Part shown: positions 1 to 64,000 of the stretch, in pieces | How positions within the stretch are numbered: position 1 is the stretch's first letter | How the letters are laid out: each line of letters starts with the position of its first letter | Assembly (NCBI GenBank): GCA_951813565.1 | Contig: OX638351.1 | Coordinates: 2,304,001-2,368,000, forward strand | Source: an uncultured Poribacteria bacterium | GTDB taxonomy: Bacteria > Poribacteria > WGA-4E > WGA-3G | Length of the DNA: 64,000 bases | Reading direction: 5' to 3' | The notes under the pieces: model-generated | Seen by the model: only the letters and a program-made list of their open reading frames with translations | The model's database searches: none | Told to the model about the DNA's origin: nothing | Position numbers and translations under genes: made by a program

Positions 1-112
1 GAGACAAGGCGTAATAGTGAAGCGAAGCAAGTGGACTGGCACTTCACAACGGAAGATGCGCGCATCCGATTAAAACACTTGTATCCGAAATTTTAGAACG
101 GACAGACCACTA
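1..112 (+). mobile_element. 3' end of an IS630-family element (transposase C-terminus 1..96, truncated by the window edge)
   Basis: Frame 1 reads ETRRNSEAKQVDWHFTTEDARIRLKHLYPKF*, typical of IS630 C-termini (W.FT..DAR..L..LYP). It is followed by a short end ...GACAGACCAC|TA. Confidence 0.75.
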
Positions 113-291
113 GAGTGCATCTCATAAATCGGAATTTGTTGTTTCACTACGCTCAATCCAAGCCGTAAAATACTAATGCAAATGTCCGAGGCGCAATAAA
201 TTGCGCGACTACAAACGCGTTTCTAATGAAGTAAACATTTCTTGAAGATCGCGTTTACAAAGCCCTCCCACGATTTATGAGATAGGTTGTA
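111..291. repeat. MITE-like element (family D, ends ...ATCTCATAAAT / ATTTATGAGAT...) carrying REP-like hairpins
   Basis: Imperfect inverted ends TAGAGTGCATCTCATAAAT and ATTTATGAGATAGGTTGTA. Related ends occur at ~18522-18540, ~19961-19980 and ~54358-54373. Confidence 0.55.
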
Positions 292-502
292 CCTATTTCG
301 TGAATTCTCTTGTAGAAGGGGATTCTAATTCCGCCAAATGCCATACGGGGAATGCCTAAATGGTGTTGATTTGGATTTATAACAAAAGACATCCAGAATC
401 AACGAAAGACCTTGTTTTTTCAGGAAAAATAAGGTCTTTTTGTTCAAAATTTTGTAAGTAGCAACTTGAGTTATCTATAATAAATACTCCCGTTGAGAAA
501 CA

Positions 503-1246
503 TCATTCAATTTCATACACCACAGTGATATTTACGGTGACAGTCAGTTCGCCTGGGGCAATGGGAGTGGAAGTGCGTGCGCCATCATCAGCAAAAGCTG
601 CTTCTGCTGTTGCAAACGCGATTGGTGGGCTTTCAAAATAGGTATTTTCCGAAATAGTAACAGGTTTGCCAAGCGTTACACCGCTTGCTTCCGCTAAGGT
701 TTGTGCTTTCGCTTCAGCGTCTTTTACAGCTAAACTACGGGCTTGCTTCTGGAATTCAGTCGTGTCGTCAATCATGAATTGAATGGAATTAACAACAATG
801 TTATCTCCACCCGCTTTGGCAGCATCGTCAATAACATCGCTAAGGGTATCTAATTCTCGCACCTTCGCGCGGACAGTATTGTTTACTCTGTAACCACGCA
901 ATTTACGTTCACCTTCCGAATAGTCGTACTGTGGGTAGATACTGAAATTCTCAGTATTAATGTCCTTCTCAGCGATGCCATTCGCTTCCAGGGAATCTAT
1001 TAACGCTGTCATCGCGCTTGCAGCTTCTTCGCGTGCCTCAGCGACTGTCTCTTTCTCAACGGATACACCTAAATTGAGCGTTGCTATGTCTGGTTCGCCC
1101 GTAACTGAACCGTTTCCTGTTACATGGATAGTTCTGCCGCTTGTTGGAGGTGACAATAGCTGCGAGGTATAACGTGTATCACAAGCGGTAAGTGTTGAAA
1201 TCAGCAATACGCTGACTACTAATAAGCAATAATTACATCTTTTCAT
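503..1246 (-). CDS. SIMPL/DUF541 domain lipoprotein
   Basis: Signal peptide with lipobox LTAC, plus 'VTGNGSVTGEPDIATLNLGV' and 'DAEAKAQTLA...LGKP' motifs. Start placed at ATG 1246. Confidence 0.85.
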   Translation of the reverse strand: MKRCNYCLLVVSVLLISTLTACDTRYTSQLLSPPTSGRTIHVTGNGSVTGEPDIATLNLGVSVEKETVAEAREEAASAMTALIDSLEANGIAEKDINTENFSIYPQYDYSEGERKLRGYRVNNTVRAKVRELDTLSDVIDDAAKAGGDNIVVNSIQFMIDDTTEFQKQARSLAVKDAEAKAQTLAEASGVTLGKPVTISENTYFESPPIAFATAEAAFADDGARTSTPIAPGELTVTVNITVVYEIE

Positions 1247-1284
1247 TTTTCTCCTACAATCTAAGTAAAAATTCTTCAATATCT

Positions 1285-2259
1285 CTACTCTGTCGGATTG
1301 ACCCCCTTCGCCTCTGGCAAAGGAGCGTTTTCCGTAAGAGTGTCAGATTTTTTTATTAAATTATCAACATTTGATTTGTATAACATGAAAACCGTGTTTT
1401 TATCTTCGCTTTTGACATAAAGTTTTCCACCCTCCTCTTTTCCGAGGTGCAAAGTCGCAGTTCTTCCGTCATTGAGAATAGCAGAGATAGATGAGGTCGG
1501 AGAATCTAATCCGTATTCAACAAGTTCTTTTGCCTCTGCAAAATCATCTGTTTTCAATTGACTGAAGGCGGTGAGTAAGTTGTCTACTTCGGTTTGGTTA
1601 GCAGCTGCAGTCATGGGTTGGAGCATCTGCCATTTATTCTCAGCATCTAATTGCAGTTCAACTGTTTCTTCGGGAGAAGTGATATTTATCTGTGTAACAA
1701 TGCCTTTATTAAAATTGAAGATGGTCCTATCTTTCCAAGTTCGCGTCCCTTTGTCAAAAACGGATTGTAGATAGCCTTGTGCTTCATAGACATCGTTGGA
1801 ATCGGCAACGCGCACGTAACTACTGAAAATTCCGGGTGTGGTTTTTCCGGCAAATAGATGCGCTAACATCTTATTGTTTGCATCCATCAATTTTGCTTCA
1901 ACACCGCTGCTATCCACTTGGAATTCAGCTTGATTTTTCGGATTGTCAGAAACTCGGTTGGCATTGTCAAATTCTGCGACTTTGTTCAACAATTCATCAA
2001 CGCTTTCGCTATCTGCCGGATAGTTATCCATAGAAGTGACAACCCATTGCTCGTTTTGCTTTGAAAGGGTTGTGGTTTCACCTTTAGCGATGATTTCAAT
2101 TTTTGTAACTTGTTCTTTATTAAAGTCAGGAAATAGGGCAGTTGCTTCTTCAACCTTCTTTTGATAATCGCTTTTCCTGAATGGGTTCTCGAAAATTAGG
2201 ACGACAAGTAGGAAAAAAACAAAGATGCTGCCTAAAATCAGAAGTTGTTTCTTTTTCAT
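1285..2259 (-). CDS. DUF4340 domain protein (Gld-type ABC accessory)
   Basis: N-terminal TM helix, 'YGLDSP' motif and position after the GldG-like gene. Start probably ATG 2259. Confidence 0.75.
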   Translation of the reverse strand: MKKKQLLILGSIFVFFLLVVLIFENPFRKSDYQKKVEEATALFPDFNKEQVTKIEIIAKGETTTLSKQNEQWVVTSMDNYPADSESVDELLNKVAEFDNANRVSDNPKNQAEFQVDSSGVEAKLMDANNKMLAHLFAGKTTPGIFSSYVRVADSNDVYEAQGYLQSVFDKGTRTWKDRTIFNFNKGIVTQINITSPEETVELQLDAENKWQMLQPMTAAANQTEVDNLLTAFSQLKTDDFAEAKELVEYGLDSPTSSISAILNDGRTATLHLGKEEGGKLYVKSEDKNTVFMLYKSNVDNLIKKSDTLTENAPLPEAKGVNPTE

Positions 2260-2302
2260 GACTCCATTCGGTTGGCACGTTCTAATAATAAGTGGGAACA
2301 GT

Positions 2303-3943
2303 TTAAAACTGAGATCCGTAGGCCCCAACCAACCGCTTCACTCTCCTTTTTAATAAATATCGGATTAACCCAAAGACAACAACTAACAGCGGAATCCCGA
2401 TAGTACACATATATTTTATAAAATTTCTCTCAAAACCTAATGCCTCCCTTAAGGGTCTATCGGTGATGGTATGGGAACGGATTCCGATGAGGGCATCGCC
2501 AAGTGTTAACCAATCCAAACTGTTTAAGAAAAAGTTGACCCCATCGGAACGCAGTTGCGTGAGAAATTGTGCTGTTCCCACGACAACGATTTGCGTTTCG
2601 GCACTTTCGGTAATAGTTGTTCTATCTTCCGCATCTTGTGTTGGGGGAGATGTGCCACCATCGTTTTCGCCGTTGGCGTTCGCATCGGATGCAATTGCAG
2701 GAATTTCTTTATCAGCATAAAAACTTTTGAACTTTCCTTCTAATGCAGCAGCAACGGTATAAACTTGTAAATCGGTTTGCGGAATTCCAGGGCTAGGCAT
2801 TAGGTTATAAAACCCTTGTATACTCTGTCCAAGTTCGGTTGTCTTTGCCAACGACGTTGCCTTGACATTCTCATTTGTTAACATTTCTAAAGAACTTGTC
2901 CAAGGTAACGTCAAATTTTCCAGTTGATTCGTAACAGTGTGTTCTTTTGAGAAGTCCACAATTTGGATGAAATAGGGATAGCTTTGAAAAACGGTAAAGG
3001 GGCCTTGTTGAAACGGCACTCTTGTATCATGGGATTTATGATCAGCAATTACATTGTTCCCAAGCTTGACTCCGTAATGTTCAAGCAGGTCGTTCAAACC
3101 GGTGCTAAGGGGTGTTCCTTGAAGCGTTCCGGGTTGCATTGTAATGGGATCAACCAAGAAAATTGCTTTGCCGCCTCGCATAATAAACTGATCAATTTCG
3201 TATTTCTCCCGTTCTGTGAAAGCCTGTTTTGGGCCTGCCACAATTAACGTCGTAACAGATGTATCAACCGGTTCTCCTGTTTGGAGGTTGACGGTAGTAA
3301 GATTATATTGCCCTTGTGCGTTCTTATCCAAAAGCGCGCGAAATTGCTGATTTCCTTGTGTTTGGGCGTTGATATTATACTCGTCGTGTCCTGTCAAAAA
3401 TCCAACTGTTTTTGCTTCCTTGGTCGTCACCTTGAGAATTGTGGAGGTGAGTTCATACTCCAAATTAGAAGTTGAGCGCACAACTGGAAGAACTTCCTCT
3501 TTACCGCTGTAGCCGACAGAAATAGCCATATAGACGTTCACTATTTCAAGTTTGTCTTTCCTGCGAACATTGAATTGAACTTCAGGAATACCTTTGAAAC
3601 GGAGTTCCTGTTTCTGTGTGTCGTCAAAATCGGCAGGGTCGATAAAATCGATCTGAAGTTTTTTGGAAAATGCCTCATATTCGTCCAGCACATCTCTGAC
3701 ATCACGACGGGTTCGTGCTACGTGCGCGGGTTCTGTGGAGAAGTAGACGGTGATTGTGACAATATCGTCCAAGCTTTTAAGAACATTTTTGGTTGCTTTT
3801 GAGACAGTGTAACGTTTATCCTCAGTGAGATCAGCACGTAAAAAACGGCGCGAGGATAGGAAATTAACCAGCACCAAGATACCTAATATGAGCGCTATAA
3901 ATGCAACTGTATTGCTACCGTATCTGATCCGTTTATCAGCCAA
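2303..3943 (-). CDS. GldG-like ABC transporter auxiliary component
   Basis: Motifs 'DLTEDKRYTVS', 'LEYELTSTI', 'GFLTGHDE' and 'DQFIMRGG', with TM helices at both ends. Confidence 0.85.
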   Translation of the reverse strand: MADKRIRYGSNTVAFIALILGILVLVNFLSSRRFLRADLTEDKRYTVSKATKNVLKSLDDIVTITVYFSTEPAHVARTRRDVRDVLDEYEAFSKKLQIDFIDPADFDDTQKQELRFKGIPEVQFNVRRKDKLEIVNVYMAISVGYSGKEEVLPVVRSTSNLEYELTSTILKVTTKEAKTVGFLTGHDEYNINAQTQGNQQFRALLDKNAQGQYNLTTVNLQTGEPVDTSVTTLIVAGPKQAFTEREKYEIDQFIMRGGKAIFLVDPITMQPGTLQGTPLSTGLNDLLEHYGVKLGNNVIADHKSHDTRVPFQQGPFTVFQSYPYFIQIVDFSKEHTVTNQLENLTLPWTSSLEMLTNENVKATSLAKTTELGQSIQGFYNLMPSPGIPQTDLQVYTVAAALEGKFKSFYADKEIPAIASDANANGENDGGTSPPTQDAEDRTTITESAETQIVVVGTAQFLTQLRSDGVNFFLNSLDWLTLGDALIGIRSHTITDRPLREALGFERNFIKYMCTIGIPLLVVVFGLIRYLLKRRVKRLVGAYGSQF

Positions 3944-3961
3944 AACAGTTTACCTCCTTTC

Positions 3962-4678
3962 TTAACGCCATTTCCGACTTTCAACTAACAAAGTGCTTAA
4001 ATAGAGAAAAAATCCGATAATGGAAAGATAGTAGATGATATCGCGAGAATCAATCACGCCGCGTAGAATGCTGCTGTAGTGCGCACCGAGACCGAGATAA
4101 CTAAAAATCGGGAATAACCAATTGGGCGTGCTGAAAAGCACATAATCTGTGCCGATAATCAACAGGACGAAGCAGATAGTTATTCCGAGAATAAAGGCGA
4201 TTATCTGATTTTCAGTCAACGTTGAAGCAAACAATCCGATTGCCAGATACGCGCCTCCCATTAGTAAAAGCCCGATGTAGCCGCATACAATTGTTCCACC
4301 ATCCGGGTCACCGAGATAGATGACCGAAAAGGGAAGTCCAAGTGAAAATAGGGCAGTAACGGCAAGCAATCCGAAACTTGCCAAAAATTTTCCGAGCACC
4401 ACCTCGTAGTCCCGAATCGGTAATGTCATCAAGATTTCAGCGGTGCCGAGTTTCTTCTCTTCAGCCCAGAGCTTCATTGTAACGGCAGGGATAAAAAAAA
4501 GAAATATCCACGGCATTAACCCGAAAAATTCTCGTATTTCGGCTTGGTTTGCAAGAAAAAAGGTTTGGAAGAAAAGCCATGAAGAAATACCGAGGAAAAA
4601 TGTGATAAAAATATATGCGATGGGTGAATTAAAATAACTTCTGAATTCCTTTTTGAAAATAGCGTTGATGTTCTGCAT
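3962..4678 (-). CDS. GldF-like ABC-2 permease
   Basis: Motifs 'KEFRSYFNSPIAY', 'AEEKKLGT.E.L.T.P' and 'RGVIDSRD'. Confidence 0.9.
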   Translation of the reverse strand: MQNINAIFKKEFRSYFNSPIAYIFITFFLGISSWLFFQTFFLANQAEIREFFGLMPWIFLFFIPAVTMKLWAEEKKLGTAEILMTLPIRDYEVVLGKFLASFGLLAVTALFSLGLPFSVIYLGDPDGGTIVCGYIGLLLMGGAYLAIGLFASTLTENQIIAFILGITICFVLLIIGTDYVLFSTPNWLFPIFSYLGLGAHYSSILRGVIDSRDIIYYLSIIGFFLYLSTLLVESRKWR

Positions 4679-4735
4679 AGTATTCTATTTTTATGCGGGT
4701 ATATGGTTATAGAAAATCGGAAATTAGTCTTAGAT

Positions 4736-5731
4736 TTATTCCTCTTCTGTTGAGTCTACTTCGGTCGTTAATTCCGAGGAAGGGGAGATGTTGCCGTTTT
4801 GTCCAGATGTAAAGTGGAGGAATATGTGTTCCAAATCGACAGATTCTTGGCGAAGTTCTGCTAAACCCCATCCGTTTTGGACAGCAGCGTTGAAAAGGGC
4901 TTCTGTCACATTTTTACCTTCTCTCGCCACTGTGATTTCATAATTCACAACGCCGTCATCTGTCTTGACATGTGTAAACCCAACAATACTGTCGAGTTCT
5001 TTTAACTTTGTGGTAATTGCTTCTTCTGCCCCACGAATAGCCACATGCACCTTATCCTCACTCCGAACCTGCCCAATCAGTTCCTCCAGCGTTCCGTTTG
5101 CCACAAGTTCCCCACGGTTGATAATCAGAATTCGGGTACAGGTAGCAGCCACCTCAGGCAAAATATGTGTGCTAAAGAGCACCAGTTTCTCTTTTCCAAT
5201 TTCCTTAATCAGATTCCGAATCTCAATTGTTTGGCTTGGGTCAAGTCCAGAGGTAGGTTCGTCTAAAATGAGGATAGGTGGATCGTGAATAAGGCTTTGG
5301 GCTAAGCCGACACGTTGTCGAAAGCCTTTAGAAAGTTCCCCGATGTCTTTTTGAATAACACCCTCAAGCCCACAGATTTCAACGACCATTCTAAGCCGTT
5401 CTTTTCGTTGGCTTTTGGGAATTTCCCGAACTTCTGCCATAAACTTGAGGTATTCGACCACTCCCATATCTAAGTAGAGCGGTGCACTTTCAGGCAAATA
5501 CCCGACGTTTTTTCTTACATCAATGGCGTGTTCAAGGACATCGTAGCCAGCAACGGTTGCACTCCCTGCGTCTGCGGTAAGATAGCACGTCAGGATGCGC
5601 ATCGTTGTGGTCTTTCCTGCACCGTTGGGACCGATGAATCCTACGACTTCTCCAGCATGCGCGTCAAATGATACCTGATTAACGGCAAGAGTTGGCCCGT
5701 AAGATTTTGTAAGTTCTTTAACTTCAATCAT
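4736..5731 (-). CDS. ABC transporter ATP-binding protein (GldA-like)
   Basis: Walker A GPNGAGKTT, signature LSKGFRQRVG, Walker B ILDEPT. Confidence 0.92.
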   Translation of the reverse strand: MIEVKELTKSYGPTLAVNQVSFDAHAGEVVGFIGPNGAGKTTTMRILTCYLTADAGSATVAGYDVLEHAIDVRKNVGYLPESAPLYLDMGVVEYLKFMAEVREIPKSQRKERLRMVVEICGLEGVIQKDIGELSKGFRQRVGLAQSLIHDPPILILDEPTSGLDPSQTIEIRNLIKEIGKEKLVLFSTHILPEVAATCTRILIINRGELVANGTLEELIGQVRSEDKVHVAIRGAEEAITTKLKELDSIVGFTHVKTDDGVVNYEITVAREGKNVTEALFNAAVQNGWGLAELRQESVDLEHIFLHFTSGQNGNISPSSELTTEVDSTEEE

Positions 5732-5874
5732 TACGTCTTGATTTTAATTTTTAAAATAATATAGAGATATGGTTGGCGAAAAGGATTTCTAACCAACATC
5801 CTATAAGGATAAAATACGTTAAAATGATAACATATAATTTTTGCTATGTCAAGAAAAATTGGTGGACAGAAGAA

Positions 5875-7843
5875 CTATTTAGATTTCGGTTCAGTTTGCT
5901 GAAGTTCATCAATAGAAACTTCTTCAACCTTTTCTTTATTAGCAATAAAATAGCGGTATCCTGGGAACTTTTCAGCGAGTTTCTTGTTCTCACTACCTCT
6001 ATCTTTGGCATAGACGTGCGGTTTTGCAAAAGGCGCGTTAAATGGATAATGCACCCAATGTGCGCGAGCCCCTTTCACAAAGATCAGTGCTTGTGCAACA
6101 TCGTTTTTGGTAAGATACTTCTGTATGGACACATCTTTTCCGTAATTTTGATAAAGCTTTACCGTTGATGGGACATTGAAAAAGAATGCAAACAGAAAAA
6201 GACCAACAAGCATTAAACAGAAGATATTTCGAGCGTGTGCATCAGATAAAGTTTTCCACTGAGTAGTTAGGAACTGTACGCTCAAGGATAATCCTTTGCT
6301 TGTTAATAGTATTAACGCTGGTAAACTTTCATACACAAAGCGCGGTCCAAAATCCAACTGATTAAAAAAATAGAAAAAATGTCCAACGAGCAATGCGCCT
6401 ATCCATCCAACTAATAACCATTCCCAGAAACTTTTTTTTCCATACGTAAGGAATATACAGATAAAAAGTAGAGCAGGTATCGGCCACTCAAATAGATAAT
6501 AGTTCAATGCGTTCAGATCCTCAAACACATACTTGAACCCTTGTGTTACGGTATGGAACCGGTCACTCCATGGTTCCTGGTGAAAACCCGGATAGTGATC
6601 CTTCCCATGCATGGCAATATATCCAAAAAGAAGTGGATGTCCTGTCGTAGCGTAGTTATAGGCGAAGAATGCTAAACACGTAAAAAGAATCGGTATCGCA
6701 CCGATAAGAATATGACGAAGTGACAATTCTCTCCGAATAACAATTGCCGCAATCCCCATTGGCACACAAATCCAGAACGTTGTATAGGGACGACACAAGA
6801 GCGCGATCCCTAAACATATACCACAGACGAAGGCTGAAAGGAGTGGACGTTTCTTTTTTACCATCCACACGAAACTGAGAAATGCTAACGTTAAAAAAAA
6901 GAGCGTTGAAGTATGTGAAGCAAACTCTGAGGACATAAAAAGGAAAAAGGTGCTTGCCAACGCTAACACAGCAGAAAGTTTTGCAATTCCATCTCCATAA
7001 AGTTCTTTAGCAAGTAGATAAATGCAGACAATTGTAAGCGCACCAAAAAACGGATTTACAAGCCAAGACATATTAAGAATCACGCCTAAAGCAAGTATTG
7101 CAGGATAGCCCGGAGGGTACACCGTATACCATTTGTCGGAGAGGATGGTATGCATGGCTTCAAAAAACTGGGGTTCGGGAGGAAGCGGTGCAGAAAGCAT
7201 CCCGTGTGCAAACAAGCGTGCCTGAAACATGTATGAACAACTGTCCATAAATCCTGGCACGCCATCAAACAGGTGCCACGAGATGGAAGCGCAGACCAGC
7301 ACACAACCGGTAAACATCCCAATTATAAATGGACGCGAATGGATATTACGGACCCAGAGAAAAAAACGAGAGAGAGGTGTGAAGATGGGATAAAGGAATA
7401 CCTACCAATCCACGAAAAAATAGTGCTATGCCGCAGCTGCCGAGAATGAGACGATATGAAAGATATAAAAGTTGTTGACTGTTAATATGTGTAACATCTA
7501 CGTGGACATGGAGTGGCAACACACAGATGAATAGTAGGACACAAAGAATAATAAAATGAAGCAAGCGTTGCCACAATACGCGGATCATCGGCACTATCAG
7601 AAGAAGTGTACCGAATAGCAGTGCACCAGCAATTAGATTCGCACACCAAAGTGGGAAGGAGAAGGACAGATATGGGGACTCCCGGACAACAATAAGTAAG
7701 TTGTTATTTAGGGTATTATCAAGAAGAATGAGATGTTTTTTTATCCTATATCCGATCAGGAGAAAAAGGACAGCACCTAAAAAATAACTACCTGTGCGGC
7801 ACCATTGAAGAAGGGTAACGCGCATATTACCCCTATTCCACAT
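5875..7843 (-). pseudogene. ArnT/GT39-like polytopic glycosyltransferase split by a frameshift in an A7 tract (7360-7366)
   Basis: Removing one base from the tract fuses ORF 7346..7843 to ORF 5875..7317 (...SLSFFLWVRNIHSRPFIIGMFTG...). Motifs 'D...Y.FQA..FA.G' and 'YPPGYP'. Confidence 0.7.
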
Positions 7844-8629
7844 CCTTTGCACACCGAAACCCATAAGTTGCAAGGCGATGAAAAGGTTTATCATAGTATA
7901 GGTAATCCGATTCAAAGTGCCTTCGTAGAGACATCCATGCCCCGCCGCGTAGGATTTTCAGCGGTCCCGGTTTGGTACCGGTAGGTTCTGCTTCCAACCG
8001 AAAATCCTTTCCCTCATAAGCATCAGCGCACCACTGCCACACATTCCCAACAAGGTCAAAAACACCAGCAGGACTGACGTTCTTCTCGCGTGTTCCAACA
8101 GCATAAGGTGCTAAACGCGCTCGATAGTCAATTGCCTCAAAATCAAACTCATCACCCCACGGATAACGTTGTTTCGTGTTGCCTTGGCAGGCAAGGGTCC
8201 ACTCCGCAGCAGTGGGTAGACGGGCACCACGCCAATTTGCGTAAGCCTCTGCTTCATACCAACTCACACCGGTCACGGGCAATGTTTTACGTTTTAGATA
8301 TAATTCTTCATATGTTGATGGTACCCAGAACTCGTATTTTTCAAGAAATTTACGTCCTTCTTCTGACCAATACCTCTTATTCTTGTATCCGCCATCTTCA
8401 ATGAATTTTATATATTGTTGATATGTAACGAGATGTTTGTCAAGGTAAAACGGGTCGACAGACACTGTTTCTCCAGTGCCAAAAGGATCTATGGTACCGT
8501 CTTCAATCTTTATCATCTCAGGTTGTTCCATCAGTTGCTCCTTGTTCGGTTCATCCTGCTGTGGTCCAGGGAGTTCACATCAATGATAATACTGAACGTC
8601 AAAAGTAGTATACACAAGATATTTTTCAT
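7833..8629 (-). pseudogene. SUMF1/FGE-sulfatase-fold lipoprotein with a 1-nt deletion near 8580 (downstream ORF 7833..8531 intact)
   Basis: Motifs 'PVTGVSWYEA.AYA.W.G.RLPT.AEW', 'DLVGNVWQW' and 'RGGAW...GFRC'. Upstream MKNILCILLLTFSIII joins CELPGPQQ...MEQPEM if one base is added, giving lipobox II(G)C. Confidence 0.72.
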
Positions 8630-9666
8630 GGGGTTACTGCCTTTATAGGTATTGTAATTTTAGGTGCCTCCGGATGGGTTGTGAGTATATGAATCGTACC
8701 CTCAACAAGTCCAGATAATTTATTATTCATCTTCGGTGTGATAGTAAGCTCCACCTCATGTGCCGTTTGGGACTCCTGCGAAAGCGAGGCTGTTACTGAA
8801 AAATTGTCTGCAGATACTTTTTTCAAGGCGAAGGGTTGGCCGCTATCTGTCTTGATTTGAACCTTCTTCTGCAGGCTTTTGCCTGAACCATCTAAAACAC
8901 CGAGGAACAGGTTCTGCGGTAACACCACAATCCCACCTAACACGCGTCCCCGAAATTGAATAGACATTTCTAAATCCTTTGAATCTGTTCCAGGGAGTAC
9001 TTCCTGGGCATGTGCAGTTATCGTTAGGGACTCATCATACAATCCTACATCGTTCACCATTAAAACTACTTCACATTCCATGTTTTCTCCCGCAGTAATG
9101 TTCATCTTAGGTAGCGTGATAGTAATACCCTTATTACTATCTGTGTGTTCGGTTATTTCAACGGAGTTCTTTAAGTTATTCTTAAGATTTATTTTCTTAG
9201 AGACACGTTTTCCTTTTTCAAGTCGTCCTAACTCAATTTTCTTCGGATAGGTTAGAGGCGTTAGGATGGTACCCCGCACTTGTAGGTAAACAATAGGGGT
9301 GTTTGGATCGTTAGTATAGACGCGCACGTTCTCAAGAAAAGGTCCAGTATATTGATCATCCCGCTCAACTGCCACGCGAATCGTGCCATTGCCGCCCGGC
9401 AGGATATGGTTATTAGAGGTGTTCGTAGCAACACACCCACAATCGGTTTCAAGACTTTCAATCTGTAAAGTGGCAGTCCCTTCATTGGTAAAAGAAAAGA
9501 CATGAACTACCTCCGAACCAGCAATAATCACCTCAGAAAATTCATGGTTATTCTTCTTTAAAGTGATTTGAGGGTATCTATTCGAGGAACAACTTATTAA
9601 CAATGGGACTATGCTGAAATATAGAATCGACAAAAGAGTGAATAAATGACTATTCATAGATTGCAT
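8626..9666 (-). CDS. DUF1573 Ig-like repeat lipoprotein
   Basis: Lipobox LISC and 'FTNEG...L.I......CGC' motif with tandem beta-sandwich repeats. Confidence 0.75.
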   Translation of the reverse strand: MQSMNSHLFTLLSILYFSIVPLLISCSSNRYPQITLKKNNHEFSEVIIAGSEVVHVFSFTNEGTATLQIESLETDCGCVATNTSNNHILPGGNGTIRVAVERDDQYTGPFLENVRVYTNDPNTPIVYLQVRGTILTPLTYPKKIELGRLEKGKRVSKKINLKNNLKNSVEITEHTDSNKGITITLPKMNITAGENMECEVVLMVNDVGLYDESLTITAHAQEVLPGTDSKDLEMSIQFRGRVLGGIVVLPQNLFLGVLDGSGKSLQKKVQIKTDSGQPFALKKVSADNFSVTASLSQESQTAHEVELTITPKMNNKLSGLVEGTIHILTTHPEAPKITIPIKAVTP

Positions 9667-9669
9667 ACC

Positions 9670-10047
9670 TTATTCTATAAGTCCTTTGCGTTCAGCTAAA
9701 TTACGCGCAGCTTCAATATCGTCTATACCTTCCCTTTGCGAAACTAAATCAATCAGTGTATAAGGGTATATATCTCCGTTATCACCACAATAGGATGCTT
9801 GACAGCTCCAATAGCCATATTCAAGTTGATCGGGATGTTTCGTCTCGGCATCAGAGAAGATATATACAGAAAAATTGGACTGTTCCATGTCTCCAGCGGT
9901 TACCAACTCCGGTTGATAAGGGTTGACTTTATACGTCTTTGTTACTTCAGTTTTGCCACCCCATCGCCAAGAAATCCATATAATACCCGCAACTAAACCA
10001 ACACTTAATTCAAGCGTAAATATTAGAACAGGAATAAGTTTTTTCAT
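9670..10047 (-). CDS. hypothetical membrane-anchored protein
   Basis: N-terminal TM helix; co-oriented within the operon with an RBS. Confidence 0.55.
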   Translation of the reverse strand: MKKLIPVLIFTLELSVGLVAGIIWISWRWGGKTEVTKTYKVNPYQPELVTAGDMEQSNFSVYIFSDAETKHPDQLEYGYWSCQASYCGDNGDIYPYTLIDLVSQREGIDDIEAARNLAERKGLIE

Positions 10048-10059
10048 GTGGGTTACTCC

Positions 10060-11118
10060 TTATCTTAAGAATTCCTTACGATTACCTTTGTCATCATCTA
10101 AATCAGTTTCCTGTATATCAAAATAGTGATCAGGAAGACCAAGATTGAAGCTCATTTCTTTGAGGGTATAGACTGATTGACGACGTTGCCAACCATCAGA
10201 TCTGAACTCTTTATACACGCGTACTTTTGGAACAGCTATGTTTAATTCTTTAACAATTTGAAAATCGCTATAGTCCATACGCAATCGTAACCAATATCCC
10301 TCTGCATTTGCAATCGGAGCATCGCTTTGAAAATAATATTCCTCACGGAAAACCTCAGGAATCAATGAAGAACGAACATAAACCTTGACAAATATATCTT
10401 CATCATTTTCAAATGGAAAATGATGAATAATATAGCCCTGCTCACCTGAGAACTCGGTGGACTCAACCCTTGCGCGTGTCTCATCTATAAAGCGGGAAGG
10501 TGGAAGTCCAGCAATGTCATTTACTTCGTCTAAAGTATCTTCCTTATGTTCCTTTTCAATACCTGCTACAGGCAGGATTTTCTTAAATTGGGATGCTCGT
10601 ATTACCGTAAGGGTGTCAGTTCCGTTGCCTAAAAAAATGTACTCGTATCCATCATTAAAGTGACGGATATGTCCAAGCGATGGATGATTATTATATCGAT
10701 CAATTGCCTCCATTCTGTAATTTATTCCATCTCCAGTTGTAGCATAGTCGGGACGCATTTGGAATACAAGTGATACCTCGGCAAACACGAAGTAAGCATC
10801 AGATTCACGAAAAGGTTCATACTTCTTTTCTTGTTCTAAGTTTTTTAAGATAACTTTCCGTAATGCTTCGTCCTTCTTTTTCTTCGCATCTCGAAGTTCC
10901 TGTTCCCTGAATGCTACAATTTCACGCAATCTATTACCTTTTTCATTCGGAGAAGTTGGGAATTGTTGATAATAAAGATAGCTGAGTTCACCATCTTCAA
11001 TAAGAGTTTTTGAAAAATTGAGCAGTGAAATTATTGATTTTGTACCCACTGAATCCCCTCCAGTATTAACGCAGGTAAGTAAAAAAATGAAAAAAATAAA
11101 AAAAACTCGTTTCATCAT
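10060..11118 (-). CDS. hypothetical exported protein (possibly LolA-like fold)
   Basis: Signal peptide; beta-rich C-terminus ending 'FNLGLPDHYF'. Confidence 0.6.
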   Translation of the reverse strand: MMKRVFFIFFIFLLTCVNTGGDSVGTKSIISLLNFSKTLIEDGELSYLYYQQFPTSPNEKGNRLREIVAFREQELRDAKKKKDEALRKVILKNLEQEKKYEPFRESDAYFVFAEVSLVFQMRPDYATTGDGINYRMEAIDRYNNHPSLGHIRHFNDGYEYIFLGNGTDTLTVIRASQFKKILPVAGIEKEHKEDTLDEVNDIAGLPPSRFIDETRARVESTEFSGEQGYIIHHFPFENDEDIFVKVYVRSSLIPEVFREEYYFQSDAPIANAEGYWLRLRMDYSDFQIVKELNIAVPKVRVYKEFRSDGWQRRQSVYTLKEMSFNLGLPDHYFDIQETDLDDDKGNRKEFLR

Positions 11119-11299
11119 TAATATACCTTTTGAGAAAGTGGGACTGTGGGTTCCTCGTTATGAAATAAGGAACATCACAGTCACCGCATTATGTAGTAAT
11201 GGAAATACTAAACGTATCCGTCTGCACACAAACAAGTTAACCTTACACTCTAAGTGCAATTATAAGAGTTTGAATTCATTTTACAACAAATGATCTGAC

Positions 11300-11655
11300 T
11301 TAACAATTATCCACATCTACGCGAGTATCGATAGGAGGATTGCGACAAGACGAACCGTTCCACGAACAAACTCCTGTTCCATCTCTTAGACTTAACGGTG
11401 AAATTCGGCAATAGTGAGATTGATTCCCAGTCTCTACACATTCCTTATCAGAGCTTGCAACTAATGTTACATTGCCATGACAGTTTGCTCTCGTCCTACC
11501 GTTGCAGTTGATACCATCACTCCAGTTGGAGGTTGGTGTATTCCCCCGACACTCGTAACCTCTTCCCTGTGCATTGACAAATACTGTTAACCTAAGACAC
11601 AAACCATCGCAATCAAACAAAAAATTGTTAATGGCTTTAACAACTTAGAAAACAT
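11300..11655 (-). pseudogene. Small secreted Cys-rich protein (8 Cys in the mature part), frameshifted near 11590
   Basis: AAGGAG RBS, then ATG 11655 reads MFSKLLKPLTIFCLIAMVCVLG*. A one-base shift continues LTVFVNA-QGRGYEC...DNC. Confidence 0.65.
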
Positions 11656-11815
11656 GAAATTTCTCCTTATTTGAGGATTAATATTAAAAATATCTGATAC
11701 ATCCTTGTTGGAGTATCAATATAATTCATTTATACATATCTTGCATAAATGTAGTTTGTTCACAATCACCGAGTATCGCTTTAGGCGATTTTCGGTGTTA
11801 AGAATTTGCTGGTGT

Positions 11816-13867
11816 CTAAAGAACACTTAACACCAACCATATGCCAAGCCCGAAAAGCAGGAAGCCCATTCCTACTTTTACGGAGACAAAATTTTTCTGT
11901 AAAATACCACCAAGCTGCATGCTGGTTGTGCCCCAATAAACACATCCAAACACAACAAGCAACGGCACAATAAACATAATATTATACAGGATCAGATAGG
12001 AAATCGCGTGTGCACGCATACCTTCAATTCCTGCGACAAATGTTAACGTCGGCAGATAAACTTGTCCTGTGCAGACCAGTTCCAATGCCGATATAACAAA
12101 TCCGATCACAAGTGCACCTGCGATAACACCGGAGGTGCGTGTCTGTTCTCGGATAACCTTGTGAATCCGCTGTTTCAAGGCACGAGGTAATTGTAACAAG
12201 ATGTCTTTCGTTTTACCTTGCTTTGCTTTTACTGCATCATATAAACTGAGCCCTGCCAACGCAAATGTAGCAGTCGCGGCTAACAGATAGACACATTTCG
12301 CGATGCCCGAAAATTGGTTGATGTAGTTCATGAACGAAAGCGTGCCTAATCCCAAGAGCAGATATGTCACAAACACTGCAAATGCAAACGCGCCGCCAGC
12401 GATCAACATCTCTTTCCGTCCGCGTCCGACCAAATTCATATAAGAGATAAAAAACACAATCGTAGCAAATGCACACGGGTTAATCCCATCCAACAAACCC
12501 GCACCTGCAACTGTCAAGATTCCGAATCCGTGATACCGATTAACGATTTCAGTTTCAGCAGTATCCTTAAGGGCTTCTGCCTCCTTTAGTCTTGATGTTA
12601 CACCGGTTTTGAGATGTTTTTGGATAGCATTCTCAAGTCCTTGTTCATCCAGTTCACCTATCAAGGCAGTATCTCCGACAAAAACAGCTGGAGTGATAAG
12701 TCGTTTTAATTCAGGTACATCGTAGCGTGTACCCATCGCTTCAAAAAGTGTCTGTTCTGTTTTAGGGTTGCGTTGGTCAACAACGATCTGCGGATACTTC
12801 GCCTTCAATCTTTTCAGTATCTTCACAGCACGCGCACACTTTTAGCATCCGTGTTTGTGGAAATAGACAATATGTATTGCATTGTCAGCCCCTTGATGTC
12901 CAACAGTATCAAAGGACTCAGATGTTGTCAACGTCTCATAAGCTGCTAAGAGATGTGAGATGTTCGCGTTCGGTGTTATTTTCTCAGAGACGTTATAGTA
13001 TCGGTTTTCAACTGCTTGCGCTTGTCCTTTTTTGTCAATCTCCACCGTCAACATGCCAACAGCAGCACCTTCAGTTGCGTTTGCTACAATCGCTGTTTTT
13101 CCTACAAATATGGGTTCTGCATCGTTTCCCGCAAAGTTTTTCTGTTCATTTCCCCCTACAATCAGAATATCTATCCATGACATCGTTTCGGCTAAAGTCT
13201 CCGCCTCATCTTGTGTAGCGTGAAACACGACGACCACAACATCGCTTTTTCTAACAAGTTCCGCTTTCAATCCCGCTAAAGCAGTATGCGGTTGTGTCAG
13301 ATCAACCTTATGAAGTTCCTGAGAGTATGTTAGGGATATTAAGCTAACGACTGCTACATCCATTGAAGACACTGTTTGAATCTGATATGGACTTTCTATC
13401 CCTCGTTTTGCGTTTGCACAAGTAAAAGCAATTTTTGGATGATTTGCATGAAGTGCGGCGAGTGTTTCTGATGAGAAGGATAACTCATGAGGTCCGAGGC
13501 ATAAGACATCCACCTCCATCACATCTAACGCGGTGAGACCGATCTGATAAATCCACTCTGCATTTTCATCTGTTGTATCAATTAGATTACCGGTATGAAG
13601 ATTTAACACCGCATCAAAATCTGTGCGGAGTTCTGATATAAGTGTGTGTCTATGTGCTAATCCGCCTACCTGTTCAGTCCCGCATCCATGTAAACCGAGT
13701 TGTCCGTGTTCTTCACCGGAATAGAGGATTGTCAATGCATCTGCCCGATTCACTCCGAATGTGAGCAGTATGAGACCAAAAAGAATCGAATAGGTTAATA
13801 GGTGAACGGGGCGAAGTATTGTCCTGGAGGCGTGACATCTCAGCGAAAGTAGGGAGTATATGCTCAA
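11816..13867 (-). pseudogene. UshA/5'-nucleotidase-like + thioredoxin-like + CcdA/DsbD-type TM fusion, broken by an in-frame TAA at 12842-12844
   Basis: ORFs 12842..13867 and 11816..12826 share a frame; the junction reads HGC*KCARAVKILK. Motifs 'GCG...GGLAHR', 'DGINPCAF' and 'LELVCTGQVY'. Confidence 0.75.
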
Positions 13868-14245
13868 GTCTTGTGAATATAGACGGGGGGGTAGCCTTTG
13901 CTAATATAAACCGAAACAATAGTGCGCCAGCACGCGGGCAGCAAAAAGCGTTTACCAACTTGTTAGGTAAAGTATAGATTAAATTAGGTAAATTACGTTG
14001 CCGGCTCATCATTACGTTACCTCATTATACCACTGGCAAGAAATTGTGGTTTCTGTGAGATACATTTGCAAAAGTATATAAAGGCAGAGTTTGTTTTTAT
14101 GACACAATTGTATGTAAAATTAACCGTTGGAAATGAACATATTTTAAATAATACATACAAAAACAAGATTTGTCAAGTTAAAATTTAATAAAATTATAAC
14201 TTTTATGAATTTTAAGGAAATTTATCATTTTAGGTAGGGGTTCAA

Positions 14246-14279
14246 AACAGAAAGGACAGGCATAAACACCTGTCCCTAC
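14246..14279 (-). terminator. Probable intrinsic terminator after the PII gene
   Basis: Stem GGACAGG/CCTGTCC followed by a T-rich run on the minus strand. Confidence 0.45.
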
Positions 14280-14311
14280 TTATTTTCCGATAAATGCAAC
14301 AGAGATATAGA

Positions 14312-14668
<357 letters not shown>

Positions 14669-14723
14669 CTACGCAAATTGGATAGGGTTGTCTCGGCGGA
14701 TCCGGAGATTCGCCTTACGTTTA

Positions 14724-15008
14724 TCAGGTTGCTGTGGACGGAACCTGATCCGTCCTAAAAGTGGATGCTACCTGCTTAATAACTTCAACGACTTCATCAA
14801 CAATTTCTTCTGCAACAACGATCTCAATTTTCAATTTTGGTCCAAATTCAATCGTCCGTTCGCTTGTGCGATAGAGTTCGGTATGCCCACGACTACGTCC
14901 GAACCCGAGAACTTCGCTAACTCTCACTCCTCGGACACCGATATTGCTAAGAGCTTCCTCAACTTTATCCAGTATGAAGGGGCGGGTAATACACTCTATT
15001 TTTCTCAT
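14724..15008 (-). pseudogene. Degenerate, C-terminally truncated tandem P-II copy (94 aa)
   Basis: Colinear with glnB at ~358 bp offset, including the upstream leader. Carries Y51R and lacks the TGKIGDGK and C-loop segments. Confidence 0.8.
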
Positions 15009-15300
15009 GGGATTCTCCTGATACCTACGCAAATTGGATAGGGTTGTCTTTACGGATACAGAGATTCACCTTACATCTCATAAGGGTTGTTGCGGACAGA
15101 CACGAAATACGTCTTTACAATGGACTGAGGCACCAAATTAACGCGTTTTTCTTTGCGTATCATTTAAGATTTGCATGTTTGCTGGATGCTTATCCTATCC
15201 AATACACAAGACAAATCAACGTTCGCGCTGATGCGATGCCTCAGATTCAGGTTCTTGATCACAATGTTACAATAGTAACTATCTCATGATAGAGATAGGT

Positions 15301-16722
15301 CTAAATATCATGATAGAGGAAGAATTCATACGGATGTGGCCGCATATTAATGGCATCTACCTCATTTTCGCGTTTGTAATCAATCCAGACATCAAGTACA
15401 TCTTCAGTAAACACATCACCTTTAAGAAGATATTCGTGGTCATCCTCGAGTGCATCAAGTGCATCACCAAGAGAAACAGGCGTAGATTCAATATCCTCAA
15501 GTTCCTCTGGCTCAAGATCGTAGAGGTCTTTGTCCAATGGATCTCCTGGATGAATTCGGTTCTGAATTCCGTCAAGGCCAGCCATCATCAACGCGCTAAA
15601 TGCAAGATATGGGTTACAAGACGGATCAGGTGTACGGAACTCAACCCTTTTAGCTTTTTCACTCTTAGAATACACAGGGATCCGGACGCATGCGCTTCGG
15701 TTTCTTTGGGAATAAGCGATATTGACTGGGGCTTCATACCCTGGAACCAACCGTTTGTAAGAATTGGTTGTCGGGGCAATGATTGCACACAATGAACGTG
15801 CATGTGCAAGTAAACCGCCGATGTAATAGAGCGCTGTCTCACTCAGAAGTGAGTACCCTTGTGGATCAAAAAATACGTTTTTCCCGTCTTTCCACAAACT
15901 TGTGTGCACGTGCATCCCCGAACCGTTATCTTGGAACAGAGGCTTTGGCATGAATGTCGCTACCAAATTATGAGAACGAGCAATATTTTTAATAATATAT
16001 TTGTACAACGCTATCTTATCGCCGACAGTAGTAAGGGTGTCAAATCGGATGTCAATCTCACCTTGTCCTGCTGTTCCAACCTCGTGGTGATGTACTTCTA
16101 CATCAACGCCGGATTCAATAAGCTTAAGGCAGATTTCAGAACGGATGTCCTGAAGCGTATCTGACGGGGGAACGGGGAAATAACCCTCTTTATAGCGGGG
16201 TTTGTATCCCAGGTTCGGATTTTCTTCGCGGCCAGAATTCCAACTACCTTCAACCGAATCAACATGATAAAATCCGGAATTTTGGGTCTGCCCGTAGCGA
16301 ATATCGTTTAATAGATAGAATTCTGCTTCAGGTCCCCAATAACTAATATCAGCAATACCAGTGGACTGAAGATAAGCTTCCGCCTTTTGTGCAATATACC
16401 GCACGTCGCGAGTGTAATTCTCCAAGGTAATTGGATCTTTGATATTACACGTAATGCTTAACGTTGGTACTTGACATACCGGATCAACCAGCGCAGTCGC
16501 GGGGTCTGGAAAGAGCAACATATCGCTCTCGTTAATGGCTTGGAAGCCACGGATACTTGACCCATCAAAACCGATTCCTTCTTCAAACAAGTCTTCGCTC
16601 AATTCATCTACCATAATAGAAAAGTGTTGCCACATCCCTGGCAGGTCCATGAATTTGAGGTCAACTATCTTAATATTTTTTTCTTTTGCAAGTGCAACCA
16701 CCTCACTTGGTGTCATTCGCAT
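15301..16722 (-). CDS. glnA: Glutamine synthetase type I
   Basis: Motifs FDGSSI, HHHEV, FMPKP...NGSGMHVH, SYKRLVPGYEAP and NRSA; adenylylation-type DLYDL. Confidence 0.97.
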   Translation of the reverse strand: MRMTPSEVVALAKEKNIKIVDLKFMDLPGMWQHFSIMVDELSEDLFEEGIGFDGSSIRGFQAINESDMLLFPDPATALVDPVCQVPTLSITCNIKDPITLENYTRDVRYIAQKAEAYLQSTGIADISYWGPEAEFYLLNDIRYGQTQNSGFYHVDSVEGSWNSGREENPNLGYKPRYKEGYFPVPPSDTLQDIRSEICLKLIESGVDVEVHHHEVGTAGQGEIDIRFDTLTTVGDKIALYKYIIKNIARSHNLVATFMPKPLFQDNGSGMHVHTSLWKDGKNVFFDPQGYSLLSETALYYIGGLLAHARSLCAIIAPTTNSYKRLVPGYEAPVNIAYSQRNRSACVRIPVYSKSEKAKRVEFRTPDPSCNPYLAFSALMMAGLDGIQNRIHPGDPLDKDLYDLEPEELEDIESTPVSLGDALDALEDDHEYLLKGDVFTEDVLDVWIDYKRENEVDAINMRPHPYEFFLYHDI

Positions 16723-16818
16723 TTCCTCCTAAGTGAATCAATATAATAATCATAACTCGTGATGTGTCATCATATTGGCGCGCAATTTATAATTTCACAA
16801 GAATCCTTGTGAAATATA

Positions 16819-16835
16819 TGCAAGGTTTATGCCAA
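16819..16835 (-). promoter_or_regulatory. sigma54 (-24/-12) promoter of glnA
   Basis: Minus strand reads TTGGCATAAACCTTGCA (GG-N10-GC), ~100 nt upstream of glnA. Confidence 0.8.
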
Positions 16836-16974
16836 TTTTTAAACTTGTCTCAGTTTCGGCACTCTGACACAGGCCGATGAGAACAGAACTACATAGAACA
16901 TAGAAGACACTTGATAACTAAACCTTTGATAACACGGCGCGTATAATTAAGTTGCAGAAACGCGCTAAGATATA

Positions 16975-17014
16975 TGCTAAATTATTAGGCATAGAATTGC
17001 CCAAATTTTCAGCA
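16975..17014. promoter_or_regulatory. Two NtrC-like enhancer sites
   Basis: TGCTAAATTATTAGGCA (16975-16991) and TGCCCAAATTTTCAGCA (16998-17014), both TGC-N11-GCA, 140-180 nt upstream of the sigma54 site. Confidence 0.6.
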
Positions 17015-17029
17015 GAATCAAGGTCTTTT

Positions 17030-17611
17030 CTATTTCTTTAATTCAACGTCTTCAGCAAATCGACTGGTTTCGGGACCGTCTTGACCGGCATATTTATTTT
17101 CCGGTTTCAGACGGTAAGGCATACTTGATGGCGATGAAAGTTGTTCAAAGGTAAAGGCACAAATCCGCATGCCCGGATAGAGTAACACTGGCATTCGTCC
17201 AAGATTACCAAGTTCCAAAGTAGCATTTCCGACCCACCCCGGATCAAATAGCCCTGCGGTGCTGTGAACAATAATGCCAAGCCTACCTAAGCTGCTTCTG
17301 CCTTCAAGCCTCGCCATCACGTCATCAGCTAATTCCAGTTTTTCGTGTGTTGCAGCGAGAACAAATTCACCCGGTTGCATCGTAAAAGCTTCACCGTCAG
17401 GCACCTTAACTTCCCGCATCAGATCATCAGCATCAACCTTTTCCTTCAAATCAATAAACGGATATTTGCTATGCTCAAAAACACGAAAGGTGTTGCCCAA
17501 TTTGAAATCAATTGAACAACTCCCTAACTGTATACCTAAATCTGGCTCAGGTGTAATTTTGATTTTCCCTTCGTTTATATATCGACGAATATCCACATCT
17601 GATAAAATCAT
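17030..17611 (-). CDS. dcd: dCTP deaminase
   Basis: Motifs 'EGRSSLGRLG..VH.TAG..DPG..G..TLE' and 'KY.GQ'. Confidence 0.93.
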   Translation of the reverse strand: MILSDVDIRRYINEGKIKITPEPDLGIQLGSCSIDFKLGNTFRVFEHSKYPFIDLKEKVDADDLMREVKVPDGEAFTMQPGEFVLAATHEKLELADDVMARLEGRSSLGRLGIIVHSTAGLFDPGWVGNATLELGNLGRMPVLLYPGMRICAFTFEQLSSPSSMPYRLKPENKYAGQDGPETSRFAEDVELKK

Positions 17612-17646
17612 ATTATAATATTACCACAATTTTGCAAAGATGTCAC
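17612..17646 (-). promoter_or_regulatory. sigma70-like promoter giving a probably leaderless dcd mRNA
   Basis: GTGACA-N17-TAATAT with a TG extension, ending 6 nt before the ATG; no RBS. Confidence 0.5.
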
Positions 17647-17734
17647 GTTTTTTGTGATAAGGACAGGGTTATTTAGTTTTCTATATTTCTGACGCATTTT
17701 ATCACATGCGTTAATTCTTTATAATAGTATCGTC

Positions 17735-18565
17735 CGTTGGATTTCACTCCGCTCTACCCATAAATCAACGCTATGAATGCCTTTATGGCATTCAGCGGGT
17801 GTCAATTTTAGGATATATCCTATTGTGGGAGTGAATCAACGCAGCATGCGCGTTTGGCATGCTGCCAAATCAACGCCAAATGCGCTTTTTGGCATTTGTC
17901 CAAATCAACGCAGCATGCGCGTTTGGCATGCTGCGGGTTTTCAACCCCGATTTTCTTCTGTAGGAGCGACCTCCCGGTCGCGAGCTGGAGCTCGCTCCTA
18001 CAGAATGTCCGAGGCGACAAGTCATGGCGAATACCACACGGGGAGTGCCTAAAGACGAATGCGCCAAATCAAGAAATCAACGGTATGAATGCCCTTTGGC
18101 ATTCCCCGTCCGGCATTCGCCCTGATTCATACCGTTGATTTGGCGTATTCGCCCAAGTGCGCTTGGCGTTGATTTGGCAATGAATTGCGCGACTACGCTT
18201 TTTTTCTTAAATTGACAGTTATGGAGCGGTTAGGAAACCGCACCTACCGTCCGGAAAATGCGATAAATCCCGTTAATTTGGTATTATACCAAATTAACGA
18301 GTTTTGTATTGTTTTCACTGCTGAGAACACGGGCGGGCACAGAGACCCGCCCCTACGATTTTGGGTAATTTGGTATTACTCGTTATTTGCACTGAAGTTC
18401 ACTTGTATTGTAGGGGCGGGTCCCTGTGCCCGCCCGTTGTTTCGATCCTGAGACATGGCGAGGCACCAAATCAACGGTCCGAATGCCTTATGGCATTCCC
18501 CGGGACCTCGCCCTACAAGTAATTTATGAGATAGGTTGTAGTTAATCCGGGTTATAAACCCCTAC
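17735..18565. repeat. Mosaic of REP-like hairpins, MITE ends and AATCAACG micro-elements
   Basis: Tandem units at 17832-17865, 17866-17900 and 17901-17934; nested insert 18016-18176; unit 18467-18501; several GTAGG(A/G)GCG hairpins. Confidence 0.8.
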
Positions 18566-18579
18566 AAGAGAGCGTTGAA

Positions 18580-19908
18580 CTATTTCTCCCAATCGTCAGG
18601 AGCAACACTGCGATAAGCGTAATCTAAGAGCGTCACGGGATGCATTACTTTCATATTTAACCCATGTTTTTGGATGCCGAGTTGAATCTGGAGTAGGCAT
18701 CCAGGGTTTCCAGTAGCGACAATATCTGCCTCAGTTTCAGCAATGTGTATCATTTTTCGTTCCAAAATTTCCTGTGAAAGTTCTGGTTGTGTAATATTAT
18801 AGATACCGGCACTCCCACAACACCATTCGGATTCTGTTAACTCAATTAATTCAAGCCCTGGTATCGTTTGTAGGACTTTTCGGGGTTGTGATTTCACGCG
18901 TTGGCCGTGTAGTAGGTGGCACGGTTCATCGTAGGTGACGCGACGTGGAATTTCGCCTTTTGGTGGTATCATCTCAATTTCGGCTAAGAATTCACTAATG
19001 TCGCGCATTTTGTGGCTGAAGTGTTTCGCTTTTTCAGCGTAAACTGGATCACTTTCCAGAAGTACCTCATATTCCTTGAGTGTTGCGCCACAACCAGCGG
19101 AATTTATAATAATCGCGTCTAAATTTTCATTTTCGAACGCATCAATGTTTTGTTTAGCAAGTGTCGCGGCGACATCGCGTACACCGTTATGTAGGTGTAG
19201 TGCACCACAGCAGGTTTGCTTGCGCGGTGTGATAACTTCACAACCGTTTTCTGCCAATACACGGATAGTTGCCAAATTCGTTTCAGTAAAAACTTGGTTC
19301 ATGATGCATCCAGAAATAAAACCGACGCGGTATCGGGTTTTCCCTTCGGCATGTGTGATGTCACGCATTGTATATTTGAGGCGTGGAGACGGAATTTTGG
19401 GTAGTAACGATTCCATTTGACCGAGTTGTCCCATCAACTTGAGAATTCCTGTTTTCTGGACTAACCATCGAAGGCCAAGTTTTTGATAGAGCCACATCAG
19501 TTCAAAGATGAGGTCTAACCTTTCCTTGTTTGGTAGAATTTGCTTGAAGACGAGGTTAGTCCAAAATTGGTAGCTTATGGATCGCGGGGCGTTCAGTTCA
19601 TAAATCGCGCGTGCCTCTTCAAGAAGTTCACCAAAGTGAACGCCAGAGGGACAAGCGGTCTCACAAGCACGGCAATCCAAGCATCGGTAGATGTATTCTG
19701 CCCATTCTTCATTAAGTGGTGTGGCATCTTGTGGTTTGAACGCACTCCCCATGAGATATAATCTTCCCCTGGGGGAATCGGTTTCTAAACCTAATTCTCG
19801 ATAAGTTGGACAAGTAGGTAGGCAGAGACCACAATGTGTACAGGCATCCCATTTTTTCCAATTAAAGGTGTCTGCACCAATTAGTGGTTGTGTTTGTTGG
19901 ATGGACAT
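18580..19908 (-). CDS. GlcF-like Fe-S protein (2x4Fe-4S plus two CCG domains)
   Basis: CTHCGLCLPTCP, SPRGR, CLDCRACETACP and two CCG motifs. Confidence 0.88.
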   Translation of the reverse strand: MSIQQTQPLIGADTFNWKKWDACTHCGLCLPTCPTYRELGLETDSPRGRLYLMGSAFKPQDATPLNEEWAEYIYRCLDCRACETACPSGVHFGELLEEARAIYELNAPRSISYQFWTNLVFKQILPNKERLDLIFELMWLYQKLGLRWLVQKTGILKLMGQLGQMESLLPKIPSPRLKYTMRDITHAEGKTRYRVGFISGCIMNQVFTETNLATIRVLAENGCEVITPRKQTCCGALHLHNGVRDVAATLAKQNIDAFENENLDAIIINSAGCGATLKEYEVLLESDPVYAEKAKHFSHKMRDISEFLAEIEMIPPKGEIPRRVTYDEPCHLLHGQRVKSQPRKVLQTIPGLELIELTESEWCCGSAGIYNITQPELSQEILERKMIHIAETEADIVATGNPGCLLQIQLGIQKHGLNMKVMHPVTLLDYAYRSVAPDDWEK

Positions 19909-20029
19909 ATTAAAATTTATTACGTTGGCGATATTTCTTTCGATTATATAGTTATTTGATTACAACCTATCTCATAAATCGTAGGAGGGCTTTCTAAGCC
20001 CGATTTTGTGAGACACAAGTCGTTATATC

Positions 20030-20286
20030 CAAATCAACGATGAATGCGCGTGTAGGCATTCATCCAAATCAACGCAGCATGCGCCAAATCAAGAAATCAA
20101 CGGTATGAATCATGGCGAATCATGTAGAATACCAAAAGCGTATTCTACCAAGCGCATTCGTCTTTAGTCATTCACCGGGTCCGAATGCCTATTGGCATTC
20201 CCCGTATGGCATGCTGCCAAATCAACGCTGAATGCGCGTGTAGGCATTCATCCAAATCAACGCAGCATGCGCGTCCGGCATGCTGC
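20030..20286 (+). repeat. Array of four AATCAACG hairpin micro-elements, one with nested inserts
   Basis: Units 20030-20064, 20065-20217, 20218-20252 and 20253-20286. Confidence 0.85.
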
Positions 20287-20385
20287 GGGGTTGAAAACCC
20301 CTCCCACAAGAAGATATATCCTTAAATTGACAGTTATGGGTAGAGTGCAGCGAAACCCGACATGTATACTGCGTTTTATCCAACC

Positions 20386-20927
20386 TTGACATACTCCCCA
20401 GCTAAAGCAGGGGGATTCTTTTGTCCCTCTGCACTGGGTAAATTCTGCGATCAACAGTGAATGCGAACGCCAGCAAAACTTTTGTTCGTCTTCTATCACC
20501 TACTGCACTGGACGATGCCCCGCCCATTCATCCGTCACAGATTTTCACCTGCTTTAGATGGCAAGATTCTTTTTTGTGAAGTGGCACTGTTTCACTTGAA
20601 ACAGTTCAATTTTGTCCTTCTTACCAGACACCCCGACACAACAAGAGATAACTTACTTCTCTTGGGGGTCTTTTATACAATATGTCTACTCGCTCCTTTT
20701 GAGAGTTCGCTAAGTAGCGACTTTGGTAGGATACATTGCAGATATGTGCTGCATATCAACCCGCTCAGGTGTTCCAGTTCACATTCGACTGGCATGATAT
20801 GGATGCTCTCCACCAACGGACATGGTTGCAGATGTAACATTACATCCTCTTTCTGTGGGTAGTCTGTGATACCCCGCACTTGTGAGCCGTTCTACATCCC
20901 AAAGCTAAAGCATTGGGTTTTGAACGG
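20386..20927 (-). mobile_element. Non-autonomous IS200/IS605-family derivative with no transposase or TnpB ORF
   Basis: Right end GAATCCCCCTGCTTTAGCTGGGGAGTATGTCAA (hairpin plus terminal TCAA). Left end CCGTTCAAAACCCAATGCTTTAGCTTTGGGATGTAGAACGGC resembles the left end of the tnpB element at 39493. Confidence 0.75.
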
Positions 20928-21214
20928 AACGTTTAATAATATGTTATCGGTGAAATCTTTCCAATATAATATGGGTAAACCAAAGCAGGACTAACACAAT
21001 CAAGCCGATTGTGGCAAATATCATGCCTTTTGAACTCACTGTGCCAACGAAACTTTTCTTGATATTTTCCTTTCTGCTTTCGTTAATCTTATCCGCAAGC
21101 ATCCGTTTTTCGTATTCTGTCAGATTTTTCTTTTGTGTAGGGAATAGTTCTGAGGGTGTACGCCTATAAATTCCGCTCTTCCACTTTCTGTATAAAATAC
21201 GAAAAACTATCACA

Positions 21215-22227
21215 ACGTGAGTTTGATAAATAGTTTTAGTTGTTACATGTCATTGGAAACGGATAATTAATATCCTTGAGTTCTTTGCGTTTGAGTGAGG
21301 GTTTTTTCTTCAAATAGGTATAAGCGATCAAGGCAGCAACTGTATTGACTTGGAAGTTAGCATAACTTCTATGCCGTGTGTGTTGGATCTCTGTCTGAGT
21401 TTTGAGTTCTTTATTCACCGGCTCAATGAGCATCCGTTTTTTCAGGAGTTCTGCGTCAGCATCAGATAAGGGTTCGGGTTTCATGTTCTTGCGCACTTTG
21501 TAAACAAGTGACACACCCCCTTCCCGCAGTTTATCCCGCAGCTTTTTGTTGATATACCCTTTATCGGCATAAAGTTTGCCAAATAGCCCTTTGGTCAACT
21601 GTGGCACAGGTTTCCGGTCATCTGTGTTTCCGGGTGTCACCATAGCAGACAACAACTCACCTTGATCGTTGATGACGAGATGCAGTTTGAACCCGTAGAA
21701 CCATCCCATAGAGGTTTTGGATCGTTCTGCCCCATCAGCGAAGACACGATGCGCTGAAATCCGACGATTATGGCAAACTGGAAGTGGCGTTGAGTCAATG
21801 AAGGAAGTCCCATTACATTCACCGAAACGGGTGTTTAGAAGAATAGACAACGGCATCAAAACCTCTTGGGCAAGCTGCACAAACCGACTATAGCTGACAA
21901 GGTTTGGAAACGCCCAACGGAGGTTGCCACAGACATGCTCTTGATAATAGCTTTTGAAGTTTTTACACTTATGTTGATGAAAATAAATAAGTATTGTCAT
22001 AACTTCGCTCGGATGAAGACACCTAAGTCTGCCACGGGTATTGCTTGTTCCGGATATTTCTGGCAACTGGTGTTGTGCTTGATATTGTTCATACAAAAGA
22101 AAAAAGTCGTCAATTTTACAGAAAAGTGTTATGATATCCATCAGAGAACTCCTTTGTGAGTATTTGGTATACTTCATAATAACAAAGGGGTTCTCTATTT
22201 ACCAGTTTTTAATTATCAAACTCACGT
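21215..22227 (-). mobile_element. IS982-family insertion sequence
   Basis: 15-bp perfect TIRs ACGTGAGTTTGATAA and a 7-bp TSD TATCACA (21208-21214, 22228-22234). Confidence 0.92.
21236..22141 (-). CDS. IS982-family DDE transposase
   Basis: Motifs IDSTP, GWFYGFKLHL, YADKGY and R..IE. The start could alternatively be 22177. Confidence 0.9.
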   Translation of the reverse strand: MDIITLFCKIDDFFLLYEQYQAQHQLPEISGTSNTRGRLRCLHPSEVMTILIYFHQHKCKNFKSYYQEHVCGNLRWAFPNLVSYSRFVQLAQEVLMPLSILLNTRFGECNGTSFIDSTPLPVCHNRRISAHRVFADGAERSKTSMGWFYGFKLHLVINDQGELLSAMVTPGNTDDRKPVPQLTKGLFGKLYADKGYINKKLRDKLREGGVSLVYKVRKNMKPEPLSDADAELLKKRMLIEPVNKELKTQTEIQHTRHRSYANFQVNTVAALIAYTYLKKKPSLKRKELKDINYPFPMTCNN

Positions 22228-22371
22228 TATCACACATCCCACAGTTCCAAACAAGACAGCTGCACCCAATGAGCATATCTGTAATAGGCAAGAATTCAAT
22301 CGGATCAACCGGGCTCGGTTCGGCGTATAGAGTTTCGCTTATGATGAAAACCGCATGAATAGTTTCCATTT

Positions 22372-23205
22372 TTACGTCCCTGTGATGATTTTAGTTATCC
22401 CTTCATTCAGACTACCGGAACGATACCCCTGTAGGTCAAGCGTGACGTGTGCGTATCCGAGCGTTTTAAAGTGTGCGCTGATTTGAGTGCGCGTTTCTTG
22501 TTGGCGTAGTAGTGCAATTTCCCTCGCTTCAAGTTCAATTCGGGCAAGCTCACCGTGATGACGAACACGGAACTGGCGGACACCTAAATCGTAAAGGAAT
22601 TGTTCGGCAGCGTCAACCTGACGTAGCAATTCACGTGTGATGCGCATGCCGTAAGGAAACCTTGAGGATAAGCAGGCAAATGCCGGTTTATCCCATGTTG
22701 GTAGGTCCCAAGCTTTTGAAATCTCGCGTATTTCTGCTTTTGTGAGGTCAACATCAATTAAAGGGGCTTGGATACCCATCTGTTTCGCTGCATCCATTCC
22801 TGGGCGGTGGTCGCCAACGTCATCTGGAATTGCTCCGTATACGATAGTTCCTACATTATATTTCTCTGCGATTGGGCGTAGTTTATCAAATAACTCTGTT
22901 TTGCAAAAGAAACAGCGATTGGTCGGATTGCTCGCGTATCCTTCCAGTTCTAACTCTTCGGTGTGAACCGTTTCAAAACGGATGCCTATCTGTTTGGCAA
23001 TATCTTGCGCAGCTTTCATTTCTCGGATAGGATAAGAATCGGAGATTGCGGTAACAGCGAGGGCGTTATCACCTAAAGCATGTTGTGCCGCCTCAGCAAG
23101 AAATGTGCTGTCAACGCCACCTGAAAAGGCGACAATGACTTTTTCATAGTCTTGTAGGCAATCGTAGAGTTGGTTTAATTTTGTTTGTAGTGGTTTTGGT
23201 ATCAT
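22372..23205 (-). CDS. larE: ATP-dependent sulfur transferase LarE family
   Basis: PP-loop SGGVDS, RCFFCK, DD.GDHRPG and ACLSSRFPYG. Confidence 0.88.
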   Translation of the reverse strand: MIPKPLQTKLNQLYDCLQDYEKVIVAFSGGVDSTFLAEAAQHALGDNALAVTAISDSYPIREMKAAQDIAKQIGIRFETVHTEELELEGYASNPTNRCFFCKTELFDKLRPIAEKYNVGTIVYGAIPDDVGDHRPGMDAAKQMGIQAPLIDVDLTKAEIREISKAWDLPTWDKPAFACLSSRFPYGMRITRELLRQVDAAEQFLYDLGVRQFRVRHHGELARIELEAREIALLRQQETRTQISAHFKTLGYAHVTLDLQGYRSGSLNEGITKIITGT

Positions 23206-23400
23206 TTATTCAGTCCCGAGGTGTTATGTTAGGATGTATGCTATTTGTCATAAGTCAAGTTTTAAGATCATCCACGAGTTCTTTCACATGGGTAAATCTG
23301 GCTTACAAAGCCCTCCTACAAGAGACAGAGGTCGCGATTCGGAGATCGCTCCTACAAGAGATAGAGCGGTTTTGGTAACATCTGTTCACATCCTAACGTG

Positions 23401-23994
23401 CTATAAAGGTCTGTCAGCTTGTTGTATCTTTTCCAATTCACTACGAAGCAATTGTCTTTTTAAGCCGCTAATCCTGTCAATAAAAAGTGTTCCATTGAGA
23501 TGATCAATTTCGTGTTGGATCACACGAGCGAGAAGTCCATCCGCTTCAATCTGAATATCTTCGCCGTAGTCGTTCATTGCTTTAACGACTATCTTTTCCG
23601 GACGTTTCACATCAGCACGGAGGTCAGGGATGCTTAGACATCCTTCTTCTGCCACACTTTCACCTTCAACACTCAAAATTTCAGGATTGAACAGCATGAT
23701 CGGTTCATAGTCTGCGTCTTCTGGGTCTATATCAACAATAAGGAATCGTTTTAAAACGCCAACTTGCGTTGCTGCGAGTCCGATGCCGTTTGTAGCGTAG
23801 AGTGTCATCAACATCTCTCGAGCAAGTTTGGTTTCAATGTCTGTGATTTCCTGAACGGGTTCCGCTCTTTTGCGGAGGATAGGATCACCATAATAACGAA
23901 GTTGCAGCGGTTTTGTTTTTGGTAAGCGTGGTATTTCGTCTACGCCTTGGTCTTCAGATTGTCTGTTTTTACGTTTTCTTTTCGGTTTTGACAT
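23401..23994 (-). CDS. def: Peptide deformylase
   Basis: GIGLAATQVG, EGCLS and QHEIDH. Start placed at ATG 23994, downstream of the promoter. Confidence 0.93.
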   Translation of the reverse strand: MSKPKRKRKNRQSEDQGVDEIPRLPKTKPLQLRYYGDPILRKRAEPVQEITDIETKLAREMLMTLYATNGIGLAATQVGVLKRFLIVDIDPEDADYEPIMLFNPEILSVEGESVAEEGCLSIPDLRADVKRPEKIVVKAMNDYGEDIQIEADGLLARVIQHEIDHLNGTLFIDRISGLKRQLLRSELEKIQQADRPL

Positions 23995-24043
23995 GCGTTG
24001 GACAATTTCTCCATTATTCTTCGTCAATGAAAAAGTTTTAAAT

Positions 24044-24072
24044 ATCATAACACTTGTAGTGGAGTATGTCAA
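24044..24072 (-). promoter_or_regulatory. sigma70 promoter of def
   Basis: TTGACA-N17-TATGAT on the minus strand. Confidence 0.7.
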
Positions 24073-24088
24073 GTAAAATTAGATGTGG

Positions 24089-24220
24089 GGGTGTGTAAAG
24101 TTTTTGGCATGAATACTCTTTTCTTTTGTTGGAGGGGTTTTCAACCCCGATTTATCGGGCTTACAAGGTTTCCCTCCAACAAGAAAATGGCATGGTTAAT
24201 GCAAATATATTTACACACCC
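24089..24220. repeat. MITE-like element (family E)
   Basis: Ends GGGTGTGTAAA / TTTACACACCC around a REP-like doublet; related to 50082-50427. Confidence 0.55.
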
Positions 24221-24277
24221 ATTGAAGAATCAGATTTACAATATCCCTGCAAATTTAGCTTTATGGCTTGAGCAGCA

Positions 24278-24868
24278 TTACTCACGAAATGTTACGCGAT
24301 CATAAATTTCACGTAAAGGCAGTTCACATTGAACTGAAATAAGTGGTAGGCGTTCCTCAAGGTTTTGAAAATCGGTGAGAATCCAATTGTTCTCTTGGCG
24401 GCAGAAGTGTTCAACACAAATCTTGTCTTGTGCAACAAGGATGTATTCCTGTAAAGATGGCAGCTGTCGGTAGTGAATAAATTTTTCACCGCGATCATAA
24501 GCCTCTGTTGAAGGTGACAGAACTTCTACGAGAATAATTGGATTAAGGAGTATATCAAAGACATCATCTTCAAAACGCGGTTCTTCACAAACGACAACAA
24601 CATCGGGGTAAAAATAGGATGAAGTACTGGGTGTACTTACCCGCATTTCGTTTGCATAAGTTTCGCATTCGCTGCCTTTCAGGAGATTGCGAAGTTCACC
24701 AGATATATTACTGGTAATAAGATTATGCGCGCGACTTGCACCGGACATCGCGATTATTTTACCCTTAACGTACTCACTTCTAACCGTTTCTCCGTTAGGT
24801 ATCGCCTTGCGTTCTAAAGTAATGTATTCTTCAGGTGTAAGGTATGTTTGTGCTGCAGAACTTGCCAT
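24278..24868 (-). CDS. Uma2 family (DUF820) PD-(D/E)xK-like protein
   Basis: YPDVVVVC, VEVLSPST.AYDRG.K and LQEYILV. Confidence 0.9.
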   Translation of the reverse strand: MASSAAQTYLTPEEYITLERKAIPNGETVRSEYVKGKIIAMSGASRAHNLITSNISGELRNLLKGSECETYANEMRVSTPSTSSYFYPDVVVVCEEPRFEDDVFDILLNPIILVEVLSPSTEAYDRGEKFIHYRQLPSLQEYILVAQDKICVEHFCRQENNWILTDFQNLEERLPLISVQCELPLREIYDRVTFRE

Positions 24869-24969
24869 GGGCTCCTCCGGTAATTCACTGATAATTCATT
24901 GTAGCGTAATCGGGAGTGTGTGTCAAGGTGTGAACGAAAGATTTTAGCGAGAAATGAAACGACTTTTTA

Positions 24970-26553
24970 TCACGGGGCTTTCATGAGATAAAGGTGAAAA
25001 CCTTCATCACCGATTGTAGAACCTGTAAATTTTTCTAAAAGTGTAAGTTGATACTCTTCAATCTGCGATACATTCAAAGCAACACTCATGATAACTAGTA
25101 CGTCTTGGGAGTTTTGCGTACTTAGCGTTTTGGCTTCTTTGACGACGTCTCTGTTAGAGACACTATGTGTTCTGGCTTTGTCCCACCTGACAAATGAACC
25201 GAATCGTCTGCCACGAGGATAATAAACTTGATCTTTTTCAAGGTAACCGACAACGGTACTCACCGAAGGGTCGCTATGCCCCACCATGAGCATATCTTGC
25301 ATATCTTGAGCTTTGATATACTCAGCAGTCCTTTTTCCGTTAGAGAAGATGTGTTTAATATCCATACGGACAGCGGTGATGCCACCGAGAAAATGAACAG
25401 CAAGGATGATGGCGAAAACGAGACTAAATAGCCGTTGTGCCAATTCACTGATACGATTGAATTTCAGTTTTATCTCAGGACAATCATAGTAAATCCAACT
25501 TGCCAGAACAAACGTGAAGAACAGAAACCCATGATGACGTATACTACCGCCATACTTTACATAGAAAAATGCAAGGAGTCCAACCGTGGCTATGAGGTAA
25601 GTCAGAAGTGCGGTTGGACGTTTCAAGAAACGGATAACACACCAAAGGACGATAAGATAGCAAAGCGGTAATCGGATTAGTTGAAAGAGCGGGTAGCTAT
25701 TGAGTTGATGACTACCCCAAAATCCCATGGATGCTCTTGGGGACGGCAGCATGGCTTGCGTAATGATTTTGGTGATGTTGTTCATACGTTGGACTGTAAA
25801 ATTGAAGTTCCATCCGACGGCAAACCCAGTATCAGCGGGTGGATTGAGTTGTAGGACAGCAGTCACAATACCAACGCCGATGAGAGCAAAACCTATCCAT
25901 ATTTGTCGTCTATCTTCTGTAAGCGCTTCTTCTTTGCAGCAGTAGAAATAGAGGTATTCACACATAAGCGCGAATCCAATGGCAATGGTAACGATGAGGG
26001 CATGCACGCTGGTATGTGCAAGCAGTATTAGGACAATCCCAACCCATACAAATCGTTTGTAACGTTCTCTATAAAGCACACAAAAGATAGTGATAAGTAG
26101 CACACCAAGCGCATAATTTCGGGCAACAATAGCATATTCGTAGAGTGCGAAATATCCGAAAGCAAAAAGAAATTTGTGTAACCGATTAAACGGCGCATAG
26201 CGTGTGAAAAGAAAAACCGTTGTGGCAGCAATCAGGAGATGAAACACCTGCATAATAACAGGTGATGCGGTGATACGACTGAGAGGCATTAGGCAGAGAT
26301 GCCATAAGGCTGGATGCCCCTCATATTTCATATTCGCAAAGAGTTCAAAGACAGATGCACTATCTCTTGCGAGGAGCCACGCTTGGATTTCATCTCGCCA
26401 CATTTCATGATGTGTCGCGGCAAAACCACACACAAGCAGGAAAAGAACTGTCACCCCGATCGCGTAGTACAATTCCTTTTTGGCAAACGAAGCCTGATGG
26501 TCAGATTCTTGGTCTTTATGTTGTAAGGATTGGAAGGAATTCTGGAAAGACAT
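24970..26553 (-). CDS. Polytopic membrane protein, GT-C glycosyltransferase-like
   Basis: 'HEMWRDE.QAW..A', 'YEGHP.LW' and 'YEY...ARNY', with many TM helices. Confidence 0.65.
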   Translation of the reverse strand: MSFQNSFQSLQHKDQESDHQASFAKKELYYAIGVTVLFLLVCGFAATHHEMWRDEIQAWLLARDSASVFELFANMKYEGHPALWHLCLMPLSRITASPVIMQVFHLLIAATTVFLFTRYAPFNRLHKFLFAFGYFALYEYAIVARNYALGVLLITIFCVLYRERYKRFVWVGIVLILLAHTSVHALIVTIAIGFALMCEYLYFYCCKEEALTEDRRQIWIGFALIGVGIVTAVLQLNPPADTGFAVGWNFNFTVQRMNNITKIITQAMLPSPRASMGFWGSHQLNSYPLFQLIRLPLCYLIVLWCVIRFLKRPTALLTYLIATVGLLAFFYVKYGGSIRHHGFLFFTFVLASWIYYDCPEIKLKFNRISELAQRLFSLVFAIILAVHFLGGITAVRMDIKHIFSNGKRTAEYIKAQDMQDMLMVGHSDPSVSTVVGYLEKDQVYYPRGRRFGSFVRWDKARTHSVSNRDVVKEAKTLSTQNSQDVLVIMSVALNVSQIEEYQLTLLEKFTGSTIGDEGFHLYLMKAP

Positions 26554-26562
26554 GTAGTGTTT

Positions 26563-27678
26563 CTAATGTACGCCTAAACTGGAAATAGGTAACCATAAAC
26601 CACCCGTGCTGCGTGTGATGAATCTTTGGAAAGGTTCATCAAGACCTATGACATCCACCTTGATTTTAGTCTCACTCATTTTAGTTAGCACATCACGTGC
26701 AGAATAGTTACCACTGACATATTCGTCAGTGATCAAAATGAAGTGTACATCAGCATTTTGTCTGAAGTCTACTTCGTCAGTGGCGCGGATAAGGGCATCT
26801 ATCGCTTTTTCACCACCACGACATTTCACTTGTGCAAGAGCTCTTTTGATTTGAGAGATAGAACGGGTCTGTGGAATAACATCGAGAGCTAAACCCAACA
26901 TGTTTTCTCGAAAGACGACGATTCCAAGTGTAAAATCAAGTTCAGCGTCGTCAAACAGATCGGTCATGCGATTCAGATGCGTTCGGACTGCGTTAATATT
27001 ATCTTTCATACTACCGCTTGCGTCAATGATGAAAACAATGTCTACGATATCCGTGGTTCGGTTCGTCACAATGTGTTGCCCGATTTGTGTTAGTATTGCG
27101 GTTGGCAGTGCAAGTTCACTAACACTTGGAAGAGTATCGTCAACAGGAGGCTTGAAAGACTGGTATTTTGTCCCACGAAATATATCTTGTGAATCCAATT
27201 TGCCTACTCCTGGGCGACTTTCCATGTCTTGATTAACTGCTGGCACTGTAGAATTTATACCGGATTTATTGATGTCTAAAATACGAGGAGTCGGAAGCGA
27301 AAAACCGCGTAACGGGGTTACTGGATTCTCATTCACAATTGGTGTTGTAGCAGGTAAGGATGCCACTGGGGGATTTACCGCAGTTTCTATCTGCTTTTGC
27401 CTGATTGGGACCAATTTTGGAGGAATATACTGTTCTCGTTTTAATTTACGTAAAGCCCGTTGTGAAGGAATCTTTGATAATTCGACGTATGTTATGTCTT
27501 TTATCGAACTTGGTTCAGTTTGGTGTAGTACTCTCATGGCAGAAACCAGAACGATATGAATAACGATAGAGAGGATGAGGGCGTAGTAGATGGTTTTTGT
27601 AATTTTAGGTTTCATACCACACATCCATGATTTTGTCGGAATGCACATATCTTTGCAACTTCCGGCAAAATAAAACAT
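26563..27678 (-). CDS. Membrane-anchored vWA domain protein
   Basis: TM helix 'SIVIHIVL', MIDAS DASGSM and LITDE. The true start may be ~27615. Confidence 0.8.
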   Translation of the reverse strand: MFYFAGSCKDMCIPTKSWMCGMKPKITKTIYYALILSIVIHIVLVSAMRVLHQTEPSSIKDITYVELSKIPSQRALRKLKREQYIPPKLVPIRQKQIETAVNPPVASLPATTPIVNENPVTPLRGFSLPTPRILDINKSGINSTVPAVNQDMESRPGVGKLDSQDIFRGTKYQSFKPPVDDTLPSVSELALPTAILTQIGQHIVTNRTTDIVDIVFIIDASGSMKDNINAVRTHLNRMTDLFDDAELDFTLGIVVFRENMLGLALDVIPQTRSISQIKRALAQVKCRGGEKAIDALIRATDEVDFRQNADVHFILITDEYVSGNYSARDVLTKMSETKIKVDVIGLDEPFQRFITRSTGGLWLPISSLGVH

Positions 27679-27905
27679 AAAGATTCTATAAGTTTGCCAA
27701 ACTTTCGGATAGGTTGGACTTGACGTCCTCGCTTGTGTTTATTATTGCATAAGCACGTATGCAATTTCAAGTTAAAGTTGTGTATTGGTATGAATATTAT
27801 CTCAACAGATAGGGTTGAGATGCGATACTTGAGGAATTCATTTTCTGTCTGAATCTCGGATTGTAAGAATTATGCGGATTCGTAGGGTTTCACATGTATT
27901 CAACC

Positions 27906-28168
27906 ATAACTGTCAATTTAGTGGTCCGCCACCCTGGCAGGCGCGTTTTTTCTCTTGTGGGAGTGAATCAACGCCCAAATGCGCTTGGTAGAATGCGCGC
28001 ATGGCATTCTACATGATTTGGCGGGTTTGTAACCCCGATACACAGTAAATCGCGCGGACAAAGCGCTCCCACAATGTCCGAGGCGACAAATACCATACGC
28101 GTATTTGGCGTTGATTTGGCAATAAATTGCGCGACTACAAACGCGTTATTTCTTAAATTGACACCTAT
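27906..28168. mobile_element. MITE family A with ~20-bp direct repeats
   Basis: Ends ATAACTGTCAATTTA / TAAATTGACACCTAT, flanked by GGGTTTCACATGTATTCAAC at 27885 and 28169. Confidence 0.8.
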
Positions 28169-28395
28169 GGGTTTCACATGTATTCAACTAACCTATAAAG
28201 TGATAAATCTATCTCATTTCCAACTATAAAAATTAGGAAACTTTAATTTTTTATAATCGTTATATATTTTGTGAAAAATGTTGGGTACCCTGAAGCATTT
28301 TACTTAACATATCTCAATATATTTCCGAATAAAGATAACACTACACCTATTCAATAAACTAAAGCAACGCCCCTCTTGATCGGAGATGCTTCTGA

Positions 28396-29637
28396 ATGAA
28401 CCCAAATCAAAAAATTCAAAAACTGACCTCGCTTCTCAATAAACATCATGAATATCGCAAAACCTGCCTAAATCTCATTGCTTCAGAAAACACGCCTTCT
28501 CCATTAGTAGAAGAACTTTTTGACGAAAGATTGGCTCGGCGATACGGAAATTATGCTGGTATTGATCTTTATCAGCGAAACTACAAAGGCAATCGCCATA
28601 TCACTGAAATAGAGGCGTGGACACAGGAATTAGCAAAAGAACTGTTCAATGTGGCGTTCGTTGATTTCCGACCGCTCTCTGGAAACATCGCGGGTATTGC
28701 AGCGACATTCGCGTTAGGAGAACCGGGTGATATAGCATTAGAAGTTCATCACGGTCATAGTTATGCCCATAAACTTGCTTCGTCTCCGCTCAAAGTAGAC
28801 TTGCAGTCAATTCCGATTCCGTGGGATGGTCTTCAATCAAACATTGACCTTCCAGCAACACTTGAACTGATTGAAAAACACAAGCCGAAAATAGTAAATA
28901 TAGGTTCTGGCGTATTTCTTTTTCCGCAACCTGTTGCGGAACTTAAAAGCGCAATGCGTCAAGCAAATCCAAACTCCTATCTCATCTATGACGCGGCACA
29001 CGTTATTGGCCTTATCGCTGGTGGAAGATTTCAGTCGCCATTTGAAGAAGGCGCGGATGTTATCATTTCCAGTACGCACAAAACCCTTGCGGGACCGCAA
29101 GGTGGCATGATCTTAACCAACGATAAATCTATTGCGGAACGAATTGGAAAAACGTTATATCCGTTGCTGATGAGCAACCATCATTTGAGTCGTTTGCCAG
29201 CATTAGCAGGGACGTTTGTGGAGTGGATGGCATGTGGTGCAGCACATGCAGATGCAATCGTTACTAACGCGAAGGCTTTGGGACAAGCATTAGCGGATCG
29301 TAACATACCGATGCTCGGCGCTGAACTTGGATTTACAGAGTCGCATACGTTGATACCGATTGTGGATGCTTTTGGTGATGATGGGAACGAATTAGCAAAT
29401 CAATTGGAAACATGCCATATAATTGCTGGCGCAGCAAGACTATCTCCCGAAATCGGCACCTCTGGTTTGCGATTTGGTGTGCAAGAGGTTACTCGATGGG
29501 GAATGACACCAGAAGATGCATCGGATATCGCAGATTGTATCCTTGATGCGCTCGCTGGACAATCACCCGATACAGTCAAACCCAAAGTCGCACAAGTAGC
29601 ACAACGTTTTAATACAGTCCAGTTTACGATAAAATAA
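28396..29637 (+). CDS. SHMT-like PLP-dependent enzyme (divergent)
   Basis: LIASEN, YDAAH and STHKTLAGPQGG (PLP lysine); lacks the canonical YAEG and GGHLSH motifs. Confidence 0.8.
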   Translation: MNPNQKIQKLTSLLNKHHEYRKTCLNLIASENTPSPLVEELFDERLARRYGNYAGIDLYQRNYKGNRHITEIEAWTQELAKELFNVAFVDFRPLSGNIAGIAATFALGEPGDIALEVHHGHSYAHKLASSPLKVDLQSIPIPWDGLQSNIDLPATLELIEKHKPKIVNIGSGVFLFPQPVAELKSAMRQANPNSYLIYDAAHVIGLIAGGRFQSPFEEGADVIISSTHKTLAGPQGGMILTNDKSIAERIGKTLYPLLMSNHHLSRLPALAGTFVEWMACGAAHADAIVTNAKALGQALADRNIPMLGAELGFTESHTLIPIVDAFGDDGNELANQLETCHIIAGAARLSPEIGTSGLRFGVQEVTRWGMTPEDASDIADCILDALAGQSPDTVKPKVAQVAQRFNTVQFTIK

Positions 29638-29766
29638 AAGGCAACAAGGATTCAACGTAACGACAAATTTTTGTAACGTTTTAGATTATTGTAACGTTAA
29701 TTTATTATAGTGCTAATGTTTTATAGTTGGATAGGTTTTAACATTTTAGATGATGTTAATGTATTT

Positions 29767-29880
29767 TATAGTAAAATCCAATAATATGTTCACATTTCAA
29801 TGAACAGCAATTCCCACACGCATGCGCTGGCGAGGTTTCCTAACCTCGCCAATGTAAAGGTAATTGTGAATTTTACTATA
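29767..29880. repeat. MITE-like element (family B, TATAGT...ACTATA)
   Basis: Ends TATAGTAAAAT / ATTTTACTATA around a GGCGAGGTT..AACCTCGCC hairpin; related copy at 38965-39134. Confidence 0.55.
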
Positions 29881-29913
29881 AACGGTAAATAACAAGAAAA
29901 AGGAATATTTACT

Positions 29914-31650
29914 ATGGAAAATAAAGCACCCGATTGGGTGAAAGTAGCTGAGTTAAGCGAAGTGCCTGAGGGACAACCGAAGGCAATTAAAATGGGAGCA
30001 GGTCGTAGTATTGCCCTCTTTAATGTTGACGGGAAAATTTATGCGACCGATAACCAGTGTCCACACATGGGTTACCCATTAACGCGAGGCACAATCCGAA
30101 ACGGTATCCTGACATGCGATTGGCACCGCCGCAGTTTTGATTTAGAGGGTGGTGGTTGTTTCCACGTCGAATGTGATGATTTGAAGGTTTTTCCGGTGGA
30201 TATCCGAGGTAACGAAATTTGGATTGAACCGGGAGATATGATATATCGTCGCGCTGAAGAACATAAGCAGTTGCTCCGAGAAGGTCTTTTAAGCGAAGAC
30301 CGATGGACAATGTCCAAAGCAATTGCCCTGTTACTTAAAGGTGGCGTGCCGGAAGAAGAGGTGATGGGTTCAATTCTGGAACACGTCGCCCGACATATTC
30401 CTTCTGCTCATGGATCAGAAGGTGGTGGCGATGTCTCTAAACTCATCAATGGACTCAGAGTTGGCAGCAGATATGAGGGTGAAGATAGGCTTATCGCTGT
30501 TACGACTGCTGCGTGTTCTGCTGCAGGAGAAGCACGTCAACGGCTTGAAGTTGTGCCGCTGCCTGAACCTGTTTCTTGGGAAAAGATAGAACGATGGGTC
30601 CGTATCTTCTCTTATGAAGGACAAGCCGGACGTATTGAGCGATGCTTGTTCACAGCATACCATAAAGGCGATGCAGATAAATTGCGCCCGCTACTCTTTG
30701 AATGTGCTGTTGAACCCAATTTTATTGATAATCCACAGATTCCACTTTATGTGAGTTATCTTTCTGAAGTCGTTGACGAATTTGGGTGGGATAGAACTGC
30801 GGACCTGTTCTTCTATCTTGGTGCAGACCTCGTCGGACATCATCCCGCGGATCCAGAACGGTATCGCAGAGATGCGATCAATCTCATGAGAGAGATGCTA
30901 CCGATAATTGAAAGTGCCGCTTTAGAACGAACGAATAAATTTGACGAAGACGCTTTTGTTGAGGCACTTACAAGTGTCAATCTCCAACGCTCTTTTGAGG
31001 AAGTACAGGCAGTCTTAGTTGATGGTGTTAAGTTAGATAGAGTCATTACGTCACTTGTTCTACTCGCAGCGGATAGAATGGCAAGCACACCTGTTAATGT
31101 AGATGCAGGTTGGTGGAACTTAACAATGGAACTCAACCTTGCGTCATCTTTACGGAGTGCGCAACAGGTTGGTGGAAACCTTGTCGCAGCGAAAGGGCTT
31201 TTCCACGTTGCGTGGCAAATCTTCGCAGACCGCTGGATAAACATATCCTCACGACCCCTCAGCGAACCGTTGAGTGAAGAAAAACTTGATGTCGCAAATG
31301 AAGCAGAGGGTATCAAACACATTATTGGAACGATTGAGTCACTCAACGTGCAAGATGTGGGACCACAAGTCCTTGGCTATCTAAATGCTGGTTATTCTGG
31401 TGAACGATTACTTGAAGCGATCGGGCATTCAGTGCTTTGGGATGATACAGGAAGTGAAGTCCTACCGACATTGCGAACTGTATTTGAAGAATGGAAGCAT
31501 GCTGAAGGACACCCCGCACAGCCACAATTGTTGGTCGGTTTAGCACGATATGTTACAGATATCCGATCCAATACGGATAACAAATCTGCAGCTACCACAG
31601 CGATGAATTTTGCTGAAGGTAGAACAACAATTGAGGTCTTTGAGGAGTAA
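29914..31650 (+). CDS. Rieske [2Fe-2S] ferredoxin fused to a ~470-aa helical domain (paralogue 1)
   Basis: CPH...CDWH Rieske ligands in a NirD-like N-terminal domain. Confidence 0.85.
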   Translation: MENKAPDWVKVAELSEVPEGQPKAIKMGAGRSIALFNVDGKIYATDNQCPHMGYPLTRGTIRNGILTCDWHRRSFDLEGGGCFHVECDDLKVFPVDIRGNEIWIEPGDMIYRRAEEHKQLLREGLLSEDRWTMSKAIALLLKGGVPEEEVMGSILEHVARHIPSAHGSEGGGDVSKLINGLRVGSRYEGEDRLIAVTTAACSAAGEARQRLEVVPLPEPVSWEKIERWVRIFSYEGQAGRIERCLFTAYHKGDADKLRPLLFECAVEPNFIDNPQIPLYVSYLSEVVDEFGWDRTADLFFYLGADLVGHHPADPERYRRDAINLMREMLPIIESAALERTNKFDEDAFVEALTSVNLQRSFEEVQAVLVDGVKLDRVITSLVLLAADRMASTPVNVDAGWWNLTMELNLASSLRSAQQVGGNLVAAKGLFHVAWQIFADRWINISSRPLSEPLSEEKLDVANEAEGIKHIIGTIESLNVQDVGPQVLGYLNAGYSGERLLEAIGHSVLWDDTGSEVLPTLRTVFEEWKHAEGHPAQPQLLVGLARYVTDIRSNTDNKSAATTAMNFAEGRTTIEVFEE

Positions 31651-31656
31651 TCCCTG

Positions 31657-32937
31657 ATGCGCCAAAATGCTTGGCACTTGCAGCAAACAGCATTCATTGA
31701 TGCAGTGAGAAACGGGGACGCGGATCGGGTTAAATCCTTGTTGACTGATAACAATGAACTTATCGCCTACATTGATGAGCCTTGGTTCTCCTTTGATGCA
31801 CCAGCAATTGTGTTTGCCGCTGGCGGAGGTAATCGCCCCCTTGTGGATGTGTTACTTGATGCAGGGGCAAACATTGATGTCAAGAGTTCTTGGTGGGCAG
31901 GTGGCACTTCGGCACTGCAGCATGCGTCCGGTTCAATGCTCGGATACAACAGGGAATTAGCTGAGTATCTAATTGAACGCGGCGCAACGATTGACGCACA
32001 TTCAGCAGCTGGTTTAGATATGGTGGATACGCTTGAGGAGCTGATTCGTGAAAAACCGGATGTTGTCAATGCTCTGGGGAGTGACGGGATGTCCCCGCTT
32101 CATTTCTCCGCGACATCCCGAATTGCCGAACTGCTCCTCAAGCACGGCGCGGACATAAATCTACGCGATCGCGACCATAACGGAACTGCAGCGCAATGGA
32201 CGATGCAGAGACGACCTGAAGTATGTAAATACCTCCTGGACCAGGGTGCTGAGGCAGATGTCGTCCTCTATTGTGCAATGGGGGACGTTGAACGGGCAAG
32301 GGCAGAATTCCAAAAAAATCCTGAGATCCTCACGCTTCGGATAAACATGAAAGCTCCTGAAGGTTTCATTATCCCATCGTCAAAGGTTAACGATGACCAA
32401 ACAGAGGTTGTTCCCGGTGGACATGTCTATGTCTATCAGGTTGGACCGACCATGCCGTTACTTGAGATAGCACTTCGTTTTAAACAACCAGAAATCGTTG
32501 ATCTGCTCATTGACTTAGGTTATGAGATCAACTTGCGAGATTGGTATACGCTTGTTGGGCAGGGACCTAAGCGGTTTGATGAATTGGTGAAAGGGTTTCT
32601 TGCCAAAGGTTTGGATATTAACGCACGTCAAAAACATCGACGTGGCATGTGGACACCACTACATTGGGTCGCACAACGCGGCCTGACTGACGGTATCGCA
32701 TGTCTATTGGCAAACGGTGCCGACCCGAATGTGCCCGATGACAAAGGGCAAACGCCGCTACACTTCATCGCACAGAAGGGTATTGGCAAAAACCAAGTAG
32801 AGCTGCTAATTGAACACGGTGCTGATGTTAATGTACGTGATAATGCTGGACAGACGCCGCTTGATTATGCCAAGAAAGCGAACAAAAAGTCAGTTTTAAC
32901 ATTTCTGACTGAATTAGCAGAGAAACGCAGTAGTTAA
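31657..32937 (+). CDS. Ankyrin repeat protein
   Basis: Multiple TPLH/SPLH...LL..GAD.N repeats. Confidence 0.9.
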   Translation: MRQNAWHLQQTAFIDAVRNGDADRVKSLLTDNNELIAYIDEPWFSFDAPAIVFAAGGGNRPLVDVLLDAGANIDVKSSWWAGGTSALQHASGSMLGYNRELAEYLIERGATIDAHSAAGLDMVDTLEELIREKPDVVNALGSDGMSPLHFSATSRIAELLLKHGADINLRDRDHNGTAAQWTMQRRPEVCKYLLDQGAEADVVLYCAMGDVERARAEFQKNPEILTLRINMKAPEGFIIPSSKVNDDQTEVVPGGHVYVYQVGPTMPLLEIALRFKQPEIVDLLIDLGYEINLRDWYTLVGQGPKRFDELVKGFLAKGLDINARQKHRRGMWTPLHWVAQRGLTDGIACLLANGADPNVPDDKGQTPLHFIAQKGIGKNQVELLIEHGADVNVRDNAGQTPLDYAKKANKKSVLTFLTELAEKRSS

Positions 32938-32991
32938 TTTGTCGGTAAGAGCAATTGGTTCTCACCGTTGATGTAATAGGAGAGATATATA

Positions 32992-34740
32992 ATGTTATCA
33001 GAAAACGGAAATTTCGTAAAAGTCGCTACCCGAAGCGATATAGCAGAGGGAAAACCGAGGGCAGTTAGAGTTGAAGGACATAGTATTGCCCTCTTTGAAC
33101 ATGAAGGTGCTGTTTACGCAACAGATAACCAGTGCCCACACATGGGATACCCGCTAATAAGAGGGCATGTCAAAAGAGGCGTTTTGTCGTGCGACTGGCA
33201 CGGTTGGAGTTACGACATGGAAGGCGGTGGATGCTTCACCGGTGGTTGTGATGACCTCGCCACATTTCCTGTTGATGTACGGAACGGTGATATTTATGTT
33301 GATATCGGCAAAGGTGGAAAAAAACGGGACGATGCACATTTTCTCTTACTGAAAGAGGGATTATTTTCTCATGACAGTTGGACGCTGTCCAAAGCTATCG
33401 CCATTATGTTAGCGAAAGGCGTTTCAGAGGATGAAACGTTGGAGATTATGGTCAAGCACATGGTACGGCATATTACGACAGCCGAAGGATTTCGCAGTGG
33501 CGGCGGACGTGTCGCAACGCTGATGTACGGAATTAAAGTCGCCCACATGTATGAAGCGGAAGACCGGTTAATTCCGCTGATGATGGCTGCGACACATGCT
33601 GCTGGTGGACATAATGATCGTCCTGACCGCGAACCCCTTCCACCACCTGTTAACTGGGAAAAACTTGAAAACTGGATTAGAGTGTTCACTGTCGATAAAG
33701 AGTGGGAAGGCATAGAAAAATGTCTTATCACAGCGAGAGAGTTAGGGGGGCATGAAGACAAATTCATCCCGCTCTTCATGGATTGTGCGTCCCAGTGGTT
33801 CTTTCTCAGTAGTTCCAGAAACCTTATTGATCTGGCACTTCTGGCTGAATTACTTGAAAAATGGGGCTGGGAGTTGACAGGGGAATTAGTGTGCAACCTC
33901 AGCGCAAAGATACTTGGACAAGGCCGTGGCAGACCCGGTGAACGTCTTCGTGAAGCCATCCAAAAACTGGAAGAAATTGAGCATATCTTTGATGACCTTC
34001 CGCAGGAAAAATCTCCTGATGCAGACGTTGACTTTGACGAAGATCAATTATCTGCCGCTCTGGTTAGTGGAGATATAGACACAATTTTTGATGCTATAAC
34101 GAAAGTGCTCACCGCGGGTGTTCCCATTAACACGATTGCTACAACCATGGTCATGACCGCTGGTGATAGGATGGCAAGAACACCAGTTAACATGAGCCCC
34201 GGTTGGTGGGAATTACAGGAAGAGATGGAATTAGCGGCCAACATCAGAAAGGTGCTCCGTTTCGGTGGCACCAAAGTTGCCGCAAAGGCACTCTACCATT
34301 GTGCCTGGAGATTTTACGCTAACCGATGGTTAAACATCCGACATCAACCGATTTCAGAAGCGAGAACGACTTCAACAACTAAAGTTCTTGATGAAGATAT
34401 GGCAATTGCCGCAATTATTGATGGGATAGAATCTGTCCGCATCCAGGAAATCGGTCGACGTACTCGTGAATATCTGAACTCAGGATGCTCCGCTGAACGG
34501 TTATTGGCTGAGATGGGACAATGTATCCTCAAGGATGATAGAGGAGACAATCTTCTTAGTAGCATCTATATCGTGTCTGATGAATGGAAAAGGTGCGAGT
34601 CACATCCTGCCAGAAATCAACTGATTGTTGGGTTAGCACGTTGGGCAACGGATATTCGCAGAAATACCGGGAACGATTCCGCCGTGCAAACTGCACACCG
34701 CTTTGCAAAAGGTGAAACCGCAACGGAACTCTACGAATAG
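32992..34740 (+). CDS. Rieske [2Fe-2S] ferredoxin fused to a helical domain (paralogue 2)
   Basis: CPH...CDWH; colinear with 29914..31650 (WTLSKAIA, DRMARTPVN..GWW, HPA..QL.VGLAR). Confidence 0.85.
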   Translation: MLSENGNFVKVATRSDIAEGKPRAVRVEGHSIALFEHEGAVYATDNQCPHMGYPLIRGHVKRGVLSCDWHGWSYDMEGGGCFTGGCDDLATFPVDVRNGDIYVDIGKGGKKRDDAHFLLLKEGLFSHDSWTLSKAIAIMLAKGVSEDETLEIMVKHMVRHITTAEGFRSGGGRVATLMYGIKVAHMYEAEDRLIPLMMAATHAAGGHNDRPDREPLPPPVNWEKLENWIRVFTVDKEWEGIEKCLITARELGGHEDKFIPLFMDCASQWFFLSSSRNLIDLALLAELLEKWGWELTGELVCNLSAKILGQGRGRPGERLREAIQKLEEIEHIFDDLPQEKSPDADVDFDEDQLSAALVSGDIDTIFDAITKVLTAGVPINTIATTMVMTAGDRMARTPVNMSPGWWELQEEMELAANIRKVLRFGGTKVAAKALYHCAWRFYANRWLNIRHQPISEARTTSTTKVLDEDMAIAAIIDGIESVRIQEIGRRTREYLNSGCSAERLLAEMGQCILKDDRGDNLLSSIYIVSDEWKRCESHPARNQLIVGLARWATDIRRNTGNDSAVQTAHRFAKGETATELYE

Positions 34741-34757
34741 TATTATTAGCCATTATT

Positions 34758-34793
34758 GTAGGGCAGGGTTTATTACCTTTGCCCTACTTTTTT
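34758..34793 (+). terminator. Intrinsic terminator
   Basis: Stem GTAGGGCA/TGCCCTAC followed by T6. Confidence 0.65.
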
Positions 34794-35020
34794 ATCTTAC
34801 GTAGGTTGAGTTTCGCCAACTACCTGTAGTGTCAATTTAAGAAAGGCACAACACACTTAACCTTAGACGGTAGGAGCGGTTTCTAACCGCTCCGTATTAT
34901 CCGAAAGTGCTATTGTGGGAGGCGTTTTCAACGCCGATACAAACAAATCGGGCGGACAAAGTCTCCAACAAGAAAGACTATACATTAATTGAAACTTATA
35001 ACTCAAACTCCCGTTAACAA

Positions 35021-36046
35021 ATGAAAAAAATCTTTATATTTATTCTTTTTAGTCTATTATCCGTGTCAGTTCATGGGGCATCGTTGGAACTCGCCTTTCA
35101 ACTGGGCGAAAAACAGCACCCACGGCTTGACAGGTTGTTGCCTGATGTTGTACGGTATATGGCTTTTAACAAGGATAGCACAAAGTTAATTGCTAAAGGC
35201 ATGGATGGAACCTTGGTAGAGTGGGATATTCAGTCACGCCAAAAGCGAGAAATAGGAAATATTCAAGCAAAGCGATTGTTTGTTTATACTGCAGGTACTA
35301 ATCAACTTTTAATTCAGAAAGAGGATGATGTCACGATTCTCAATCTCGGAGATAGCAATGAAACACAGGTAACAAAGGGACAGTATGAAAGTGGGAGTCT
35401 ATCAGCAGATGGTACTTTGGTAGTATTGTCAAAAGGTGACAAAGAATTTGGGTTTTGGCAAATCGCTAAGAAGAGTCTGAAGTCAGTGAAAACCTTTCAG
35501 ACAACCTTCCCAGTGAGAAACGGTCTTAAACTTTCTAATGATGGTAAGTATGTTGCGGCTGCAGAAGGGATTTATCGCAATGGTGAGGGACATCGCACAA
35601 TTATTGAGATTTGGGATGCAAACACTGAAAAGCAACCTATGCGTGTTTTTAACACAGGTGAAATCTTGGGCGTGTGGAACGTGATATTTTCAGATAGCGG
35701 AAAGATGCTTGCAGTAGATACGCAACGCAACGCAAAATCTGGAATCCGCGTATGGGGTGTAAAAACAGGCGCACAACTTCTCAATAAATCTGGGTTTGAG
35801 GCATACTGGACACGCGCTCTCGCTTTCGCGCCCAATAACAAATCAAATCCTACAGAATATCTTGCCTCTGGAGACGAGAAGGGCAATCTCCGAATATGGA
35901 AAATTCCCGGTGGTGAATCAATAATTTGGGAAAACTATCCAACTGGCATTCAAGCGTTAGCCTTTTCACCCAACGGAGAGTATTTGGCAGTTGCATTGTG
36001 GGATGCTACAACGCAGATTTTAAGGTGGAAAAGAGATGAACAATAA
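35021..36046 (+). CDS. Exported WD40 beta-propeller protein
   Basis: Signal peptide and repeats such as 'LAFSPNGEYLA' and 'LRIW'; overlaps the next gene. Confidence 0.8.
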   Translation: MKKIFIFILFSLLSVSVHGASLELAFQLGEKQHPRLDRLLPDVVRYMAFNKDSTKLIAKGMDGTLVEWDIQSRQKREIGNIQAKRLFVYTAGTNQLLIQKEDDVTILNLGDSNETQVTKGQYESGSLSADGTLVVLSKGDKEFGFWQIAKKSLKSVKTFQTTFPVRNGLKLSNDGKYVAAAEGIYRNGEGHRTIIEIWDANTEKQPMRVFNTGEILGVWNVIFSDSGKMLAVDTQRNAKSGIRVWGVKTGAQLLNKSGFEAYWTRALAFAPNNKSNPTEYLASGDEKGNLRIWKIPGGESIIWENYPTGIQALAFSPNGEYLAVALWDATTQILRWKRDEQ

Positions 36047-36542
36047 TAACGAATCTTACACTGATGAAAAAGGACGCACCCGATGGCGCGTCAACGATGA
36101 AATCTCGTTGAAGCTATTGGAACTTCATACCTTCCTGATTATGTCAGACTACCCAGAAGACCATGCATCACGATATCCTCGTTTGGCACATTCCATCTCC
36201 CGTTTTCCAGAATCCGTTGCAGATCTTGTCGAGCAAGGAAGGTTAATAGAAGAAATTGGCGGAGTTGGTGAAATAGTTGAGACAATCATCACTGAATATC
36301 TAAAAACTGGAACGTGCTCGAAAATACAGGACTACGCAGGAGACATTCCGCAGACAGTTGCAGAACTTGTTCCTATCCCTGGACTTGGTGCAAAGACGAT
36401 TAAACGTTTATATGAGGATATTGAGGTTGATAGTCTTGCGTCCCTCCGTGCAGCAATTGATGAGGGTAAACTCAAAGGTTTTAAAGGCATTGGAAAGAAG
36501 ACATTAGATAAAATTGAGGGATACCTCAATACAAACTTATAA
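36036..36542 (+). CDS. Stand-alone PolX N-terminal helix-hairpin-helix protein (copy 1)
   Basis: HhH motifs IGGVG, IPGLGAK and FKGIGKK; no palm or PHP domain. Confidence 0.8.
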   Translation: MNNNNESYTDEKGRTRWRVNDEISLKLLELHTFLIMSDYPEDHASRYPRLAHSISRFPESVADLVEQGRLIEEIGGVGEIVETIITEYLKTGTCSKIQDYAGDIPQTVAELVPIPGLGAKTIKRLYEDIEVDSLASLRAAIDEGKLKGFKGIGKKTLDKIEGYLNTNL

Positions 36543-36593
36543 GTAAATATATTTTGAATAGCGGGTATAAGGGGCCGCAATAGAGATGATATT

Positions 36594-36830
36594 ATGGCAA
36601 AATCGCGAACAACCGGTGAAATGGTTGATGGTAAAAAACATGGATATTGGATTACCTACTACGCGAATGGAATAAAACGCAGCGAAGGAAACTATATTCA
36701 TGGCAAAAAGGATGGGCGTTGGATTCAGTACCACAAGAATGGCAACAAAGCAACTGAAGCCTGCTTCTCTGATGACAAGTTGAAGGAAATTATATATCCT
36801 ATCATGAAAATGAGAACATGCAAATTTTAG
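36594..36830 (+). pseudogene. Truncated, frameshifted MORN-variant (YwqK-like) repeat protein
   Basis: Colinear with 38343 and 42399 until a 1-nt deletion near 36780 (GACAAGT-TGAAGG vs DKYEG); C-terminal half missing. Confidence 0.75.
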
Positions 36831-37154
36831 CAACTAATTAGGATAAGATGCAACAATGTCAGTCGTTCTTCTTGTAGGAGCGAGTTCCAGCTCGCGACTC
36901 TCTAAAATCATGGTAATCTCGAAATCCTGAAAATCCTGGTTCAGACAAATAGTAGTACAGGATCCCTATAAGTGATTTATGAAATTGATTCTAAAATGGA
37001 GAAAAATGAAAAATTAGGAAAAATTGGGCGAAAATTTAATTGCATCAGCAAAGGCTGGCGATATGACACAAGTCCGAGAACTTGTAGAAAACGGAGCTGA
37101 TCCAAACCATAGCTGGATTCTGCCTTTCATGTGGGCATATTTTGGAAGGAACGT

Positions 37155-37631
37155 ATGACAAAGAACACCGATGAACTAACCAACGATGAAATCGCACAGA
37201 AACTGATGGAACTCCATACCATTTTGATTGTTGCTGATTATCCAGAAGACCATGCAGCGCGCTACCCTCGTTTAGCGTATACAATTTCTCGCATGGAGGA
37301 ATCAGTGGCGGAACTGGCAACGCAAGGAAAGTTGCAAGAGGCAATTCCGGGTGTTGGAGATATAGTCTCAACTATCATCATTGAATATGTTGAGACTGGA
37401 ACATGTTCAAAATTACAGGAGTACGCAAGTGATGTCCCGCAGACAATTGTTGAACTCATTCCTATCCCCGGACTCGGTCCGAAAACAATTAAACTTCTGT
37501 ATCAGGAGGCAGGCATTGACAGTCTCTTATCACTCCGAACAGCAATTGATGAAAGCAAATTGAAAGGAATCAAAGGTGTTGGTCCGAAGACGATAGAGAA
37601 ATTTGAGGAATACCTTGATGAAAATTTGTAA
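37155..37631 (+). CDS. Stand-alone PolX N-terminal HhH protein (copy 2)
   Basis: IPGVG, IPGLGPK and IKGVGPK; shares DYPEDHA.RYPRLA with copy 1. Start ATG 37155 follows AAGGA. Confidence 0.8.
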   Translation: MTKNTDELTNDEIAQKLMELHTILIVADYPEDHAARYPRLAYTISRMEESVAELATQGKLQEAIPGVGDIVSTIIIEYVETGTCSKLQEYASDVPQTIVELIPIPGLGPKTIKLLYQEAGIDSLLSLRTAIDESKLKGIKGVGPKTIEKFEEYLDENL

Positions 37632-38284
37632 TACCATTTTGAATGCTCGCTTTTGATTAACGAGAAACACGTTTGTAGTCGCGCAATTCATTGCGCCTCT
37701 TACATTCACCTTCCGAATTTCAAAATTCCATTAAATCTCCTAATAGACATTATAACGTTTTAATTGTCCGTAGTTTTTGGTCTCTCATAAAATCTAAAGT
37801 TCGTCCGTCGGGTAGCGCTTGCGAAACCCGACAATATGAAGGTTTCAAGGCAAACTGGGCAGGTTTCACACGGAAATCGAAGGAACACACCAAGCAGGTT
37901 TTGATAATAGTATTTCAGTCCCAACATGTCGGGTTTCGCAAGCTCTACCCATAAGTGTCAATTTAGCGATATATTTTCTTGTGGGAGGGCTTTTCAAGCC
38001 CGATTTTTACATCTTGAGTTCCGTAGGAACGATATGTTTGTAGCAAACGTGATAATCAATCTCTTGAGCGCCGTAGGAGCGACATAGATTCTATAAACAT
38101 TCCGCCTCTACGAGGCTAACACATTCACCAAAACCGATACATTTTCCCTAAATTGACGCCTATGGGTTTCGCAAGCGCTACCCGACGGACACCCCATCCA
38201 CTTTTGCCTATATTTCGGTCTTGGCATTATCAGACACTTCCGATTAAATCATGATAATGTCTAATGTAATTTTCAGAATTGGTA
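37632..38284. mobile_element. Multi-level nested MITE stack
   Basis: Outer TACCA..TGGTA with TAA flanks; inner AGACATTAT..ATAATGTCT (37745-38262); family A element (37951-38163) with 20-bp DRs at 37931 and 38164. Confidence 0.75.
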
Positions 38285-38342
38285 TAATAGGTATTCCTAA
38301 GAAAATGGGAAAACATTTCTACTTTACACAAGAGGTAAAATT

Positions 38343-38807
38343 ATGGCAAGTAAACTTGATACAGGCGAGATGGTTGATGGTAAAAAGCACGGTTATTGGA
38401 TTACTTATTACGCGAACGGGGTAAAACGAAGCGAAGGCAACTACATTCACGGTAAAAAGGATGGACCTTGGATCAATTATCACAAAAATGGGAACAAATC
38501 CGGTGAAGCCTCATTTCGCGATGGAAAATATGAAGGGCCTTGTATCAGCTATCATGAAAACGGGAACCTTAGATCCCGCGGTGCCTATCCTAAACATGAG
38601 GGTAAATCCTACGATGGCAAAAAGGAAGGACCATTTTACGGTTACGAAGAAGATGGAGAAACGGTGTGGATGATCGTAACCTACAAAAAAGGTGGCAGTC
38701 GTGCAAAACCGGATGAATATCCACTCGGAACGTGCGACGTTTGTGGCGAAGGCAGACGTTTAAATTGGGGTAATAGTTGTCCAAAGTGTGGTGCAGAAAT
38801 CGATTGA
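38343..38807 (+). CDS. MORN-variant (YwqK-like) repeat protein with C-terminal CxxC..CxxC Zn-ribbon
   Basis: Repeats G.W..YY.NG....EG.Y..GKK.G; C-terminus CDVC...CPKC. Confidence 0.8.
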   Translation: MASKLDTGEMVDGKKHGYWITYYANGVKRSEGNYIHGKKDGPWINYHKNGNKSGEASFRDGKYEGPCISYHENGNLRSRGAYPKHEGKSYDGKKEGPFYGYEEDGETVWMIVTYKKGGSRAKPDEYPLGTCDVCGEGRRLNWGNSCPKCGAEID

Positions 38808-39153
38808 TAACCCGAAAAATAAAAAATCATCCTATAATTCGTTTGTAGGGTCTACGAATCAACAAACGATTCACAATTGTGGCGTTGCTTCGCAAACTGA
38901 TTATTTTGGCAATTTTCCCAACCAATCTTTGAATTTTCTCTTCCATTCTCGCGAAACCGAAAACTATAGTGAACTTGAAAAATAAAGATACACATTTTCT
39001 GTAGGGGCGATCTCCGAATCGCGACGAAACTCACTGATAGTTGGGAATCGGAGTTCCCTCCCGCCAAATGCCAAACGCGCATTTGGCGTTGATTCACATC
39101 TCAAAATGTCCCGTTAATTCTAAAGCTTACTATAAACCCACCTCTGCAGCACT

Positions 39154-39341
39154 CAGAGGCATTCAATTGTCGAGTTTTCTAATCCAATAGTAAAAAAAAT
39201 AGCGTTTTCAAAGGTTAAAAGAGGCGCAATGAATTGCGCATGGTGAATGTGCGTCCGACATTCACATTAAACGCTTTTGTTGTTAAATCGGGGTTACAAA
39301 CCCCTCCTACAAGAGTGCTCCGTGACAATTGAATGGCTCTG
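39154..39341. mobile_element. 188-bp MITE with 18-bp TIR and 10-bp TSD (ISAs1-like)
   Basis: CAGAGGCATTCAATTGTC / GACAATTGAATGGCTCTG (17/18 match); TSD CTGCAGCACT at 39144 and 39342. Confidence 0.82.
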
Positions 39342-39492
39342 CTGCAGCACTACGAAAAGACTTAACAATTTGTATAAAATCAGGTATCATGGGACAGATA
39401 CATTAGGGTATTTAAGGAGATTTATAAAAATATGTTGACACCTACTCGTAGGAACGCTTTGAAAGAGCACATTAAATTATTTTTAGCACTCC

Positions 39493-40850
39493 CCGTCAAA
39501 CCCCCTGCCTTTAGGTAGGGGATGTAGACGGCGAAAGTTTTGATTTAAAATATACTTTCAATCTAATCACAATGTGGTATAATATATCATACTATATTGT
39601 AGCTCTTGAAGTGATAAAAGACTATATTGAAGGTCAAAGTGGACAATGAGAAAATCTCACAAGTTCAAACTTCAACACCAATCTAACACAATCAAACTTG
39701 GTAATATGCTTTATGATATGTGGGAAATCCATGTGCATATCATGCGTTTGGCACGTAGGTATTATCGCATGTTCGGCAAAAATTTGTCTGCGTATCGTCT
39801 GAAGGCACACGTCACAAAACTTAAAAAGACAACTAAACCGCATTGGGCAGCCTTGCCGAGTCAAGTTGTGCAAGACGTTGTCCTACGTTATGGTAAATCA
39901 CAAGACGCATTTTTCCAAAATATAGCAAGCCGCAAATCAGGTAAAACAACGCGTAAAGTGGGTAGACCGAAAATCAAACCGAGACACAAATACAACTCCA
40001 TGACCTTCACACAAGCGGGCTACAAACTTGAAGATAATCGTATCAAAATCAACTGTATAGATACATGGTTTTCGTTTCACAAACACCGTGAAATCAAAGG
40101 TGTCATCAAGACGATCACGATCAAACGTGACAGGTGCGGTGACTATTGGATATGCTTTTCGTGCGAGAATGTTGACGATCCCGAACCCAAACCCAAGACA
40201 GGTAAGAGCGCAGGATTTGATTACGGAAACAAAACATTCCTCACAAGCGACGAAGGGGACACAATAGAATCCCCGCAGTTTTTCAAACAATCACTCAACA
40301 CGTTGCGATCTCTCAACAAAGCACTCAGTCGTAAAGTCAAAGGTTCTAACAACTATTATCGTGCGTGCCGTGCTTTAGCAAGGCAACACAGAAAAGTGGC
40401 ACGACAAAGAGAAGATTGGCAATGGAAACTTGCCTCAAAACTTTGTGTAGAGTTTGACACACTCATTTTGGAAACGCTGAACCTTGACGGTATGAAACGA
40501 TTATGGGGACGTAAAGTTTCTGACCATTCTTTCTACCAGTTTCTTCAGATATTGGAACAGAAGTGTGCGAAGCACGGCAAAAAACTTGTGCGAATCTCGC
40601 AATGGATAGCAACAACAAAACCTTGTAGTGATTGTGGATACCATAACAAAGAACTCTCTCTTTCTGATAGGCAGTGGACATGTCCCGAATGTGGGTCACA
40701 CCACGACAGAGACACCAACGCTGCTATCAATATCAAACGGGCAGGCTTGGCTGCCTAAAGTGGAGCGACAATAAGACGGTCAACTCTCTGAGAAAACCGC
40801 AGTCGCAAGGAAGCACAAGCCCCTACCTTTAGGTAGTGGGTACCTATGAC
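39493..40850 (+). mobile_element. tnpB-only IS200/IS605-family (IS1341-type) element
   Basis: Subterminal hairpins CCCCTGCCTTTAGGTAGGGG and CCCTACCTTTAGGTAGTGGG, ending TGAC; no TSD and no tnpA; TG-N-TATAAT at 39575-39583. Confidence 0.8.
39646..40758 (+). CDS. tnpB: RNA-guided endonuclease TnpB
   Basis: RuvC GFDYG / LETL / DRDTNAA and Zn finger CSDC..CPEC, all intact. Confidence 0.92.
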   Translation: MRKSHKFKLQHQSNTIKLGNMLYDMWEIHVHIMRLARRYYRMFGKNLSAYRLKAHVTKLKKTTKPHWAALPSQVVQDVVLRYGKSQDAFFQNIASRKSGKTTRKVGRPKIKPRHKYNSMTFTQAGYKLEDNRIKINCIDTWFSFHKHREIKGVIKTITIKRDRCGDYWICFSCENVDDPEPKPKTGKSAGFDYGNKTFLTSDEGDTIESPQFFKQSLNTLRSLNKALSRKVKGSNNYYRACRALARQHRKVARQREDWQWKLASKLCVEFDTLILETLNLDGMKRLWGRKVSDHSFYQFLQILEQKCAKHGKKLVRISQWIATTKPCSDCGYHNKELSLSDRQWTCPECGSHHDRDTNAAINIKRAGLAA

Positions 40851-40861
40851 GTGCTCTCATC

Positions 40862-42310
40862 TTGGGAATTCTCTTTTCTTGCGCGAAGACCACCCAACAG
40901 ATTATTGAAAATCCTTCAGAATTTCACAGACACAGAGACTCTATAGTCCGGGTAGAAAGTAAATTTGGATTTTTTAAAGTTAATGGTAGCGGATTTTTCG
41001 TCGAACGGAACAAGGTTGCGACTAACATTCATGTTATTGCTCTTTCAGGGCCTGTCTACGTAACGTCAGTAGACAAAGAGACGACTTGGAAAGTCAAAGG
41101 GGTTGCTGCTTACGATGTTAAAAATGATCTTGCCATTTTAAAAGTTGTGGGGGAAGGTGAGGTGCTTCCCCTTGGGAATAGCGATGTTATACGAGGTGGT
41201 GAACCAATCTCTGCTGTAGGATATCCCGATGAGAAGTACAAGGTTGCTGAGGGCACACTACACAGTATACGGGATAGCGATAAATGGCTTCGGATGAACG
41301 TTGATACTAACAGCGGAGGTAGCGGAGGTCCCGTGTTAAACGGTAAGGGACAAGTCGTAGGGATTTTTGCCTCTTCTGACGGTTATTATAGTTATGCTAT
41401 TCCCTCAAATATACTCAAAGTATTGCTCATGCAGCCAGCATCAACTGAACCTTTGGAACAGTGGCACAAACGAGAATTTATTAGTTCCTACGCCCATTAC
41501 GTTAAAGGAAAAATGAATTACGGTGTAAAACGCTATGAGAAAACAATAGCCAATTTAGATGAAACTATCCGATTAAACCCTGAATTTATTTTTGCCTACT
41601 ACACGCGCGGGTTAACGAAAGAAAATCTTGGTAACTATAAAGGTGCAATAAGTGATTATGATAAAGTCATCAGACTAAATCCAGAGTTTGCCACAGCCTA
41701 TATCAATCGGGGGTTAGCGAAAGATAATCTTGGTGAATATAAAGGTGCGATAAATGATTACAATAAAGCTATCAAACTAAACCCAGAGTTTATCGCAGCC
41801 TATATCAATCGGGGGTTAGCGAAAGATAATCTTGGTGAATATAAAGGTGCGATAAATGATTACAATAAAGCTATTAAACTAAACCCACAGATAGCCGGAA
41901 CTTACCATAATCGAGCGTATGCTAAATTCAAACTTGGCGATCATAGAGGTGCGATCAACGATCTCAATAAAACCATTAAACTAAATCCACAGGATTCCAC
42001 CGCATATGACTACCGAGGGATTGTCAAGTTTGAACTTGGTGATCATAAAGATGCGCTTGAAGATTTTAATAAAGCCATTAAACTAAATCCACAGCATGCT
42101 ACAGCATACTATAACCGAGGAGCCGCGAAACAGAAACTTGGTGACTACAAAGGTGCAATAAGTGATTATGATAAAGTCATCAAACTAAATCCAGAAGATG
42201 CTGCAGCATACTACATCCGCGCACACGCGAAAGAGGCACTTGGGCAACATGACGCGGCAAAAGCAGATTTTGAAAAAGCAAAGGAACTTGATGCGGATAT
42301 CGTAAAATAA
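40862..42310 (+). CDS. Trypsin-like serine protease + TPR lipoprotein; its 5' end (39432-39492) is separated by the tnpB element
   Basis: TNIHV, DLAIL and GGSGGP triad motifs; ~8 TPR repeats; lipobox LFSC. Confidence 0.85.
   Translation: MGILFSCAKTTQQIIENPSEFHRHRDSIVRVESKFGFFKVNGSGFFVERNKVATNIHVIALSGPVYVTSVDKETTWKVKGVAAYDVKNDLAILKVVGEGEVLPLGNSDVIRGGEPISAVGYPDEKYKVAEGTLHSIRDSDKWLRMNVDTNSGGSGGPVLNGKGQVVGIFASSDGYYSYAIPSNILKVLLMQPASTEPLEQWHKREFISSYAHYVKGKMNYGVKRYEKTIANLDETIRLNPEFIFAYYTRGLTKENLGNYKGAISDYDKVIRLNPEFATAYINRGLAKDNLGEYKGAINDYNKAIKLNPEFIAAYINRGLAKDNLGEYKGAINDYNKAIKLNPQIAGTYHNRAYAKFKLGDHRGAINDLNKTIKLNPQDSTAYDYRGIVKFELGDHKDALEDFNKAIKLNPQHATAYYNRGAAKQKLGDYKGAISDYDKVIKLNPEDAAAYYIRAHAKEALGQHDAAKADFEKAKELDADIVK
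41694..41887 (+). repeat. 102-bp tandem duplication of one TPR unit
   Basis: 41694-41785 and 41796-41887 differ at one position. Confidence 0.85.
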
Positions 42311-42398
42311 ACTATGCAAAGATGTGTTCAGATTTTTCAACTGTGATAGAAATTTCAGTAAAACGGGCGGACATTTTGCTCCAACAAAGAGGTGAATT

Positions 42399-42863
42399 AT
42401 GGCAAGCACACGAGATACAGGCGAGATGGTTGATGGTAAAAAGCACGGTTATTGGATTACTTATTACGCGAACGGGGTAAAACGAAGCGAAGGCAACTAC
42501 ATTCACGGTAAAAAGGATGGAAAATGGATTCTATACCACAAGAATGGGAACATTTCCAGCGTAGCCCACTTTCGTGATGATAAGTACGAAGGCGATTATA
42601 TATGCTATCATAAAAATGGGAATCGCAAATGGGGTGGTCCTTACAAAAAGCATGATGGCACATCTTCCGACGGTAGGAAAGAAGGCGTTTGGCTCTGTTG
42701 GGAGGAAGATGGTGAGACTGTATGGCGTATCATCACTTACAAGAAAGGTGGTGCCCGCGCGAAACCTGATGAACATCCGTTCGGTGAATGTCACGGTTGC
42801 GGTGAAGGTAGACGATCAACTTGGGGTGATAATTGCCCACGATGCGGCACAGAACTTGACTAA
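42399..42863 (+). CDS. MORN-variant repeat protein with Zn-ribbon (paralogue)
   Basis: 154 aa, colinear with 38343..38807; CHGC...CPRC. Confidence 0.8.
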   Translation: MASTRDTGEMVDGKKHGYWITYYANGVKRSEGNYIHGKKDGKWILYHKNGNISSVAHFRDDKYEGDYICYHKNGNRKWGGPYKKHDGTSSDGRKEGVWLCWEEDGETVWRIITYKKGGARAKPDEHPFGECHGCGEGRRSTWGDNCPRCGTELD

Positions 42864-42904
42864 CAGTTCGCAGTACGGAATAATAGGATAAAAGGAGGAG
42901 AAAA

Positions 42905-43693
42905 ATGAAAGTTACAAATACTTTGGTTATTATGCTGGTCCTGTTTTTTACTGGACTATGGGTTCACGAAAGTTGTGCGGCAATTGATGCAGAATCTGTA
43001 ATGGGTGTGTGGCTCTTTGATGCAGGGAAAGGAGCAGAAGTTAAAGATTCCTCAGGTAAAGGAAATGATGGAAAGATCGTTGGTGCTAAACGAGTAGAAG
43101 GGAAGATAGGCATGGGCGTAGAATTTGATGGAAGTAATCAAGTGGTCATTCCCGCAAGTGCAACTATTGACGATTATCGCGATGGGTTTACGTACCTGCT
43201 CTGGGTGAAACCGTTGAGAGCACCTGCTGGCCCTCACATTCGTCTTATTGAAAGAGATTGGCACAATCCAAATATTCTTATCGGTCCCAACGATTTCTAC
43301 GGAAGTTTTGTATTCAATGGTGCAATAGATAATAGTCAGATTCGGGCTGGAACATGGGAAATGGAAGAATGGAGTTTCGTCACACTCACTCACGATGGCA
43401 AGACGCTTATATTGTATGTCAACGGTGAAAAAGTTGCAGACATCAACGTTGGACAACCCGACCTCACCAAAAATAACGAAAGCGGTTCCATCTGGTTAGC
43501 GCGATGGAAAGGTGGACCGGGTTGGGATTTTTCAGGGGTACTTGACGAAGTGGCTATTTTCAACGCCCCTCTGGATGAAGACGACATCAATAATATTATG
43601 ACAAAAGGACTTGAGGAAACACTCGCTGTTTCTCCTATCGGTAGGTTAACAACAACTTGGGGTGGCATCAAAAAAGGTAAAGCAATCCAATAG
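42905..43693 (+). CDS. Exported LamG/concanavalin A-like domain protein
   Basis: Signal peptide; W.FD.G.G...DSSG, LYVNG and G.LDEVAIFN; tail 'AVSPIGRLTTTWGGIK'. Confidence 0.88.
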   Translation: MKVTNTLVIMLVLFFTGLWVHESCAAIDAESVMGVWLFDAGKGAEVKDSSGKGNDGKIVGAKRVEGKIGMGVEFDGSNQVVIPASATIDDYRDGFTYLLWVKPLRAPAGPHIRLIERDWHNPNILIGPNDFYGSFVFNGAIDNSQIRAGTWEMEEWSFVTLTHDGKTLILYVNGEKVADINVGQPDLTKNNESGSIWLARWKGGPGWDFSGVLDEVAIFNAPLDEDDINNIMTKGLEETLAVSPIGRLTTTWGGIKKGKAIQ

Positions 43694-43808
43694 TAAAATT
43701 ATTGCACTAAGACATCCACAACTTCTTTAGTAGGAGGGTTGCTATAAAAGTGCATCCGTTGAAGCGTTAATGTAGAAATAAATACACGCGAAGGAGAACG
43801 GAAGCATT

Positions 43809-46256
43809 ATGAAAATTGATTTAGACTATTGGATCGCCTGGATGTTTATTGCGATTTTTTTCGTGTTTCAACTCCCAGGCGATGTATTGGCAGAAGCCGA
43901 AGAAACATCAGCACACCGCACAGCGACAGCTATCCGCATTGAGGGTACACCACCGAAGTTAGATGGCGTTTTAGATGACGACATCTGGAAAACTGCGCCA
44001 CTCCACGAGGGTTTTCGCCAACGCGATCCCGATGAAGGAGATCCCGCATCTGAACGCACTACGTTCCAAATCGCCTACAATGACGATGCGCTCTACTTTG
44101 GGATCATGTGTTATGACAGTGAGCCAGATAAAATAGATGCGCAATTAATCAGACGTGACAATGTTTATGTTGACTCAGATAAAGTCAATATAAACATTGA
44201 TTCACACTACAACAGACAGCGTGCTTTCTGGTTTACTGTGCATCCTTCAGGATCCGTGACAGACGGTATCATTTCCGATGATAAATATCCCGACAGGACA
44301 TGGGATGGTGTGTGGGATGCCAAGACGCAAATTCACGCGGATGGTTGGTCAGTCGAATATAAAATTCCGTTTCATGTGCTGCGTTTTTCTCCAAAAAATA
44401 AATATGTTTGGGGACTCCAAGTTAATCGGTATATTAGCAGAAAAAAAGAGGATGCCCATTGGCGTTTGATTAAGAAAGATGAGCCCGGTTGGGTGGCACG
44501 CTTGGGAGACCTAACTGGCATCAAAGATATTTATCCCTCCCGACATATTGAAATTGTGCCTTATGCGATGGGCAGGACAATCCTCAATAGCGAAACAGAT
44601 TTGTGGGGAAATATTGGCACTGATATCCAATATGGGGTCAGCACCGGAACCACCCTCAACGCCACAATCAACCCCGATTTTGGACAAGTAGAAGCAGACC
44701 CTGCCAGCTTAAATCTCTCAGCTTATGAAGAGTATTTTGAGGAACGTCGTCCCTTCTTTGTCAAAGGAGCGTCTATCTTTCAAACCAGTGGACATCGTTT
44801 CTTTTATTCGCGCCGTATTGGACGGCGCCCGGGACATTTTGATATCCCCACTGGTGCAGAGGAACAGAGCCGCCCCGAATCGACAACGATTCTCGGTGCC
44901 GCCAAAATTGTCGGCAGAACGCAAAGCAATACTTCTTTCGGTATCATGGAGGCAGTCACCGCACCCGAATATGCCCAAATCAAGGAAAATGGCAATCCCC
45001 GTGAACATCTCATTGAACCCTTGACGAATCACTTTGTAGGTCGAATTAATCAAGACGTGCTAAAAGGGAATTCGCGTGTTGGGTTGATAGCCACCGCCGT
45101 TAACCGTCAAAACTCTAACGCTGCTTATGTGGGTGGGTTTGATTGGGATTTGAAGTTTGCCAAAGAACAATACCTAATAAAAGGCACTCTGGCAGGGAGC
45201 CAAGCAGGAGAACTTGATGCCCGTAAATCGGGCTACCTTACCCACTTCAACTTTGCTAAACGCGGCGGATGGTTGAGATTTGATACCGATTTTAAAGCAC
45301 TCTCCCCAGCTTTTGAGACAAATGACCTCGGTTTTAGTCAACGTAGTGACAAATTAGAGTGGAATTACGACCTCACGATACGCAAAGAGAATCCATTTAG
45401 CATCTTCCGACGTGTCAGATTTGGGCTTTATGGCTGGCGCACTTGGAACTACGACAGTGTGAATATCAATAGTTTCTCGGAAATATGGACAATTGGTCGT
45501 TTTAAAAACTGTTGGGACTACGAACTCTGGGTTGGACGTAACTTAGAATCGTTTAGTGATGAAGACGTAAGACGTGGCGGCACACTGATTAAAAATCCAC
45601 CGGGTTGGTGGGTTTTCACCCTGTTGGCAACTGACAGCCGCAAAATGGTTCAGTTAGAACTGAATCCAGGCTTCTCGTGGGATGACGAGAAACGTTCGTA
45701 TGGATATGATGTCCGGTTCGGTCTACGCATTCGGATCGCATCTAACGTTGAGTTTACCTTTGGTCCACGGTATAACTATCAGAAGCGGGATGCACAATGG
45801 GTGGACATCGTTGAAAAGAATATCAATGGGAAAACGCAGCAACATTACGTTTATGGGGAACTCGAGAACCGCACTTTAGACTTTACCACGCGCGCAAACA
45901 TCAGTTTTACACCAACGCTGAGTTTACAATTCTATGTGCAACCTTTCATCACTATCGGTGATTTTACGAACTTCAAAGAATTGGTAGAACCGAAATCTTA
46001 TCTGTTTAAACCGTATCTACTAAATGAAAACCGGGATTTTCATCGGCGTTCCTTACGCGGCAACACCGTCCTCCGCTGGGAATTTCGTCCCGGCAGCACG
46101 TTTTTTCTTGTCTGGTCTCAATCGCGTGAAGCTGTCTTGGAATCGGTTCAGGAAACAGAGCTTGATCTCCGTCCGTTGTATCGCTTAGGCAGCAGTTTTA
46201 CGGACAAAGGACAAAACATTTTTCTGATTAAATGTCGGTATTGGTTTGGAATATAG
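43809..46256 (+). CDS. CBM9-like + DUF5916 outer-membrane protein
   Basis: LDG.LDD..W, W..E..IPF..LRF, NPDFGQVEAD, E.RPFF and FYSRRIG. Confidence 0.85.
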   Translation: MKIDLDYWIAWMFIAIFFVFQLPGDVLAEAEETSAHRTATAIRIEGTPPKLDGVLDDDIWKTAPLHEGFRQRDPDEGDPASERTTFQIAYNDDALYFGIMCYDSEPDKIDAQLIRRDNVYVDSDKVNINIDSHYNRQRAFWFTVHPSGSVTDGIISDDKYPDRTWDGVWDAKTQIHADGWSVEYKIPFHVLRFSPKNKYVWGLQVNRYISRKKEDAHWRLIKKDEPGWVARLGDLTGIKDIYPSRHIEIVPYAMGRTILNSETDLWGNIGTDIQYGVSTGTTLNATINPDFGQVEADPASLNLSAYEEYFEERRPFFVKGASIFQTSGHRFFYSRRIGRRPGHFDIPTGAEEQSRPESTTILGAAKIVGRTQSNTSFGIMEAVTAPEYAQIKENGNPREHLIEPLTNHFVGRINQDVLKGNSRVGLIATAVNRQNSNAAYVGGFDWDLKFAKEQYLIKGTLAGSQAGELDARKSGYLTHFNFAKRGGWLRFDTDFKALSPAFETNDLGFSQRSDKLEWNYDLTIRKENPFSIFRRVRFGLYGWRTWNYDSVNINSFSEIWTIGRFKNCWDYELWVGRNLESFSDEDVRRGGTLIKNPPGWWVFTLLATDSRKMVQLELNPGFSWDDEKRSYGYDVRFGLRIRIASNVEFTFGPRYNYQKRDAQWVDIVEKNINGKTQQHYVYGELENRTLDFTTRANISFTPTLSLQFYVQPFITIGDFTNFKELVEPKSYLFKPYLLNENRDFHRRSLRGNTVLRWEFRPGSTFFLVWSQSREAVLESVQETELDLRPLYRLGSSFTDKGQNIFLIKCRYWFGI

Positions 46257-46260
46257 TTTA

Positions 46261-46833
46261 ACGTGAGCTTGATAATTAGAATGAATATAAATGTCCGTTG
46301 GGTAGAGCGAAGCGAAACCTATAAATCAACGCTATGAATGCCTGAATCAACGCCAAATGCGCCTGTGGCATTTGGCGGGCATTCAGCCAAATCAACGCCA
46401 AATGCGCTTTTGGCATTTGACGGGTGTAAACTTAAGGAAAAATGCTGGTTTTTTTCTTGTGGGAGGGCTTTGTCCGCCTGATTTTGTGAGACTCAACCTG
46501 TTAAATCCAAATCAACGCTGAATGCGCTAAATCAACGGTCCGAATGCCATTTAGGCATTCCCCGTATGGCATTCATCGGGGTTGAAAACCCCTCCCACAA
46601 GAAGGTGTATCCTTAAGTTTACACCTATGGGTAGAGCGAAGCGAAACCCAACAATTCAACCGTCTTGAGAATAATAAAGAGTTGGGTTTCACTTATTTTT
46701 TCGGAAATATCGTCCTCAATAGCTCAACAACCTCTCTTTAGAGTCTGTTTTTATTGTCCATTTCCGTTCTACCCCACCGAATGCCATAGGCGCATTCGGT
46801 GTTGATTCCCTACGGGATTTATCAAACTCACGT
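46261..46833. mobile_element. MITE with IS982-type ends carrying nested cargo
   Basis: ACGTGAGCTTGATAA / TTATCAAACTCACGT; 7-bp TSD TAGTTTA (46254-46260, 46834-46840); contains family A element 46321-46628. Confidence 0.88.
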
Positions 46834-47385
46834 TAGTTTATAATTCCATAGGTATCATTCATTTTAGCGTATGCCATGCCCCATTACCATTGTAGAGCGG
46901 GGTACCCGCTGAATGCGAAGAACGCATTCACAGCGTTGATTTGGTGCCCGCCGAATACCACACGCGCATTCAGTATTGATTTCCTTCAACAAGAAACGCT
47001 GTCACGAGTTGGAACTCGCTCCTACAAGAAAATGTCCAAATCCGCGTCATCTGTGTAATCCGAGATTCAGACAAATATCTACCCACAGTCTGTAAATAAT
47101 CCGTGCCATCTACGTAATCCGATAAATTCGCGTTTCAGACAGAAGCTGGCGCGCTTACAAGCGCCTACTGTTTGGGGTATTTAGCGCGTAAATTTCCTTA
47201 AGTTGGCACTTATGGGTAGCTTGCATTTAACGAAACTCTGCATACCGTAATATCATCCATATTTGACAAATATAATTCAAAAGCGTATAATATAAGCACA
47301 AACGAGCATGAAAACGCAAAAACGCAATTTATGCTTGCACAGCATAAATTTACTTTAAATTTCAGATAAGGAGGCATAAAACACA

Positions 47386-48234
47386 ATGGCTGATTACGCA
47401 AATCCTGATGTTTTAGTAAGTACGGAGTGGGTCGCCGCACATGGCAGCGATGCTGGCATCCGCCTACTTGAAGTTGATGTTGATACCTCAGCTTATGCAG
47501 AAGGACATATCGCGGGGGCAGTCGGTTTGAATTGGCAGACACAGTTGTGCGACCAAATCCGACGCGATATCCTCACGAAAGACCAGTTTGAAGCACTTTG
47601 CAACGACAGTGGCATCGCTAACGATACTACTGTTATTTTTTATGGTGATAACAACAATTGGTTTGCTACGTACGCGTTGTGGCAATTCCGCTACTATGGA
47701 CACGATGAGAGTCTACTGAAAGTGATGAACGGTGGTCGTCAAAAGTGGATTGATGAAGGCAGAGAACTCGTTACAGACGTTCCTTCTTACGCTGCCACTG
47801 GGTATCAGGCGAAATTCCCCGATGACAACGTTCGCGCAACAAAGGACAACATTCTACCCACACTTGAACAAGGTGTCATTAACCTCGTTGACGTGCGTTC
47901 ACCAGCAGAATTTTCGGGTGAAGTGATCGCACCGCCAGGCATGAGTGAAACTGCACAACGAGGCGGACATATCCCAGGCGCAGCAAATATACCTTGGGCA
48001 ACTGCGGTCGCAGAAGATGGCACATTTAAGTCTTACGATGAACTACAATCCATCTACGGCGGCGCAGGTGTTGACGATAGTAAAGAGACCATCGCTTACT
48101 GTCGTATTGGTGAACGTTCATCGCATACTTGGTTTTTATTGAAATACCTACTCGGTTATGAGAAGGTTCGCAACTATGATGGCAGTTGGACAGAATGGGG
48201 TAATCTGGTCGGCGCACCCATAGCACGCGATTAA
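47386..48234 (+). CDS. Tandem-domain rhodanese / thiosulfate sulfurtransferase
   Basis: GHIAGA, GHIPGA, active loop YCRIGER and YDGSWTEW. Confidence 0.92.
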   Translation: MADYANPDVLVSTEWVAAHGSDAGIRLLEVDVDTSAYAEGHIAGAVGLNWQTQLCDQIRRDILTKDQFEALCNDSGIANDTTVIFYGDNNNWFATYALWQFRYYGHDESLLKVMNGGRQKWIDEGRELVTDVPSYAATGYQAKFPDDNVRATKDNILPTLEQGVINLVDVRSPAEFSGEVIAPPGMSETAQRGGHIPGAANIPWATAVAEDGTFKSYDELQSIYGGAGVDDSKETIAYCRIGERSSHTWFLLKYLLGYEKVRNYDGSWTEWGNLVGAPIARD

Positions 48235-48298
48235 ACCTGAATTTGGGGCGATACGGAAGTCGCCCCGAATTCGTCACAAACACGCTAAAGATTGAATT

Positions 48299-48586
48299 AT
48301 GAGATTTATTTCTGCCCATGCGATCGCCTGCATGACACGACAAGATGTGGGACGACTGCTCAAGCGGTTCCAAGAAGAAGCAAACGATGATGTCCGTAAC
48401 ATTCGTGTCTTATGTGATACATTATCAGGTAGGATGGTTTGCGAGTGGGAAGCACGCGACAAACTAACGTTAATTGAGTGGTTGAAAAAGTGCAACGTGC
48501 AATTGCGAGGCACAGGTGAATGGGTCATGACAGTTCAATATGAATCCGTTGATGATGAACTCAAAGTAGCAGCACAAACGCATTAG
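48299..48586 (+). CDS. Small hypothetical protein (DUF4242-like)
   Basis: 95 aa with 'GRMVCEWEA' motif; inside the operon. Confidence 0.55.
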   Translation: MRFISAHAIACMTRQDVGRLLKRFQEEANDDVRNIRVLCDTLSGRMVCEWEARDKLTLIEWLKKCNVQLRGTGEWVMTVQYESVDDELKVAAQTH

Positions 48587-48600
48587 GTGTCTAATGACCG

Positions 48601-49434
48601 ATGTACTACCTAACACGGCAGACCGCCTTTGAGGCATCTCATTACAATCGCATTCCTGAATTGAGCGATGCTGAAAACCTTGAGTTGTTCGGTGCCGCAG
48701 CGAATCCGAATAGTCACGGTCATAACTACGTACTTGAAGTGATGGTCAAAGGAAAATTAGATGCTGATGACGGAATGGTCATCAATTTGACGACATTGGA
48801 TGCGTTGTTAAAGTCAGAAGTGATTGCCAATTATGATCACAAACACCTGAACAGACAACATCCTGTCTTCGTCAAAAAACCGCACTTACAACCGACATGT
48901 GAAAACATCACGATTGAAATTTGGCAAAGACTCGCTCCTACCCTTCCCGATGGTCTACTCCATCGGGTTCGACTCTATGAAAATTCATTGAGATTTGCTG
49001 ATTACTATGGAGAAGATTTGATGGTTTATCTCACCAAAGTTTACGAGTTCAGTGCAGCGCATCGTTTGCACAGCCATGTGCTTAGTGATAAAGAAAACCG
49101 AGACATCTTCGGGAAGTGCAACAATCCTGCTGGACATGGGCATAACTACGTACTTGAAGTCACCGTAAAAGGTGACGTAGATGCTAAAACTGGACTGGTA
49201 GCGAGTTTGAATCTGCTTGACGAAGTGGTCGAAAAACAGGTTTATGCACGTTTTGATTACAAACATCTAAATCTTGATACACCAGAATTTGAGAAACTCA
49301 ATCCAACATCCGAAAACTTTGTGAAAGTACTTTGGGATGTGTTGAAACCGAATTTACAACCGGTGGTTTTACACCGTCTCCGCTTGCGAGAAACACCCAA
49401 AAATCATTTCGATTACTATGGAGAATCTTCTTAA
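48601..49434 (+). CDS. Double-domain 6-pyruvoyltetrahydropterin synthase family protein
   Basis: Two HGHNY/DHK-type/PT.EN domains; C-X5-HGH only in the second. Confidence 0.88.
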   Translation: MYYLTRQTAFEASHYNRIPELSDAENLELFGAAANPNSHGHNYVLEVMVKGKLDADDGMVINLTTLDALLKSEVIANYDHKHLNRQHPVFVKKPHLQPTCENITIEIWQRLAPTLPDGLLHRVRLYENSLRFADYYGEDLMVYLTKVYEFSAAHRLHSHVLSDKENRDIFGKCNNPAGHGHNYVLEVTVKGDVDAKTGLVASLNLLDEVVEKQVYARFDYKHLNLDTPEFEKLNPTSENFVKVLWDVLKPNLQPVVLHRLRLRETPKNHFDYYGESS

Positions 49435-49437
49435 TTT

Positions 49438-50046
49438 ATGAATACTGAACAGGAAAGCGAAGCTAATCACAAGCAGGAATTGCAAGATAAGACAGCGGAT
49501 TTAGAATCTCTCTATACACAGATCCTCGAAAATATAGGCGAAGATCCGAACCGTCAAGGTTTGGTAAGAACTCCACTCCGCGCCGCAAAAGCGATGGAGT
49601 TTTTGACGAGCGGCTACCGTCAGGATATCAATAAAATTTTAAACCAGGCTATCTTTGACGAAAAGTGTGACGACATGGTCATCGTTAAGGATATTGAATT
49701 TTATAGTCTCTGTGAGCACCACATTCTCCCGTTTTGGGGGAGATGTCATGTAGGTTATCTTCCACTGAACCGGGTTATTGGTTTAAGTAAGATTCCTCGA
49801 ATTGTGGATATGTTTTCTCGACGTTTACAGGTTCAGGAACGCTTAACACGCGAAATTGCCGAAGCATTGGAAGCAGCATTAGAACCACGAGGGGTTGCAG
49901 TTGTAATGGAGGCACAGCACATGTGCATGATGGCGCGTGGCGTCCAAAAACAAACCTCAAAGATGACAACAAATGCTATGCGGGGTGCATTTCGGGAAGA
50001 TAGTTCTACGCGCGCTGAATTCCTCAGGTGCGTCCAAGTTTCTTAA
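49438..50046 (+). CDS. folE: GTP cyclohydrolase I
   Basis: [24 protein letters not shown] and H.CM..RGV. Confidence 0.95.
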
Positions 50047-50081
50047 AAGTAATAGGCACACTCATGAAAATTATAAATAAC

Positions 50082-50427
50082 TGAGGGGTGTGCATAAATA
50101 ATTCCGATGTTAAATATGTCTTAAAGGTAGTCCGCACACGCCGTGGGTTTCCGTCCACAAGTTCAAAGAGGCGCAGCATGCCACACGGGGAATGCCATAA
50201 GGCATTCGGACCCGGTGAATGACTAAAGACGAATGCGCTTGGTAGAATACGCTTTTGGTATTCTACATGATTCGCCATGATTCATACCGTTGATTTCTTG
50301 ATTTGGCGCATGCTGCGTTGATTTGGCAATGAATTGCGCAACTACAAACGCATTTCTATAAATCAAGCGGCACCTGGCGTCTGTCCCTGTCTGTGTTGAT
50401 GCGCCAAATATTTATGCACACCCCTCA
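50082..50427. mobile_element. MITE (family E) with 19-bp perfect TIR and a nested micro-element
   Basis: TGAGGGGTGTGCATAAATA / TATTTATGCACACCCCTCA; insert 50173-50325; related copy without the insert from ~58315. Confidence 0.8.
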
Positions 50428-50538
50428 TCTATATACGCCCTTTCCTAATCGGGAAATTGCACCTTCCGGTAATACCCACGTTGTTCCTGTGGGGTCATCT
50501 GGCACAACATTAAATGGTGCTGGTTTTGGATTTTGCAT
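50425..50538 (-). pseudogene. 37-codon 5' remnant of a WD40 paralogue
   Basis: MQNPKPAPFNVVPDDPTGTTWVLPEGAISRLGKGVYR*, nearly identical to the start of 50578..52488; the stop comes from the MITE end. Confidence 0.8.
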
Positions 50539-50577
50539 TGTGTTACTCCTTTACAAGTTAACACCCAGTGTCTGTTG

Positions 50578-52488
50578 TTAGTCTTGAGAACCGATAAAGG
50601 ACTTCAAATCCCACAGCAGAATTGTGCCATCAAAACTACCACTTGCCAAAAGCGTTCCATCTGGCGAAAAGGCAAGCGACTGCACATCTGTCGTATGTCC
50701 CCAGAAGGTGTGGATATTTTCACCGGTAGCAACATCCCATAAACGGATTGTCGTTTTCTCCATCCCTTTTTGCCACCAAGTTCCAGATGCGAGATACTCG
50801 CCACACGGTGAAAAGGCAAGGGCATACGCCTTTTGGTTATCCTGAGGCTGTGGTATTGTCCGGATCAGTTTCAAGTTTTCAGCACACCACAATCGGATTT
50901 CACCGAACATTCCACCTGCAATTAGGTTGCCACATGGTGAGAATGCTATTGCTGCCCTGTATGTGAGAGGTTTATCCAAAGGAAGTATCGCAATCTGTTC
51001 ACCAGATTCAACGTCCCATAACCGGACTGTTTTATCCCTTGATCCACTCGCAAGTCCTTTGCCATCTGGAGAAAATGCCAACGAACTGATGAGATCGGTG
51101 TGGCCTGTAAGCCGTTCCAATTTTTCCTTTTGTTTGAAATTCCATACACAAATTGTGTCATCTATACCTCTTCCCGCAAACCGATCACCTATTGGAGTAA
51201 ATACTATACACTCTATTGATTCCGTTTGTTGAGCAATTTCAAATTCGGCAATCGGTTCATCGGGTTTGTCAACATCCCACACGTAGACAGTCCGTTGATT
51301 ATTGGAGCGATCTCTATAAGAGGAAACAGCCAAGATGTTACCATCAGGGCGAAAAGCGAACGATTTGATGAACACTTCCTTCATTAAAGTTTTCCGTGCT
51401 TTCTTACTCACAACATCCCATAACACGACACCTCTACCTGAACGTATACATGCGAGTGTCTGTCCATCCGGTGAAAAACGGATCTGTCCCCGAGGGTAAA
51501 CAGATTCACCCAATATTGAGGATTTGTGTATGTTTTTACATTTATCCTTTTTATGCGGAGGGATATCTGCATCTGTGTCGGAGAGAGTTAATAGCGGATA
51601 TCTTTTTATACATGTAGCTTCAATACTTTCTGGATGTAAGTCCAAAACATGTAGCTTTTCACGGCGTTCTACATTCCAGACTTCAATTGTGTCTTGTCGA
51701 TCCTCAATAGCATGTAGTTCACCCTTTAGTGAGAAAAATGGGTTTTTCCTAACTGTCCCAGATTCGCTATATATCATCTTTGGCATATTCTTTCCAAATT
51801 CCCACACATTTAGTGTTTTACCTCCTTTTGTGACACACGCCAACTGACGATTGTCTGGTGAAAAAGCAAAATGTCTTCCCTCAAACTTCATAATCGGTGT
51901 TCCAGTTTCTGATGGCCATACATAAGTATTCCAACCTGCTGTAGCGGCAAGGAGTTTTCTATCAGGCGAAAAATCGAGTCGAGAAATTCCACCCTTGGTT
52001 TCATGTCCACCCCAATCCATCTCCGCGATGCGGACACCGTTTTGGAGATCCAATACTTGAACTATACCCTTAGATTGAGAGGCGGCGGCAATCCAATTGC
52101 TATCTGGAGAAAAGGTAATGTATCTATTTTTCATCCACATTATTTCTGTGATACACTCACCACTCTGAACATCTCGTATCTTAATTCTACCATCCCAATT
52201 GCCAATGGCGATCAGCTTACCATCAGACGAAAAATTGACAGCAGAAATAAGACCACGTTCCGTTTCCCACAAAGCAATGGGTGACCTTGACGACATTTCG
52301 TACCACCAGAGTCCCATAAGAGTGCCAATGACGAAATATGTGCTATCTGGAGAAATTCCTATCTCACTCTCTCTTTTTTGATAATACCCTTTCCCTAATC
52401 GCGCGAGTGTGCCTTCAGGTAATGCCCACGTTGTTCCTGTGGGGTCATCTGGCACAACATTAAATGGCGCTGGTTTTGGATTTTGCAT
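50578..52488 (-). CDS. WD40 repeat protein
   Basis: GHTD...SLAFSPDG..LASGS.D..V.LWD repeats and N-terminal LPEG..ARLGKG. Start placed at ATG 52488 using the paralogue remnant. Confidence 0.9.
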   Translation of the reverse strand: MQNPKPAPFNVVPDDPTGTTWALPEGTLARLGKGYYQKRESEIGISPDSTYFVIGTLMGLWWYEMSSRSPIALWETERGLISAVNFSSDGKLIAIGNWDGRIKIRDVQSGECITEIMWMKNRYITFSPDSNWIAAASQSKGIVQVLDLQNGVRIAEMDWGGHETKGGISRLDFSPDRKLLAATAGWNTYVWPSETGTPIMKFEGRHFAFSPDNRQLACVTKGGKTLNVWEFGKNMPKMIYSESGTVRKNPFFSLKGELHAIEDRQDTIEVWNVERREKLHVLDLHPESIEATCIKRYPLLTLSDTDADIPPHKKDKCKNIHKSSILGESVYPRGQIRFSPDGQTLACIRSGRGVVLWDVVSKKARKTLMKEVFIKSFAFRPDGNILAVSSYRDRSNNQRTVYVWDVDKPDEPIAEFEIAQQTESIECIVFTPIGDRFAGRGIDDTICVWNFKQKEKLERLTGHTDLISSLAFSPDGKGLASGSRDKTVRLWDVESGEQIAILPLDKPLTYRAAIAFSPCGNLIAGGMFGEIRLWCAENLKLIRTIPQPQDNQKAYALAFSPCGEYLASGTWWQKGMEKTTIRLWDVATGENIHTFWGHTTDVQSLAFSPDGTLLASGSFDGTILLWDLKSFIGSQD

Positions 52489-52558
52489 TGTATGAAATTC
52501 CTTTTTTATATATCGCTGAGGCACAGAGACTTCGCGCTACGATGGTCTGTGATTATAG

Positions 52559-53797
52559 TTATAGTTCTGCACGCGTCATAAAGGTGGCATAGATGGCAGA
52601 AGTCCGCACCAGATCGGGAATATGCACACGTTCATTTATAGCATGTCCCCCCTCACCCTTCGGTCCGTAACCAATTCCCGGCAAACCAGTGTTCACAAAA
52701 TAGTGTAGGTCCGTAAATCCCGCAGTACTCTTAAATTTCGGTTGATTGAATCGCACAGTCCGCACTGCATCAGCAAAACCTTGTGCCAAAGGAGAATCTA
52801 TATCTGTGATACATGGCTCAATTCGTAAGATTGCTTGCACCTCTGCTTTTAAATCCGGATAGTACTCACATGCCCCTGAAATTGCTTCTCGTAAATCAAG
52901 TTCCGCAAACTCAAGCTTTTCGTTCGGTGTAACCCGCCGATCAATTGAGAACGTGAGATGTGCCGGAACAGTATTGACTTTATCCCCTTCAGTGCCGCGA
53001 AACGTTCCACCAATGTTCATAGTTGGAAAACGTTCACCGCCATCAGGCAGTTTAAATGCGCGTTCCGGGGACTTCAAATCGCGTTTTACCCGTTGCAAGG
53101 CTAATACAAGTTCGGCTGTTTTTTCAAAAGCGTTTATCCCTTTGTCTGGTTGAGACCCGTGTACCGCTTTTCCGTGGACGTCAATTTCCAACCACAGCAC
53201 ACCGTTATGTCCGTTGCCGATGTTCATCTCTGAACCACCCTCACAGTTGACAACATAGTCCGCTTTGACCAATCCCTTCTCAACAATGTATCCTGCTCCT
53301 AACTGCCCGCCAGTTTCCTCATCACAAGTGAACGAGCATTCAATGTTAAACAACGGTTCAATGCCACTTTCCTGAACAGCCTGAATTGCAAATAGAAGTG
53401 CAGCGATGGCATCCTTCATATCATCTGCACCACGCCCGTAAAGCCACTCGCCTTCAATCTTTCCGCTGAACGGATCATCAAAACGCCACTCCCCCGCAAC
53501 TGGCACCACATCGTAATGGGCGTTAAAATGCACTGTCTTTGAAGCACCGACATCCCAACGTGCAATCAGGTTCAAGCGGGGATGGCTTGAGACATTTGAA
53601 ATAACTTGTTCAGCACGTCGTTTTGGAACCTTTACAACATTTGTTTTCATTCCCAACGTGTTGCACTTCGCCTCAAGCAGTGCAACAATCTCAGCATAAT
53701 TCTCACCCGGCGGATTAACAGTAGGAATTCTGACAAGTTCTTGTAGCAACTTACACAACGAATCTTGATTCTCCTTAATATAACTTTGTACGGACAT
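52559..53797 (-). CDS. M20 family (ArgE/DapE) metallohydrolase
   Basis: HYDVVP, GRGADDMK, DEE and H..NE. Confidence 0.9.
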   Translation of the reverse strand: MSVQSYIKENQDSLCKLLQELVRIPTVNPPGENYAEIVALLEAKCNTLGMKTNVVKVPKRRAEQVISNVSSHPRLNLIARWDVGASKTVHFNAHYDVVPVAGEWRFDDPFSGKIEGEWLYGRGADDMKDAIAALLFAIQAVQESGIEPLFNIECSFTCDEETGGQLGAGYIVEKGLVKADYVVNCEGGSEMNIGNGHNGVLWLEIDVHGKAVHGSQPDKGINAFEKTAELVLALQRVKRDLKSPERAFKLPDGGERFPTMNIGGTFRGTEGDKVNTVPAHLTFSIDRRVTPNEKLEFAELDLREAISGACEYYPDLKAEVQAILRIEPCITDIDSPLAQGFADAVRTVRFNQPKFKSTAGFTDLHYFVNTGLPGIGYGPKGEGGHAINERVHIPDLVRTSAIYATFMTRAEL

Positions 53798-53813
53798 ATA
53801 CCATATCTCCTGT

Positions 53814-54227
53814 TTAGGATACAACCGCTTGGTCACCAGCAGACAGATGCCCAACCGTTTCACCGGTCTCCGTGAAGGTACGGGTTACTTCAACAGAGGC
53901 ATAAGTCCACAAAATCTTCATGGGGGCGCCGCTTTCATTCCAAAACCGATGCGGGATACCAGCAGGAACGAACGTTGTGTCGTAGGTATTCATTGTAAAG
54001 ATTTCACCGTCGACTTCGCAGGTGGCTTCACCTTCAAGAATCGTCACAGATTCATCGCAGTTGTGGTAGTGGCGTGCAATCGCTGCACCGGGTTCAAACA
54101 TCGTTATGCCATTGGTAAGTGATGTTGAATCCAGCCACTTACCTGCCAACGGCACTGTTTGGACACCTGTGCCGCGGTCAATAGGGTTCTGTTTATCAAA
54201 ATCAATTACATGTGCTTTTGTGCTCAT
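53814..54227 (-). CDS. Cupin domain protein
   Basis: HYHNCDE...G and P.G.PHRF.N. Confidence 0.85.
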   Translation of the reverse strand: MSTKAHVIDFDKQNPIDRGTGVQTVPLAGKWLDSTSLTNGITMFEPGAAIARHYHNCDESVTILEGEATCEVDGEIFTMNTYDTTFVPAGIPHRFWNESGAPMKILWTYASVEVTRTFTETGETVGHLSAGDQAVVS

Positions 54228-54376
54228 ATTGGTAGGTCTCTTTCAGTTTGGATTTGTCATAGTTTCACATAAATACACAATAATTTCAACAAGTAATTGT
54301 GTCGTGAGTATGTTATGTTTTTGACAAAACTGTCCACCTCTTATTGTAGAGGCAATGATTTATGAGATAGGTTATT

Positions 54377-55552
54377 TCATTCACTACAAGTAAGGTGGCG
54401 TACATTTTCAAACCCGCCTATAGCATGCTCTATATCAGAATCTGTGTGCGTTGCCATCACGGTAACGCGCAAACGGCTTGTCCCTGCTGGCACAGCCGGT
54501 GGACGAATTGCAGGCGCAAACACATCCGCTGCAAGTAACGCTTCAGCCACATCTGTTGCGCGTTGCGGTTCTCCTAATATCACCGGCAAAATCTGTGTTT
54601 GGCTCGGTAATAAGGTATACCCTAAATTCGTTAACGCTGCTTTCATGGTTTCTGCATGTTTCAGTAGTTGTCGCCGCAAATTCCGTGAAGTACGCATCAC
54701 ATTGAGCGCAGCATCTGCCGCTGCCAACGTAGCAGGTGGAAGTCCTGTCGTAAAAATGAAACCACGCGCGCGGTTGATGAGTAAATCAATCAACACACGA
54801 CTTCCAGCGACATACCCTCCTAAACCACCAATTGCTTTGCTGAGCGTCCCCATCTGAATAATATTTTGTCCTTCTAATCCAAAATGTGACACAGTACCAC
54901 TCCCATCTTTTCCTAAAACGCCAAATCCGTGTGCGTCATCTATCAGTAGCATCGCATTATAATTCAATGCGGCTTCGTAAATTTCAGGTAGCGGGGCAAT
55001 ATCACCATCCATACTGAAAACACCGTCTGTTACGATAAGTCGCCGCCTAAAACCAGCAGGCTCCGCTAATAAAGTTTTTAGGTGTTCCACATCGCAATGT
55101 CGGTATACCTTTTTGGTAGCACGACTGAGACGGCATCCGTCAATAATGCTTGCATGGTTGAGCGCATCGCTTAAGATGAGGTCACCTTCGCCCACAAGTA
55201 CAGGAATAATACTTGTATTTGCCGCATAACCCGAGCTAAACACAAGTGCTGCTTCAGTTCCCTTTGTTTTCGCGAGATTAGTTTCCAAAGTTGTGTAGTG
55301 TTCAATGTTGCCCGAAAGCAGACGGGAGCCGCTTGCACCAGCACCATATACCATTGCTGCAGAAGCTGCTGCGGAAATAACCCTATGGTGCATGCTTAAC
55401 CCTAAATAGTTGTTTGAGCCGAGGTTCACAACATAGTTTCCATCAAGAGTGATTACATCTGTCGGAGGACTCATCACGGTGCGGAGGTGGCGCACCAACC
55501 CCGCTTCTTCAAGTTCTGCATATTCTGTTTGCATCCAGTCGTGATAGTTCAT
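54377..55552 (-). CDS. bioF: 8-amino-7-oxononanoate synthase
   Basis: SNNYLGL, NHASIIDG, FSMDGD, DDAH, GTLSKA and IRPPAVP. Confidence 0.9.
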   Translation of the reverse strand: MNYHDWMQTEYAELEEAGLVRHLRTVMSPPTDVITLDGNYVVNLGSNNYLGLSMHHRVISAAASAAMVYGAGASGSRLLSGNIEHYTTLETNLAKTKGTEAALVFSSGYAANTSIIPVLVGEGDLILSDALNHASIIDGCRLSRATKKVYRHCDVEHLKTLLAEPAGFRRRLIVTDGVFSMDGDIAPLPEIYEAALNYNAMLLIDDAHGFGVLGKDGSGTVSHFGLEGQNIIQMGTLSKAIGGLGGYVAGSRVLIDLLINRARGFIFTTGLPPATLAAADAALNVMRTSRNLRRQLLKHAETMKAALTNLGYTLLPSQTQILPVILGEPQRATDVAEALLAADVFAPAIRPPAVPAGTSRLRVTVMATHTDSDIEHAIGGFENVRHLTCSE

Positions 55553-55556
55553 CTCT

Positions 55557-56477
55557 TCACCCGATGAACTGCCTGAGGAAAATATGGCTCTGCCTTAAAG
55601 CGCGTTGCCGTGTTTCCAACGTCTCTTCATAAGCGCGATCCTCAACCTCAACACAGACCGAACCATCATAACCGGTATCGCTCAAGACCGAGAAAAAACT
55701 GCCCCAATTGACATCGCCAAGCCCCGGCAGTTTCGGTGTATGATACGCCAGCGGCGTAGCGAGAATGCCTACCTCATCAAGCTGTTCTCTATCTAAACGT
55801 AAATCCTTTGCATGCACATGGAAAATACGATCAGCAAAGGTAACAAGTGGTTTCAGGTAATCCATCTGCAGCCATATAAAGTGGGACGGGTCGAAATTGA
55901 GTCCGAAATTCTTGGATGGAATTTCCTCAAACATCCGTTCCCAAATCGCTGGAGAATATGCAAGGTTTTGTCCAGCGGGCCATTCGTCTTCAGTGAAAAA
56001 CATCGGACAATTCTCAATGCCGATACGGATGCCATGGTCCGCAGCGAATTGGATGAGCGGTTTCCACACCTGCTTGAACCGTTCCCAATTGTCGTCTATT
56101 GTGCGTGTCTGATCTCTGCCGATGAACGTATTTACAATGTCTATTGACAACCGTTGCGCTGCCAGTATCAGCTGTTTAAGATGTTCGCTATAGATTTTCG
56201 CTTCTGTTTCGTTAGGTGTTAGTGGGTTTGGATAGTAACCTAACCCGCTAATCGTTATCCCCGCATCTGAAACACATTGTAGAATGTCATCTGCTGCTGC
56301 ATCGGAAAGTGCCGTTACGTCAACGTGTGTAACGCCTGCATAACGTCTTTCCGCTTTTCCTTTGGGCCAGCACATCAATTCAACACAATCATAACCGGTA
56401 TCGGCGGCAAATTGGACAACCTCCGCCAATGTTTGGTCAGGCAAAATCGCACTTACAAATCCAAGTTTCATACACAA
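55557..56477 (-). CDS. Sugar phosphate isomerase/epimerase (AP endonuclease 2 TIM barrel)
   Basis: IENCP, FDPSH, HVHAKD and PGLG..W...VEVE. Confidence 0.85.
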
Positions 56478-56619
56478 CCTCCATGTCGCTTTTCAAACAT
56501 TATACTACGCATCGGACAATTTTTGGAGATATTTTAGAATCTATTTATACACTGAATTTTGTTTCAAAATATAAAAAAATATGATACAATTCACAATATA
56601 AGCCTAAAAGGAGGGAATT

Positions 56620-57435
56620 ATGACTCCTAAACAGCGATACCTATTTGATTTGACAGGTTATATCCACCTGAAAAACGTTCTCAGTGAAGTAGAATTAAAA
56701 AATGCCCAAGATGCTGTTGAACGTTGTGTCCAAACACCAGTAGACGAACTCCCGCCAGGCATTAGTTATGGCGGTGGCGGTTTTTCAAACGGCTTTTCTT
56801 ATGACAAATCGCTTGAGGCACTCACACTTCACCCAAAAACATGGCCCATTGTCCAAGAGTTGACCAGCAACAGGCCGCGTTTTAATCGGGGATCTCTGGT
56901 TGCAAAAGGTCCTGAACATGATCAAGTTATCGGCAAGCTGCACTGTGCTCGTGAAGATTGCGGATGGCAGACGCGGAGATATGTCGCTAAAAATGGGAAA
57001 ATTCACAACAACGACTTTGCAATCTTTTTCTATTTCACCGATGTCTATCCGGGTGATGGCGGATTAGTGGTATTGCCGGGTTCTCACAAAGCAGGTTTTG
57101 AAAGACCAGAAGGGATTTTCTTTCCAGACCCGGAGAATCCCTCTGATGAACTCCATCCTGCTCTCGTAAATGTTACCGCACGTGCAGGCGATGCAATCGT
57201 TATGTCCGAACTACTCACCCATGGCGTTTTAATATGGAAACCGAAGGAAAGGTATCGCCGATTTCGCATTTTGCGTTACAAGACACAGTTTTTTGAAGAT
57301 AATAGAGGACGCAGAGACCCGTTTCCACCTGAAGTGATGGAACGACTTTCCCCTGAAACCCGTGAACTTGCACAACCCGCACATTATACACATATCAAGG
57401 ATATTGTTAAACAGGAACATGTCCAGTTAACCTAA
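56620..57435 (+). CDS. PhyH-family Fe(II)/2OG enzyme (copy 1, HxA motif)
   Basis: F...GY, GGL.V.PGSHK, AGD, THG and distal Arg. Confidence 0.85.
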   Translation: MTPKQRYLFDLTGYIHLKNVLSEVELKNAQDAVERCVQTPVDELPPGISYGGGGFSNGFSYDKSLEALTLHPKTWPIVQELTSNRPRFNRGSLVAKGPEHDQVIGKLHCAREDCGWQTRRYVAKNGKIHNNDFAIFFYFTDVYPGDGGLVVLPGSHKAGFERPEGIFFPDPENPSDELHPALVNVTARAGDAIVMSELLTHGVLIWKPKERYRRFRILRYKTQFFEDNRGRRDPFPPEVMERLSPETRELAQPAHYTHIKDIVKQEHVQLT

Positions 57436-57447
57436 AAGGAACGGAGA

Positions 57448-58287
57448 ATGACACCAGAACAACGCTATTTATTTGACGTTACAGGCTATCTACATATTAA
57501 AAACGCTGTTACGGGGGACGCACTGAAAGCGGCACAAGAGGCTGTTGATAGGTATATTCACATGCCACTTGACGAACGCCCCGAAGGATTTACAACGCGT
57601 CCGCGCGAATTAGAACCAGGCAAAGGCGGTAGATATGAGCACGGATTTGCATTTGACCGATCGCTTGAAGCGATGACGGTGCATCCCGCTATCTGGCCCC
57701 TCGTCAAAGAGTTCACCTTTGATATGCCGAGGTTTGTAACAGGCACACTCACACTTGAACAACACAATCCTGACAGGCAACCGATGGGAACAAATCCTGC
57801 AGGACTGCATTGCGCACGCGAGGGACGCCACTGGCTCACACGATATGAAGTTAAGGATAGCCAAATCTACTGCAATGATTTTGTAGCGTTCTTCTACTTG
57901 ACAGATGTGAATCCTGGCGATGGTGGTCTAATAGTCATTCCGGGGTCGCATAAAAGCCAATTTGAACGCCCTGAAGACCTTCTGACACCTGGACCAGATG
58001 GCATTGATCCTGAACCAGATGACGTTTTTACCAATCTCACGCCAAAAGCAGGCGACTTCCTTGTTATCTCTGAACTCTTGACACACGGTGTTTTGCAGTG
58101 GAGACCGAAAGATCGAGATAGACGATTCCTTATTCTACGGTATCGTCCGCAATATGAAGGTAGGTCCGGACTGCCAGAACCAATCGTCAATCGCTTGTCA
58201 CCAGAGGTACAGGAATTGACAAAAACCGCGTCTTATGGACATATAAAGGAAGTTGTCAAACAGGATGTTGTCCAATTAACGGCATAG
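57448..58287 (+). CDS. PhyH-family Fe(II)/2OG enzyme (copy 2, HxA motif)
   Basis: Same motifs as copy 1; tandem paralogue. Confidence 0.85.
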   Translation: MTPEQRYLFDVTGYLHIKNAVTGDALKAAQEAVDRYIHMPLDERPEGFTTRPRELEPGKGGRYEHGFAFDRSLEAMTVHPAIWPLVKEFTFDMPRFVTGTLTLEQHNPDRQPMGTNPAGLHCAREGRHWLTRYEVKDSQIYCNDFVAFFYLTDVNPGDGGLIVIPGSHKSQFERPEDLLTPGPDGIDPEPDDVFTNLTPKAGDFLVISELLTHGVLQWRPKDRDRRFLILRYRPQYEGRSGLPEPIVNRLSPEVQELTKTASYGHIKEVVKQDVVQLTA

Positions 58288-58517
58288 CAGAAATCAGTAT
58301 GCCAAGTAAAATGCGGTGTGCATAAATAAGTTCAACGTCAGATATGTGCTTAAAGGTAGTAGGCACGCTCCGCGTGCCGTAACAAGTTAAAGAGGCGCAA
58401 TGAATTGCGCAACTACAAACGCCGTAAATCTTGATAAAAAATGTGTAGGTGTAATCTGTTTGATATTGCACAATACAATTATGAACACTTTTAGGTAAAT
58501 ATGATGGAGGAACTCCG

Positions 58518-59561
58518 ATGGAAACCACACAATACCGTGTCTGTATTGTTGGCTGTGGACGGATGGGCGGTACCATTGATGAAGAGGTGCGAGGAACGCC
58601 CCACGGTGCACTACCGTATTCACATGCTGCTGGTTACACCGCTTTTGAGCGAACAACAATTGTTGCCGGCGCAGATGTGGTTGAAGAAAAAGCAAAATAT
58701 GTCTGCGACAAATGGGACATCCCGAAGTACTATCTTGACTATAAAGAGATGATAGTGCAGGAAAAACCTGATATTATCAGCATCGCCACGCGCCCGGGAA
58801 ACCACGCCGACATCACACAATTTGCCGCAGAAAATGGTATCAAAGGTATCTATTGCGATAAACCGCTCTGTGCCTCTATGGAAGAGGCGGATGCTATGCT
58901 TGAGGTGTGCGAAAAATACAACATCAAATTCAATCTCGGTACACAGAGACGTTTTACACCTGGCTATATCAAGATGCGTGAAATCCTTGAAAGTGGCGAA
59001 TTAGGTGAGCGGCGTTCTATCATCTCCTATACGGGTGGTTCCGCTTTATGGGGCTACACTCACGCCGCCGATCTAATTCTCTTTTTAGCAAGCGATTCGC
59101 CGATAGAATACGTGCAAGGCAACGTCGCTGTTGATGATGCTGACTTTGAGGATAACCGCACCGATGCTGATCCGGGAATTGTGATGGGATTTATCCGTTT
59201 TCAGAATGGAATCAACGGTATCAGTATTCCGGGCACCGCTTATGAATTTGAAGTGAATTGTAGTGAAGGCACAGTCCGTTCCCTCAACAATGGACTCGGT
59301 TTTCAACTTCGCAAACGGCAAGGACAGTTTAATGAAATTTTAGACACGCAATTTCCGCCTTTTGAACGGAAAAGTGGCACTGTAGGGTGCATTGAGGACA
59401 TCGTTGAAGCAATTGACACCGATACTGAGACGCAAGGCAACATTCAACTTGCACATCGTAGCACCGAAATGGTCTTTGCCATCGTTGACTCGCAACGGCA
59501 GAAAGGCATTCGTGTGCCGATACCGATGGAAAACCGAGGACTCTATCTCGGAAGGTGGTAA
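58518..59561 (+). CDS. Gfo/Idh/MocA oxidoreductase
   Basis: VGCGRMG, CDKP and GTQRRF. Confidence 0.88.
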   Translation: METTQYRVCIVGCGRMGGTIDEEVRGTPHGALPYSHAAGYTAFERTTIVAGADVVEEKAKYVCDKWDIPKYYLDYKEMIVQEKPDIISIATRPGNHADITQFAAENGIKGIYCDKPLCASMEEADAMLEVCEKYNIKFNLGTQRRFTPGYIKMREILESGELGERRSIISYTGGSALWGYTHAADLILFLASDSPIEYVQGNVAVDDADFEDNRTDADPGIVMGFIRFQNGINGISIPGTAYEFEVNCSEGTVRSLNNGLGFQLRKRQGQFNEILDTQFPPFERKSGTVGCIEDIVEAIDTDTETQGNIQLAHRSTEMVFAIVDSQRQKGIRVPIPMENRGLYLGRW

Positions 59562-59565
59562 ACCG

Positions 59566-60375
59566 ATGATTACAAAATTACAAAGCATTTGTGGGAGGGG
59601 TTTAAAACCCCGAAAACTCACAAAGATTTGCGTCATTGTTTTTGGTATACTGTTTCTGCTAATCTATACAACAACTTCACCGAAAGGCGATTCGCACTCG
59701 GAAACCGACCAGACACGTCCAGCAAGCACACGCTATGCACAACGCACCCCAAGCCGAGATGGTATCGGCAAAATCTACATGGGGCGCGAAATATCGCAGG
59801 TCATGGGACATCTCGCTGCGGGATGGTTAGAACGTCCTGAACGTGAACGCGAAGAGATGCCGAATAAACTCATTGAAATGTTAAAACTAAAGGAAGGGGA
59901 TGTTGTCGCAGATATTGGAGTTGGAACAGGTTATATTGCCCGGCGTATCTCACCGAAAATAGGGGAAACAGGGACCATCTACGGTGTAGAAATTCAGCAA
60001 GAGATGCTTGACATCCTTGCTGAAAAGATGGCAGAAGAAGGTATTACCAATATCAAAGGCGTATTAGGCACGATAACCGATCCGAAACTGCCACCGAATT
60101 CGGTTGACCTCGCCATTATGGTGGATGTTTACCATGAATTTTCGCACCCGTATGAGATGATGCAGAATATCTGTCGTGCCCTCAAAGTAGGCGGTAGGGT
60201 GGCTTTTGTAGAATACCGCTTGGAAGATGACAGTGTGCCGATTAAACGCTTGCACAAGATGAGTGAATTGCAGGTGGTGAAAGAGGCGACACCACACCCG
60301 TTGTCTTGGGTAGAGACGCATGATGATCTGCCGTGGCAGCATGTTATCATTTTTGAGAAGGTTGCGGGAGAATAG
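59566..60375 (+). CDS. Class I SAM-dependent methyltransferase with N-terminal anchor
   Basis: VADIGVGTGY and DVYHE. Start placed at ATG 59566. Confidence 0.85.
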   Translation: MITKLQSICGRGLKPRKLTKICVIVFGILFLLIYTTTSPKGDSHSETDQTRPASTRYAQRTPSRDGIGKIYMGREISQVMGHLAAGWLERPEREREEMPNKLIEMLKLKEGDVVADIGVGTGYIARRISPKIGETGTIYGVEIQQEMLDILAEKMAEEGITNIKGVLGTITDPKLPPNSVDLAIMVDVYHEFSHPYEMMQNICRALKVGGRVAFVEYRLEDDSVPIKRLHKMSELQVVKEATPHPLSWVETHDDLPWQHVIIFEKVAGE

Positions 60376-60403
60376 GTGGGTTTTGCACAAATCATAAAAG
60401 TGC

Positions 60404-61048
60404 TTACGGGGCGGAGTTTTTTGCAGCTTTAAAGACAGAATCAATAGCACTAAAGAGAGCAGGCAAATTATCCACGCTAAAACTCGTTCGATTTTGGGTG
60501 AAAGTTTCACCGACAAGGTGTCCAATCTGCCAGAGTGTTCCATCGCTGACAATACCGTACACAGGATGTTCCGTATCCTCGTTGATCTTTTGAGCGGCGA
60601 CTAACTCCGCTAAACATTGTCCCCAACCAACCTCAAAATCGTTCTTCTTTGCCTCAACCATCATTATCAATGGCGTGCCGACTACAAGTTTGCCTAACTC
60701 AGACCGTGTGGAAATAAAATAATCTGGTGTCCCGCTCAAAACATCATCGTAAGTGATCGGCTTTTTTATCCAGAGCGCGTAGTCCTCAGCATACCCTTTG
60801 TAGACTTCACGCAAAACAGGGAAGATTATTGCCTCACACCGCGCACCCTCGGAGGTAAGAACATCAATATATTCACGGTTAAAATCAAATTCTTGTAAAA
60901 ATTGTTCGGAAGGACCCGCACTGTTTTCAGTTTCTATAAAGTCATTTTCCACATGCCGTATTCTGAATCTCTCTTGAACTTCAGGGATTGCTTTGAAATC
61001 ACTAAATGCCATTCTGCTGCACCTCAATGAAATCTTTTTATTTGCCAT
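60404..61048 (-). CDS. PD-(D/E)xK-type hypothetical protein (type I R N-terminal-like)
   Basis: G.PDY...VEAKK...G.GQCLAEL.AA and VYGIVSDG..W. Start uncertain (61048 or 61012). Confidence 0.7.
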   Translation of the reverse strand: MANKKISLRCSRMAFSDFKAIPEVQERFRIRHVENDFIETENSAGPSEQFLQEFDFNREYIDVLTSEGARCEAIIFPVLREVYKGYAEDYALWIKKPITYDDVLSGTPDYFISTRSELGKLVVGTPLIMMVEAKKNDFEVGWGQCLAELVAAQKINEDTEHPVYGIVSDGTLWQIGHLVGETFTQNRTSFSVDNLPALFSAIDSVFKAAKNSAP

Positions 61049-61106
61049 TCGGTATGTGATTGTCCTTGCGAACATAATAGAAAACCAAACAAAAACTATG
61101 ACAAAG

Positions 61107-61466
61107 TTATAATAAGGCAGGATCATATTCAATCACTGCTGCAATTGCAGTTACAATCATGTCCATGATTGACAGTGGAACTTCCCCGACTTTTCGAACA
61201 AATCGCAGTGTATCAAGACCTCGTAGTTGTAATGTATCAACAGCAGAGAGTTTTGTGAGATTATTTGTTGAGTCGGGCACTAACTTCACATGCCAAATGT
61301 TATTGGTGAAATAATTTTTCCATTCCGTTATCGGTGCAACGAGGCGAATAGGTAATACGCCTATTTCATCAGAATTTACGACAACAACAGGCCGTGTCTT
61401 CTAAATTTCTGCGCCGCGTGTCGGGTTAAGGTCGACTAACCAAATTTCCCCGCATGTCGGGTTCAT
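61107..61466 (-). pseudogene. PemK/MazF toxin with in-frame TAG at codon 22 (61401-61403)
   Basis: MNPTCGEIWLVDLNPTRGAEI*KTRPVVVVNSD...VAPIT..., continuing in frame to 61107. Confidence 0.85.
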
Positions 61467-61713
61467 CCACAAAATCTCCTGCTTGCCATTTGTCACGTTC
61501 AGACTCTGTTTGTTCGTAGTGGTCTTTCATCTGTTCTGCTTGTTGCGATAGAAGTTGACGACGTTCATCAGTAGAAAGACGCATGAATTTCGCTTGAGGT
61601 GATTCTCCCACCGCTGTTGTTAAGGAATGCAGTAAACGGTACGCTAACGGTAATTTGGATTCTGGCAGTTTTGCTACTAATGCTTGCACTTCGGTGTGTG
61701 TTATTGTTCGCAT
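61426..61713 (-). CDS. Putative antitoxin
   Basis: Small ORF directly upstream of and overlapping the PemK gene; RBS precedes ATG 61713. Confidence 0.6.
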   Translation of the reverse strand: MRTITHTEVQALVAKLPESKLPLAYRLLHSLTTAVGESPQAKFMRLSTDERRQLLSQQAEQMKDHYEQTESERDKWQAGDFVDEPDMRGNLVSRP

Positions 61714-61964
61714 CCTTTCCTCCTGATATGGTAATTTTGAAAAGACCATAACAAATTGCTGTTTAAGATTATACAATCTTTTCGGCACATCTTCAACAAA
61801 ATTACATCTCTAAATCAAAAAAGTATTGACAATAAAACCTTTTATGTCTTAAAATGGCATAATCATTTTTAAACTTTTTGATTGTCATAACGTTATATAA
61901 CACAATTACTCTGTTACAACAAACTTCAGCTTGTAAGCCATATTGAAAAAGGGAGTGAATTCCA

Positions 61965-64000
61965 GTGAAAAGTGCTAAAAGTTCAATTCCACTAACTGCC
62001 ATGTTTGTCTGTTTGTGTATCGCAATGTTAGGACTGCCAATAGCATTTGCAGATCACCACGAAACCCCACAAACAACCATCAACTATAGTCAAGATATCC
62101 GTCCCATTTTATCGGATAACTGTTTCGCTTGCCACGGACCAGACGAAAAGACTCGACAGGCAAACCTACGACTTGATACAAAAGAAGGTGCTTTCTCTGA
62201 TCCAAGTGGGTATCCGATTCTCGTTCCTAAAGAGCCAGATGAAAGCGAACTCTATCTCCGTATCACTTCTGATGACGACAGTCGTCGGATGCCACCAGCA
62301 GATTTCAATAAAACGCTAACACCAGAGCAAATAGAAACCATTAAACAGTGGATAAGCGAAGGCGCGCAATGGGAAGAACATTGGGCGTTTACCACACCTA
62401 TTCGTCCAACGCTGCCCACTGTAAAAAACAAAGATTGGGCGCGGAATCCAATTGATGCATTTATCTTGGCACGCCTCGAAAAAGAGGCACTACAACCTGC
62501 TAAAGCAGCGGATAGGCGCACGCTAATTCGCCGCTTAAGTTTTGACCTCACTGGTTTACCGCCAACACGTGAAGAAATCTATCAATTCCTTGCGGATGAT
62601 TCACCCGATGCTTATGAAAAACTGATTGATACTTTCATGGCAAAGCCCGAATACGGCGAACACATGGGTCGCTTCTGGTTAGATGTAGCACGTTATGGTG
62701 ATACCCACGGACTGCATTTAGACAACTACCGTGAGATGTGGCCCTATAGAGATTGGGTGATTAAGGCGTTCAACAATAAGATGCCGTTTGACCAGTTTAC
62801 GATTGAACAGTTGGCGGGCGATCTCTTGCCGGAACCGACCCTTGATCAACAGGTAGCCACTGGTTTCAACCGATGCCACGTTACAACAAGTGAAGGCGGT
62901 TCAATTGCCGAAGAATATTACGTCCGATATGCTGTTGACAGAGCCAATACGACTGCTACCGTCTGGATGGGATTAACCGCCGGTTGTGCGCAGTGCCACG
63001 ACCACAAATATGACCCGATTTCACAGAAAGAATACTATCAACTCTACGCCTATTTTAATAATATCACGGAAAATGCGATGGATGGCAACCGCAAGGATTC
63101 TCCACCTGTTGTGAAGTTGCCAACACCAGAGCAGAAGGCACAACTCGCAAAATATGATGACCTGATCAAAGACTTAGACACACGTAGCAAAGGATCACTG
63201 CCGCAGGTTGATGCTGCCCAAACTGCATGGGAAAACAGAATGCCGCGCTGGACACTTATCAAGCCAGAAGTTGTCCTTTCGCAAGGTGGCGCAACGCTTG
63301 AAATCCGTGATGATAATTCCGTTTTGGCAAGTGGTGAAAACCCTGATAAAGAGGTCTATGAGGTTATTGCAAAACTACCCTCTGGCAAATGGAGTGCTGT
63401 ACGCTTGGAAGGTATCCCTGACAAATCCCTACCGGGCAGTGGTATCGGACGCAGCGACAATAGCAACGTGGTTTTGACTGGAATTTCTGTTGACATTGTT
63501 CCTGCTGCAAATGCGGAGGCAGAGCTTAATGCTGCTAAGGAAGCAGCACAAAAGGCAGCTGAAGCAGCTAAGGCGGCTGAAGAGGCAAAAGCGGCTGAAG
63601 CGGCTAAAGCAGCCGGTGAAAAAACTGAAGAAGCAGCAAAGGAAGCTGATAAACCCGCTGAAGATGCGGCAAAACAGGAAACAGCACCAGAAGCGGAAGA
63701 TAAACCAGCCGAAGATGCTACAACAGAAACCGATGCTGTAGAACCTGCTGAAGATGCGGCAGCTGAGGATGCAGCACCAGAAGAAGCGGCACCAGAAACC
63801 GATGAAGCGAAAGCCGCTGAGGAAACAACGGAAGATGCTGCAGAATCTGCCGAACCCAAAGACCCTTGGACATCCGTTCCCATCGTAAAAGCATGGGCGG
63901 ACAAGGAGCAGGGAGGCGGTGATTTTTCTATTGCGAATGTGATTGATGAGAAGCCTGAAACCGGTTGGGGATTGGAGAGCAATAACAATCGTGGCAACAG
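61965..64000 (+). CDS. Planctomycete-type cytochrome c / DUF1549 domain protein (3' partial; missing from the ORF track)
   Basis: GGGAG RBS, GTG start and signal peptide; CFACH, HWAF, NPID.F, R.LIRRL..DLTGLPP, YGE....WLD.ARY and CAQCHDHKYD. Confidence 0.88.
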   Translation, partial: MKSAKSSIPLTAMFVCLCIAMLGLPIAFADHHETPQTTINYSQDIRPILSDNCFACHGPDEKTRQANLRLDTKEGAFSDPSGYPILVPKEPDESELYLRITSDDDSRRMPPADFNKTLTPEQIETIKQWISEGAQWEEHWAFTTPIRPTLPTVKNKDWARNPIDAFILARLEKEALQPAKAADRRTLIRRLSFDLTGLPPTREEIYQFLADDSPDAYEKLIDTFMAKPEYGEHMGRFWLDVARYGDTHGLHLDNYREMWPYRDWVIKAFNNKMPFDQFTIEQLAGDLLPEPTLDQQVATGFNRCHVTTSEGGSIAEEYYVRYAVDRANTTATVWMGLTAGCAQCHDHKYDPISQKEYYQLYAYFNNITENAMDGNRKDSPPVVKLPTPEQKAQLAKYDDLIKDLDTRSKGSLPQVDAAQTAWENRMPRWTLIKPEVVLSQGGATLEIRDDNSVLASGENPDKEVYEVIAKLPSGKWSAVRLEGIPDKSLPGSGIGRSDNSNVVLTGISVDIVPAANAEAELNAAKEAAQKAAEAAKAAEEAKAAEAAKAAGEKTEEAAKEADKPAEDAAKQETAPEAEDKPAEDATTETDAVEPAEDAAAEDAAPEEAAPETDEAKAAEETTEDAAESAEPKDPWTSVPIVKAWADKEQGGGDFSIANVIDEKPETGWGLESNNNRGN

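Follow-up and report, generated by a model that had tools for sequence, protein, structure and literature searches.

The stretch analysed here, which we refer to as the window, comprises 64,000 nt of contig OX638351.1 (assembly GCA_951813565.1, positions 2,304,001-2,368,000) from a sponge-symbiont bacterium and carries six copies of one host repeat, three empty and three filled at a single bond (Table 1). What a preliminary description of this DNA had called an empty allele proves to be a minus-strand REP with a GTAG head. The coordinates given there for a 34-nt insert at the bond of this empty copy hold, and two further empty copies that it listed are present as well; the left flanks of these two and of the filled copy at 50173 are sequence variants (TAAGAGGC, AAAGAGGC). 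Genome-wide we counted 292 host copies at up to 3 mismatches, of which 87 lie directly after an exact TTGATTTG and 162 have an empty GAGGC flank. The same REP also flanks a RAYT gene in the relatives G003 (L143) and G095 (L150), and L143 exceeds the cut-off of the NCBIfam REP-associated tyrosine transposase. A Y1 gene search and a wider profile detected no RAYT belonging to this REP in the genome under study, and the window gave no Rfam match at gathering score. The gene adjoining the focal site (28396-29637) is serine hydroxymethyltransferase-like, below the family cut-off, with fluorothreonine transaldolase as its second match.

Table 1. Host repeats, inserted units and nested stacks in the 64,000-nt window
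Feature	Position	Strand	Basis or remark
Host REP, empty copy	181..221	-	motif match at 193+
Host REP, empty copy, GTAG on +	37668..37706, ends approximate	+	motif at 37694-
Host REP, empty copy	58386..58421, ends approximate	-	motif at 58397+
Host GTAG-type REP, portion 3' of insertion	28073..28084	-	REP shared with RAYT genes L143, L150
Host REP, portion 5' of insertion: GTAG head (28135-28138) and palindrome	28119..28147	-	
34-nt unit (net insertion): 2-nt leader CA, tag AATCAACG, hairpin with final C	28085..28118	-	
Unpaired 5' tail, 8 nt: 2-nt variable leader and invariant AATCAA	28111..28118	-	fold, leader classes
Hairpin closed by C-G and G-C pairs	28084..28110	-	fold; pair 9:35; last G (28084) probably part of unit
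161-nt nested stack	18016..18176	-	read from sequence; ends in GTTGATTTG
Outer 58-nt unit of 161-nt stack	18016-18039 + 18143-18176		
Inner expanded unit of 161-nt stack	18040-18142		
Opposite-facing unit with doubled tail, in 161-nt stack	18065-18107		
153-nt nested stack	50173..50325	-	read from sequence; ends in GTTGATTTG
Outer 34-nt unit of 153-nt stack	50173-50186 + 50306-50325		loop holds a 119-nt expanded unit
TA-leader unit (17761-17796) and three head-to-tail units (17832-17934), other REPs	17761..17934	+	parser
Unit in loop of GGCAC-type REP, host base lost	18467..18501	+	parser, junction comparison
Cluster of tandem and nested units	20030..20286	+	parser
Expanded TG-leader unit in TGTGGGAG-type REP beside focal site	27965..28023	+	read directly; missed by parser
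TG-leader unit within GTAG head of REP, host A to G	39063..39096	-	parser, junction comparison
Five more units, one nested in another's loop (46508-46577)	46343..46943	.	parser

A recursive parser recovered 728 units of 33-37 nt from the genome, nested up to three rounds deep, compared with 2 from the reversed genome. Unit length was 34-35 nt in 652 of the 728, and the tag AATCAACG was present in 683. The parser was lenient on some copies and missed expanded units; it left 581 tags, about 390-420 being expected by chance, so that the 728 units are not a full census. Excision of 28-41 nt restored an 18-mer known elsewhere at 549 of 1270 AATCAACG sites versus 92 of 1270 random positions, and the modal excision measured 34-35 nt and started 2 nt ahead of the tag. 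The tag strand folds into an 8-nt free 5' tail followed by a hairpin (z = -1.9, against -2.8 for the other strand). In 175 distinct 34-nt units the outer three stem pairs gave 404 complementary cells; 1000 shuffles averaged 256 and never exceeded 302. The relatedness of the units inflates this difference, but at least six different complementary triplet pairs occur in the stem. The hairpin is maintained by compensatory changes. Long open frames leave 14% of the genome uncovered, and 457 of 515 unit sites fall outside them. With its conserved tag and compensated stem, this is the very small, non-coding and repeatedly inserted unit that the preliminary description had proposed.

The two longer inserts at the same bond, 161 and 153 nt in length, do share the ending GTTGATTTG, but they are not different elements as had been thought; both are nested stacks of the unit. 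The 58-nt outer form of the longer stack also occurs alone at genome position 2676999, and intermediate forms of 34, 69, 77, 104, 129 and 153 nt are found genome-wide. Insertion at C^G re-creates C^G at the end of the unit, where stacks regrow, which explains their head-to-tail arrangement. In the 56-58-nt forms a tail-less inner hairpin takes the place of the loop (18023-18039 and 18143-18154 in the window) and offers nested insertions a new C^G target. Ahead of the hairpin, two or three copies of the 8-nt tail are often present, with a changed leader (GA/GG), for instance at 18065-18107, L024, L102 and L126, a pattern suggestive of slippage or re-priming at the tail end. One array holds at least nine identical units, and arrays of this kind (G000 3536332-3536680, 2679122-2679291 and 5273402-5273503) point to local amplification; unit copies are not independent events. 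A longer repeat at 300-480 of the window (11 copies) contains a AATCAACG of its own, behind which lies an unrelated A/T-rich hairpin, and some of its copies carry the unit in their REP part.

The claim that insertion is site-specific did not survive the genome-wide comparison: the unit enters at least eight REP families and also itself. The commonest target is C^G (342 of the 728 units in the form C-CA-G, plus 69 in tandem), and 451 of 515 unit sites touch a 12-mer repeated at least five times; among 3000 random intergenic positions the figure is 1349. Several RAYT clades of the genus have their own REPs among the hosts, and the focal REP is one of these. Junctions, expected there to be fixed rather than scattered, are constant within each host family. 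Exact removal of units reveals no duplication beyond 1-3 shared bases, in agreement with the reported lack of a TSD, but while insertion at C^G hosts such as the focal site has a clean appearance, elsewhere 1-2 host bases are usually replaced. In seven host families with A at the junction, which were picked after a first viewing of the junction comparison, 588 unfilled copies carry A and 52 carry G, whereas the next base in filled copies is G in 63 and A in 1. Of 118 distinct units of other genomes, 96 are followed by G, 17 by a tandem unit, 3 by C and 2 by A. Since the junction G pairs with the C of the tag, it is most simply part of the unit, with host bases lost. Judging from these alignments, the closing G of the hairpin (28084 at the focal site) would most simply travel with the unit, usually overwriting 1-2 host bases (3 in one family), and we infer that it belongs to the unit. 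The HUH chemistry suggested earlier, a conservative strand transfer at a single bond, leaves this loss of host bases unexplained.

The leader of the unit follows the preceding host base: 421 of 442 units after C have CA, 111 of 126 after G have TG and 21 of 30 after A have TA. The tail and the host flank thus have 1-3 bases in common. Across 40 genus genomes, 34 units are followed by AG versus 191 for one G-form context; two of 12 inspected AG loci (L159, L162) are clean insertions in the GTAG head in which the host A is kept, and units followed by AG may be either true clean insertions or the result of later G-to-A changes. No single cleavage dinucleotide accounts for the tail-side junctions, which are C^C, G^T and T^G. 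On the hairpin side, several A-hosts have the junction at a C^T step of the opposite strand. As a source of the junction G, hairpin-templated correction was rejected because it predicts a TT stem extension, which is seen only in the double-tailed forms, 10 in all. For a lagging-strand orientation bias the count was 245 of 452 (p=0.08), with a GC skew that has no clean origin or terminus. At L197:1500-1620 (G000 327620-327753) both ends of a REP doublet bear a unit in the GTAG head, the hairpin variants of the two being different, and similar facing pairs occur in G006; these unit-capped doublets suggest either that insertions cluster locally or that capped doublets move together. At L263 and L228 the left flank of the unit comes from one REP family and the right flank from another, which suggests recombination between units.

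For the filled-versus-empty comparison between strains, we aligned contigs of four sequencing runs with 10501-30400; their joints may derive from paralogues, and in all four the unique flanks end at 27933 and resume at 28134-28237, leaving the focal site unbridged. A metagenome scan with the neighbouring protein returned one identical contig, which starts 138 nt before the gene, short of the focal site. The orthologous gaps of relatives (14 loci, three of them syntenic on both sides) are diverged and show no host REP motif in 520 nt, and some of them hold other REPs or units. Beyond the roughly 700 units of this genome, a strict unit pattern with no control matches is found in 84 of the 111 other family members examined (Ca. 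Poribacteria genomes), with loads of up to 353 units per genome, and in none of 64 genomes from ten other families of the phylum. Among the 80 matches listed from an all-species scan, the title is Ca. Poribacteria for 79 and 'uncultured bacterium' for one, and viral contigs gave no match to one strict unit pattern. Eight sequencing runs contain the region, including two labelled sponge metagenome.

The window itself encodes no candidate enzyme, as had been remarked, but this carries little weight, as 10 Y1 genes lie elsewhere in the genome: five IS200/IS605 tnpA, two of a second clade and three RAYT-like, two of the ten having a stop inside the match. In none of them is the unit the gene's own flanking repeat. 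Profiling with 15 local Y1 proteins retrieved no further divergent member from this genome and none from G103. The expectation of Y1 or RAYT genes flanked by the same hairpin was not borne out at the genus level either: no Y1 gene with the unit as its own flanking repeat was found among 79 loci, a survey in which weak or unassembled genes are missable. Among the flanks listed for these loci, 10 hold a unit and one (L158) has units on both sides, of which the ones next to the gene lie inside its own REP. The units observed beside Y1 genes sit inside or next to the REPs of those genes, and the known RAYT clades each keep their own REP. We found no Y1 clade common to all high-copy genomes and no unit tag in the flanks of the five IS200/IS605 tnpA loci of this genome (L001-L005). 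G103 (one contig, 92% complete) holds 48 units and G010 25, both with no Y1 match, and G001 has neither a strict-pattern unit nor a Y1 match.

Other enzyme classes were searched as well. No IS110 match was obtained in this genome, and an IS91-type Y2 search gave no match, nor did its control anywhere. The genome has two reverse transcriptase (RT) genes, one CRISPR-associated and one Drt4-like. The first (L116/L202, G000 ~3989138-3991839) encodes a 465-aa RT with a long insertion, adjoins cas1 and is an RT-bearing CRISPR adaptation module; the second (L117, G000 812184) encodes a 515-aa Drt4-like defence RT. RT matches occur in 18 of 40 genus genomes and in none of the high-copy genomes G006, G099, G012 and G017 (353, 116, 98 and 85 units); RT presence does not track unit copy number. 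Numerous long RT frames on small contigs of G110, G015, G016 and G102 are possibly host retroelement DNA in these assemblies. There are two cas1 genes in this genome. Cas1 integration duplicates the repeat, and Cas1 was rejected as the mover for this reason.

We tentatively favour, with a probability somewhat short of even, a ~35-nt non-coding and non-autonomous micro-element that parasitises the REPs of many REPtron families, hitchhiking on RAYT nicks and finished by host enzymes. The unit would move as single-stranded DNA. RAYT (Y1 HUH) enzymes would nick extruded REP hairpins in trans and with loose specificity, and the unit would enter there, its hairpin end joining precisely. The tail end may pair with 1-3 host bases, after which host polymerase, nuclease and ligase would finish the joint and overwrite host bases. 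Later, whole REP-plus-unit blocks would spread and tandem arrays would amplify locally. Hitchhiking on RAYT nicks is favoured because the targets are RAYT substrates. The C^T step at the hairpin-side junctions of A-hosts is the TnpA-REP cleavage step and counts for the same reading; TnpA-REP cuts after C, at C^T and also at CA, and at CC with an altered guide (PMC8266576). The TnpA-REP guide rule, if applied to the AACG before the stem, would give C^G, the commonest target, and G001, which lacks both unit and Y1, is a further point in favour. Sections of earlier work offer related models, namely a REPIN intermediate consisting of a hairpin whose free 5' tail might pair with the target (PMC3116915) and a BIME model in which the RAYT nick is extended by host polymerase and the ends are trimmed (PMC3333891). 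Against RAYT nicks stand the units of G103 and G010, the missing Y1 gene with the unit as its own repeat, the missing clade common to high-copy genomes and the absence of the host REP's RAYT here. The tail-side junctions that fit no dinucleotide, the clean insertions at L159 and L162 and the argument, in PMC3116915, that REP singlets are immobile also count against it, and neither a polymorphism nor a circle was seen in the contigs of the four runs.

A dedicated enzyme outside those recognised here, either a divergent HUH enzyme or another recombinase, might instead read the AATCAA tag with its hairpin and insert the unit into hairpin DNA. The near-invariant tag beside a co-varying stem suggests recognition by a protein, and the restriction of the element to one family and the retention by each known RAYT clade of its own REP agree with this. 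We nevertheless think it unlikely, given that neither the 15-protein Y1 profile nor the IS110 search produced a candidate in this genome, that G103 yielded no divergent Y1 member either and that a gene flanked by the unit was not found in relatives searched short of whole-proteome profiles. A transposase may also be dispensable altogether, if breaks or stalled forks at REP hairpins led to copying of the tailed hairpin by template switching or microhomology joining. The 1-3 bases shared at the tail junction, the 1-3 host bases lost, the doubled 8-nt tails, the chimeric flanks, the collapsed double-tailed forms and the units in genomes with no Y1 match are all in line with such repair. It is made improbable, in our judgement, by a hairpin-side end and a 34-35-nt length that are fixed over many hosts and genomes (of 118 units, only five are followed by anything other than G or a tandem unit) and by the invariant tag, for which generic repair does not account.

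It could further be argued that the unit is not independently mobile and that a few old composites spread as REP blocks or by gene conversion, the junction G reflecting a strict need for rare host G alleles. Long identical flanks common to many copies, the arrays of at least nine identical units and 42 unfilled G alleles in one host family are compatible with this. However, one hairpin variant occurs in unrelated hosts and many variants in one host; four of the A-host families have G in none of 113 unfilled alleles and in 23 of 23 filled copies, and in five genomes one family has 731 unfilled A alleles and 2 unfilled G alleles, so we consider block spread alone very improbable. Hardly credible is an RNA route, in which the opposite strand (a hairpin followed by UUGAUU) would form a terminator-like RNA reverse-transcribed into a nicked target: the variable end 8-9 nt past the stem, the sense-side position of that strand in 166 of 282 co-directional gaps (one of several tests, based on crude gene calls, p=0.003) and two RT genes in the genome speak for it, but those RTs are CRISPR-associated and Drt4-like, and RTs occur in fewer than half of the genus genomes and in none of the four high-copy genomes named above.

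The REP/REPIN-RAYT systems are among the closest known to the element for which we favour hitchhiking on RAYT nicks. We compared it with GTAG- and CGTC-tagged REPs, REPINs and RAYT as presented in PMC3733652, PMC8266576, PMC3116915, PMC3333891 and PMC6006769. Like these repeats, it is a 20-50-nt hairpin with an unpaired 5' tag, present in hundreds of intergenic copies with no TSD, and the proposed REPIN intermediate is likewise a hairpin with a 5' tail (PMC3116915, in part). The T. roseum GTAG-23 REPs sit in small palindromes of which the empty form is also abundant, as a section of PMC3733652 reports. In contrast to REPs, which have GT[AG]G or CGTC at the foot of the stem, the tag of the unit is AATCAA(CG); its moving form is a single 34-35-nt hairpin and not an inverted doublet as in REPINs; it has no REPtron among the 79 Y1 loci of the genus, whereas REP/RAYT systems have a cognate RAYT flanked by the repeat; and it differs in inserting into the REPs of many RAYT clades, GTAG head included, while overwriting host bases. 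Other Y1 classes have atypical hairpins, as far as the text of PMC6006769 indicates. With IS200/IS605 elements such as IS608 and ISDra2 the unit has in common a hairpin substrate, no TSD and a tetranucleotide 5' of the stem (PMC6006769 and PMC8266576). It is unlike them in having one hairpin in place of two ends, in the loss of host bases (63 of 64 A-host filled copies) and in left flanks that vary widely, with no fixed 4-5-nt target 5' of the unit; nor does it share ends with the five tnpA loci of this genome, as a derivative would. DDE-type MITEs are different again, the unit being an asymmetric tail-plus-hairpin with neither terminal inverted repeats nor TSD.

The Nostoc SDRs provide another precedent. 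Those of Nostocaceae, the subject of Elhai and colleagues in 2008, are reportedly 21-27 nt in size. They resemble the unit in being tiny modules precisely inserted in a short palindromic repeat; the unit is set apart, by description only, by its phylum, its 34-36 nt, its many host families and its self-nesting. In excerpts of the literature, SDR5 inserts precisely into HIP1 (PMC4390886) and SDRs are reported only in Nostocaceae (PMC5861425). The view that the family is undescribed can be upheld with this qualification, that the Nostoc SDRs and GTAG-23 REPs precede it in kind: searches of the literature for Poribacteria or the tag returned no description, and the supplementary repeat-family lists of PMC3733652 and PMC6006769 might include a relative. 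These tiny insertion units make up a genuine family that had not been described before. Its members may, in a broader formulation that is possible but which we hold with some doubt, be 35-nt single-hairpin hyperparasites of REPs with a base-replacing, tail-pairing integration unlike that of IS200/IS605, achieved via many RAYT clades or an undescribed enzyme. How REPs spread is described as still open in PMC8266576. Natural junctions that can be compared filled and empty number in the hundreds, come from at least eight different host sequences and constrain the integration chemistry, and the unit can itself serve as a 35-nt oligo substrate in a direct test. It forms a second layer of selfish DNA on REPs and often destroys their GTAG head. 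Altogether, the unit is comparable in the way it works to a tagged REP or a Nostoc SDR, but it departs from REPs in its tag, in the lack of a doublet and of a REPtron, and from IS200/IS605 elements in its target and in the absence of conservative insertion.
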